A stretch of 64,000 nt of DNA from a virus (lineage: Duplodnaviria; Caudoviricetes): IMG/VR virus record IMGVR_UViG_3300029928_000002, positions 32,001 through 96,000 of that record, one strand, 5' to 3'. Below, one piece after another: positions 1 to 64,000 of this stretch. The translations under genes and the position numbers were made by a program. How positions within the stretch are numbered: the first letter of the stretch is position 1; the number at the start of each line of letters is the position of its first letter. The notes under the pieces were generated by a model. It was not told the DNA's origin and searched no databases. It saw only the letters and a list, made by a program, of their open reading frames with translations.

Positions 1-348
1 GATAACAGACTTACAACTCAGGAACAGAAAGAAGTAAAAGTAGTTTGCGCAAATGCAACTATTGGAAATACTCTTACTACAATTGCTACTATTAATAATG
101 TAGAAATTAAAGCTAGAGTAGATGCCTCATCTTCTAGTACTGTAGATGCTGCTCTAGATGCTACTTCTGAAAATGCTATATAGAACAAAGCTGTTACAGC
201 CGAAATTAATGCACTGAAGTAGAAGAATACTGAGTTACAAAATACTATTACAACTCTGCAGACAAATCTTGAGGCATTGTAGAAGTCGTTTAACGAAATT
301 ACTAAGGAAACTGTAACTAATATGTTTACTCAAACTTCTGGAAATTAA
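1..348 (+). CDS. Tail fibre-associated protein, C-terminal part (partial; TAG=Gln)
   Basis: Frame 1 is open apart from TAGs, ending at TAA 346-348. Contains VDAALDATSENAIQNKAV (a VD..L...S.N..QNK fibre motif), a coiled coil, and C-terminal EITKETVTNMF. Confidence 0.7.
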
Positions 349-361
349 GATAATTAAATAA

Positions 362-400
362 TTATTGGTTAGGGGGTTTTCTCCTAACCAATAAATTTTT
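362..400 (+). terminator. Intrinsic terminator
   Basis: Stem ttattggttagg...cctaaccaataa followed by a T-tract, directly after the stop. Confidence 0.75.
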
Positions 401-413
401 TAAACTCTCATTT

Positions 414-710
414 ATGAAAAAAATATATAATTTCTTTTAGAAAATTAATACTTGGCTTGCTTCTTTTGGGGCTGATAGATATTTACATCTTGTAGCAGGT
501 ATTTTAATTAGTTTCTTTGTAATTATGGGCTTTCAAGCATGGTAGCAAGAAACTTTACTTATAAGTACAGTAGTAGGTTATATTATTACTGTTGCTATAG
601 GTTTGGGCAAAGAAGTTTTAGATTAGAACTATACTGGTAAATCAGATATTACTGACTGGTTATTTACTGGAATAGGCGGATTGATTGGAGCAGCTTTATT
701 TGCTCTATAA
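414..710 (+). CDS. Small multi-pass membrane protein (98 aa)
   Basis: MKKIYNFFQ...ADRYLHLVAGILISFF...GKEVLD...DITDWLFTGIGGLIGAALFAL. About three hydrophobic segments; needs TAG read-through. Confidence 0.75.
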
Positions 711-789
711 TAATTTTACAACAAAATAGACTAATTGGATTGATACGGTACGGTAGTAAGGAGGAAATTACTACCTTAAATTAAACAAA

Positions 790-2337
790 ATGAGTGATAA
801 AAAAAAATACCTGGGAATTGAAGGAGCTACAGCAATAGTTAATAGAATTAATGAGACTATTTCTTTTATAGTAACTTCTTCTACCACAAAGAAGGATGCT
901 TATACTATAGAATCGGTTAGAATGCATGGAGAAGTACAAGCGATAGATTTAACCGAAAGACATTCTGGATCTGGTTCCTTATCATTGATAGAAAAGATAT
1001 TCTAGAGATATGCACAAAAAAAATGTACTATTTATATTGAATATGAAGAATTTAAACTTCCTGTAGGATATTTCATGGTAACTACTTCTAGTACAACAAT
1101 TGCGACTAGTTTTATAGATAACTTTGATAGCGGACCAATGGCAATACAAGTTTTTTGTACATCTGTATAGGGAGCTTGGATTTAGTCTATTACTTTAAAA
1201 ACAAATATTGAAATAGATGGAGATTCTACTGGCTAGGTAGTTATTTCTGAGAAAGCTATTTCTACGGATAACATTGCTGATAAGGCAATAACTAAAGAAA
1301 AGTTAGCTGATGGTATTGCGCCTATTATAATAGAATTAACAGAAGCTGATAATGAATTACAGCAAGATATTATAAATAACTTTGGTAAGGCAACGATCGA
1401 TTCCATGTTCCCCTATGGGAACATAAGTTATTATTATAATAAAGATATTACAAGTGATAAACTTAAAGAGTATTACAATGCGTATACTAATGGTACTTTA
1501 ATCTTTATAAAGCTTTCTGATGGTGGGTTGGATGTGATGATGCCTGTTTAGGAGATGACTAAAGATGGGATCTTTATTAGTTTTTCAGAATTCTTTCTCT
1601 TAGAATTTAACTTTTGTGGCACGGCTTCAATTATAGATAATAAATTAGTTTGTGTACTAGGAGTACCGTATAGTTCTAGAGAAAAGTATACAATTCCTAA
1701 AATAGGTATAAATGACATACCTATTAAGTTTAATACTTCTTCTGGATCCACAACAGTAACAGTTCCAACAAATGAAAGAGTATATTACTATGATGATGAT
1801 ACAGCGTCTAGTAGTACAAAATACCCAAAGTATTCAATGGGAGTACATGGAAATATAACATTTAATTTGGATTTTAATGGCTCTATAGTACAACAATATC
1901 ATATTGAGTTCAGACAATATTCTAGTGGTAAAACCATAAGATTTCCGGAATGGATAGATTTTAAGGAACTCAATCCCGATACTAATAATAATATTACAAT
2001 TAATAGAGATACCGAAAACTATACTTGCATTAAAACTAATTCAGAAGACACTTATATAACTATAGATATTACAAGTACTTATGATAGATATACAGGAATT
2101 ATTACAGCTGTTCCTATAACTACTGGACTATATACTAAATATAGTAAGATAAAGTTTGAATTTAGTAATTAGGGTAGCTATGCTGATATTACCCCAAGTT
2201 CTGGAACAATAAGTGCTGATGGTATTTTATACACCAGTACTGCCGGCAAGTTCACTTATACTTATAAGGGAACTTCCTACGATCCAAACGTTACAATAGA
2301 TTAGTATAATCCAATAAATAGAACTATAACTATTTAA
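790..2337 (+). CDS. Putative tail fibre/receptor-binding protein (515 aa)
   Basis: Track ORFs 790 and 1555 join in frame through TAGs to TAA 2335-2337. N-terminal KYLGIEGATAIVNRI; internal AISTDNIADKAITKEKLA fibre repeat. Confidence 0.7.
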
Positions 2338-2418
2338 TTTATAGATTTAATAAATCTAATAATTACTATATAAATATTATAGATAATATAATTTAATTTT
2401 TTAAAATTTTAACAAATT

Positions 2419-3654
2419 ATGGCAATTAATTATTTAGGTCAAGCCGGTACTTAGGTATTGGTGGACAAAATTAAAGCAGTGTCAACAAGTTCTGCTAGCA
2501 TTGAAGAAGAACTTAAAAAGAAAGTTCCTCTGGGAGATGATGGTGTTATTTCATCGCAGTATCTTCCAAGTTATGTAGATGACGTTGTTGAAATTACAAG
2601 CATTCTCGCTGATGAGAAGGCACTTCCTATAGACAATCGTGATGCAAGTATGCTTTATTACATTAAAGCTACAAAGCAGCTTAATCAGTTTGTAGTTGCT
2701 AGCAAGTCTTGGACAAAGACTACTCCTGAAGTAGGTAAGATTTATGTAACTAAGGACACAGATCTTACATACAGATGGTCCGGTTCAGATTTGGTAGAAA
2801 TCAGTAAGTCAATTGCTCTTGGTGAGACATCTTCAACTGCTTATTCTGGCGATAAGGGTGCTGCCAATAGAAAGGATATTGACGCAATCAAGAGTGGTGA
2901 TCTTCCACTTGTAAGCCCTTCGATTGTTCCAGTAAGTGGTGCAACATCTTTGTGGACAGTAAAGAAGGCTGGTGAAAAGGGAGCTGTCGTAGCTGGTCTT
3001 GTAGGTACTGGCAACCTTACAGTACTTAAGGGTTATACAGTTGTATTTAACGGCAGTATGAAGTGGACTCATGATGATTCTCATAAGGATCCTACTGCAA
3101 TGTCTGGTGGTAACTGGAGTAATAAGGCTCTTCCTGCTTCTGGTGTTCTTTCAGACGCTTACACTACAACTGTGACTAGTGATACTACAGTTACTGCTGG
3201 AGTACAAGCTGCAAAGCAAGGTCTCGTAGAAAGCAACGGTATTATTAAGTGGGCTTCTGATTCAGATGTTAGCAAAACTACTGCTTCAGTAAGGGTTCAT
3301 TTCAATTACAAGGTTCTTTGGCAGAGCACTGCTGCTTTTGATGCAGCCGCCTTGTTAGACGCTGTTACTACTCCAACCTCTGGTGATAAGAAGTATATCA
3401 CAGCTGATGGTAGGAACAGAGTACTTACTGGTATTACTACTACTTCTGACCAGTATTTCGTATATGCTTATCCAGCATCTCTTGGTGATCTTACTAAGAT
3501 TACTTTGAATGATGCTACTCCTTTGTTGAACGACGGCTTTGTTAAGTCTACATTGACTGTTACTGATCCTGACACAGGAGCTTCAGATAAGTATAATGTA
3601 TATACAAGTGTTTAGAAGGGCGCATTTACTAACGCCAAATTAGATATTGCATAA
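2419..3654 (+). CDS. Tail fibre protein (411 aa)
   Basis: Carries the widespread fibre motif SQYLPSYVDDV...GKIYV...YRWSGS...ALGETSSTAY.GDKG. N-terminal NYLGQAGTQVLVDKIK. Two TAGs read through. Confidence 0.8.
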
Positions 3655-3688
3655 TAATTATTAACTTTTAAAAAGAACGTAAAATAAT

Positions 3689-4372
3689 ATGGCAAGAATA
3701 GGTTTAAGTTAGGCAAATACCCTGAGATCAAACAATACCACTTCTACTGGATATGGTATTGTATATGCAGATGAAATTAGTGGACATAGGTCAGTTGCTA
3801 ATCTTGATGCGTTATATGCATTGAATGCTTGGCAACTTTCTATTAGCGGAGATAATACAGGTAATGATGCTATCGGTCAGCAATGGTATGTTGTTGATGC
3901 CGATGGCAGTGGTACTGGCAATCACTATGAGTTAATTAACTGGGATAAGAGAGGTACCGCAGACGGTTGGAAAGTAGTAGCTTCAGGCGTTTCTTCCGAC
4001 GTTGATGCAGCTATTAAGACTGCAGTAGGTGCAGAAGCTACTCGTGCAAAAGCTGCTGAAGCTGCCAACACTAAAGCAATTGCAGACAATCTTACTACAG
4101 CTAAGGCTTATACAGATACAGAAACTACAAACAGACGTTCTGCTATTAATGCTGTATATGGCGAAGATCCTGGAGATACTCCAGCCCACACCATTAAAGG
4201 TAATGCAGACGATCTTGCTGCTGAAATTACTCGTGCAAAGGCTGCTGAGAAAGTTAATGCAGATAAGAATACAGCACAGGATACTTCTATTAAAGCTCTG
4301 CAAGATGGTAAGGTAAATACTGCCGACTTGGTAGAGATTACTGCTGATGAAGTAACTGCTATGTTCAATTGA
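3689..4372 (+). CDS. Tail fibre adaptor/coiled-coil protein (227 aa)
   Basis: ATG 3689 is in frame with track ORF 3821. Two AE.TRAKAAE coiled-coil repeats; C-terminal EITADEVTAMFN; single TAG at codon 8. Confidence 0.75.
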
Positions 4373-4390
4373 TATAATTAATTAATCATC

Positions 4391-4442
4391 TATCCCCCCC
4401 CCCAAAAAAAAATTATTTGGGGAGGGGTTATAGTTTTATTTT
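4391..4442 (+). terminator. Probable intrinsic terminator containing C10/A9 homopolymers
   Basis: C10-A9 run pairs with tttggggagggg and is followed by T-rich sequence. Confidence 0.55.
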
Positions 4443-6107
4443 ATGAAATATTTAGGATAGAAAGGTGCGCAAGTACTTGTTAATAAAATTAAATCAAGCT
4501 CATTACCTGAAGGAACTGAAAACAACTAGATTCTGAAGTGGGATAATGATAACAGTAAAGCAGTTTGGACAACTTTAGAGTTAGATGATGTAGCAGCCTA
4601 TGGTGTTAGAATAGACCAATCTGTTGCAGATCCTCATCTTACACGTATAGGTAATATGACATATCATAAAACCCTTCCAATACAATCTAAATTAGCAGGT
4701 TGTATTGCAACACATAAAGGTTCTACTTACAGAGCGGATAATGCTGAATTTACTTCTGGTAATATCCAATATTGGTTAGATCCAAATGATTGGAGATTTA
4801 GAAAAACTCCAGTGATGAAAAATATGAAACTAACCGTTGCTTCTGGCTCTTATACTTTAACTGATGATATATTTAAAACTCTTTAGTATGAATAGCAATA
4901 TGTGAAAGTTAGTGGTTTAATAGCTCAAGTAACTTCTATAGATACCACTAATGGTGTAGCTACTTTAACCTTTGAAGCAACTACAGGTCTTCCAACAGCT
5001 TCTTCAAATTCTATTTCTGTAGAATTAGGTTCTGTAAGAAATGGCTATGACGGTAATGTTATGATTTATTACCCAACATTCTACATTAAATCTAAAGAAG
5101 TATCTTCTGGAGTATATGATATTTTAATTTCTGAAAGTAATGCAAATACCAATGGGTATTATAAATAGAGTGAGGGACTTATGAGTGCTTATAGAGCAAC
5201 TCTATTAAGAACTGTTCCAAAAAATATGGGATATTTGTCCACTTTTGATAGTACCAATTACTTAATATCAGTAGCCAATACCCACGACTACTGTAGGGGA
5301 GGAGCAAACAGTTCTGATTATGATTCATATTTAAGTACCGATAGATTTAGAACTGATTTAGGCAAACCTGTTTAGAATGAGTATTTAAGTTCAATGCGTT
5401 AGTTAGCAGGGGATCAATCACACATCATATAGGATTATACACAGTATAAGAATGTAATGTATTGGCTGTGGGTAATTGAGTATGCTAATTTTAATAGTTA
5501 GGAAGATTACAATGCTGCTCTTACACCTGAGGGGTATCATCAGGGAGGTATGGGTCCTGGAGTAACAGATTGGGATTACGAATATTGGTATAGCTACAAC
5601 AATCATAGGGTTATAACCCCCTGTGGCTTTGGGGATGAATATGGTAACAAAACTACTGTAATAGACCAAGTTGTATCGTCTCACACATTTCATATCCCCC
5701 GTTGGAGAGGGATTACTAATCCCTTTGGAGATTATATAAACACTCTGGATGGTATTGTTATTAAGGACAAATGTTACATTATAGAGGATCCTAATAAATT
5801 TACAGATAGTGCTACCGAAGCAGCGGAAAATGCAGCCAGAAGCTGTGATGCATTTTTATCTTCTGGATACCAGAAAACCCAGGTTTATGGTACTTGTGCA
5901 GATATTCTTCCAAACGATGTTGGTAGCGATGCCACCACTTACATATGTGACTATACATTGGGTTCAGGTAATGATGGTTATACGTATTTCCTAAGCGTAG
6001 GAGGTGATACAAGAGCCTTTTCGACAGCTGGTTTAGCTTGTTATAGCCTCGATAGTGATAGGATGTATAATGGCACTTTCCGCTTTCTAACTTACCGCAC
6101 ATACTAA
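4443..6107 (+). CDS. Tail fibre/receptor-binding protein with C-type-lectin (Mtd-like) C-terminus (554 aa)
   Basis: Four in-frame track ORFs join via TAG. Motifs WRGITNPFG...DG and terminal VGG...AGL...FRF; N-terminal KYLGQKGAQVLVNKIK. Confidence 0.7.
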
Positions 6108-6163
6108 ATTATTATAATAGTTCTAACAAATCTAATACTGTCAATATAATAACTTAACCAAAT

Positions 6164-7000
6164 ATGTTTTCAAATAATAGAATTGAAAGTACTGTACAAC
6201 CTTCTTCTTTTGTAGATCTACATAACGGTGTATGGTACTATAACTATGATATAACCTCAGAGACTAAGTAGGTACCCGAAGATGTAGAGAATCCCGACAA
6301 ACTTAAAGATGTTACATATTATAGTTATGCACAAGTACGTATGTATGGTAAACCTACTTACTCCGAATGTGTATAGCTTATAATTAGAACTTATATAAGT
6401 GATACAGAAGAACTAGATCTAATTAATTCCTATAATAAATATTAGATGGGAGAATCTATATTACAATCTAAATTAGACAGTTATTCTGAATATCTAACAT
6501 TAGTTAATACAATTAAAAATAATGTTGCCAAAGATTTTGGAATTACTTTGGAAACTACTCCTACAGTACAAGCTGCTTCTAATACTTCTATTACAACCTT
6601 TGCTGCAATAATGGTTAATACTGTTGAATTAACAGACTCTCAATCATTGCAACTAAAAGTATTATTCCCCAAATGGGAGGACTATATTGGTAAGGATGTA
6701 AAAGCAGGATTTAAGATGCAATATGGAGATAAATTATTTAAAGTAGTTAAAGATCATACAGTACAGAAACAATACCCACCTTCTATAGATACTGCTTCTT
6801 TATATACAGAAATAACAGAAACATAGTCAGGTACTAAAGATGACCCAATAGACTATCCATCTGATGGTAATATGGTTATCTATAAAGGAAAATACTATAA
6901 AGAAGATGGTGTTCTATATGAATGTATAAGAGATTCCGGACAACCTCTTTATACAAAACTTGCTAATGTGATTGGCAACTATGTTTAGAAAATATCTTAA
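6164..7000 (+). CDS. Fibre-associated protein with C-terminal CBM5/12-like carbohydrate-binding modules (278 aa)
   Basis: LFPKWED..G...QYGDKLFKVVKDHTVQ...P.IDTASLY and GTKDDPIDYP...GKYYKEDGVLYECIRDSG motifs. Confidence 0.65.
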
Positions 7001-7010
7001 CAAATAATAT

Positions 7011-8153
7011 ATGGATAAAATTAAATATTTAAGTACCGATGGTACTCAAACAATAGTAAATAAAATAAATGAAAATTAGGTACTTAAATAGGATAGTAAA
7101 GGTAATATATCTTCTAGGTATGTAGATTAGGATGGAACTACTACTTATAGTACTGTTACAGGAGAAGGAAATACTGTTATAGGATCAAACAGTTTAACAG
7201 ACTGTACATACAGTTTTGCAATTGGTACGAGTAATACTATAAAATCAGGACATTATAACTGTGTTATAGGATAGGGTAATATAGTTACTAAAGGATATTA
7301 TCAGAATGTTGAGGGAAATGGAAATCAAATAACTATTAGAACAGACGGTTATACTTACGGAATTAACAACCATGTAGAAGGTTATGCAAATTAGGTATAT
7401 AACACCGCACGATATTCTCATGTTGAAGGGTGCCAAAATTTTTTAGGAGACGATATAGATATATCTAGTAACTCAGATTGTTTAGACGGTGCCCATGTGG
7501 AGGGATACAGTAATACAGTTACTGGTAAATACTCTCATACTGAAGGCTATCATAATACAGTAAAGGGGGCATATTCACATGCAGAGGGATATTACAACAT
7601 GACAACAAACGAATCAGAACACGCTTGTGGCCAATATGGTGCATCAACAACTAGCAGTACTGATTCTGCAGCACGAACCTTATTTTCTATAGGTAATGGG
7701 GAACGCTCACAAAGAAAAAGACACAATGCCGTAGAAGTAAAACTTAATGGTGATTTTTATGTATAGTCTAAAACTACTACAGATAAATCTGATTTACTTA
7801 TAAAAGATGCTCCTATGAAGCGTCTCCAAACTTGGTTAAATGAAAAATAGGATACACAAAAGTTTGAAGATACTTCTGATGCTTCTATTACTTTAAAACC
7901 TAATGTATATTATAATATTACTATTACAGATGCGGTTACATTGACTTTAGAGAAACCTACAGACGAGACTGTTAGTAATGTATATCAGTTCTGTTTTGAC
8001 GTAGATACTTCCGTACCTAAAATAACATTCCCTACTGGAATTATGTGGGAAGATACTACAACACTATTAGATAGTAGTCATTATGAATATACTATCAGAT
8101 ATGTAAAAGGTACTTATTATGGCTCTAGAAAAAGATGGGCAAAATAGCTATGA
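7011..8153 (+). CDS. Tail fibre with YadA/Hep_Hag-like head repeats (380 aa)
   Basis: Repeated SH(A/T/V)EGY.N units, EHACGQY and LFSIGNG...RHNA.EV...GD. TGA stop overlaps the next ATG (ATGA) two codons after a TAG. Confidence 0.8.
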
Positions 8154-8527
8154 TTGACAAATTATTCAAAATAACCGAAAATACAGATTTTCCAGTTAAG
8201 GAAAATGGTTAGGATTTTGTAATCTCTGCTAATACATTGTTAAGAAATATTCAATTACTTTTAGGATAGGCAACTACTAGATAGACTGAGTAGGCTCAAC
8301 AGGATATACTAACTAGGCTGGGTGAAGTTGAAAAGCTATTAAAGTATTGCCTATCTAGAAGTAATGAATCTCATACTTTGGCTCAAACATCTTATAATTT
8401 TAATACTAGGGTTTGGGATAAAACTTTAGAAAATTCTAGCGAGGTTGCAAAATTAAAAATAGAAAATAAGAGAATCTTATAGAGATTAAATGATATAGAT
8501 AAATAGTTTGAAAGATTGGGATTATGA
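8150..8527 (+). CDS. Hypothetical coiled-coil protein (125 aa)
   Basis: Open only with TAG=Gln; ATGA overlaps at both ends. Confidence 0.7.
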
Positions 8528-9171
8528 ATATAAAGATAAATAAAAATAATATTTATGTATCTTTAGAAAGTAATTACAAAGATTTTGAAAACTGTGTAAC
8601 TCTATATTTATTACTTGATTAGAATGGAAACATATATAAAAGCTGTATTAATGACCATTCTGGAATAGATGAATGCTTATTTCAAAAAATAGAAGATGGG
8701 TATTATAGAGTATATTCTATTATAATTCCTAAATATGAATACTTACCTACAGATTTAAATGTATTGCTTAAATTTGATAAATAGTATTACTACAAAGATG
8801 AATGTGTATATAAGTATTTATTTAGGAAGAATGAACTAGAAGATATAGACTATACAGAATTATTGAAGGATTGTAATAGTAATATTACTACATCTTATAG
8901 AGATGTATTTATGTACTATACTTTAGAACAATCTTTAATATCTTATATAGTAGCTTCTAGTGATGATGATGTTAAATTATAGAATTTAAGTGTTCCACAA
9001 TGTTCAGATTGTAGAAATATTCCTCAATCTATGACTTTAGAAATAAGGAATAAATTATCTATGATACTTGAAATGATTAAGCATTCTATTAAATGTAATA
9101 ATTTTTAGAGGGCACAGTATTTATTAAAATTGGTAACTAAGTATTGCAATGTCAGAGAAATAGATAGTTGA
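8524..9171 (+). CDS. Putative structural protein, paralog of 9327..10076 (215 aa)
   Basis: Open with TAG=Gln. DGYYRVYSIIIP and LEMIKHSIKCNNFQRAQ motifs are shared with the 9327 gene. Confidence 0.7.
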
Positions 9172-9313
9172 TTAGTATAGAGAAATACTAAGTAGATTAG
9201 AAAGGGGTTATATGGATTCCTTGGATGATTTGGTCACCAATTTATTACTCCATAAATATAACCTCTCATGTATTATAAATTAGGATATTCATACTGATGA
9301 TTATATAGAATGA
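9149..9313 (+). CDS. Small hypothetical protein (54 aa)
   Basis: MSEKQIVDQYREILSRLERGY... fills the gap between the paralogs; three TAGs. Confidence 0.5.
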
Positions 9314-9326
9314 CTTATGTGATAAA

Positions 9327-10076
9327 ATGTTTAAAGTAGATTAGTATTGTGATTGTAGTGTTAGGATAACTGATACAACACATTCTCTATATGATTAGGA
9401 ATCTTTATATTCTTTTAAATATGAAGATACTATGACTTTAGACATAATAATTTATAATAATTCTATTTCTCCAAAATTACAGGCAATAGTTTTTACTGAC
9501 CATAATGGATATTTAACAGAAGTGAAACTACCATTATCTAAAGATGGATGGTATACAATTTACCACATTATACTACCTACAGATAAATGGTATTATAAAG
9601 AATAGCAGAATAGATTTAATAAGTTACATAAATATAAAGATATTTATATTACTGATGGAAAATCTATTTATCGTAGAGAAAATGGAGAATTAGTAAAGTT
9701 AGAAATTTTAGATCTTTTAAGAGAAGATTTGAATAAATCAACTGCACATATTTATAGTAAGGATATTTTCTCTACTTGTTATTTAGAAGAATGTTATATA
9801 TCTATATGTAATAAATTATTATCTAAAGATTCTGATACTCAAATAGAATATCAAAGAGATTTTATTTGGAGCACTTTAGAAATTATAAATATATTAGTAT
9901 AGAACACTAATTTAAGATAGGCACAATCTATTATTGAAGAAGTAATGAGTTGTAAGGGATTTTGTTTTAGTAATGTAGAAAATAAATCTACAAGTTTAAA
10001 TCAAATTTCTCAATATAATACTTCTAGAAGTAATGGATTTTATATATAGTCAGATTGTAATTGTAATAAACAATAA
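9327..10076 (+). CDS. Putative structural protein, possibly tail hub-type (249 aa)
   Basis: DGWYTIYHIILP, RDFIWSTLEIIKY...AQSIIEEVMSCKGFC; ends DCNCNKQ. Confidence 0.7.
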
Positions 10077-10090
10077 TAAATATAATTATT

Positions 10091-10840
10091 ATGGGATGTA
10101 ATTGTGGTAATCCAAGACCTCCTTTTAGGCCTACTGATCCAAACTGCCCTCCACCACCAAGACCAGAAGATAGAGATTGGGATGAGGCTAGATGGCATGA
10201 ACGTTGGGAGCATGATGATTGTAATGTTCCTCCAAGACCAGTTCCTCATAGGAAATTTAATTATTTTGGACAGTATACCGATCTAGAAAAATAGATTATT
10301 GCAGAACAGTTAGGTTTCTCAGAAGGAAATGTTACAGTTGTAAACTATCCTGATGGAGAAGACCTTACTCAGAGGATTTCTTCTAATCAGAAGGTTTTAA
10401 AATTTAAAGATAAAGATTATGATCCACAGAATTGCAGTGGATATGGTAGAGTATATCTTCGTAAGAATATTGAAGGTACAACTTGTGGTAGAGTTTCTTC
10501 TGCACCTAGAAATATTCTGAGACAAGAGATGTTCTATGATGAGAATGGCAATCCAAGAGATCATACTATCTTTATTATTCAGTATGATTATGATTTGGAT
10601 GACGCTTACATCAAACTTCCAGAAGATTCTATTTTGAAGTTTGAAGGAGGTAGTCTTAGTAATGGTACATTGATGCTGAATAATACTTATTTGTATCCGA
10701 TGCCATTCATTACAAATCTTTATCTCCATAACATACAAACTGCTAACGATCCTGGAGAAGGACAGCTTACTTATTATGATGATAAGTTAGAGTTGCAAAT
10801 TAGTAAAGGTGAAGCTAAAGAATTAAAATTCGCTGAATAA
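10091..10840 (+). CDS. Tail spike/fibre anchoring-type protein (249 aa)
   Basis: Pro/Cys-rich N-terminus, then NYPDGEDLT...LKFKDKDY...SGYGRVYLRKN and YDYDL....I.LPE...L.FEGGSL, motifs typical of Bacteroidota phage spike N-termini. Confidence 0.65.
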
Positions 10841-11709
10841 TGTAGAGACTGTAGACTTGTGAACTACCTAATGATTTTAGACACGTCTGTTTCAAAGATT
10901 TACAATCTTACATATCTATAGACAGCTTTATTGATATACTGAGAGGATATTCTGATGTAGAGATTAATGAAATTAAAAAGCTATTAGGAATACCCTCTAC
11001 AGTTTATGTTGATAAAGATATAAATATGTACTCTACACATCCTGTAGAGAATAGAGCTGTCTTTGATGCACTGTCTAAGAAAGTTGATAAGAATCGTATT
11101 GCTACAGTAGCAATAACTGGTAGTTATAAAGATTTATCCGATGTTCCAGTCAATTTACCTAATCCAGAAGGTCTTATAATTCAAGATAAAAATGGAGAAT
11201 ATTAGGTATATGATGGAAGTGAAGCTATGAAAATTACTTTACCTCAATCTGTTAAAGATTTAGGGGATTGGAAAGATTTTGTAGTAGATTATGATAGGAT
11301 TGAAAAGATGCTCCCTATAAGGAACATCTTGCTTAATGGTGTATTACTTCCAATTAATGCTAGTGGCACAGTTACTATTAAGACTATCACTTGGAAAGAA
11401 CTTGAAGAGAAATTAAAGAATTATATTACTGCAGATGATTTAAATCTGTATAAAGGAGAACTTGAGTAGTTAGTAGTTAAAAAGATTTCAGTATTACGTA
11501 CTGAATTACTTAAAGACATTGATGCTTTAACTAAGGATACTACAGCTAAATTTACAGATGTAAATAACAGTATTACATTATTGTAGAATAGCAGCAATTC
11601 TGCAGACCAAGATATACAAAGTCTTAGAAATGATTTGTAGGATTTATCTACTCAATTAAAATCTGCAATAAATGATATTTCTATTATAAAAGCAAAATTA
11701 GGAATTTGA
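10840..11709 (+). CDS. Fibre-like coiled-coil protein (289 aa)
   Basis: TAATG overlap with the previous gene; codons 2 and 5 are TAG. Motifs STHPVENRAV, ATVAITGSYKDL, LPNP; C-terminal coiled coil. Confidence 0.7.
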
Positions 11710-11747
11710 AGATAATAAATATTTTTTGATGTGTAATATGAATTAAT

Positions 11748-12797
11748 ATGGCTTAGGAAACTCAAACATTGGATAGTCTGGATTTTGACGATACTCAGGA
11801 ACAGACTACTCCACAACAAGAAGAACCTACTCCAGAATCTCAACCTGAAGCACAACAGTAGCCAGATAACCAATCTACTGATGCTATTAAGGATTATTTG
11901 AGTACTATCGGAATTAAGGATTCTTCTAAAATAAAATTTGAAGATGATAAAGGCAATGTTTAGGAAAAATCATGGGATTCTCTTACTGAGGATGAAAAAC
12001 TTAACATTTTAAAGACTCCTAATGTTAAGCAGGTAGATCCTTCTTAGGCAAGTGCTTATGGATTAGATGATTAGGAGACATAGTTAATTAATTATCTGAG
12101 AGCTAATAATTTATCTCCAGAAGAATATTCTTAGATGTTACAGCAACAGGGAGCTAGTTCTAATACTCCTGAACCTGTATATCAAGTAGATTCACTATCT
12201 GATGATGATTTATATCTTGCAGATATGCAATTACGTGCTAAAGATATTACTGATGAAGAGCTGCAGCAAGCCTTAGAGCAAGCTAAAAGTAATCCTGAAA
12301 CTTACCAAAAGTATGTTAATGGATTGCGAGAAGAGTATAAGAATCTTGAGAATCAGAATTCTGAACAGCAACAAGCTGAAGAACAAGCTGCTCAACAAGA
12401 ACAATATACTCAATTCTCTAATCAAGTACTAAATTCTATAAATAATCTAAATTCAATTGGAGATTTAGATATATCTATGGATGATAGAGAGAAAGATGAG
12501 CTTGCATAGTTTATACTTGGTCAAGATGGTGCAGGTGTAAATTACATTACTAAGGCTTTGAATAATCCCGACACTCTTGTAGCTGCTTCTTGGTTTTTAC
12601 TTAATGGACAGAATGCTTTTTCTGAAATTCAGGATTACGTAAGTAATGCTGTTAAATAGGCTAGACAAGCTGGCAGAGAAGAGGCTATTAAAGAAATGAA
12701 GGGTTCTAGTAAGCCGTCAGTAATAGTAACATCTCCTAACAAGCCTAATCAATCAAATACTCCAGTAAATAGTATTGACGATATAAATTTTGATTAA
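11748..12797 (+). CDS. Acidic scaffold-like protein upstream of the MCP (349 aa)
   Basis: D/E/Q-rich with a predicted coiled coil; position immediately before the MCP; TAG at codon 3. Confidence 0.65.
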
Positions 12798-12811
12798 ATT
12801 TAAAAGATTTT

Positions 12812-15800
12812 ATGGCAACAATTGGTTATGTTACTAACGCCCCATTCAACTAGGGTGAGACTCGTACCTATGAGAATTTTCTTCATTTCTTGGGCGATAA
12901 GCCTAAGAACTTAGGTCTTGTAAGTAGACTTTATCCTCAGTGTACTGCTACTTACTACACAGAAGCTCTTGGAAACATTTTCTTTAACTCAGCTGCTAAG
13001 GCTAACAAGTTCCAGAGCATAGATAGTTATATGATAGAATGGCAACTTGATATTAACGAAATTAAGAGGATTCCTCTTGCAGCAGTTCCTGAAGGTGATG
13101 GTGCTGATGGTACTGAAATTACATTCTATTTCCCACAGAGATATTATGAGAAGTACGACATCTTTAAGATTGAATCTACAAGACAGCAATTTATTGTAGT
13201 TTCACATCCTATTAAGAAGGGTACTAATCTCTGGGTAGTTCAAGCTAGAATTGTATCTGAGGATTACAACACCACAATCGATATGAGCGGTGCAACAGCA
13301 GGTTCACTTACTGTGTTCTAGTCTAACGCTGTTCCTGAGCTTTCTGAAGAGGGCTATGTTAAAACTCAGAGCAACATTCAGAAGATGCGTAACTGGTTGA
13401 CTACTTTCCGTAACGATATTGACTATTCAAGTCAGTTTGAAATTATGGAAGATAAGTTCATTAAGGTTACTAAGGGCTGTGATAATATGACTTATTATCA
13501 GCTCGACAAGAAGGAGAAGATTCTTCTTGACAACTTCATGCTTGCTCGTTCTAAGGGTCTGCTTCTTAACAGAAGTAATATTGATCCTCGCACAGGTAAG
13601 CCAAATGTAGTAGACCCTGAGACAGGACGTCCTATTTATATAGGCGCAGGTATTATACCTCAAATCGAGAGATTTGCTAGTAAGTCTATTTACTATAAGT
13701 TTACATTGAGCACCCTTAACACTGCTCTTGCTACTCTTAATAGGAAGGCAGAGAAGCCACAAGGTAATAAGTACCAGATGGTCTGCAATGAGGCCCTCTA
13801 TACACAAATTCAGCTCACACTTGGTGACTATCTTGCTAAGTTTAGAACTGATGGTACATTCATGTATTCTATGAAAGCTAACGGTTATGTGTCTGTAAAT
13901 CCTGAGGGATATGATACATATAACTTTATGGGTAAACAAAATTGCTCCTCAGTTTGGAAACAAGCTGCGTAAAAATTTATTTAAGTGCTGGAACTTCCTT
14001 AGAGACTATTAAACTACAATATAACAAACGTTATATGAATGTTTAAAAATTAATAGTATTGGATAATCAGCAGCCAAGATTCTATTTTTTAAAGTAGAAT
14101 ACGGTTCAACGACTAGTAAGTCCTAGTTTATTTAGGCATAGATAATAACATATTTATTATCGAAATAATAAACATCTTATGGAAAGTGAGTTACGGTATA
14201 TTGTATACATCACGATAAATCTATGTAATGGAAAATTCTACATAGGAGTGCATAGAACAAATCCAAAAGTATTTGATGGATATATAGGATGTGGCACTTA
14301 TAATAATCATCCTACTAATGATACAGCATTTTGTAATGCAGTTAAAAAATATGGCTATTCTAATTTCAGAAGAACTACTATTAAAGTATTTCCAGATTCT
14401 GAAGAAGGTAAAGAATAGGCATACGCTTTAGAAAAGATTTTGGTAAATGAAACTTTGATTAGAAGTAAGTATGTGTATAATGAATGTTTAGGAGGAGTTT
14501 GTAACAGAACTCCTGATTCTTATAGAAAAGTATATATGTTTGATTTAAAAGGCAACTATCTTAGAAGTTTTAAATGTTGCTAGGATGCTGCAATATATTT
14601 AAATGTATCAGATATATATTCTGCTACTAAAGCAATTCGGAATTGCTGTTTAGGGACTAGCAAATCCAGTTTTGATTATTATTGGAGCTATACTAAAAAA
14701 TTCGATTATAAAGGAACTAAGAATCTTACTCCAGTAGCACAATACACATATTCTGGAAAATTTCTAAAGCATTTTGATTCTATTACTGAGGCTGAAAACG
14801 AGTTACATTGTTGTACAATACACTAGGCAGCTACAAAACATATGTTAGCAGCCGGTTACTAGTGGAGATACTTTACTGGAGATACTAGAGATATACCTCC
14901 ATTAATATCTAACTCTATTAAAAATAAAGTAGTTCCAGTAATTATGTATGATAAGTAGGGAAATGTGCTTGGAGAATATCCGTCTATTAACGAGTGTGTT
15001 AATAGTAATCCGCAATATAATTTTACTAATTCTCAAATACAAAGAGTTTGTAAACATATTATTAAATCACATAAAGGATTTGTATTTAAATATAAAGATG
15101 AAGATATAGTCTTATCTGATTAGAAATAATCAGCTAAAATAAATGAATTAGCTTTCTTTTGTGCTTGATAGAGCACTTACAGAGGAGTTTGGTGATAAGG
15201 GTTACGGTATCATCGTAGACCTTTCTTCAGATTCCGCTTCAGGTACTCCTGCTGTTGGTATGTTTACTGTCGATAACAAGCAGTTCATGCAGAACACCAT
15301 TAACGGTGTAGGCGGCAGCAAGAGTGGCGATGTAGCTACTCGTGTAGCAGGTAGCGTAAAGGTTATCATGGGAATAAACTAATCTGCATTGTTCCCTTAA
15401 AATTCTTTTAAATGCTGGAAAACTAAATGATAAATTTAACAATCAGCAGCCAATATTTAAAACAAAGCCTTAAGGATTGTTTTTTATAAGGTTCAACGAC
15501 TAGGTGGTAATACCGTAAGTAATATTTAATAATATTAACTGAAATGGAGAATGACTTAAAATATATCGTTTACTGTACAGTAAATTAGGTGAACGATAAA
15601 ATTTATATCGGAGTGCATAAGACTGATATAACAAAGTTTGATGGTTATATTGGATGTGGGGTTTATATAAATAGACCTGCAACTTATGAACGTAGTAAAA
15701 CAGTATTTTAGTTAGCTGTAAAAAAATATGGTATAAAAAGTTTCAAAAGATATACCATAGCAACATTTGATAATGAAGATGAAGCATATTTAATGGAATA

Positions 15801-16725
15801 GTCTATAGTTAATAAAGATTTTCTAAAACGTACAGATGTTTATAATACTGCATTAGGAGGCTCTAATGGAGCATATCTTCTCACTTGTAGAAAAGTTTAT
15901 CAATATACAATTGATGGTACTTTTCTCAGAGAATATTCTTCAGTTAAAGAAGCTGCAATATCGGTAAATAGACATAGTACTAGTATTGAAAGAGCTATAG
16001 AATTTAAATCTAAATGTTCAAATTATTTCTGGACAGATATTAAATATGACAAGTTAGATTTATCTAAAATGAAACAATATGTTGGACAACATACAATTCC
16101 AGTATATCAATATTCATCCACTGGAGAATACGAATGTTGTTACGAGTCTATTGAAAAATGTGCAGAAGCATTAAATATAAATTCTTCAAATATAAGTACA
16201 GCTATTAAATTAGCTTCTAAATATAATAACAAATATTTCAGTACTGTATTTAAAGAGACTTTTATAAAAGCTAACAATAAGAGAATACAAACAACAGAAA
16301 TTCATCAATATGATTTAGATGGTAATTATATTGCTTCTTATTCAGGACAACCTGAAGCTAAAAAGAAATTAAATATTAAATCTGATATTTATAAAGCAAT
16401 ACGATTACATAGAACTGCAGGAAATTTCTAGTGGTCTTTTGAAAAATTACCTTAGATAGCTCCCTATAAAGCTAAAACTGGTAGGAAAAGAAGAGTAGGC
16501 AAATATACAAAAGACTGGAAACTGATTAAAGAATATGAATCTAAATCAGAAGCTATGTTAGAAAATGGTAAAGGACTAGCTCATGTATTAGACGGACGTG
16601 ATGAGTTTCATAAAGGTTTTCGATATAAATTCTTAAGTTAATGATATAGTCTGTTGAGTAATTAACTCAGAGCAGGTGTAGCTGTATTTAATCCTTATCG
16701 TAGTTATATTCTGCGTTAGGCTTAA
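12812..16725 (+). CDS. Major capsid protein, three exons: 12812-13933, 15146-15375, 16671-16725 (468 aa)
   Basis: crAss-type ETRTYENF..FLG start. Splicing restores YNFMG|NQLSFVLDRAL and IMG-I-AGVAVFNPYRSYIL in frame. Confidence 0.88.
13934..15145 (+). mobile_element. Group I intron 1 in MCP (1212 nt) with homing endonuclease in the P8 loop
   Basis: Exon ends in U paired to G (gggt/gctc P1). Core elements gtgctggaa, aatcagcagcc, gttcaacgacta (14104) and aagatatagtc (15101). Terminal G at 15145. Confidence 0.88.
14179..15129 (+). CDS. GIY-YIG homing endonuclease with NUMOD1-like repeats (316 aa)
   Basis: YIVY...FYIG, GYIGCG, and repeated V.(M/Q)(Y/F)D..G..L..(F/Y).S units. Six in-frame TAGs. 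Confidence 0.85.
15376..16670 (+). mobile_element. Group I intron 2 in MCP (1295 nt) with homing endonuclease
   Basis: P1 gggaat/gttccc with a U.G splice site; P10 ctgc/gcag. Core atgctggaa, aatcagcagcc, gttcaacgacta (15491), atgatatagtc (16641). Terminal G at 16670. Confidence 0.9.
15544..16641 (+). CDS. GIY-YIG homing endonuclease with NUMOD1-like repeats (365 aa)
   Basis: MENDLKYIVYCTVNQVNDKIYIGVHKT...FDGYIGCG and four V.QY...G-type repeats; at least five TAGs. Confidence 0.85.
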
Positions 16726-16735
16726 GTAAGATAAT

Positions 16736-16787
16736 AATAAGTAAGTGGATAGTAGTATAGCTATCTGCTTACTTATTTATGTTTTTT
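16736..16787 (+). terminator. Intrinsic terminator after MCP
   Basis: Long stem ataagtaagtggatag...ctatctgcttacttat followed by a T-rich tail. Confidence 0.8.
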
Positions 16788-16806
16788 CAATATGAATTAA
16801 TGATTT

Positions 16807-17646
16807 ATGGCTTAGACAATTTTATTAAGAAGTGTTTGGGGTAAAGTGGGAATGGTATATACCATTAACCCATGTCCAGATAAAATAACAGGTAGATTCT
16901 GTAAATGGGTAAAGCCTGTAGATTCTAAGGGAGATATGATTCTTACAGATAAGGACAGAAATAGTGAGGACTATCCATACTTTATTCCTGAAAATAAGGA
17001 GTTCAAAGTATCTGATGGTACTACTTTTGATCTGTCCGACCCATTTCAGCTTGCTGAATGGGAATCAATTAAGAATGCTCCTATAATTGCATCTAGTAGA
17101 TATGAGAAAGATGCAAACGGTAATTATAAGATTGATGGCAATATTAAAGATACAAGCAGTCATCCTAGAAACGGTGTTGCTGAATTGTATGTAGATATTC
17201 CTGGTGTAGAAACAGCTGCTAGAGTTAGTAAGCAGAAACTTGTCTTCGAAGCTAGTAAGTTGATATTTGACGATCCTAAGGGAGCTGAGGGTAGACTTCG
17301 TATTACTCGTATTCTTGGTAAACACATGAAGAATGCTCCAGAATCAGATGTTACAGAATATCTGCTTGATTTGGCTAAACGTAATCCAAATAAGATTATT
17401 TCTCTTTACAATTCTAATGATTCTCAACTTAGACTTCTGTTTATTGATGCTAAGGAAAATAGAGTAATCATTTCTAAGAATGGCATATTTATGTATGGAG
17501 ACACTCTTCTAGGAGCTACTGATGATGCTGTAATTACTTGGATGAAAGATCCAAAGAACAACAAGTTGCTTCAACTTATGATGGAAGAAACCTATCCGGA
17601 TATGTATCCTACAGAATCTAAAGATACTACTGCTAAAAAGAAATAA
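16807..17646 (+). CDS. Conserved crAss-like virion-module protein downstream of MCP (279 aa)
   Basis: ATG GCT TAG start in frame with track ORF 16846; FM.GD..LG...D.VI.W..DPKN C-terminal motif; gene position. Confidence 0.75.
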
Positions 17647-17656
17647 TTTATAAACT

Positions 17657-18775
17657 ATGACAGCAAAACAAGTATTTGAAGCTGTTTTAATGGAGCTTAA
17701 TAAACAAAATGCTCCAAGCATTGATCTGGAAACTTTTAATTATTTCTTTAATAAAGCTATTAACTAGTTTATAAATAAACAGTTTAATGTTGGTGTAGAT
17801 ACTGACCAACAACGTACTGACGATATAAGAGTATTGAAGACTTCTGCTATCTTAAAACCCGTAAAAACACCTGCAGATTTATCTAAGGTAATAACAAAGC
17901 TATTGGGTAAAACTGATGGTGATAACGGAGAAAAGGGAGATGCAGAAGTAGTCAGCTCTGACTCTGTATATGGAGCTACTTATGAATTTAACTTACCTGC
18001 AGATTATTTACATTTACTGAATTGTATCTGTATTTATCAGGTAAAGAAAAGAATAAATTGTCCGTATAATGTAGGAGATATTGTAAGGAAGGGAGCTATT
18101 AAATGTAATGCCGATACTTGGCCGCTTATTATAGACAATCTCTATATGAGACCTACTTATAAGAGACCTTATTATTACATTAATAATTTAAATACTTCAC
18201 CTACAAATCCTACTAATCCTTTTAAAGAGGATATTAATTCTGGCTCATCAATACAATATAGTGGAACTGATGTCGCTACTTCTCAATATGTAGAAACAGG
18301 TCCTAGTTATGATGCAGACAAGAATAAGGTAAGTGGAACAACTTATAAGGATACATAGAATACTTCTGCAGCAGCGTCAGGTAATCCTTTAAATAGAAAA
18401 TACAAGATTTCTATTGATGACGTAGATAGTGAGGATAATACTGTAGTAAAAACTGCAGGTCATCGTTACGGCAATTCTTCAAATGTACGTTTGGAGATCA
18501 GATATGGCCAAGATTCCTCAGTATTTAATTTGATTGGTATAAGTATCGACTACATTAAAGCACCTCAATTCATAAGACTGACTTAGGAATAGCTTGATTT
18601 AAATGAAGATACTTCACAAGTAATAGAATTTCCAGATTATATATGCCAAGAGATAATAAACGAGCTGACTAAAATAGTCATGGAGAACGCTAGTGATCCT
18701 AGACTGCAAACTAATCCTGCTATAAGCTAGTCTATTGCTGCTCCAGCTCAAGCATAGACATCAACTAAAAAATAA
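17657..18775 (+). CDS. Tail ring/neck protein (372 aa)
   Basis: ELNKQNAPS...FNYFFNKAI, LPADYLHL, IDYIKAP, EFPDYICQEII...ENASDPRLQ; matches crAss ring-type proteins. Confidence 0.7.
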
Positions 18776-18782
18776 TTAAGTT

Positions 18783-19994
18783 ATGTCAACATTTAATTTT
18801 GAAACTACTACTATTATTAATAGTATTACCGCTCCTGGATTTGCAGGTAAAACTGCACATAGTGGGGCTACTACTATTAAAGATCATCCAAGATTCTGGG
18901 TCGATGCAGAAGATACTTCTAACCCTGTATTGAGAATTGCCAGAGGTGGCAGATTTGCAAGACAGAATATTAGTTCTATAGTAAAGAGAGCTTGGGAAGA
19001 TCCTGAGTATTTCCAAGTAACTTTTGATATGACTAAGGCTACAGCTAAGCTCTCTGACCAAGTTACTAGTCTTCTTGGTAGACTTGTAATTAAGGTAGAA
19101 TTGCAAGGCTCTAATGATGTTATCTATTCAGATGCATATAGCCGTCACATCAAGCCTTTCTATATTGAGTTCCCTGTAAGTGCTTCAGATAAAGGCAAAG
19201 AATCAGATCTTGCTAAGAAAGTTGCTAGAATTGCTAACAAGTACGGCAATCTCGTCTACGGCGACTTGCAGCTGAATGTCAACACTGACGGCACTAAAGT
19301 AGTTGTTACTGGTACTGATGAATATCAGAGAGTTGTAGAAGCCTCTTTGGAGATCTACAATGAGGCTCATCAGACATTTGATTGCTGCGCTGCTTTCGGT
19401 GACTACGAATATGATTCAGATGGTGTACTTGTAAATCAGGGTAAGCCGGGTGTTGGTACTTATCGTCAGTTGGTCAAGGATCTTGTTCTTCCTACTGAAG
19501 CTCATAGAGAGTGGGCTAATCCATTTGAGGATGAAGCTCCTATTCTTGGCGGCCACTACAATGAGTATACTATTACTCTTTGTGTTGAGAGACCAGGTCT
19601 TGGAGGCTTGAGTGCTGTCGGTCAGCAGGTTGTTTCTACTACTATGCACACTTTCTTCGTACTTGATGATGGTAGCACCGATGCCAAAGTAAATCCTTCT
19701 CTTGCTTTCGAGGCTTTATTAGTATAGCTTTCTAATGGTATTGAAGGTATGGCTACCACTGCAGACAAAGATTATGATGATGTTGCTGTAGACAAGGATA
19801 AACTCGAAGATTCTTATAACGATTCAGCTGCTATTAAGAATGTATAGACTGAAGCACAGGGTAAGAATCTTACAGATTCAGAGTCTATTGTAACTCCTAA
19901 GGGCCTTAAGAATGGTAAGAGACAACCAGCTTCTGCTACTACTGGCGGTTCAACCGGTGGCAGTGGTTCAGATTCTGGCACAACCTAGCCTTAA
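18783..19994 (+). CDS. Probable auxiliary capsid/decoration protein (403 aa)
   Basis: MCP-like codon usage, followed by a strong terminator. FNFETTTIIN, LVLPT, AVGQQVVS.T.HTFFV motifs. Confidence 0.6.
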
Positions 19995-20015
19995 TATTTT
20001 TTATAATATCTAATT

Positions 20016-20065
20016 AATAGGTGTTAGCTAACTAATGAATAGTTAGTTAGCACCTATTTTTTTTT
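20016..20065 (+). terminator. Intrinsic terminator
   Basis: aataggtgttagctaacta...tagttagttagcacctatt followed by T9. Confidence 0.85.
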
Positions 20066-20078
20066 AAGTGTAGTTTTT

Positions 20079-20771
20079 ATGGGAATGATAAATAGATTAG
20101 CTTCTGCTGTTTACAATGATATTGTAGGAGGATTGCGTGGTTATCATGAAAACCATTCTATAAGTCTTGAACAGCTTGAAGACGACATTATATAGACAAG
20201 AATTTCTGTAATAAAGGAATATGCTTTAAAAGGTATATTGCCTATTAAAGATTTATTAGAAGCAATAAATTGTATTCCAGTAGATTGTGAAGATTTGGAT
20301 AGATGTCATTGTAATTCTGAATATGTAGGTAAACCTTAGATGCATTTCTGTATACCACAACTAATGATGGATTGCTTTGGTTCAGATACAATAGATTACA
20401 TAGGTTCTACAGATAGATAGAATCCTTTTATTGTATACCAATCTATGACTACTACTTAGATATATTCTAAGTATAGAAGAAGAGCTAAGAATAAACCTTT
20501 TGTATATCTAGACACAACTCCAAATGATTAGGGATGGTTAGATGGTTATATATTTAATGCTCCATATTTAAAAGAAATTTCTGTAGTTGCAGTATTTAAA
20601 GATCCTAGAGACCTAGAAAACTTTAAATGCTGTCCTGATGATGTATCTAGTAAAAGATTTAGTTTTATTGATGAAGAGGTAAGAAAGCGAGTAACTACTT
20701 AGTATGTACAATATTACAGATAGTTAGCTATGCCTATTATACCTAATAAACAAGAATATTCTGCAAGCTAA
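20079..20771 (+). CDS. Tail ring protein (230 aa)
   Basis: LASAVYNDIVGGL...SLEQLEDDI, IDYIGSTDRQ, AVFKDPR. Absent from the ORF track because of TAGs. Confidence 0.7.
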
Positions 20772-21469
20772 TGGAATTATTTGATTTTCACTATGCACAA
20801 GTTCTAGCCAATTAGTATTATAATGTAGATATGGAACCTGAAGATTTTGAAGAATTAGGTTTAATTGCATTTGAGAGAATTGGAAATAAGAGAACTAAAT
20901 TACATAGAAGCTGTTTAACAGTATCTAAAGATAATACTGCAGAATTGCCAGAAAACTGTGATAATATTAAAGCTATAACATATAATTTTGAAGATGCCAG
21001 ATTCGTATCACCTATCTATGATTATGGAGATATAGATTCTATCGTTACTGAGAATTATATTGAATATGGTAAACAATTAACCAGTCCAGATTATATATCT
21101 GGAAGGTATGTTAAGTACACACAAAGTGGTAATACTTTATATTTAAAAGATAATTGTACGGGATAGACTTTAAATATCTTGTATGAAGAGAATATATTAG
21201 ATGATAATGGATTGCCTAAGATTACTTCAGAAGAAGCCTTAGCTATTGCTACCTACGTAGCCAGTGTTCAGCTTTTTAAGAAAGGATTAGCGACTAATAA
21301 TTCAGGGCTCGTACAGATGTCTCAAGTCTTAGATTAGAAAGCTGCTAGATATATTGATTAGGCAAGAATACCTGAAAGTATATCTGATAATGAAATGAAT
21401 GAAATTTTGGACGCCAAAACAAGTTCTGATAGGAAGTTGTATGGTAAGTCTTACAAACCAATAAAATGA
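20771..21469 (+). CDS. Tail tubular/ring protein (232 aa)
   Basis: DFEELGLIAFERIGNK, ELP.NC..I.A, LDDNGLP.I...EA.AIA.Y; TAATG and ATGA overlaps. Confidence 0.7.
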
Positions 21470-22695
21470 TGGATGATTATGATTTGTTATCTTTTGGACA
21501 GATAAAAAAACTTGTACGAAGAGAGATAGGTTAGGAACGATTTAAAATAGAACCAAAGCGGTAGAAGAAGATAAAGATTGTTTAGAGGAAACCTGTCGAA
21601 TAGGAATTTGTAGACTTTATGTAGCAGACAGATAAGAAGTTTGCTTTTAATTCTAAAGAGTTATTCTATGGATATAAGAAACCAGTAACTAAATAGGATT
21701 TACAATCTTTAGGTTATTATATAAAAGGGGTTGAGAAAGAAGAATGTCTTGGAGAAGTATTTGCAGAATTTGTAATATTTCTTATTAAAGAAGTTATAGT
21801 AAATAATCTTACCTTGGCTGTCCCTGCTATAGGAGCTTATTGCACTTTACACACAAAACCTATAGAAGGAGAAGATTTTAAAAAATACAGACAGTAGGGT
21901 AAGTTTTTAGACATAAACTTCTTAGTATCTGATTTTAAAGCATATAAAATAGTTTTAACCAGATACCGCAGCAGAGATTCATCTATATTTTTTGACACTG
22001 ATATAGCTTTAGACCCTGGACTTTAGAAAGAATTGTCAGAACAGATCAATAGTGGTAAACAATACTATGATTCTATTCCGAAGAAATTTGACGATTATAT
22101 TTCTGAGTTTTGGTACTTATATCCAAAAGCAAGTTTGAAGTTTCTAAAATCATTTATACGCTTTGGGTGGGTACAAATTTTTCATCATGCCAAAAGATTT
22201 AGAGATGTTTTTATATAGACAAAAAACCATTATATTTATATAGGAAATATTGAAACTCTTTCAGGATTTAAACCTGAAACATATTATCGTAGGCTAATGC
22301 GTAAGAAACTTGAAAAATTATTTATAACTAAGAATATTAAATGGGATGGATATTACTATTTTTGCATTTCTCAATAGGAATATAAATATTATTTCAAGCC
22401 TACAGAAAATATGAAGAAGCTGAGAAGATATAATTCCTGCAGAGCTAATACAACTAAATATTTCTTTTTTGATAACCCTAAAGTTCTATTTAAACATCCA
22501 GATATGGCCTATGCGTTTTATAAATATAGATATATGGTTAGAGCAAAAGCTCCTCAAGACTTTGGTAATCATAGATATATAAGACCATATCTGCCTATAT
22601 AGAATGTTGAAAATTATGAGTTTGTAGGGGCTAAAACATTGAAAAATCTTATGGAACACAAATATAAAATATTATGTCTAAGAAAGCAACGGTAA
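21466..22695 (+). CDS. Basic protein, possibly a fusion of two IHF-like crAss genes (409 aa)
   Basis: Single frame with TAG=Gln; K/R/aromatic-rich; occupies the position of IHF-like genes between ring and muzzle genes. The function is inferred. Confidence 0.55.
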
Positions 22696-25600
22696 ATGGT
22701 TTTACTGGCGGATTATCTATAGATTTGAATCCGCTTACTAATACTAAAGAAGTATTATCTGATGCAGTAAATGCTACTTTAGTTACGGGTAATGGAGATG
22801 AAATGATATTGTAGAATGATATGGGTAATATTCCTTTAGGCTCAATTCCTGAAGGATATGTTCCTGTAGGGTGTAAGGAGTATGGTGGAATTGCTTATAT
22901 TGCTTTATATAATCCTAAAACTAAGAAATGTTAGTTAGGTACCTATCCTTCACCTGAAAGTTATACTGAGAAAAATAATTCTAATGGGTCATTTAAACAA
23001 AACCCTTTTGATATATTGTCAGGAACCCCTATAGTACCTATAGATAATATAAATTATTCTAGCGATATTTATATAACTAAAAATTGTATAGATAATATTA
23101 CTTATGGTAGTAATGTAGAGATAACTATTAATAATTTCGTAGATTATGTTAATATGTCTTCTGGAGACATGAAGATGTGGGATTATAAATGGTAGAAAAT
23201 ACTTTCTAACTCTCAGAAAGAAGATGTTTCTGAGAAGTCGGCTACTATAAATGGAAATAATTGTACATTTGTATTAAATAATAGAGGAAATACAGGATAG
23301 CTAATTCTACATTTACACAAAAGACATATAAATAAAATACTTAATACTGTTAATTTTATACGTTAGTCTGATGTATCTAAATTAAAGAATTTGACAGACG
23401 AAGAAACTTAGGTTTTCAAAAATATTCCTAAAAATGGTGGAGTATTTATATTTAATTCTACTTATTATTGGGACTGTCCTGACGGTATTGGAAGTAATTG
23501 CGGGGCAATATCTAATGTAATCAATGGAATTAAATATGTTATATCTACAAATTCTGGAGATACAGAAGTTTATTATGATCATACTACTTCTAAGGATAGG
23601 GAAAAGGATGGAGATACAGGTTATTGGAAGCGTTCTGTTCAAACATATTGTTATATAAAGTCATTTTAGCCTTCAGAGATATTTAATATAAAAATATATC
23701 CTAGGACTTACAATAGAGATTAGACTGAATTGGAAGATTCTATCAGTATAGCTGCAAATGCTTGTGATAATCCTGATATTTATTTGAATACTTGGAATTA
23801 TAAAGTATATAACAATCAATTAGTTCTTACTTGGGGATTCTATGACATCAGTCTCTATAAGTAGGGTATTAGTAATATAGTAATGAAGTTTTATGATATA
23901 TATACTAATACAATAGACCATGTAAAAACTATAGAAAAGCGATCTACATACAATGGTTCTTTCGTTAATTCTGTAACAGGATTGTAGCCGAATACAATAT
24001 ACTTTGTGATAATTTCTTTTACAGCACAAAACTCTTAGTATGAAGAATATAGGTGGGTAAATACTTCTTCTCTATATAATTCATGCACTTTAAAAGATTT
24101 TGGGGATATTTCTATTGTTCCTTACAATCTTATAAATATTCCTTTAGATTTATCCGAAACTTCTGATAGTTTTTAGACTGTGGATTCTTAGAAGACGGGT
24201 ACTTTATTATCTTCAAATACTCAAACTAAAGCCTTTAGCATGGTTGTAAATAATACTATAAGTAATTATTACAATATGAAAGGCATTACTGAAAATAATA
24301 ATAATAATAATAACATATTTACTATAAATCCGGAGAACTTAGAAGAAGCTGCTTTATATACTTTCTCAAAATCTAAGGTAAGTAGTTCTCAAACTTCTTT
24401 TGAACCTAAAGTTATAGGAAATTAGGATACTTCTTTTGTAAAAGAAAATCAAGCAATATTTAAAGAAGGCTCTCTTAATGCAATATGTACATCTGCAAAA
24501 ACTGATGCAACGTTAAAAAAGCTGGGTTATACAGATACTTATTTAAAAGTTAGTTTTTAGTGTAGCTAGGCTGCGTCTGCATCAAGTAAACTTTATACAG
24601 GAGCAATTACCTTTAATAAATATTTTAGACCATTTGTATTAGACCCACTGGAAGTTTCTAAGAATCTTAGAGAAAAGTTAAAATCTAATTATTACGCTTT
24701 TGGATATGAAATAGATTCCGACTACCTACCAAAATATTACTACATGACTTAGGTAGCCTGTAAAAATGATGATGAAGGGGGATTACCTTCTGATAACTTA
24801 TGGTATAGACAATATGTTGTTGATAGGACTAATATAGATACTGGGTATTATATTAATTCCAATGGTAATAAAGATTTCAAACTATACGATAACAATGGAA
24901 CTTTAATGGATGATAACTACTAGGATACTTATGTTGAATTAGACGATTCTGCAGCTACTCATACAGATGTTGGTGCTATTTATAATTATTTGACAGAAGA
25001 AACTATTACAGGTGCTACCTCAGACATAGGGACCTCACAAGTTATTAATAATTTTGTACAAGGATATGGGAGCAGCTTGAATAATTCCATATATGGTGAA
25101 TTGGCGGATAATGATTTTGATAATAATAAAAACAATTGGTGGAATGGTTCTTATACTCCTATCGTGTTAGGAAATAAATATGGTCATAATACAAAAGCTA
25201 GGGCTAACTTAACAATAGGTAGAAATGCAGATAACTCTTTCAAAGATACTGTTGATTAGTTTACTATATTACAGACTATAATGTCCAACAATACTAAAGC
25301 TGCCAATAAATTTATCCCTACATTCTGCTTCTGGGGGAGTGCATATTTAACTGACTTTGTTCAAAAAGATACTAAGGGGAATTATTCATTAAGGTCTTAG
25401 AGAACTCATGATTATCAACATAATGGAGTAGATGTTCCTGGATATGAAGGTAATTCTAATACCGATTCCGGTATAGCTATTACTTATATGCCGGAAGAGA
25501 AGGGGGGACATAAATATTTCTTTGGTTCCTGCTTTAAGAGCTTATTTCCATTCTGGTTAGATTCTCAAGGAGTATACAGCAGTTTAAATTATGGGCAATC

Positions 25601-26669
25601 TATACAGATAGATTCAGATTGGCAGAATCCAGATTAGATGAGAGCTAAGGATATATCTCCAATTATCAAAACTTTACTAAGCACCTTTAAGAATTATTAT
25701 GTGTATACTAAGTCTACATATACAGTTGATAATGCAAATATAACTATAGCAGATACATAGAATATATGTTATAGTGATAATATAAACAATACTCTCACAA
25801 TTTCAGATTTTGCATTAAATATCCCATAGAGTATATTACAGATAGGAGATGTAAATTATAATTCTTAGGTAACTTCTATTTTAAATACTCGTTGTAATGA
25901 ATCTAAAATATATAATATAGATAAATCTGTTAATTCTACTAAAGCAGTTCTAACTTCTACTGCACAATATTCTGTAAGACTGATATAGCAAAAAGTAGAT
26001 TATCAATATTCTATAAATCCTTTACAAGAAATACTTTCCAGCATAAATGATGTATCTAATATATCCTATCCTGTATTGTTAGAACCTATAAGTTCTCCAA
26101 ATACTGATACCAATATAAATGGAAATATTAAAGCCAAGGAAACTGATACGGCTAATAAGGATAAGTATCTTTATAAAAAGAATGCTTGTAGAATTATTAC
26201 AGATATATATAGAAATGATGAAGAGAGTATGTTAGATGTTAATAGTTACTATACTTTATCTGGAGATACTCCTCAAGAGCATCCTTTTGATCTTTATGAT
26301 GTACTATTACCTATAAGAATAAATATTGATTCTTCTACAGAATATAGCACCCTAATTCTTAATAATGGAAATAATACTAATAAAAATTATTGGGTAGTGC
26401 CGAATAATGTTACAGGTGAAGCTGAAGGGGCAAATGTATCTTCTTTAAGATCGCTACCTAAAACTAATACTTATAAAAGTTCTGGAGCTTTATGTGCACC
26501 AACTCAGATGGCATATAAACATAATAGGACTGATTCTGCATACTGTACTGCTACTTATTGTAATATTCCTATAAATGTGGGAATTTATGCAAAATTCTTT
26601 AATTATGATGTAAATAAGGCAATGCCTAATGCTACAGCATAGTATCAGATTTCTAGTTACAGACCATGA
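22674..26669 (+). CDS. Muzzle/tail-stabilisation protein, N-terminal part with long variable extension (~1331 aa)
   Basis: NGFTGGLSIDLNP...NATLVTGNGDEMILQNDMGN...GYVPVG.KEYGGIAYI...GTYPSP. Track ORFs 24240, 24990 and 26076 are in the same frame. Confidence 0.7.
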
Positions 26670-29600
26670 TAGAACTAACTACTACAAAAAACGAACTAAA
26701 TATAGATGCACAATGTACTTATACTGTTAATATAGTATAGACTGCGGGCAATGGAACATTGAGTTATACGTATAATCCTTTACATAATTTAGAAATATTA
26801 CAAAATGGGGAATATACTCTTAGTGATATGGATACCACTAAATTAAATTTTGATTTACTACATCCATTATAGATGGAATTGTAGAAATCCTACGACAATT
26901 CCATTAATATTATTTTTATTGATAATAAAAATGTTCCTAGATTAATTAATTCAAGATTAGTTGTAAAAGATAATAACACCTATGTATTACCAAATAGATT
27001 GTCCAATACCGAAAATATTTATAGTGGATACAATGACCAGAAGTTTGAAATTCAGACTTCATTAACTAAGACTTTTGATAGTGTATGTACTTGTAAGTAT
27101 GTTGGATTTATAACAAATGGTAGATTGGCTTGTGGAAACTATCATTTTTATATTTCCTACATAGATGGTGATGGTAATTCTACTAACACTGTCGTAGAAA
27201 CAGGATTAATATCGGTATTCTTAGGTAATGACGGAGATCCTTTTTCTGTACATGGTGGTATAAGAGATACTAATAGCTATAAGGGAATTTAGTTACAGTT
27301 TGATAATTTAAATACTGCATATAATCAGTTGTAGATTATCTATTCAAGAGATACTTCTGATGATATGTAGAACTATGTTACTAAGTATTATAGAATTAAT
27401 AAAAAGTTTTAGTATGATTTTGAGAATACTGTAATTAGCATTACTGGATATGAAAATACTTCTAGTATTACTTAGGAAGAGTTTAACATTACTTAGAAAT
27501 AGTTTTTAACAGCTAAAACAGAGGCTTAGGTAAATAATAGACTATTTTTAGGAAATGTTTCATAGAATATAAATTACGATCCTGAATTAAGAACTGCTGC
27601 TATCCAAATATTACCATATCTCTATGTATGTGATAAAAATACTATTATTGGAGATATTAGTACCTCTTATTTAAATAAATAGATAGAGACTTCTGTAGAA
27701 AATTCATTCACTGGAGAATATTATAATTCTAAAAATATATATTATAATCTGGGGTATGCTAATAAGGAGATTTATAGACTTGGAGTTATATTTATTTATA
27801 AAAATGGAGAAAACTCTTCTGTCTATAACATAAGAGGGGGACAAATCCCTACATATGCAACTCTCCCTTCAGAAGGTCCTAAAGGATTTACAGAAATAAA
27901 ATGGAAATCTAGCGACGATGTTACTTGGAATAGTAATGATTCAGTATAGTTATATGACTTTTCTTCTGATTAGTATATTAATAAAACTACTGGAGAAAAT
28001 ACTGCTGGAGTTGTATATTTAAACAATACTAAAACTCCGAAATTCTGGCCTCTATATAGTATTGGAGTATATGTTCCAGAAGATGTTATGAATTATTTAA
28101 AGGCTTCAAATATTATAGGGCTTAAGTTTGTGAGATAGAAGCGAATGCCTTTAAGACTGTGCCAGGCTTACACAATTCCAGTGGATGATGGTTCCAATCT
28201 TCCATTAATACATAGTGGTAAAAATAAATATGTAATAGAATCTTTCCTTACTTAGAATGGAACTACGTCTAGAAAGGTAAATAATAATTATTCTAACAGA
28301 TTATATTCTACTACATATAATAATAAAGAAATAGGTGCCATATGTCCTGACTATATAGTTAAAATGCCTTTCTTTAATCAGTTATTTACCGGAACTAAGT
28401 TTACATTTAGTACTTCTACATAGTAGAATGGAGAAGGTTATTTAACATCAGAAACTTCAGCATCTAGAAATTATAAAGTATCCTCTCACGAATATATATA
28501 GCGTACTTCGTATATATAGGATGTATACGTTGTAGGGCTACAAGATAGTCAACCTACCGCCGCAGCTAATAATTATATTTACAGAGCAAAAGCGGGAGAT
28601 GCTTCAGAAGCTTACAGATATAGATTGATTGGAGATCTACAAAAATAGAATGATAATGGAACATTATCCGCTAAAGATTTACAGAATGATTGTAGACTTG
28701 TTAGGGGATTGTTTTCTCCCTACTTAGGATTAAATAGTTCGGAATTAGATATTGATACTTACTACGATATATATTATCCAGGATTTTCGGAGACTAATAT
28801 AATTAACTATATGTCTGTAAGGATTTAGGACAATTCAGAATATTATCCTATTAGTGATAATATAGATATACAAACTCTTAATTACTATAATCATAATCTT
28901 TATAGAGGGGATAATTATATTTGTAACTTCACTTGGAGAGTAAATCGTAATTTCTCTGATTCTTCAGCACCTACTAACGATATTATCGTTGAAGAGAATA
29001 CATGGATAGATCATTTTAAACCTTCTGATAATTTACCAAAAGATAAGTATGGAGGTAAAACTGAATTTGAATATATAAACAGAGGAGACATAAATGCTGT
29101 TAAACTTGGAAGTTGGATTACTATTAAAGTAGAATCTAATTACAATCTCAATTTAAGAAGTATTGATGAATCTAATACTACAGAAGTTGCTCTATATGGA
29201 CATGGTAGAGGGTTCTATCCAGTAACCAAAATGTCTGCTGATGGAGGATTTAAAATACCGGATAGTCAGCAATTAAATGATGGTTATAATGTAGTATTTG
29301 GAGCTAGGGTATACAATAAATATCCAGATGTTCCATATGTTCAGAATATCTTTACTAATAGAATTTATTATTCTAATATTTATCCATATAATTCTATAAA
29401 TAATGGATATAGAGTATTCAGCACTGTCAATTTCAGAGACTACAACTTTGAACTAGGTTCTATTACTAAAATATTGGAATGGTATGGAGATTTAATATGC
29501 GTATTGGAACATGGTATTGTATATATTCCAGTTCAAGAAAAATCTATTGCAGCTGATGGTACTGACATACATATTAATTACAATAAAATACTTCCTGATA

Positions 29601-31201
29601 AGGGATTAGTTCTTACTTCTGACATAGGTTCTAAATGGTAGGATAGCATTGTTAAAACGCCTTATGGAATTTATGGTGTAGATACTGTTGCTAAGAAGAT
29701 TTGGTAGATTACTGGAAGTGGTAATAGCTCTAAAGTAAATATTATATCTGATTTTAAAGTAGAACAATTCTTAAATAGAAATATTGATTTAGGAGAAACA
29801 GATAATATTCCTGTCTTGGGAATAAGAAATGTTCATTCTCACTGGAATCAGTATAAACAAGAAGTAATGTTTACTTTCTATGATTGGTCAGAACTCTATC
29901 AACAGTTAGGTATTACAGAAGATACTACTGAATTGCCAGAATTGCCTACAATATCTTCGACAGATCCAACTCAAACCAGTGTTGAGAAAATTACTCCTAA
30001 ACGCTATTAGTGGAATTTAGCTTATAATATAATGTCTAGTAGTGATGGAGGAATATTTACTACTTTCTATACATGGATGCCTTCTTATGTATTTAATATT
30101 GATAAATGTATGTATTCTTTAAATGAAGATGCTACAGAATATTCTGTATTAAATTATATAGGAAAACAATTTAAAGAAGATGTTGGCAAATTAAATGATT
30201 GGAAATTAACTAATTATTTAGAGAATACTGATTACGTTTAGACTTTAAATAATGTATGGAAACATGGAGAAACAAATATTCGTCTGAATGAATCTAAACC
30301 ACTACCCACTCATTGGTATGGAATGCAACATCCATTTGAATTTGAATTTATTGTAAGAGATGATCCTTCTGTTTAGAAGATTTGGAATAATCTTTATATA
30401 ATATCTAATTTTGCAGAACCAGAATCATTTAGTTTTAGTATAATTGGTGATGGATATGAATTTAAGAAAGATAAATTAAATATGTATTATCGTCAAGAAG
30501 CTACTAAGAATTTATGGCATAATATGGGAAGTAAAATTACTTACGACAAAGATTACACTTCAATAACTCCAGACTGGAATAATACTATATTAAATAATTA
30601 TATAGATCCAGAAAGACCAAATCAAGTAGTAGGAGTTCCTAAATCTACATATTTCCCATTATACTACAAGAGAGCTAATTTATTACATAATCTAGATGCT
30701 GTAATGTTAGATAGTTATCATAGTCCTATATTTGATTGGAAATATCTATCAGGTAGTGAAATATTCCACAATTCTAGAGAAAATAATTATGGAATCACTA
30801 CACATATTAAATGTTCTCCAAGACATAAATATGGTATATTAAAATCTAATTCAGAATATCTTGAAGATAAATGGGTAATACAAATTCCTAAAATTAATTT
30901 GGTATAGAAAAATGAATCAGATTGGAAGAATCTTCCACCTTTAGTTATTGATTACATACCAAATGATTTATCTACTAAAGATATTTCTGAAGATGTGCTA
31001 CCAGAACAATATAAGGATTCAAAAGTACCTTCCGTAGGTACAGATCCCTACTGGCCACATAGATTAGATTTAGATAAATGGTCATATACTAAATATATGC
31101 CACTTAGAGATAAATGGATTAAAATTAGAGTTAGGTATAGTGGTAAATAGTTAGCTATTATTTCTGCTATACGAACTGTTTATACTGAGAGCTTTGCATA
31201 A
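26666..31201 (+). CDS. Muzzle/tail-stabilisation protein, main part (~1511 aa)
   Basis: NRLFLGN, EIYRLG, YRGD.Y, GIYGVD...KKIW, and C-terminal RDKWIKIRVRYSG; five track ORFs in the same frame. Confidence 0.75.
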
Positions 31202-33240
31202 TGAGTAGTTTAGCTGGAATAGATTTATCTAGTTTAGGATCAAGTATTTCTAAATTAGGTAATAATGTATTTAAAGGAGCTTTAAAAAACCCTTCATTAG
31301 CATCTACTGCATTAGATGTTGTTGGAGGGTTTATTCCCGAAAAATCTGAATATAGTGGTACCTATGGAGATATTACCAAAGCTGCTGATAGTATTTATGA
31401 TACTGCTTCCGATGTGATAGCTGCAGTCCCTGGATGGGGGACTGTAGCATCTCTAGGAATGAAAGGTTTAGGAGTTCTAAACAAAGGTATTAGTGCTATT
31501 GGAGGTGGTACTGATGGTATGACTACAACCGATAGTGTTTTAGGTAGTAATTGGTTAGGATGGACTCCAGTAGGAATGCTTAATGGATTTGGAGGGAAAA
31601 GGTCTCACACTTAGGAATAGGGCCAATCTGAAAGAGATACTATGGCTTCTGTAGGAGGTTCTTATATGGGGTCTGTAGGAGATTGGCAAGATTCTCTTAA
31701 ATATAGTAATAAGAAATATGGCTTATTCTCTAGTGGTGCTAGAAAGAAAGCCAATAGAAAGATAGATGATGCTAATAATAAGATGAATTTAATGACAGGT
31801 ATTAGTAATACTGCCTAGACTTAGATGGAATTAGCCAATAATATGGCAGATACAAATAATATGAGATATTAGATGTAGTTACAGGGAGGATATGATCCTA
31901 CTACAAGATTGGGTAGAAAAGGATTAAAAATAGAATACATTAAAAGAGCTAAGAGAATAGCTAATAAAGTAAAAGATAAGTAGTCTGATGTAGTAAAACA
32001 TCAATCTGGAGGAACTATTGACGAACCTTTCTTTATTCCAACAGATTGGGAACCTCAAGATACTTTATCTAAATTTTAGAAAGGTGGCTCTATAAATATT
32101 ATACCTGAAGGTGCTCTCCATGCTAGATTACATCATATGGAAGATGCTAAAGATCTTACTAAAAAGGGAATCCCTGTAGTAGACAATAAAGGAGTTCAAC
32201 AAGCTGAAATTGAACGTAACGAAATAATCTTTAGAAAGGAAGTTACTGATAAAATAGAGCAACTTGCCAAAGAAGGTACTGATGATGCTGCTATAGAATG
32301 TGGTAAATTACTAGCTAAAGAGATTGTAGAGAATACAGACGATAAAACTGGATTAGTTCCTACATTATTTGAGAAGAAGTAGGATGGAGGAATAGTAAAC
32401 CCTTCCAATACTCAGAACTTCTTAAATTAGCTTAACACTGCATGGAGCTAGCAGTTGGGCAATGTAAATACTAATTTACCCTCGCAGAAAGATTTACAAG
32501 GTCTGTAGAATACTTTAGATATATAGGCTTAGAAACAAGCAGAAAAAAATCTTAGAACTAAATCTATGGTAGGTACAGCTGTTTAGGGAGTTATAAATGC
32601 TATAGGTGAAGGAGAACAACAAAAAGCCTTAAATGAAGCTGCAGAATAGTAGCAAAAAGATGCAGCTATTCAAGGTACTGGAGATATGAATGGTAATGAG
32701 AAAATGTATCAGCAACTATAGCAAAATACTCTTCCTAAAGTTCCTACTGCAGAAAAGGGAATTAAAGTTCCCTACGAAGAATGGGTTAAAGATGTAAATC
32801 CTAAATTTCTAAGTCCTCTATATGATTTAAAATCGGCTTATGAATATAATCCAGAATTGGTGAATAAATGGAAACAAGCTGTTAATTCAGATAATCCTGA
32901 TAAATATTTAAATCTTGTAGAGAAAAACGCTGATGGAGAAGAAATTTATCCTTATCATTTACCTTCTGTAATGCAATTACCTGATGGTGATTACATATTC
33001 TTAAAATTAGGTAAAGAAGATTAGAATAAAGAATTGTAGGGAGAATTAGATTTTTATAATGCCAATAAAGATTTCAAGAAGCTCTATCAGTTAGAGTTTG
33101 ATAAAGACGCTAACAGGTATTTCTATAGAAAGAGATAGAAGTCTTCTAAAAATAAAATCGGAGGTATTTTAAAAGTAATTAGTGATTATGACGATTCTAA
33201 ATTAGATAAGTTAGAATCAATATTAAAAGTAATAGACTAA
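31201..33240 (+). CDS. Virion cargo/ejection protein with QxGG repeats (679 aa)
   Basis: Gly/Ala-rich N-terminal hydrophobic segments; NIIPEGALHARLH, AEIERNEIIF; motifs KHQSGG, KFQKGG, KKQDGG. Confidence 0.7.
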
Positions 33241-33809
33241 TGGAAGAAATAAATATTAAACTTGGAGATAAAGAATTTAAGGTTAAAAAAGCAGAAACAG
33301 AAGAAGAAAAAAGGAAAGGTTTAATGAATGTTGAATCTTTACCTGAAGATAGTGGAATGCTATTCTGCTGGGACAAGCCTCAAAAAGTAAGTATGTGGAT
33401 GCACAATACTAAAATTCCATTGGATATTATTTTTATAAATGAGGATTAGGAAGTTTCTGCTGTAAAACAAGGTAAGCCAGATGATGATACTCTACTTAGT
33501 TAGGATGATACATTATATGTTGTAGAACTTAATAAAGATAGTGGAGTTAAGGTTGGAGATACTTTAGATTTAGAAGATGAAGATGGCCCTGTAATGAAAG
33601 TCTTAGCTCCTGATGGATCTACTTAGATGGAATTGTGGGGAGGAGAAAGAATTGTCTCTAGAAGAGAAACTAAGATTTTAATAAAGAAAGCTATTAAAGC
33701 ATATCAGTCTTAGAGTGATAATGATTATAGAACTTTAGGAAAGTATATGTTTAAAGTATTGAATAAACAAGATAATAGAAAACCAGAATATGTAACGAAA
33801 AAAGACTAA
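33240..33809 (+). CDS. DUF192-family protein with C-terminal extension (189 aa)
   Basis: A.T.EE.RKGLM....LPEDSGMLF...MWMHNTKIPLDIIFI...YVVELN is the DUF192 signature. Confidence 0.8.
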
Positions 33810-33921
33810 ATTTAATATCCCATTTTTTTAAATAATTTATTTATATCGTCAATAACTATGAAAAGGTATATTGGATTTAGTTGTAAATTTAATATTAAAT
33901 TTTTAAAAAACGTAATTAATT

Positions 33922-34224
33922 ATGAATTTGTAGTTTAGAAAATTTCAAGATGGCGGTCAAGTAACTCCAGATTAGAGTGCTGACCAGTCTCAACAAGAAC
34001 AAGCCGCTCCCCAAGAAGGAGGTCAGCAAGATCCTATGGCACAATTGATTCAAGCTGCTGCTCAGGCAGTTTAGAGTCAAGATTGTCAAACAGCTATGCA
34101 AGTTTGTCAAGTACTTGTTCAGATGGCTCAACAAGGTAGTGAAGCTCCTCAAGAAGGTACTGCTGATTAGGGAGAGCCTGTGTACAGAGCAGGTGGTAAA
34201 CTTCTTAGACGTATTACTTTGTAA
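33922..34224 (+). CDS. Small Gln-rich cargo-type protein (100 aa)
   Basis: RKFQDGG at the N-terminus, QDCQTAMQVCQ core, YRAGGKL at the C-terminus; followed by a terminator. Confidence 0.75.
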
Positions 34225-34239
34225 TATATTTAAATGTAC

Positions 34240-34275
34240 AGGGAGCATATCTATTTTGATATACTCCCTTTTATT
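34240..34275 (+). terminator. Intrinsic terminator
   Basis: agggag.atatc...gatat.ctccct followed by a T-tract. Confidence 0.7.
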
Positions 34276-34283
34276 GTTTATAT

Positions 34284-37200
34284 ATGATGGAAAATAATAA
34301 CACTACATAGACTACATCTACTCAAACTGCTTAGAAGCCTTCTGTTCCAGAAGTATCTAAGACTATAGATGTTAATGGAATAAGTCTTGATAGAAGTGCG
34401 GTACTAGACCAACTTAACGGACAGTACAATAGCTTCTTCAATACTTATAAGAATATGTGGAGTAAAAAGCAATAGAAGCAAATATTAGCTCAAAGAGATG
34501 CTTTATTCTCCAATATACAAAATGGAAATATAAATAAAATAGGTAATAATACTGTAGATGTAACCAATATGGAAAATTCCGGCATTGATCCCACAATGAA
34601 CGGTGCTGGACAGATTAATGTTGGATATATATCTAAAGTAGGTAATTGGATGGCTAATAAATATAAGCAAGAACATCCTGAAAAGAAATTTGATGCTACT
34701 ACTTTAGATACTCTGTATAAGAACTACTTTTATGGAGGTTCTGATGATGGTGATACTCAAGCATGGTTAGATTTAGACCCTGCTGATGCTAAAGGAAAAA
34801 GAGGTACTTCCGGTAGAATTGCTGCTTTAAATGGTTGGCTGAATAGTCTCAATTTAGATGATTACTCTTCGGCAGATTCTGCTTTAGGAAGTATGGATTC
34901 TGTAAAATCCAGACTTACTAGACTTAGAACTGCTTTATCAGATGGAGTGCTTAATAACGAAGATTACATGGCAGCTAATTCTTTAGGTTTTAATCTTAGA
35001 AAATATCTGACTGATGAATCTTCTGATGATTTAGCTGCAAAATTAGCTGCACAAGCAGCCGGCAAGGCTGGTACAACAGGTGGAGCAGCCGGCAATGCAG
35101 CAGGTTCTACAGCAGGCGATACAACAGGTGGTACAACTGAAGGTTCGGAAACTCCAAAAAGATCCGCTGCAGAAGAAGCAGTATTTGGAACTACTAAAGA
35201 TGAAGATAAACAAGTAGCTTTAAATCTAGCTGATAGATACCTTAATATATTTAAATAGAATAAAGGTAGGTATGGACAAGGATTTGCAGCTTCACCATTA
35301 GGAGAAGTTCGTATAAAGACTAATGGAGTTTATGATCCTAATAGATCTTTAGGAGTGACTCTAGCTATGTTAAAGAGCTATGGATTTAATAATATAAATA
35401 GCTATCTTAACTATGTAGGTAGAAATGTATTTAGAAGAGGTTTTGGAGAATATCTTTCTAATTATAGAAATAAGAGAGTAGATTTAAATAGATATTTTAA
35501 GTCTACTGGTAGAAAACTTGTTGGAAATGCTCCTACTTATGGACAGCTTTATTCAACAGCTATGGCTAGTTATGTTAGACAGCTTAAAGCTGCTGCAGCT
35601 GCAGGTAAGTCTACAGAACCAATTTATAATTATAAAGGTAATTAGGTTATTGTAGTACCAGAAAGTTTAAATGAACAGACTGGTAATTTAGTATTATACG
35701 ATATAGATAAAGGACTGTTCTATAATGAGAATCTTGGTAATACTAATATCAAAACATCTAATGGAGGATCTTTGATGATGACTTATATGATGACAAAGTA
35801 TCCTTCAATATATAATTAGGACCAACCTTAGACTACTACGGCTCCAGACGTACAGGGCGAAGGAGAATAGACTACTACTACCAACACTGATTCTGCAGAA
35901 GATCGAGATACTGATTCTGACGACAATACAGTATCTTCTGAAAAACAAGGTGGTATTCTTAAAGCATATTTCGGCACTGCAATAGATTATGGTGGTGAAT
36001 CTGCTGATCCAATACAGCCAACATTACCCGTGCCTCCTTCTAAGACATAGATTGCAGCTAAAAGAGCATCGAATGCTGAAAAATTAAAAGCATTAAAACT
36101 ACAATAGGCTAGGAACAAAACAACTATTTCTAAAAATGGCGATTTGAATCTAAGTGCTTCAGACAAATTGAGGGCAGCCGCACTGGCTCAAGATATTATA
36201 AGTGCAGGAGCTGCTTATGGTGTGGGTCCCTACGGTACAACCGTTTCAGCAATTACAGGTTTAACTGGAGCAGCTACTGATGCAGCTGCAGATTGGATGG
36301 ATGATTCTATGACTACTGGAGAAAGACTCGCAAATTTAGGAGTAAACTTGGGTCTTACAGCTGTAGGATTAATTCCTGGAGTTAAAACAGTTACTACTGC
36401 GGGAAAACTTGGGAAATTTGCTATTAAATCTATACCAATACTGCTAGCTGTAAAAGCTGCTCCAGAAATGATTACGTCTTTCAAAAAAGCTGCAGACGGT
36501 AAAGATCTTACAGAAACTGATTATAAAAATATTGTATATGGCTTAAGAATGATTGCCGGCGGGTTTAAAGTTGGAGGACAAGCATATTCTAGTAGACGAT
36601 TTAAGGCAGAACGTAACGCCCAACCGACTACCCGTACCATGCAAGAAATATCTGTTAAAAATAATGGATAGGACGTAAAAGTAAGAGTTACTCCCCAACA
36701 GCTTAAGGATATTAACAAAGCTAAAATTCAGTCAGAAGCTAATGCTAGATTGCAACAAGCCTTAGCCGATAATGGGGTTAAAGAATCAGGAAACTATAAA
36801 GTAAATGATGGGTTATTCCCTGAAAACACTTCCTTAAATCCTTTTAAAAATAGTAAATCTAAGATTTAGGGTAAAGAAGTAACTGAATAGATAAATACAA
36901 ATGGGTTGGTAAGTGATGCTGCCATTGTAAATAGAGCAATGAATATAAAACATCCTTGGATGGCCAAACATCTTAGAACCAACTATGATGTTTACGTTAA
37001 CGGTAAATCTCCAATACGTTTATTCGATATGCCTTCAGTTAGACTATTCGCAGTCAAACAACCTACCTATAACAGAGCTACAGCTATGGAAGATGCTAGA
37101 AATGCAAGAAATGCTGATATTCAGACAGGTAATTCTTAGCCTTCTCCATAGCCTGCTCCACAACCTGCTCCATAGCCTTCTCCGGAACCTGCTCCATAGC

Positions 37201-39359
37201 CTTCTCCGGAACCTGCTCCAGTAGGAGGTAGTGGTACTTCAACAGGAAGTGGTACCTCTTCTGCAGGAAGTTAGCCCGCTCCACAGCCTTAGCCTACTCC
37301 ACAGCCTTCTCCAACAGGAGGTTCTTCAAGTACTGGAACATAGCCTTCCAGCGGAACTTTACTCAAAGATGTATAGAGTATATTCGATTTTAAAAATAAA
37401 GCTATACGCGGAGATAGGTTAGAATAGTTTGTAAGTAATAATAAGTAGGCTTTTGATAATCTTTCTAAAACAGATAAAAAAATCATAAGCGATATTATTA
37501 CTATGGAACAGGGTGCTTTTAAAGGTAGTTCTTATGACGAAGTTGTCAGAAAATAGTTATTGGATATAATAACTAAAATGACAGCTCCCGAAAATAATGC
37601 TCAAGCCTTAGCTGCTAATAAGAGTGTTCTAAGTTCTATTAGATACAGACACGGTGGTATTCTTAAAGCTCAAAATGGTGCGCAATTTACACCACAAGTA
37701 TTTGGTAAGGATAAAAATAGAACTTCTTATGGAGGTATAACTAATACTAATAATAATACTTCGTATTACTCTAATGTATTTACTCCTTATAGTAATTATC
37801 TTATTGATGAGTTAAAATAGTATGGCAAGGATGATACTTACGGTAACTGGCTTAATAATATGCAGGTTCAGCACCATGGTTTATATCAATCTGCTGGAGG
37901 TGCTGGAGGAAATTTCTTAAATACTGCTTATAATAATAATGCTGCTGCTACTAGACAGTATCAATCAGCTTACGATACAGATTCGTTATCTAAGAATCCT
38001 ACTGCTCATGGATTTAATACTAGAGGTATAGCTTTGGCTTCTTAGGCCGGTAGATATTCTAATGTAGGATATTCTAAACGTAATGGACAAGATTCTTTAA
38101 ATACTGCTTGGACACCTGATGGTTCGTATAGTGGACAGACTGATGATAGAAGAATCTTAGGAAGATTAGGCGACTTTACTGATCAACAACTTACTGATTG
38201 GAATAATAAATTAAAGACTGTTGGTTGGGAATAGTATTTAGACCCTACTACTAATTACTATATGTTAAGGAGATTAAACACTCCTACTGGTACTTAGGAA
38301 GACAAGTCTACTAAAGTCGATGGAGCAAATCCTGATGGAATGAAAAAATCTACTGTTCTATAGGATATTGTTGGAGTTATAGATAAATCTAAACCTGCAA
38401 TACTTGGAGCAATTAAAGCCGGATGGGATAATAGATTTAATACTAAGCAGATGAATGAAGCTCTTAGTCATATGAATCCAGTACTGTATAATACTTGGGA
38501 TTTTAATAGAAAAATCTATGGTGATTATGCTACTAGAAACGAATATGACAGAGCGGGAGCAAATGCATAGTTACAAGCTGACAGAGTTGCAGCCAATACG
38601 GCTGATAGTTATCTAGGAGCAGCTACTCAAATGCAAGGTGTTTCACAAGCCGATGATAATAGAATTAAAGGCAGACTTGCTGATAACGATATGATTAGAA
38701 AGACTTATGAAGCCGCTTTGTAGGAGAATAAAGCTAATATCGAAAGACATTCTCAGAATGCTAATTAGAATAGACTTAATCTTAATAATAATGAGCGTGA
38801 GAGACTGTAGACAGTACTTACTACTAATAAGATGAATCACGATAACTGGGCTAGGTGGTATGATAAGTATGTATCATATCCTGCGGAAGAAGATTAGGTT
38901 AACAAGAAAGCATTGCAATAGAAGATAGATATACAAGATCTTGTGCTAAATTCTAATGCAGGTTTGGCCAACACTTTAAAAAATATTAAGGCTAAATGGC
39001 AACCTAAGTATGATGCTGCTACAACAGATGCCTAGAGGTTGTAGATTCAAAACGATATGTAGAAAGAATTAGATGCAGCTACTCTTGATTCTCAGAAAAG
39101 ATAGCTCTGGAATCTAGCTCAACTTAGAGGTTTGCATTATGATTATACTCCTATATGGGAAGCAGGTGATTCTAACTACAATACAGCTACACCTACCTAT
39201 TATAAAGATGGGGGTGCTGCATTGACTATAGCCAGAATACGTGAAAAGAATAAAGATAAGGATAGGCTTGCAAAAAAATGGTAGAAGTCTATAGATAACT
39301 TTTGGAACCAATTTAGTAAATTAAAATAGGCAGATTATTCTAAAATTGTATTTAAATGA
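34284..39359 (+). CDS. Large virion cargo/ejection protein (~1691 aa)
   Basis: Six track ORFs in one frame. Hydrophobic Gly/Ala helices at ~36.2-36.5 kb; KQGGILKA and RHGGILKAQNG motifs; Pro-rich linker. Confidence 0.75.
37137..37220 (+). repeat. 12-bp coding tandem repeat encoding (Q/E)P(S/A)P x7
   Basis: Units tagccttctcca / tagcctgctcca / caacctgctcca / gaacctgctcca. Confidence 0.85.
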
Positions 39360-41230
39360 ATATAAATTTTAAAAAGTTCTAGAATGGGGGTTCAATAGCC
39401 CCCTTTCTAGCCTCTTATACACCAGTACAAGTAAATACAACAGCAGCTGACCCTGCTTTATCTTTATTTGATAATACTGGCAATTCTACAGCAACTACTG
39501 CTAAAAGTTCTGATAGTATTGACATGAAAGATACTATGGAACTATTAAAAAGTATGAGAGGTTTAGATACTGATGTATCTTTAGTTAGCACTACCCTAGC
39601 TTAGTAGGCTAAAAGAGATGCATTGTTTGGTACAGGAGATCCTGTATTACAATATTATAAGAATATAGATTTAATAAATAAAGTTATTGAATCTAAAGAA
39701 GAATATAAAGATGCTTACGATCAGGCTAAAGCTCAAGGAGCTTTGTCTGAAGCTGCTATTTCATCTGACGGTAGGGTGGTAGTTAAAACTTAGAAAGGAT
39801 ATAATTTAGTTACTCCTAGACAAGCTTTAGCCTTATAGGCACAAGGGGTAGCTGCTATATAGAAGAACTCAGATTTACTTAAAGCTCGTAGACACGACCC
39901 TTCTTTAGCTTTATAGAATGAAGTGTTATCTATAGTTCAAAACAGTGTATCATTTACAACTGTTAAGAAGACTGTAGATTCTATTGTAAAATAGTTAGGT
40001 AAATCTACTGTTACACAAGAAGGCTATAGTGCTAGAGAAGGTAACTAGATTCAAGCAGGTATTGCAGCTATTAAAAATGCTGGAGTAGGCCCTATGGATG
40101 GAGTTTATAAGGTAACTTATAAAAATGAAACTCAAGAAAAATAGGCTCAAATGGCTTTGGATGCTGTATATAGAAATCTAAATGATACTTAGAAAGCCTA
40201 TCTATAGTTAAATTCTGGAGGTACTCCAGAAGGAGTTTATGGCCTGTTAAAAGAAATGATATTAAGCCAAACTTCTTCCTTGCAGGAAGTTAGGTCTAAA
40301 TATCTTAAGCCTACTAATACTTCAACTGGTAGTGGTTCTTCTAAAGGAAGTAGTGCTTAGAATTCTTTAGGAGATGTCAAGATGGATCCGGCTGTCCAAT
40401 TTGCTTTAGGATATGGTACTAAAGAAAAAGTACCTATTATGGGTAAGGGACAGATAGGTATAGATGTTACTGCTAATTCTATTGCTATGTAGGATGCTCA
40501 AGGCAATCCTCAAGATATGCTTACTTTAGGACAATTAGTTAGCGGTCGTCTTGGAGGTATGTTTGTAAAACGAGCTTCTATGGACGGTGCTATGTTATCT
40601 CCAGATTCTCTTAACAAAGTTGTAGTAGATGGAGGTAGAGTTTATTCTACAGAATTACCAGTAGATAGGTAGGCTTTAGCTAAAGGTGTTGTCAGACCAG
40701 ACTTTGGATTACTTAACAAAATAGAACAAGCTAATAGCTAGTTAGGTAATCTTGGCAGAATACCACAAGATCAATTAACTCCTGCTTAGAAGACTTAGAT
40801 TAATAAAGTATATCAACGTAATGGTATTGCAGCTAAATACGATGTAAATGGTAATCTTACTTCTGAGTATAGAAGATTTGCTGTAGTGAATGGTACTGCT
40901 ACAGAAAGAGCTTTCCAAGGAGGGTAGCCTAACTTTACAATAGAAGCAGCTGAAGCTGATGATCAAGCTAGAAGTAATTATGTAGATAATATCAAACAAC
41001 TTACTCAAAACAAAGACTTTAAGTTGGATAACGGTTGGTTCGGAACATTTGGTACTGAAAAAGTATATAAAGGTACTATCTTTATTCCTATGAGTAGTAA
41101 TTTTGTAGATTACTATACAGGTAGTGGTATAAAGATGTCTGCCAATCAGTTTGACTAGATATAGCAACTTCAAAATCATAAAGATTAGTTATTAAGTAGG
41201 TATAATAATCCTGGTAATTTATCACAATGA
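39356..41230 (+). CDS. Virion cargo protein (624 aa)
   Basis: Starts MNINFKKFQNGG; invisible in the ORF track because of dense TAGs; ATGA overlaps at both ends. Confidence 0.75.
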
Positions 41231-44200
41231 TTCAGTAGAAAGAAAATGATATGTTGCTCAATGTTCTTGAAAATCCGTCATTTAGTATTGCGGATTTTCA
41301 AGATATTGGGCTTGATGTAAATAATACTTCTTTACAATCTAAAGATGTATATAAGAACAGTCAACAGGTTACTAGCAATCCTGCTGTACAAGATAATAAC
41401 GGAAACTTAGATACTGCTAAATTAGATGCAATTTATAATACAGCTACTGCAGTTTACAATACTATGGCTCAACAGGGTTACGATAAAACTCAAGATGTAA
41501 AGACATAGTATAGTAAATATGATATATTTGCACCTGATGATTAGGTAGATTGGGCACCTCAGTTTAATATTAATACTCATGAAGTAAACCCTGATAGGAC
41601 TACTTATTCTACAGTAAGGTTTGGTGAGCAAGGTGAGAGAACTAAAACTCCACAAGAAATAGCTCAATCTCAAAAAGTATATAATCCGGCTACAGGAGAA
41701 TGGGAGGCATCTCCAGAAGAATCATTCTTTGGTAATTTTAAAGATGTAAGGGCCTTAGCTTAGTACGATGAAGATGTTGATATTAATGGTAAGACTAAAG
41801 GGCAGACAGGATTTGATGCTGATAATATAGCACATCATGCCGGAGAACTAAAGATAAATCCGGATACTGGTACATATTATTATGAAGACCTTAATGGTAG
41901 AAATATTAGTGGTAGATAGCTTTTACATATATCTGACGTTCTTACTAATGAAGACAGCCCAATAAATGCTATTGACTTCTTAGATAGCGATGATATTCAT
42001 AAATCTGCTGTAGGTTCTTTTGTAAAGAATGCTGCTTTAGTAGGTAGTATGTTTTTACCTTATGTAGGACCAGTAGTTACTGGTGCTACTATAGTACAAC
42101 AAGCTGCTTCTTTTGGAGCTACATTGGGTAAGATACTTACTTCTTCTGACAATGCTGCTATGAATTATTTATAGGGTATGTCAGAAGCTACCAATTTCTC
42201 TAGAACTAGATCTGAATATGCTTCATAGAATATGTGGTCTCTGGAGAATTTATTTGGAATGATTGGAGATACTGTAGCCCAACTTAAGCAGTAGAGAATG
42301 TTGTTTGAACAACTTCCTAAACTTGTGGGAATGGATGGTAGAGTTCTTTCTGCTAAAGGCTAGCAAGCTATGTAGGACGAACTTCTAGCTAAATACAATA
42401 AATCTGGAGTTTTGGATAAAGCTATTCAAGACAAGTTTAAAATGCCTATGAATGAGCTTTATAAAACCAATCCTGCAGAGTTCATGAATGCTACTGAGTA
42501 GGTAAGATTAATTAATAATCTCAAAGCTGCATAGTCAATAGAGAATTATGTAAAGGATTATTATAATGTTGGTGGAGTTTTGTCTAAGGCTTATATGACA
42601 ATGCTTACTGTTAATGACACCTATCAAGAAGCTAAAAATGCCGGAGCATCCGATTCTTTAGCTGCACTTACTACTATGGGATATGCTGCTGCTGAGTATG
42701 CTTTATTAAGTACAGGATTAGGTGAATGGATTTTGCCAGAACTTAGAGCTTCTAGAATGTAGAACAAAGCTATTGTAAAAGCTCTAACTAAAGATACTGT
42801 ATAGGCTTTCGAATAGGCTAATGCTAAAGCTATAACTCCAGAACTCAAACGTAGTTTATGGGCCAAGACAATTAACTTTGGTAAAAAGCTATTTAATGCT
42901 GATTATGCAGTAGGTAGATAGGGAACTTTGGGTAAAACTATTGCTTCTACTGCAGCTTCTGCCTTAGGTGAAGGTACTGAAGAAGTAAGTGAAGATGTAC
43001 TTCAAGACTTTGTAAAGAGAACGTACAATTTCTATAATGAAATTAATGGCTCCTCTTCAAGAATGCATACCGAAAATTGGAAAGACCAATACTTAATGGA
43101 TTTCTTGGGAGGTGCTTTAGGTGGTGGTATAGCTAATGTATCTATTAATTTTAAAACTAATAGAGAAGCTAGTAATATGACTACCGAAAAAGCTGCTCAA
43201 CAACTTGTGTATATGAGTAGAAATAAAGAGCAGCTTAATGATTTCTATAAGGTATTGGATAAAACAGATATTGGCAATAAATATCTGTCTGCCACCAAAA
43301 CTGTAACTGATTCTAATGGAAATGTTATAGGTTATGAACAAGGTACTAAAGACGATAATCAGGATAAAGCTATTAAAGATTTAGTACGTCAGAATTTGGA
43401 TTTAATACAAACTACTTTAAGTGTTGATGGGGCAGATTTAGATGATAAATCTTTATTTGATGCTAATACTTTAAAAGATTTACGTTGGCAGTATTTATAT
43501 AACAGTACTTCTACCGCAAATCTTATACAATCATTTAATACTTTGGCTACTAGAGCTTTAAGAATTCATTCTGATATTGCAACTTTGAATCAGAAATTAC
43601 CAGACCAAGAATATAAAAAGGATGACCCACAATATCAAGATATACAAAAAGCTATACAATCTAAACAGCAAGAACTTACAGATGTTTAGAATCAAATTAA
43701 AGATTTAAGAGAAGGTAAAAAGTCTGCCTTGTTTATGGCACAGGCTATACTTGAAACTACTCCTTATGTATTACAAGGATTTGATAAAGCTGCTACATTC
43801 CAAGGATTTGCTGAAACTAATAGTGGAAAGAAATATGAAGATATTTCAGACGATGAATTAAATAGTTTAAAAACTAAATATCAAGATTATATTAATGGGC
43901 CTAAAAAAGAATATGTAGCACAAGCTACTAATCAGTATTTATATGCTACAAGACTATTTAGTAATAAGTTACAAGAAGTTTCGGATACTTACACACGGTT
44001 AGTTGATGAAGGGTAGAAAGAGTTAACACAACTATCTGATACAGTTAACGCTCTAACCGAATTATAGAATTTATCATAGGAAGATCCCGATAAGTTTTTG
44101 GAAGTATCTTAGAAAGTCTAGGATCGTATTAAAAACTCTGTTGCTTTATCTAAAGAAGACTTAGATAGGTTAGATGCTTTAGCAAAAGCTAATGATAATT

Positions 44201-47200
44201 ATAATGCTGAAGAGACTCCATCTAATCCAAGCGAACAGGCTTTAAATCTTGGGGAAGAACCTTTATTTGGGGAAGAACAACCTTCAACATCTCCCGATAC
44301 TTCTAAAACAGCTACTATAAGTGATGTTGATTCAGCCCTAACTAGCAAAATAACAGATACGGATACTATAGATAGTTCTACTTATGCAGAAGCTGTTTAG
44401 CGCATTCTCAGCGATGCTTATAGTAGGAATTTAGAGGAAACTGTTAACAGATTAACTTCTATAGGTTCTATACCGGCGGATTTAAAATAGAATTTAGTTA
44501 AGGTTATATCTAAAACTAAAGATTTTATTTTCGGAAGACTCGGTAATCTTAGTTAGGATATGATTCAGATTGGTAATTGGAATCTCATCAATGAAGTTAA
44601 TAGTAAAAATAAAGAGTTTGTAGACAACTTGGATAAGTTGTAGAAAATTGTAGACAACTTATCCTATACTCCAGTAATGGATATTTTAGACAGTTATAAC
44701 TCTGCTATAAATGGAAGTCCTATTAAAATATCAGAAGTATTTGAAAAATTAAAAGCTCTTGAGAGTTAGAGTAGTTCTGATGTATCCCAATTCTTATTAG
44801 ATGATGATTTATCTAAACAGCTGAATCAGGCATCTGTTATACTGGATTAGGTACAATCGATAGTTAGTGGTGCTAGAACTGATGATGCTGCTTTAACTAT
44901 GGTTGATGAGAATACCCTATAGCCTAAAGATAATATTTGGGGTATTAATAAGACCTTAAATGATATAGCTAAAGCTAGTAAAGATGATTCTTGGAAAGAT
45001 CTACCTGCTATTAGTGGATCTGTGGCTGATGCTATATATACTGATATACATTCCATTAAGGTAAGATTGGATTATTATAAAACCCTTTACGGAATAAATA
45101 GAGGATAGAAATTAAATTCTTAGAGTAGAATATCTGTTAATTCATCATATTTAAATTATAAGAGAGTTAAACAACTTTCTGATATAGTTCCAGACGATTG
45201 GGATAAGTCTGATTTAGACACCATATTGCCAACATTAGTTACATTAGAAGCTAATTATAATTCTGGTAATTTAAATCTTGATAAAGATACATAGATTAAA
45301 TTAAAGAAAGAATCCATATAGTTAGAAGATGCTATTTATGAATTTTTCTAGAAGAATAAAGATAAAGATTTCTCAGAACTGTTTAATGAGAAGTCTTATA
45401 AACTTCTTACTGAAAAGTACACCTTGTTAAATGAATCTACTACAGATATTGATAGTAATTCATTTATGGGATGGTTGGCAGCAAAAGCTTCTATTAAAAC
45501 TTCATCCTTCTTAAAAGGATTGTATGGAATTAATGATACTAAAATAGTTCCTCTAGATCCATAGATTTAGGCTATATAGTTAAGTGTAGCAAATATTATT
45601 AATGGAAATACTATAAGTAAGTTTGTTCAGGCTGCTAAAGATGCAACAAGGAAATATATAGATAATTTATCCGTTTCTGAGAGATATGAGTATTTTAAAT
45701 AGTTATATCCTAATAATACTACTGTAGCGGCAATATTATCTACTGAGAGAGGTAAACAATTATTCTATACATTCTCTTCTTTTGCTCCACAGTATTCTAA
45801 TATAACTTTAGTAGAAGGACAGGCAGGAGCAGGAAAATCCTCAGCAGTACTTAAACTTACTTCAGAATTTATATAGAAATATTATCCAGATGCTCTAAAG
45901 AATGCCTGGACAGCAAATACAAGTGAAGATACTGCTACTAAACTTAGAGATAACCTAGGAATTAAGGATGGTAAAGTGTTTAGTAGAGAATCTTTACTAA
46001 AAACCGTATTAACGGATTATACTACTCCAGATATTAATGCTGATGGTACTATAAATACTTCTAAAGATACCAAACCTAGGATAATTTTTGATGATAGTGG
46101 ATTACATCATAATTATACTCTAAATGATAATACTACGGAAGTTCCTAAAGTTATATTTATAGACGAAATAGGTAGATATACTTGGGATGAGGTAGATGCT
46201 TTAAATGATTGGGCTGCTAAAAATAATGTATCTATTATAACTGCAGGAGACTTGCATCAGTCTCAGACTGTTTATGACATAGCTTTAAAAAATATAAATG
46301 GATGGTCTAATTATAAAAATGATATTTAGAATGAAATAGCTAGCAATAATTTAATACATCCTAAATCCAAAACTTTGGTAGATAGTATTAAAACTGATAC
46401 TTCAGCTATTTTGTCTATACAAAGCAATGCTTTCCTACATACTCCAAAATTAGGATCTTCTCTCAGAACTGCAAACAGTCAGCAAGATGCAAATCAACAA
46501 GTTGTTGACAGTGTTCTTGATAACATAGATTCTTATAACAAAGAATTAACTTTACATTATTGGGAATCTGATACAGAACTTCGAGGAACCAAAGTAGTTA
46601 TTGATGATGTCAAGAGTGTTGAGGAATCCTTAATTAAGATGATTGCTAAATTAGGTAAAGATGAAAAGATTGGCTATGTATATAATGATACTAAATCAAA
46701 ATTATACCAATTAATTAATTCCACACCTAAATACAAGGATCATATTGAATTTTATAAAGGTAATTCAGCACAAGGATCTGAAGGAAGATATTGGATAATA
46801 GAACCTAATACCAAAGCATCTGAGTATCCTCTAATGTAGGACATATACACCAGTATTACTAGAGCTTAGGAAGGAAGTGTATTAGTATTTGCACATACTT
46901 ATGGAGGTCCTAATGTAAAACTTATATAGAGTGTACAAGATAAAGAATCACAAGTACTATCGTTCAGTGATTCTGATAAAGCTAGGTACACTAGACGTTA
47001 CTTAGACATAAGTAATGCTGCTTTACAATCTTTCACAGATACTGCTTTACCTAAATATCAAGAAAGAACGAATAATTCTTCAACTAATACTAAATCAACT
47101 TCAACTAAAGCTGGTGGAGTTGGTAATGGTAATGGTACTGGAACAAGTGGTCAAGGAACAACTGGTAATGGTGGAACACAAGGTGGAACACAAGATGGAA

Positions 47201-50200
47201 CACAAGGTGGAAGTACTTCTTCTCAAAACCCTGCTCCTGCCCCTACACCAAAACCAAGTAATCCTAAAGAATATGTTACTTCTATGGCTAATTATAAGGA
47301 TAAATATGGAGTAGATTGGAAAGTTCTTTTAGATGGATTGGCCGAATATACAGCTGAAAAAGCAGCAAATGGGCATATCATTATTTCTTTCCCTAGTCCG
47401 ATGTAGGTTTAGTGGGGAGTTATGATTGGTTCTTTAAATGGATTAGACATAGATCCCGTATCTAAAGAAACAACTGCTATAGGATTACAGCATCCTAAAG
47501 ATGGTAAACCTTATATTCCTTAGGATTCTAATTTTGATGCATTTTTAGCTCAATAGGTATAGAATTTAGGTATTCAACCTACTACTTAGCCAACTCCAGA
47601 ACCAACTCCAGAACCAACTCCAGAACCAGAACCATAGTCACAGCCGTAGCCCGCACCGCAACCTTCTTCTAAACCAAAAAAGAAACGGCCTGTAACTTCT
47701 AAAGTAGAATGGAGTGAATTAGACCCAAATGCTTATACTGTAGATACATCTTCAGAAGATACTAAAATTACATTTAACAATAGTGTAAAAATTTCTAAAG
47801 CATGGTCAAACTAGTATATTAATGGAGGCAATTATTCAAAATTGTATAGTATTTCTATAACTCCAAGTAACTTAGTTAAAGCGACCTTTACAAAAGGCTC
47901 CAAATATACTACTAAATATACAGATGCTACTCTTGGCGATATTTCTAGTTTGGAACCTGAATTACAATCTTTTATAAATAATATATTAAATTCTAAACAA
48001 TATCCTGCAGAATAGGGACTATCTGATGATGATGCTCAAAAGCAGGAATTGCATAAAGCTGATTCTGAAGACAATAATATCTAGGAAATAATTGATTAGG
48101 CAGAAAATTAGTCAGTATCCGGAAATAACAGTGCTGTTCGAGATTTCTTCTTCATGGATTCTAGTAAAACTTTTGAAGTTGGTTGGGTTAAAGATAATTC
48201 TGGAATTTATAAACCATCTTCTTCAAATGAGAAGACATATAATAGAATTGATGGATTCAATGGATTATTTAATGCTAATGGTACTTGGAAGAGTGTATAT
48301 AAATTTAATGATAAAGGAAATGATACTCTACAAAAGAGACAAGAAAAGGCTATTAAATTAATAGGACAGCTACGCCAATTCGCCTTTAATATCAATAATA
48401 AGTAGCAGTTAGTTGAGGTAATAGCTAAAGCTCTTAAATTAGAAAAGAGTAATCCTTATGTTACATTTGCTATAAAATCTGGAGATGTGGTTTCTGTCAA
48501 TGGAGATAGTAATGGACATCATATAGCTTAGAAAAGCAACTTTAACAAATTCGATAAGGATTCTGAGGAAAAAACTCTATACAGCAATAATTCCGAAAAA
48601 GTATATAATCGTAACTTAGTTATGATTATAGGTAATGGTGGATAGGATGTATTAGAAATTCCATTACTTAAATTAAATTCTCCCCAAACTAAAATACAGA
48701 GTTTGGGCGATAATTTTAAGGAATTGTATATCAATACTTTAAACGCCTGTAATGGAGATGAGCGACAGGCTTTAATCAAAATAGCAGCAAATCCTCTTAT
48801 AAGAGACCATTAGGATATAGTAGACTGGATTAAGATATATACTAATACCAACAATGTTAGGACTATATATTATTAGAATGATCCTGACTGGACATTAGGA
48901 AAATTCTCCAATCTTGGGCCTCAGTATAATGCTGACAGAGGACTAGGTTTTTATGATGCTAACTAGAGTTTACAACAAACTAGAGATTTAACACCTTTAG
49001 AATCTATACAACGCCCTGATATAATAGTATCTGACGTACTTTCTTATATTAGTAATAGAGGTAAAACAGATGATGGTGTAACTTTAGTATCAAATCCTGG
49101 ACACTTATTTGTATTATATTCTTCAAATCCTAGCTACAATACTACAGAAAAACTTGTAAATAGGTATGTACAATGGAAAACTTAGAAAGCAAAAGGTGAA
49201 CCTTATATTCCAGATGTTCATATTAAATATATATCTACTCCTAAAGTATCTATCGACAACTATTTGGACAGCATTGTTAATATTACTATTAAAGGGTAGA
49301 AAGGAGTACCTATTTTAGGTAATGACAAAACTTCTTACCTAGTATTGAAGAGTATTTTCTTAGACAAAGGAGGTAATCCAATAAATGATGCTGGAATTAA
49401 AAATTTAATTGAAAAAGGTTGGGGAACTAAGGCTGCAGATAGTGTATATAATTTCCTTCTTACTAAAATATAGGAACTAAACACACTTCCCCTACCGCAG
49501 TTAATGAAGCGACTAAATTAGGTTGAAGACTGGAGTAAACCGAACCTAAATTAGGTTGAAGACTAGAGTAAACCGAACGGACTTCCCGGAGGATTTGGTT
49601 ATTCTGGAAAGAGTTTATCAACTTAGTTTATGTCAGTAATAAGACAGTTAATTGCTCCAGTAACAATAAAGGAAGATAGCTAGGGTAATTTCACAACAAA
49701 ACCTGAAGTCAACACTGATTGTAGAGAATTATTTGTTAACTTATTTAATAAATCAAAGCAACAGCTTTACTTCCAATCTAGACTTTAGAATTCACAAACT
49801 GCCAATGTAGGAAATACCTTATTTAAGAGAGTACAAACTGATCCTAATAATAGGTTTAGAATTAAATATGATGGAGGTATATAGAATTTAAAAACATAGT
49901 TTAATATATATGGGGATTTAGGTTCTAATGCATTTATTACAGACGATTCTTTTGGGGACTGGTTACATACTATTGCTGGTAGAATCGAACGGAGTAAGAA
50001 GGGAATAGAAAGTGATTTTGGAATATATATGGACGGACATTCTAATATTGCAAATTCCAAAAATACTGCTACACCTTCTTGGAATAGTTATTCTTAGAGT
50101 ATATTGAATGTCTTAGACAGCAGCTTTAAAAAAGGAATTGTTCCAGATTCACCTAATAGTTCTCTCACTGATGCTTAGATTTGGTCTATTAAAGAGGAGT

Positions 50201-50934
50201 TACGTAAAGGTAATAAAGATCTACTAATATTTACAAGTGGTAATAAAGCTACTCCTATAGTATTTGATACTGGAGGTCTTAATTTGTAGTTTATTTAGAA
50301 CGGAGAACCTACTTATAGACTACCTATAACTAGTAATGATTCAAACTTCGATGCTATAGATGGTATTACTAAAAAACACTATACAGTATATTTTAATTCA
50401 AGTACTGGTGAAATACGTATAGTAGATCCTTCAAGCATTCAGAAAAACCCTGCTCCACAAACTACTCAGTAGAAACCTTCTTAGAAGAAATCTACTAAAG
50501 AATAGAAGCCATAGCAGCAACCTACTCAAGAATTCAACAAAGAATTTTTATTAAACGATAATACTTTATCGGCATATAAATTATTATTAGAAAATGTATT
50601 AGGTAATGTCGGAGGAAAAGTCAGAAGTTTTAAAGAATTTGTTAGTTCAGCTTCAAATAAGAGTGATATATCTGAATGGAATACTTGGTTATAGGACAAA
50701 GGAGGTATAAGAGCACTTTAGAGGTTTATTATAAATACTTTAACAGTTGCTAAAACCACTAATCCTGGATTAATTACTGAAGAAGATAAAACTACTAAAT
50801 ATAACTTGGATAATGTGTCTCTTGAAGGCGACTACAAGGAAAAAGATAAATCTTTAGCTAAACAAATTCTTTCAAGTATATTGGAATATGAGAACAAAAA
50901 TATATCTTGTTCAATCGGAACTGTTAAACATTAA
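41227..50934 (+). CDS. Giant cargo protein with embedded SF1 (RecD-like) helicase domain (~3235 aa)
   Basis: Seven track ORFs in frame. EGQAGAGKS (45814), IFIDE (46153), AGDLHQ, SLRT, AQGSE and YTSITRA motifs in SF1 order. Confidence 0.78.
47587..47640 (+). repeat. Pro-rich coding repeat (PTPE)n
   Basis: ccaactccagaa x3 within a low-complexity linker after the helicase domain. Confidence 0.75.
49513..49578 (+). repeat. 33-bp tandem duplication with one mismatch
   Basis: ctaaattaggttgaagactggagtaaaccgaac followed by ctaaattaggttgaagactagagtaaaccgaac. Confidence 0.9.
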
Positions 50935-50939
50935 GTAAT

Positions 50940-53900
50940 ATGAATATATGTAAATATTCACGTGATTCATTCCAAGAGGATTTCGAGAATAATCTCGAAC
51001 CTCTTTGGAGTGATTCTCTTGTAATTAAAGATGCTGCCGGCAATGAGGTAGCCATAACAGATAATATAAGAAGAAATTATATAAATAGATTGATAGATTA
51101 TTTAGGAGGTTCTTACAATATTAAAGGTAATTTTTCAGATGCAGTAGAAGCTATACAAGAATCTATGGAGAATTACCTCGATGAACCTCTCCAACTGCCT
51201 GAAGAAGATATAGAAGCAGCTTTAAATCGTCACAGCATTACTTCAAGAGACTAGTTAAATGAAGATAGTTCTTCAACTAAATTGGAAAAAGATGATGAAA
51301 GAACTGCTTATAAAAATTCATTCAAGAATATTTATCTAACTAAATATTTTGGAAAATGTATTCCTGCATAGAATTACTGTACAAAACAGGCAATTAAAGC
51401 TATTGTAGACAGTTGTATTATTTCTCCAGAATATGATGATTCTGGAAATATTATAGCCAGACATATAGTAGTCGATGACAAATAGTTAAATAGAAATATC
51501 AGAAATATTTAGGAACAGTTATATCAAAACATACTTAAATATTTAAGAACTAGATTTTCTAAGAATATTGAAAAGGTAAACAGTTTACCTCAATCCTTAT
51601 ATTCTCAAGATTAGTCTGTATATACTGGAGGATTTGAGAGATTGAATGAAGAATTTGGAGATGTACTAAATCCAGATTCTTTTAACAGTTCTTATTTGGA
51701 CAATTTGTTTGTAACCTATAGTACAGCAGTTGGCCTTAGTAAATAGATTACTAAAACTGAAATAGATGGATATACCTCATGGGTAATGTTAACTAATTTT
51801 GATTCAGTACTTAGAGGAAATTTGGGAAGTTCTATATTTATAAATAGTACATTACCTGCTTTTAACCCAGAATCTGCTACAGGAAATCTTGATAGAGTTA
51901 AATATTCTCTCACCAAGGCTAAAGCTTCAAACATGAATAAATCATGGAGAACTTCTGAGGATATAGATGTTTCTGACGAGATTAGTAATGTAGTACAAGT
52001 ATTGATAAATAATATTCCATTTAAAGGAAGTGATAGAAATATTAGGTTTAATGAATTTGGATATATTATAGGAAAATTAAAAGACTTATCTTATCATATA
52101 AATCCCACTGCTAATTAGGTAGAATTTAATGATGATTTATATGTGAAAGATATATTAAATGGTGAATATATTAAAATATCTGACAGAACTAGGAATCTAG
52201 TTGAAGGTGACACTTTCTTTAAAATATTAAATAGTATATAGACTTCTGCACAAGAGTATATTCCAGCAATATTTGAAATATTAAGCAATGACGACTTACG
52301 AGGAAAATTAAAAGAATTGATTCAGGCAGATTACCAACTGTCAGACTTTGATGTAAATCTAATTAAGTCACTTTATGATGGATTGTTTAATCCTGATAGT
52401 AAAACCTCATTACTATATGCTAATGATGTAAGTGGTTACGATGCATAGAATTATATGGGTTATATTACTCAGGCTTGTGATGGAATTTCAAATGCTAGAT
52501 ATATTCAATATTTTAGAGACAGTGATGGAAATATTTATGCCCGAAATTTATATGACCAAACATTGGACGGTATCCAATCAGATATTGAAAATAATATATT
52601 AATATCTAATTCTAGGGATATTAAGCCTTTTGATTTTGAACATTTCCACGAATTTTCGGTTGAAACTAAAAAAGATGAAGATGGCAATGAATCGATAGTT
52701 TCTATAAGATTTAGAATTAATGATAATAAAGAGTATATAGTATATCCTAATAATAATAATGAAATAGTTACTAATGATGGAGTACGAACCTCTTTAGACA
52801 AAGCTGACTTTGATGATGTAAAGAATATCGTACAGGAAGTATTACATTAGAATTTTGACACTAATGATGAATATTATAAATCATTATTAATAGCATATAA
52901 TTAGCAGGAAGGAACAGCTTTATAGGACTTGCTTACTCTTTCCGGAAATGCTGTATTAAATCTTTATATATCAAATAAACTATTAATAGATTCTGATAAG
53001 AATCCAATTTATAATACTAGAGAGATACATGATGTTTTAAAGAATATATATGGAGAAATATCTAGAGGTAAACTTACCTCAAAAGCACCTAAGTATAATA
53101 AAAGTTTAGGTTAGATATATCTAACTTCTCAATATGACTATCCAATACTAAGTAAGTTAGCTTTAGCTAAAGCATTATATACTGGTAGAATAACCTCTTC
53201 ACAAGTACGAGATGGTAGTGGTAACGCACTTCCAAGCACTTCACTATCCCGTCTTTTAGGAAATATTCTACAACAATATTATACTAAAGGACTTACTGTG
53301 GATTCTGTTGTGAATAATGTAGCTCTATTCAAACCGGGAGTTTTACAAGGAGTATTTTAGGCTAAAGAGTTTAATAATAAATAGTAGAATACTTCTACAG
53401 CTCATACAGAATTTAATGCTGCTGAAATAGAATAGTCATAGTTATTTTATGATTTCTTACTAGGATTGCAACCCAAAATAAATAGTAGAACTCCTATAGG
53501 TGATGGTAAAATAGGTATATTACCTTCAGTCAATTCGGATAAATCTAATATAGGGAGAATTATTGTAGATTTAAATAGAATACTTATAAATGGTTAGTCC
53601 CTATATAAATGTTTGGTAGACACCTTTGGTAATGTACGTGAAAATGCTGAGGAAGTATTAGATTAGTTTATCTATGATGAACTGGGAAACAATAATGGTG
53701 TATATACAAAAATTATTGCAAATATCAATGCAAAATGGGATAAAACCTAGTAGGCTATAAATGAATATCTTACTCAATTTAATAGTCCTTATAGTAATAT
53801 TGCTGGAGAACGTACAGGCAGTATTATGGATAAATTGAATTAGGTTTATATTAAAAGTGACCGTACTATACAGAAACCCGCTGCTTTTCTTAATGATGTT

Positions 53901-56900
53901 ACTCGTTGGTGGAATAATAAACATCCTAATGATATTATAGAATTGACCGAACATTCTACTTATGAGGTAGATAAATCTTCTGGAATATTATTACAAAATA
54001 TTCTGTTAAATACTATGAAAAGCAGATTGAGCAGCACTACTTCAATACATTCCTTCTTTAACCGGCAGAATGGAAAACTTTTAAGAGATTTATTAAAAGA
54101 TAACTTTGATGGCGGTGGGAAAATATATATAGGACTTGTCGATTTATCAAGTGGTAACAAAATAGTGGTACATAATATAAATGATTTATATTTAAATCTC
54201 AATAAAATTAATACTGCTTTTAAGTCTACTCTAACTACATCTTCATCTTTAGATGACATATTGAATACTTTAGGAGGCAATATTACATTAAATCCTCTTA
54301 TAAGTATATATAATAAATTGAATTATATATTCTCTTAGGAATGGATGATTTCTAATGTAGGTGGGCATTTCAACCACCCTGCTAAAGCTTCTATAGATAC
54401 AACTTTATTTAGAACTGTTCCTCTTTCTGCATCAGAGTTGTCGGAGTTGGACAATCTTACGAAGGTTAATAAATAGAATAATATTCGACTGGCATAGTTA
54501 TATAGACAGTATGGATATGATGATAATGCTTTTAAAGAAGCGGTTATAGATAAAGTACGTAAAGTAAATTCTAAATTTGGAAATACTAGAAAAGCCTTTG
54601 GAGAAGATGCTGTTAATAAATTCTTATAGAAAAGGCATGATGCAGAAATTTTGGATGAAGCTGGTAGATTTAATTCTCAGACAAAACGTAATGTATCATA
54701 CACTGCTGCTATGCATCCTTATCAACTTAAAAGTTTACAAGGAACACCAGATGTTGCTAATGTTGTAGTTATGAAACAACCCTCCACAAAAGTATATACA
54801 GTAAATGGTGACTATACCGATGCGTGTATATCGGATGGTGGTACGTTCATAAATCCTTGGATGGCTTATTGGGAAAATGGTGCACTAGGTTCTGAAAAAG
54901 TGGGTATAAATAAGAAATAGTATATACATTTCTACAAACAGGATACTGGTACTGGTGGTATGGTAAAAACCGCCGGATATGCTATGACTAATGAGCTTAT
55001 GAGGCTGTCTCCATGGTAGCGAAGAATGACTAGAATGATGGCAGATAGAGCTTGGAGAGATGAACAGGGTAATACAATATTTTTAGATGTAACTAAAGAT
55101 TATAATAATAATAAAATTCTGTTACAAAATAATAATGATATTCAAGGTTCTTTCTTTATTAAAGTTGGAGATGATTATTACAAATTCTTACAATTAAACT
55201 ATAAAGGGAAGGGACGTTATACTAGAACTCTTTAGAAAATAGATCTAGAAACTCTAACTGGTAAAGAAACTAAAGAATATGATTTAGAAGGCAAGGTAGT
55301 TACTGACACAAATGCCGGAACAGTAATTGATTCTAATTACAAGTTATGGCAAATGCTTGGAGGATATGAATGTTACGAGCAGAAATCTGGAATGAATAGA
55401 CTAACTCATTCTGAATATAGTATTAAAGCAGTTGCTGATATTGCTAATAGAGTTGGTATAAAAAAAGTTCCTGAGGGAACTACTGTACGCACACAATCTG
55501 ATTTATATCAGGTTATGAAACATTCGGATTTTCATTACGTCTGTGACGAAGGTAGTGTAAAACATGGAGAGGCAGGAGTTGAAGACCTTACACCATATCT
55601 AAACGGAAGTAAGCCTATAGAAGACTTCAAGCCTAACTTTATGCATGTTCCTATGGAACAATCTGGTATTCAGTTGGATAAGGAGCATAATGCAGACTAG
55701 GAATCTTTATCTATATTTACTTAGGTTATTAGTGCTTGTGCGGCTAGAGGATATACAGCAGATAAAGCTCAGAACTTATATAAATCTTTAGCAGCTTTAG
55801 CTTATAATGCTACAAAAGAATATCAAGAAGTTTTTGATTAGTTCTTGGAAAATCCCAATGTGTATAGAGATAGCTTTTAGGAAACTATTGCAAATCTATG
55901 TGCTAAAGCCTTAATGAATGAAAAGAATACTTCTGATGTATTGAATTATGTTGTAAGCAATCTTATTAATTTAGCTAAACAAGGAGAAAGATTTAAATTT
56001 AAGGACAATATTCCATTCAGCGATAATTCTATATATAATAAATTAATATCTACTATAGGCTCTACACTCACTAAATCAGCTATTAAAGTTAAATTGCCTG
56101 GACTGTTAGCAGTGTTGTGTCCAAGTAGTGGAATTGTTAAACTTTATGGAGATAGGTTGCTTAGTTCTTATAAGCCTGGAGAATTAGAAGCTCTACAAGT
56201 AGAAAAGAATAATAACCCTAATTGGACTATTACTGATGGGACGATTACTCCTACACAGTTATCTAGAACATATACTCTTACTGTAAATCCCGGACATGAA
56301 GAAAGCATAAGTAATGTTTTAGGTATTACTCCTAATTCTAATACTATAGACTTTACTTTATATACTCCAGTTGAAAGAGAAAAACTGAAATAGTTAATTG
56401 CTCAAGGAGATATAACTAGTATTGTAGAAAATGTAATGGTGGGTAGAGATTTATCTGCTTATGATGTTTTCTTTAAAGGTACAGATGCTGATGGAAATAC
56501 TTAGCAATATTCTTTATACGATTGTGATGTAATTAAATAGAGATTTGCAGATAAAGAATCTGTAAGTGATGAAAATTTGCAATATTTATTAAATGTGTTA
56601 TCTCCTTCATCCTAGGCATACGATGTTGGAGATAATGCTGTTACAATAAATGGGCATGATATTACAATAGATAGAAGTTCCATACAAGTTAAACCTTATG
56701 AATTAGTAATACCTAAAGTATTTGCTACCAACTTTGGATTAGATTTTGATACTGATTTACACGCAATATTGCAAGATCCACAATACTTTACTAAAAGATT
56801 AGCATCTAAGATAGCGGATACTATTGATGATTCTTATTATAGTGTAGCATTTACAAGTCTTGGAGGAGATCCTGTATATGTATTAGATAGAAATAAAGCC

Positions 56901-59900
56901 AAATCCTCTGATAATTTTAAAAGAATAGATGTAAACACTGCAGTAGATAAGGACGGTAATGTAGACATACTAGATGACAACTTTAATAAAGTATTAACAC
57001 TATCTAAAAATTAGAACGATATTGAATAGGATCCAGATTTACATTAGGATGAAGTATGGCAATACGTTGATGGCTAGGGCCTTACACATAATGTAATAGT
57101 TACTGATGATTTAGCTTATTATGCTAATAATACTAAATGTAATGGAATTAAAGTTGGAGAAAAGAATTATGATGATTCTACTGAAGATTTATTAAAGAAT
57201 TCCAAAAATAAAACTGTATAGAATTGGTATTGGACTATTGCTAAGAGTGGAAGTATTACAGCAAAGAGTACATTTAAAGACAGTGTACGTGCTTTTAATG
57301 CCTTGCTTCGTAATGTTACAAAAGAAGGATATACCAGTAATAACTTACGTAATAGTTCTATAATAAGCAATCTTGCAGATTAGGGAACAGAAATCTGGGA
57401 ATCTTTCAAGAAATCATTAGATGTTGTTGCTGCTCGTATTCCTGCTCAATCACTACAGTCAGTAATGGCAATGAAAGTAGCAGGATTTATTGATAGTGAC
57501 GTTAATACAGCATATGTAAGTACCTTGCAGACTTTTTTATAGGGTTCCGACTATAAATAAATATTGTAGTCTTTAAATTTCGTGAACTGCGGGAAATTCC
57601 TTAGAGCTTATTTATACTAAAATATATTAGAAATAATTATATTGGTCATAATTAACTGTTATGAGTATAGTAAAAAGTAAATAAGATTGGACAATCCGCA
57701 ACTAAGTACCTTAATTTAAATTGAATTTATTAATGTGCTAATGCTATTTAAAATATAAATTTAATTATAAAAAAGGTAAAAGCTCATCGACTATCCCTTT
57801 ATGGGAGTAGCTGGAAGCATTTTACTTTAAAAAATAAATAATAGTAACAAATAAATTATAAAGTAAAATGGTTGTCCAGCGAAGTGCGAAACATTCTAAC
57901 AAGAATGATGATATAGTCAGTTTTGTATTGAAAGATACAATGTAAACGGATATTGACGCTGTATCATTAGCTATGTATGCTTTCGATAAACAAGGAAAGT
58001 TTGTATAGTGGTCTCCTTACTTTAATCTAAGTAGTGCAGATACTTTACAAGCTTCTTTGCAATTACCTTTCCCTACGGGAAAGATTTTAACTTCTACAGA
58101 TGTAAGATTTGATTAGAGAAATCCAAATAATATTATGTACTATATTAGTACCTCTAATAATCCAGATGATTCTAAACCTTTTGTATTATATAGAGGATAG
58201 GATGGAAGTCCTAAAATAAAATATAATTTAGATAATCCTACTAATATATTAACATTGGCCGGATTCCTAGATTATATAAATAACTATGGATTTGTCTTTA
58301 ATAGTGGGGGCTTGTCAGAAAAAACATATGGACAAGTTGCGGATTTATTGCTTCCTATAATTAATAACCATAATAATTATATAAATACAGTTAGAGATAG
58401 CCGTACTAAAGAAGATATGATAAAAAATAGTATATAGTAGGCGATCTTTGATATTGTATTGGATCCTAAAAACTAGCGTGAAGCACAAACCTCTGTAGAT
58501 ACTGCTACTAAATTAGCCAAAAGTGTTGCTAATGGTAAGACAGAAATAGCATCTCCAGAAAATGAGGAAGCCATAAGAAATACTCCAGGAGCATTCACTA
58601 CTAATATTTATGGATTTACTTCAAATCAAGTAGGTAAAAAAGCAATTGGTATTGCTGCAGCTACTGGATTAAAAGCCTATTTTACATTAACACAATACTG
58701 TAATAATCTTCTTAAACAGGGGAATGAGAATGCTTTAAAAAGACTTAGATTTGATGTAGAAATTGGAGGTGAGGAATATCATACACTCTCTAACATATAT
58801 ACAGATAAACCAAATTCTTTTGCAGAAGAATTAATAAATCTTGCTAAAAATGACTAGGATTTTGCTCTACAAATATCTGTAATGGAATCTCTTTCTACCG
58901 ATAATGCTAAAGAGCTTTGTCTGTCTAAGTTAAATTGTACTACAGATACTATGGGATTGTGGCTATATGGATTAGCTATAGGTATGGATTTTAAAGATAT
59001 TGCTAAAATTATGATGTCTCCAACAGCCTTCTCATTAGCTAATACTATGAGAGGTAATGTATTTAATGGAGATACTGCTGTATCTATTAATAGGTTAGGT
59101 AGCTATGTTAATGACGGCCCATAGAGTTCTACAGCCCAGAAAATTATTAAGAAAATTATTGGCGTAAAATACGATTTTTCAAAACCTTTGTACGAAAATT
59201 TTAAAAATCATCTTGGTACTCAAGAGGACAGTGAAGATACTGATACTGAAATACTAAATCTACTTCAAGCTGATTTAAATAGTGTATCTGCTTCAGATGG
59301 TAAGGGAATTACTCATTAGGAATATTTGGATTATGCAAAAGGTGTAGATGAAATAGTGTAGTGGTTGCGGTTGTATAGAGAAGTAAATAACAATCATAGG
59401 GTATATGAAGATTTTATGCAGTTAGCTAAAGGAGCTTCTGAAATGTTACAATTAAGTCAAATATTACATCTAAATCAGGGACTATTTAATTCTGATACAG
59501 ATATTTTAGCTTTTATAGATAAATTCTCAAACCTCATAAATGATAGAAGGTATCAAAATAATCCCAAAGAGATTATTCCTAAAGAATCCAAAGTTACAAT
59601 AGATTTACATCAATTTGTAACTAATCCTAAATATAGAAATGATATTATTAACGCCTATGAAGATGTAAAAGTTTCTTTCAATATATTAGATGTATTGGCT
59701 AATATGCCTACATATTTCCAATATTTAAAGACATTGGATTTGCAGCACGCTATGAACTATAATATTTCTAGTAAATATAGAGCAATGACCGATATTGGCA
59801 AGAGAGCTGTGAATTATGTAGGAGCACATAGTGCTAAAGATGTTCAAAAGGTATATAAAAGAGTATCTAACTATATAGATATTTACACTGCTGCTAAATG

Positions 59901-61155
59901 GATGCTTGAATCTGATTATAATCCTGCCTAGTATGGTGATCATGGTATTAATATATACTTACCTATAGGAGCATATTATTATATTCAAGATGTATCGAAT
60001 AATAATATTATTACAAAGCGTAGAGTGACAAAAGGAGAACGTGAAGATATTTTTGGAGAGAAACATATAGTTAACTCTTTGCACGGTATGCCAGTAAATT
60101 TAGGTACTGCTAATGGTAGAGCTTCTTTTAAACATTGGATGGAATCTACTGTAATACCTAATTTACAAAAAGGTAGAAATGGTAAAAGAGGAGCTAATAA
60201 TAAATATATTACAAACCCCAATTCTCCATTAAGATCTAATCTATTTATATAGAGATTAGGAGTAAATCAATTCACTAAAACTCCTATGGGAAATCCTATA
60301 TTAGGATATGCTTTGGATATTAATATGTCTCCAAGAACTGACCATGAAATTGAACTTTTATATCTATATAAACAACAATTTAATAAGTTAAAAACTTATG
60401 GAGAATATAGTAAATATTATACAGGTACACATAGTTACGATTTAACAGAATTATTCTTCCTATATAATTTATGTACTTATCAAAATAAACTTGGTGAAAA
60501 TACTCTGACAACGATATTTTAGGATAGTAGGGATTGGGGAATTATAGGAGACTATTATAAATATATCAATACAATGGATCGTTCTAGAGACGTTATAGCT
60601 CCAGAAATTTCTGACATTGTTCAATATATAGCTCCTATAGCCAATAAATACAGTACTAAATTAAAAAACTTCCTAAGTGTTGATTCTATAACAGGAGATG
60701 TTGTTGTGATGACTAGAAAAACCAAGGCGGATATTGAAGTAGAGTAGGAATATACTGATCCAAATGCTAAAATAGATCCATTTAGGGCAACACCTTTAAC
60801 TAGAGATGTAAATTATCCTACTTTGGAATCCTTGAATAAAGTAATAAATATTCCAATACTTGATAAATCCGAAGACTCCGATGTTAAACTTAAGAATATT
60901 CCTAAGAGTAATTAGTCGTATGAGGATGAATCGGGTAACGTGATTGATATACGTAATATAAAGATAGAACATACTAACGGAAGTATTCTTAAGATTTTTG
61001 TTAATGATAAATAGATAAAAATACCAAATGAATATTTGAAGTATTTTACCCATATCCCAACAAAGCTATAGTATTTTGGAAAATTACCAAAAGCAGTAAA
61101 TGATTATGGAACATTAGTCGATGATATAGTAACATTAATATCAAGAGTATGTTAA
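50940..61155 (+). CDS. Virion DNA-dependent RNA polymerase (two-barrel), exons 50940-57554 and 57949-61155 (~3273 aa)
   Basis: SDGGTFINP, GIQLD, ARIPAQSLQS and spliced QGSDY|DID catalytic DxDxD. The frame change across the 394-nt intron matches the track ORFs on both sides. Confidence 0.88.
57555..57948 (+). mobile_element. ORF-less group I intron (394 nt, IA2-like) in the RNAP active-site codons
   Basis: P1 gactat/gtagtc with U.G; P10 aatatt/gatatt. Core actgcgggaa, aatccgcaac, gctcatcgacta, atgatatagtc (57908); P7.1/P7.2 hairpins; terminal G at 57948. Confidence 0.92.
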
Positions 61156-62243
61156 ATTGTATTAACCCTGAGTTAAATCAGAAAGTTCATGACTTACAAA
61201 AAAAGTCTGGACTTTCTGATTTTCCATTACGCAGTTAGATAAGACATTATCTTACAAATCATAATGGTAGATTACCTGAATTAGATGAATTAAAAGGAGC
61301 TAATTCTGAGCCTTACTTATACAAGGATTTAAATCTGCCTAAAGGAGGAAGTGCTGATATAAAAACTTTGCTTGAAAAAACAGGTGCTCAAACTTTCTCA
61401 GATGCTATTATTAGTCTAAATAATACTTATAGAGATTTAGAAATTGAAGGTCATGAGTTAAATAATGACACATATTACCTAAAAGTTAGACATAGGCCAA
61501 CAGTAGATAGTAGTATGTTAGGAGTATTTGATGATGCTCAAGTATCTCCAAATGTGAATGTTGTAGATGACCATACATTAATTGTACAAACTGTAAATAA
61601 ATTGGCAAGTTTATATGGAATAACTATACATAGAGTAAAAGAGGATAAATTACCGCAAGGTTCTAAGAAAGGAACTGTTAGAGGATATATTTAGAATGGG
61701 GAAGTATATATTGTAGAAGGTAATAATGGAGTAGATACCAAATTACATGAAATGATGCACTTAATATTGGGCAGTGTAAAATTTCAGAACCCATCTTTAT
61801 ATTATAATTTAGTTGCTATGGCTCCTCAATTTTCTGGTTTTAAAGAATGGGCCAGAAACTACGTAAGTACATATGGAAAAGATACCTTAAATGATTTATC
61901 TGAAGAATTTATGGTAAGCAAAATTGCCAACTATTTAAGCGGTTAGAGTAACGATACTCAATTAGCCTCTATGATTAATAATAATCCAGAAATGTGGTAT
62001 TAGACTATGTACCATATGAATAGATTACTAGATTCAGTGTTTATGGGAGGGGCTTCTGTTAAAGCAATTCCTGCCAGTAATCTATATAACTATACGTTTA
62101 GGCAAGTGGCTAATATGGTTAATTCTGCAGTAATGTAGAATAAATATTATGGCAGTCTAGATGATGCTTAGACACACCGTATAGAAATGAATCTTAAAAA
62201 GCACTATATGCAAAATGATAGATTGCTAATGAAATGTGAATAA
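61149..62243 (+). CDS. Zincin-like metallopeptidase-domain protein (364 aa)
   Basis: RGYIQNGEVYI...DTKLHEMMHLILG (HExxH) with a downstream SEEF candidate third ligand. Confidence 0.78.
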
Positions 62244-62254
62244 ATATTTTAAAT

Positions 62255-64000
62255 ATGTTAACTTGTAAATATACTTTATTAGATAAAGACAAATAGTCTA
62301 TAATTGGAGAATTTGACACAGAGGCACAATTAGACGACTTTTTAATAAAATAGGATGAATGTAATAATAATCAGAATATATCAGATATAGTATTTTCTAG
62401 AAGTGCTCCAAATTTGAAAGCTCAACAAATTCTTGAAGAATAGGCAGTTATCTCTAAAGAACTTGAAGAGAAAAGATTGTTATGGAGTAAAGCTATAAAA
62501 AATGCTGTAGATGATGATTCTGAAATTATCCTTATGGCAGATCCTCCATATATTGGTGTTACTAAATTCTTAGATGGTAGAAGAAATAATGAGGGAGATC
62601 TACTTACTCCTGAATTTATTAGTGAGAATTATTGGGGGAATAGAAAATCCCATTGGACATCATAGATTCCTGCAGGTTAGAGTATCAAAGATATGTTTAA
62701 TGCTCAAGAAATTAAACTTCTAGCCGACGGAAATACTGACGAAGAGAGATATTAGAATTTCTTACAGAGTAGAACGTCTAATGGAACATATCAACCCCTA
62801 ACTCAGCAGGAAGCAGATAATTTTTAGAAGACTATTTTAAAGAAATGGGCATTTATAAATACAAGAGGTACTGCTATACACTTTGTAATGTAGCAATATT
62901 TCAGTCCGTTAATAGGTGCTGACGGTAAACCACTTACTAAAAATGGTAGAGTTTTTAGAGTGTTTGACTTGACAAATTCTCCACAAACTTTAAGTGGCGT
63001 CAATTTTCCATCTATTACTGATTATATAAATCGGAAAATTAGTACTGATTTGAAATCTTAGATGGGCAGAAAATTTAGTCCGGATCTAATTACTCCAGAA
63101 TTACTTTAGAATGCTCTAAATTTTGCAGAACAGTTCCACGAGCATATTAAAAAAGTGTTAGGACAAACTGAAGATTTGGATTTTTTCCCTGAGTTCAAAA
63201 TAACTGGAGATTTACATACTACTCAAGGCCCTCCAAAATTGATGGGTATTATCGACTTATTGGTATTGGATAATAAAGGAGTAGCTCATATTTTCGACTA
63301 TAAATGTTCTGATAAGAAATACTCCGATTTTAGTGAGGCGAAGAAAAGAGGATTCTATTATCAGCAGGCTATATATAACAGACTGTTAAATCAACATGGC
63401 CTAAATACCTATAACAACAATATTAGAATTGTGCCTATTGCTTTAGATAATTTTAGAGGTGAGAATATAGAATATACTTTATCGGATCCAGATAAAGTTG
63501 ACTTTACTTTTGACAATAAGCTCTATTATCCACCTCAGATGTCTGTAAATATCAGACCTGATATTACTTCTGTAAACTCTAAAGGTGAATCTAGAATACT
63601 TGATAATATAGATGAGTTTTTACCAGAATCTACTGTTACTAATATAGCCTCCGATAAAGCTGTAGAATTTGTAACCACCATGATGGGTAGATTCTTTCCC
63701 GACTATTCTGGAGGTAAAGAGATAAATGAAGATCTTATTGAGCAGGAAATAAAAGATGCTGGAGGTTTTGAAAGAGATTCTGAAGGTAAATATTCTTTTG
63801 AAGTATCTGCATATAAGAAATTATCTTTTGACGATCCTAAGAAACTGTTAGATGCGGTTATAAAAGAGAGAAAGTATCAATAGTTACGTAAATCTCAGTT
63901 AGCTTCAACTACAATATCTGCTTTAGAGTATGCCCAAAAGAATAACACCAAAGATATACAAGATATTATTAAAAATATTGATACTAGATTCATTTAGGAT
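62255..64000 (+). CDS. Large virion protein with PD-(D/E)xK (RecB/Cas4-like) nuclease domain (partial)
   Basis: RGTAIH...PE...GIIDLLVLD...HIFDYKCS...YYQQAIY; the frame stays open to the window end with TAG=Gln. Confidence 0.78.

Follow-up and report, generated by a model that had tools for sequence, protein, structure and literature searches.

The Crassvirales, the most abundant human gut viruses, move a megadalton protein cargo through a narrow tail, among it the RNA polymerase with which infection begins; this cargo was not resolved in the crAss001 structure. The window analysed here (64,000 nt, positions 32,001 to 96,000 of IMG/VR record IMGVR_UViG_3300029928_000002) carries a block of four consecutive giant or cargo-type genes, whose products are probably homologues of the virion cargo of cultured crassviruses, packed and injected by this phage. 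These four proteins are almost free of cysteine except for one residue at each end that faces the next protein, a sequence pattern that suggests an end-to-end tether not previously described.

All window genes were read under genetic code 15, with TAG as glutamine, and all four lie on the plus strand. The first protein in the chain, the helicase-like giant-1 (41227-50934; an ORF call of 3235 aa), has a Pfam AAA_30 match in residues 1524-1682 (E 4e-6), corresponding to an SF1-helicase-like P-loop domain. It contains three Cys in total (2508, 2832, and 3228), its N-terminal end is Cys-free, and Cys3228 (TGT, 50908-50910) lies at position -8 from the C-terminus in the tail ...NISCSIGTVKH. The second protein is a virion-type RNA polymerase (RNAP) encoded in two exons. 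Exon 1 (50940-57554, 2205 codons) begins MNICKY, with Cys4 at 50949-50951 (TGT), and includes the catalytic-type motif DFDTD at residue 1935. It is followed by an ORF-free group I intron of 394 nt (57555-57948) that matches Rfam RF00028 over the full model length with 28.5 bits (E 6.6e-5), below the gathering score. The intron sits inside the DYDID motif of the RNAP, no Cys pair occurs at the break, and the spliced junction, LQGSDY joined to DIDAV, is identical to that of intronless relatives (L003, L004, L010, and L011). Exon 2 (57949-61155, 1068 codons plus stop) ends ...LISRVC, the last residue being a Cys (TGT, 61150-61152) directly before the TAA at 61153-61155. The spliced RNAP has 3273 aa and 19 Cys. 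The preliminary description had assigned the ends MNICKY and SRVC to a single protein, which is right for the spliced product and fails if the intron is left in place.

The final TGT of the RNAP overlaps the start codon of the third gene (ATGTTAA), which encodes a zincin-like protein of 364 aa (61149-62243) with the motif HEMMH at residue 200 and the ends MLNCIN and LMKCE. It has only two Cys, C4 (61158-61160) and C363 (62235-62237), and both are invariant among 24 homologues of 76-34% identity, as are H200, E201, and H204. Searches of Pfam, PHROGs, and Foldseek gave no significant family match for this protein. The last protein in the chain, the PD-(D/E)XK giant-3, begins MLTCKY at 62255, with its Cys4 codon at 62264-62266, and continues past the window end at 64000. 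It has a Pfam PDDEXK_1 match (E 1.6e-5), and its full length in a 98%-identical relative (L001) is 1697 aa. When checked under code 15, the positions given earlier for the terminal Cys all proved correct. Under a model that spreads the Cys of each protein evenly along its length, all six terminal positions would arise together by chance with a probability of about 7e-11. The QxGG-type proteins encoded upstream (33922-34224, 34284-39359, and 39356-41230) lack Cys at their termini, and the larger pair among them (34284-39359 and 39356-41230) is entirely Cys-free, in agreement with the earlier remark that the pattern is missing from them.

The gene block recurs, with homologous members, at 90 loci. 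Conservation was scored over 41 lineages with zincins less than 80% identical between lineages. At the boundary upstream of the zincin, the preceding protein has a Cys within its last 4 residues in 41/41 lineages; the zincin has one at residue 3-5 (with a GTG start in one group) and another within its last 3 residues, each again in 41/41. The giant downstream of it carries a Cys at residue 3-4 in all 41. For the boundary between giant-1 and RNAP, both the C-terminal Cys of the former (-2 to -11) and the N-terminal Cys of the latter (residue 3-6) are present in 20/20 lineages. The N-terminal Cys had been placed at exactly residue 4, which describes the window, whereas in relatives its position ranges from residue 3 to residue 6. 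The two outermost termini of the chain are different: the N-terminus of giant-1 is without Cys in 8/8 lineages, and the C-termini of the last giant, which are acidic in relatives, have a Cys within the last 10 residues in just 1/41. Within the last 300 residues of the RNAP, compared over 38 lineages with a mean column identity of 19%, the terminal Cys is the sole invariant column. The preliminary description had looked for terminal Cys to stand out from the interior of these proteins, and this is borne out in relatives, where the termini are invariant and the interior is depleted about five-fold (0.37%, or 696/187,921, versus 1.94% in 193 neighbouring genes). Among those 193 genes, 6% have a Cys at residues 2-6 and 5% have one in the last 4 residues.

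The surroundings of these residues are also partly conserved. Short motifs flank the Cys in giant-1 (CPITIKIKF-like tails), the RNAP (NPC), and giant-3 (MxCxYxYKG), and in alignments of relatives the terminal Cys is not accompanied by a conserved His or Asp or by another conserved Cys. Facing tails are complementary in charge at the joint between zincin and giant-3 (-1.05 versus +1.15); such complementarity is absent at the joint between RNAP and zincin, which counts against the link proposed below. In AlphaFold2 (AF2) models, the zincin is low-confidence coil over residues 1-4 and over its final four residues, and giant-3 has its Cys4 just before the first beta-strand, part of a beta-hairpin, which suggests that the terminal Cys are accessible.

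Cultured phages allow the number of Cys pairs to be compared with the number of boundaries. The rule is obeyed by phi14:2, crAss001, DAC15, p-crAssphage, crAss002, two Suoliviridae, and Flavobacterium phage FpV4, and the pairs equal the protein boundaries (1 to 4) independent of domain order or fusion state. One boundary with one pair is found in p-crAssphage (gp45/gp44), cr50_1, cr118_1, FpV4 (gp32 of which, at 4287 aa, has a single Cys, at -2), and crAss002. Two boundaries occur in phi14:2, where the block holds 4 Cys in 5398 aa and every one is terminal, in crAss001, where the sole Cys of gp47 and that of gp49 are both terminal, and in DAC15. The window phage has three boundaries, and L074 has four, with an extra 333-aa ORF whose only Cys are C6 and C-2 and for which no homologues were found. 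Intron breaks and a frameshift break carry no Cys pair. In crAss001 and DAC15 the giant-1 homologue is encoded on the strand opposite to the RNAP and still keeps the C-terminal Cys, so that the rule is independent of gene adjacency. The pair was expected to disappear upon gene fusion. None is found inside fused proteins, as at the internal domain boundaries of the fused cr50_1 gp059 (4774 aa, 3 Cys); a giant-1-tail-like motif with a lone Cys is nonetheless retained some 100 residues ahead of the RNAP part in L005, the one giant-1/RNAP fusion seen. The N-terminal Cys of gp30 in FpV4 has no counterpart on the protein before it. Both cases count against the link proposed below. Judged across these phages, Cys pairs follow polypeptide boundaries rather than domains or gene junctions.

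The best explanation of this pattern, and one judged to have slightly better than an even chance of being correct, is that neighbours are joined C-terminal Cys to N-terminal Cys, most simply by a disulfide, as a thread for ejection. The bond itself, its partners, chemistry, and timing, and its role in ejection are what we infer from the distribution of the residues. The C-terminal Cys of each protein would bond the N-terminal Cys of the next, with the disulfide forming in or after virion maturation, and separately translated proteins would thereby become a pseudo-polyprotein of about 1 MDa with a single N-to-C polarity. Because each Cys lies 0-10 residues from a terminus, the joints would be near-linear and able to pass a narrow portal and tail channel with an unfolded chain. 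Purging of interior Cys would prevent mis-pairing and trapping in the periplasm, and the reducing host cytoplasm would cleave the joints and release the enzymes. The cytoplasm in which virions assemble is also reducing and the host is probably an anaerobe, so a disulfide before or during packaging would be impossible without help. The genome record, which is 86% complete, yielded no thioredoxin or glutaredoxin, and an Erv1 search of it gave no match, nor did its controls. The earlier proposal of an end-to-end linkage in gene order is partly supported at the level of sequence; stoichiometric packaging and tail passage as one chain may follow from it. Whether crass-like phages in general use such a redox-cleavable pseudo-polyprotein, with about 0.7-1 MDa of enzymes and with disulfides replacing peptide bonds where a giant cargo gene has split, is an evenly balanced proposition. 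A bolder variant, in which the Cys pair supports the formation of a real peptide bond, as in native chemical ligation, is highly improbable.

The same end-to-end link could be made by a bridging metal ion such as Zn, held by two thiolates together with the nearby terminal amine or carboxylate, or with side chains. A metal bridge could form before packaging in the reducing cytoplasm, no oxidoreductase was found in the 86% complete record, and at the two zincin boundaries the Cys lie 0-3 residues from a free carboxylate and 2-5 from a free amine. However, each terminus offers one conserved Cys without a conserved His, Asp, or second Cys, and two-thiolate Zn sites are weak; at the boundary between giant-1 and RNAP the C-terminal Cys stands at -2 to -11, which rules out the carboxylate as a general ligand. 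A metal bridge is accordingly regarded as unlikely. A shade less likely is that each Cys acts separately, as a packaging or ejection signal, in a transient bond to portal, capsid, or tail, as a redox switch, or as a mark read by the zincin. The short conserved motifs around the Cys of giant-1, RNAP, and giant-3 would fit such roles, for which the N-terminal capsid-targeting peptides of T4 internal proteins are a precedent. Separate roles leave unexplained the complementarity of the chain, in which the first protein never has an N-terminal Cys and the last has no C-terminal Cys in 40/41 lineages, as well as the arrival of two Cys with each new boundary and the complete absence of terminal Cys from QxGG-type cargo.

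Different pairings of the same residues, either cyclised middle proteins plus a bond between the first and last, or homotypic dimers between copies, are somewhat less probable again. Cyclisation plus one outer pair also satisfies a count of 2(n-1) Cys, and several copies of each cargo protein are thought to be present per virion (PMC10172136). Nevertheless, homotypic bonds do not explain Cys on both sides of a boundary with Cys-free outer ends, a cyclised chain would be doubled along its whole length in the channel, and cyclisation is impossible in the two-protein systems (p-crAssphage, cr50_1, cr118_1, FpV4, and crAss002), where no protein is marked at both ends. Finally, the Cys codons could reflect a nucleotide or translation signal at the junctions, such as start/stop overlap or coupling, or chance in an AT-rich genome. 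In the window ATGTTAA locks the last TGT of the RNAP to the zincin start, an overlap common to many relatives, and the string TGTAAATAT is common to two starts. Yet terminal Cys are retained whatever the gene spacing, from -20 to +29 nt, including many positive gaps, a TAATGG junction (L007), and a 20-nt overlap with TGC (L008); terminal codons include 148 TGT and 16 TGC, the latter at 10% of sites; and the joint probability given above argues against chance in the window alone. The opposite-strand genes of crAss001 and DAC15 rule out a nucleotide-level signal as a general explanation, and the possibility is next to negligible. On the evidence of both codons, variable spacing, and opposite-strand cases, selection acts on the protein and not on the nucleotides. 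Two further candidates were rejected. Split inteins or trans-splicing, which call for an N-intein of about 100 aa with Cys as its first residue and a C-intein with a final Asn before a +1 Cys, have no room for their halves, with 0-10 residues after the C-terminal Cys and 2-5 before the N-terminal one. A bacterial lipoprotein lipobox (L-x-x-C behind a signal peptide of about 15-25 residues) does not fit a Cys at residue 3-6 right behind the initiator Met without a hydrophobic signal peptide.

An invariant Cys pair at each cargo boundary makes the question of tail passage concretely testable, since crAss001 and phi14:2 are cultured. If the preferred Cys-to-Cys link between neighbours is real, it would explain the free fusion and splitting of these genes in evolution, their Cys-purged interiors, and a way in which ejection could be given its order and stoichiometry. 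Phage biology would gain a new covalent device and protein ejection a new principle, by which cargo including the RNA polymerase exits the capsid as one continuous thread that is severed by host thiol reductants. The rule also aids annotation, as it marks true starts and stops of giant genes, which led to a corrected start for crAss002 gp33, and tells real boundaries from breaks caused by introns or frameshifts.

The closest known systems are the cargo blocks of cultured crassviruses, gp078-gp077-gp076 of phi14:2 (GenBank tags; gp077 is the vRNAP 'gp66' of PDB 6VR4) and gp47-gp50-gp49 of crAss001. Shared with the window are a giant virion RNAP of the two-barrel type with the D[FY]DxD motif (DFDxD in the cultured phages; here DFDTD at 1935 and a DYDID created by splicing), a zincin HExxH module (here HEMMH in a separate neighbouring protein), and the terminal-Cys rule. 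The window differs in having four proteins rather than three, a separate 364-aa zincin after the RNAP, TAG read as glutamine, and a group I intron in the RNAP gene, and its divergence is such that domains could be mapped onto phi14:2 or crAss001 by neither HMMER nor hhalign, the direct HMMER similarity to both being non-significant. Mass spectrometry identified crAss001 gp47, gp49, and gp50 as virion proteins (PMC10172136), and GenBank notes list the phi14:2 block proteins as structural; packaging and ejection of the window proteins are assumed from the homologous organisation of the gene block. The papers on phi14:2 and crAss001 cargo (including PMC10172136) do not mention terminal cysteines, and no published description of a terminal-Cys cargo rule was found in the literature. 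Many intersubunit disulfides hold together the tail of purified crAss001 virions, with examples in the gp57 dimers, the fibre hubs, and the ring proteins (PMC10172136), so thiol oxidation of virion proteins occurs in this group; those are structural tail and capsid bonds seen by cryo-EM, in which the cargo is unresolved and no cargo disulfide is reported.

In AB toxins, proteins such as diphtheria toxin and the clostridial neurotoxins (the latter with a zincin as light chain), the proposed logic is alike, by analogy only. Their chains are joined by one disulfide, pass a narrow channel unfolded, and come apart on reduction in the cytoplasm of the target cell (PMC6899712). No relationship of sequence or fold emerged, with no significant match in Foldseek. 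AB-toxin chains arise by nicking of one precursor within a disulfide loop, whereas the window proteins come from separate genes, each with its own start codon, and would be joined in series. In Schitoviridae, too, Cys is strongly suppressed in a giant virion RNAP and in the proteins ejected along with it; their ejection proteins (N4 gp50 vRNAP; DEV gp71, gp72, and gp73) are Cys-free, which has been attributed to passage through the periplasm (PMC11445570). Unlike these proteins, with essentially no Cys, crass-like cargo keeps a low interior content and has, at every internal chain end, a single Cys that is invariant.

The window has a GC content of 32% and makes sense as a crass-like phage only when TAG is read as glutamine; between 30 and 64 kb, translation table 11 gives no long open reading frames and table 15 a succession of giant genes on the + strand. 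No tRNA gene, hence no TAG suppressor tRNA, was found in the 64-kb window despite hundreds of in-frame TAG codons, and any such suppressor must be encoded in another part of the 155-kb genome. The four consecutive putative cargo genes encode giant-1 (41227-50934, +; 3235 aa), with a Pfam AAA_30 match at residues 1524-1682 (E 4e-6); a virion-type RNA polymerase (RNAP; 50940-61155, +) containing a group I intron; a zincin (61149-62243, +; 364 aa) with HEMMH at residue 200; and giant-3 (from 62255 to beyond the window end, +), a PD-(D/E)XK giant matching PDDEXK_1 (E 1.6e-5), whose counterpart in L001, a 98%-identical relative, has 1697 aa. These were the only Pfam matches among the window proteins queried, and PHROGs returned zero matches for all five of them.

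The preliminary description had read facing cysteines at the three successive joints of these proteins, and their termini are borne out by the present analysis. Giant-1 ends in NISCSIGTVKH (Cys codon TGT, 50908-50910), the zincin begins MLNCIN and ends LMKCE, and giant-3 begins MLTCKY. The RNAP start, MNICKY, and end, SRVC with Cys as the last residue, hold for the spliced product, that is, after intron removal. The intron aligns with the whole of the Rfam RF00028 model, at E 6.6e-5 and with a score short of the gathering threshold; splicing of 57554 to 57949 excises 394 nt (57555-57948) and yields an RNAP of 3273 aa. The resulting junction, LQGSDY/DIDAV, is identical in the intronless relatives L003, L004, L010, and L011, so these termini are right for the spliced protein. 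Cysteines number 3 in the 3235 residues of giant-1, 19 in the 3273 of RNAP, and 2 in the 364 of the zincin, both terminal. Under uniform placement of Cys within each protein, the six terminal positions in the window have a joint probability of about 7e-11. The statement that upstream cargo-type proteins lack the pattern also stands, two large ones containing no Cys at all. Small proteins of the structural module (8524-10076 and 10091-10840, +) are Cys-rich, at 2.4-4.2% Cys against the Cys-poor cargo, and include ones that begin MGCNCG or end YIQSDCNCNKQ or TKYCNVREIDS; they are candidates for disulfide-stabilized tail or ring proteins as in crAss001.

Terminal cysteines are retained throughout the relatives compared. 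Among 24 zincin homologues from a database search (76-34% identity), C4 and C363 are invariant, as are the HExxH residues. A wider sample comprised 10 contigs of zincin homologues and 80 IMG/VR loci recovered with the alignment, of which a first rule assigned 52 to TAG=Q and 38 to the standard code (L019 was afterwards reassigned to TAG=Q); clustering of zincins at 80% identity gave 41 lineages. All 41 carry Cys within the last four residues of the protein upstream of the zincin, at zincin residue 3-5 (one group has a GTG start and reads MDNC), within the last three zincin residues, and at residue 3-4 of the downstream giant; the last 10 residues of that giant contain Cys in 1 of 41. At the joint between giant-1 and RNAP, a giant-1 Cys 2-11 residues before the end, often within a beta-like tail such as CPITIKIKF, and an RNAP Cys at residue 3-6 are both present in 20/20 lineages in which both sides are readable; one supposed exception, L018, was dismissed as a mis-chosen start codon. 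No Cys was found at the giant-1 N-terminus in six lineages, crAss001, and phi14:2. Across the last 300 residues of RNAP from 38 lineages (mean column identity 19%), the terminal Cys is the sole invariant column. The interior of cargo proteins contains 0.37% Cys (696/187,921) vs. 1.94% in 193 neighboring genes of the same loci, which have Cys at residues 2-6 in 6% and within the last four residues in 5%. The tabulation that the preliminary description suggested as a check shows terminal Cys to be conserved in orthologues.

Across the systems compared there are as many Cys pairs as protein boundaries, be it 1, 2, 3, or 4. In phi14:2 there are two boundaries and two pairs: the sole Cys of gp078 (1797 aa) is its last residue, gp077 (2180 aa), the crystallized vRNAP 6VR4, has Cys only at 3 and 2179, and gp076 (1421 aa), with HEIMH at 245, has its sole Cys at 3. 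Neither HMMER nor hhalign placed the window zincin or giant-3 on gp076, and its reading as a zincin-plus-downstream fusion therefore rests on the HEIMH motif and a literature statement that phi14:2 gp65 carries a zincin domain. A single boundary with a single pair is seen in p-crAssphage (BK010471), where gp45 (1957 aa, zincin near the end) terminates in FSCM and gp44 (4070 aa) begins MSCGN and lacks a C-terminal Cys; in two Suoliviridae with fused proteins, cr50_1 gp059 (4774 aa, zincin and RNAP motifs, three Cys, one at -2 from the C-terminus, next protein MQC) and cr118_1 gp14 (4946 aa, five Cys, one at -4, next protein MIC); in Flavobacterium phage FpV4, where gp32 (4287 aa) has a single Cys at -2 and gp33 starts MAC; and in crAss002, where gp32 (2020 aa) has a single Cys at -2 and gp33 reads MSC if internal Met33 is the true start. 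The annotated crAss002 gp33 start (MVLDYS; L108:9088-9190) probably lies 32 codons upstream of the true one; from the internal Met the protein begins MSCTPS, like p-crAssphage gp44, and conforms to the terminal-Cys rule. Four boundaries and four pairs occur in the L074 lineage, in which RNAP ends in YEC and is followed, ahead of the zincin, by an extra ORF of 333 aa (L074:8199-9200) whose only cysteines are C6 and C-2. No homologues of this ORF, present in one standard-code lineage (L074, L081-L083), were detected, and it resembles a further link added to a chain. The zincin precedes RNAP in some families and follows it in that of the window, and the rule is unaffected by this order. In these comparisons the Cys pairs follow polypeptide boundaries rather than domains. 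A 1352-aa zincin protein of L084 was considered as an RNAP-zincin fusion and rejected, since phmmer showed it to be a zincin in which a large part, N-terminal and middle, is unrelated.

Breaks in RNAP that are not protein boundaries carry no Cys pair, either at the intron sites of the window, L002, L007, L019, L044, L084, and L085 or at a frameshift in L013. The 394-nt window intron has no ORF and is inserted exactly inside the DYDID motif of RNAP; a LAGLIDADG-type ORF (228-234 aa) occupies the same site in L001 and in the more distant L002, L007, and L019, and the break in RNAP of L084, L085, and L044 falls there as well. The variation resembles a presence/absence polymorphism of a homing endonuclease at a conserved intron site. 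In L013 (4100-4300) RNAP is seen as two ORFs of 1322 and 1929 aa; in tblastn against the unsplit L015 the alignments overlap and lie in two frames, indicating a simple frameshift, by assembly error or recent mutation.

Cysteines so placed might reflect a nucleotide-level signal at gene junctions or chance. In the window the final TGT of RNAP is indeed locked to the zincin ATG through an ATGTTAA overlap (61149-61155), and many lineages share it (gap -7), hard-wiring the RNAP Cys-stop to the zincin Met-Leu. Elsewhere the Cys is kept under other arrangements: L007 RNAP ends NPCE with junction TAATGG; L008 has a 20-nt overlap with the RNAP Cys as TGC and the zincin Cys as TGT in a different frame; and in many lineages the genes are separated by as much as 29 nt. 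Terminal Cys codons (148 TGT, 16 TGC) resemble interior ones in ratio. In crAss001 the first protein, gp47 (2341 aa, single Cys at -3), lies on the opposite strand from gp50 (Cys5 and Cys2404, at -9) and gp49 (1349 aa, single Cys5), and DAC15 has the same layout, its gp078 having one Cys, at -3, in at least 2034 aa. Codons, junction geometry, crAss001, and DAC15 point to selection on the protein; a junction signal is not a general explanation, and this alternative is very improbable.

All of these patterns fit most simply with a heterotypic link that would join the C-terminus of each cargo protein to the N-terminus of its successor. A disulfide-linked chain, disulfides being one of the two bridges (with metal) that the preliminary description proposed, is somewhat favored. 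At points where a giant gene was split in evolution, the Cys link would take the place of a peptide bond. Terminal placement would make each joint nearly linear, interior depletion would avoid mis-pairing, and uniform C-to-N polarity would give a single thread, which could leave N-terminus first and be dismantled by reductants of the cytoplasm. Metal as the bond in this chain seems unlikely. AlphaFold2 (AF2) models made with the alignments place the zincin Cys on terminal tails of low confidence (mean pLDDT 75; residues 1-4 below 50; last four residues coil) and Cys4 of giant-3 just ahead of a beta-hairpin (mean pLDDT of the N-terminal model 87); the terminal Cys are thus predicted to lie on accessible ends, outside the core or any predicted metal site. 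Slightly less probable again is a non-linking role, set against the equality of pairs and boundaries. Among the main weaknesses of the chain model are two loose ends. In L005 (1-10007) giant-1 and RNAP are called as a single 5964-aa ORF, a fusion visible only in part; RNAP N-terminal homology begins at about visible residue 160, without Cys, and a lone Cys lies about 100 residues upstream in a giant-1-tail-like motif (KGCVAISS). FpV4 gp30 (L107:54-1850; 598 aa), encoded two genes upstream of gp32, contains one Cys only, at residue 5 (MKKKC); gp29 before it lacks a C-terminal Cys, leaving that of gp30 an orphan which the chain model does not explain. Pairings other than between the facing ends of neighbors are the least probable of the protein-level alternatives. 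Charge complementarity of facing tails is confined to the zincin/giant-3 joint, and complex prediction for the standard-code relative L023 (alignments A4-A6), using the C-terminal 300 aa of RNAP and the N-terminal 300 aa of giant-3 with the zincin as partner, scored 0.27 (mark 0.32), which speaks neither for nor against binding.

When a disulfide would form is a separate matter. Assembly takes place in a reducing compartment and the genome yielded no redox enzyme, so disulfide linking before packaging is doubtful, as is the stoichiometric packaging that the preliminary description built upon it. Neither thioredoxin nor glutaredoxin was found in the genome of the window, and an Erv1 search of it was blank, as were its controls. 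Thioredoxin-type genes are annotated near the cargo block of p-crAssphage (gp39 and gp37; L104:24978-26245), and crAss001 gp5 (L091:2271-2468) is annotated as a ferredoxin-thioredoxin reductase; such proteins may serve as redox helpers.

When the zincin model was compared with the PDB by Foldseek, no match was significant, and the zincins PPEP-3 and ArdC were among the weak rows; alignment A1, searched as a profile against solved structures, gave nothing below E 0.2; and Pfam gave no match for the crAss001 and phi14:2 homologues. The papers describing structure and function in crAss001 and phi14:2 do not mention cargo terminal cysteines, and a full-text literature search on Crassvirales terminal cysteine, disulfide, and cargo cysteine, its scope excluding most subscription journals, found no published description of a terminal-Cys link in Crassvirales cargo. 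The homologues of the window cargo in crAss001, gp47, gp49, and gp50, were identified as virion cargo by mass spectrometry and are thought to cross constrictions of <50 Å partly unfolded, in a virion whose tail is stabilized by many intersubunit disulfides (PMC10172136). In N4-like phages the ejected proteins have essentially no Cys, an absence attributed to passage through the periplasm (PMC11445570).
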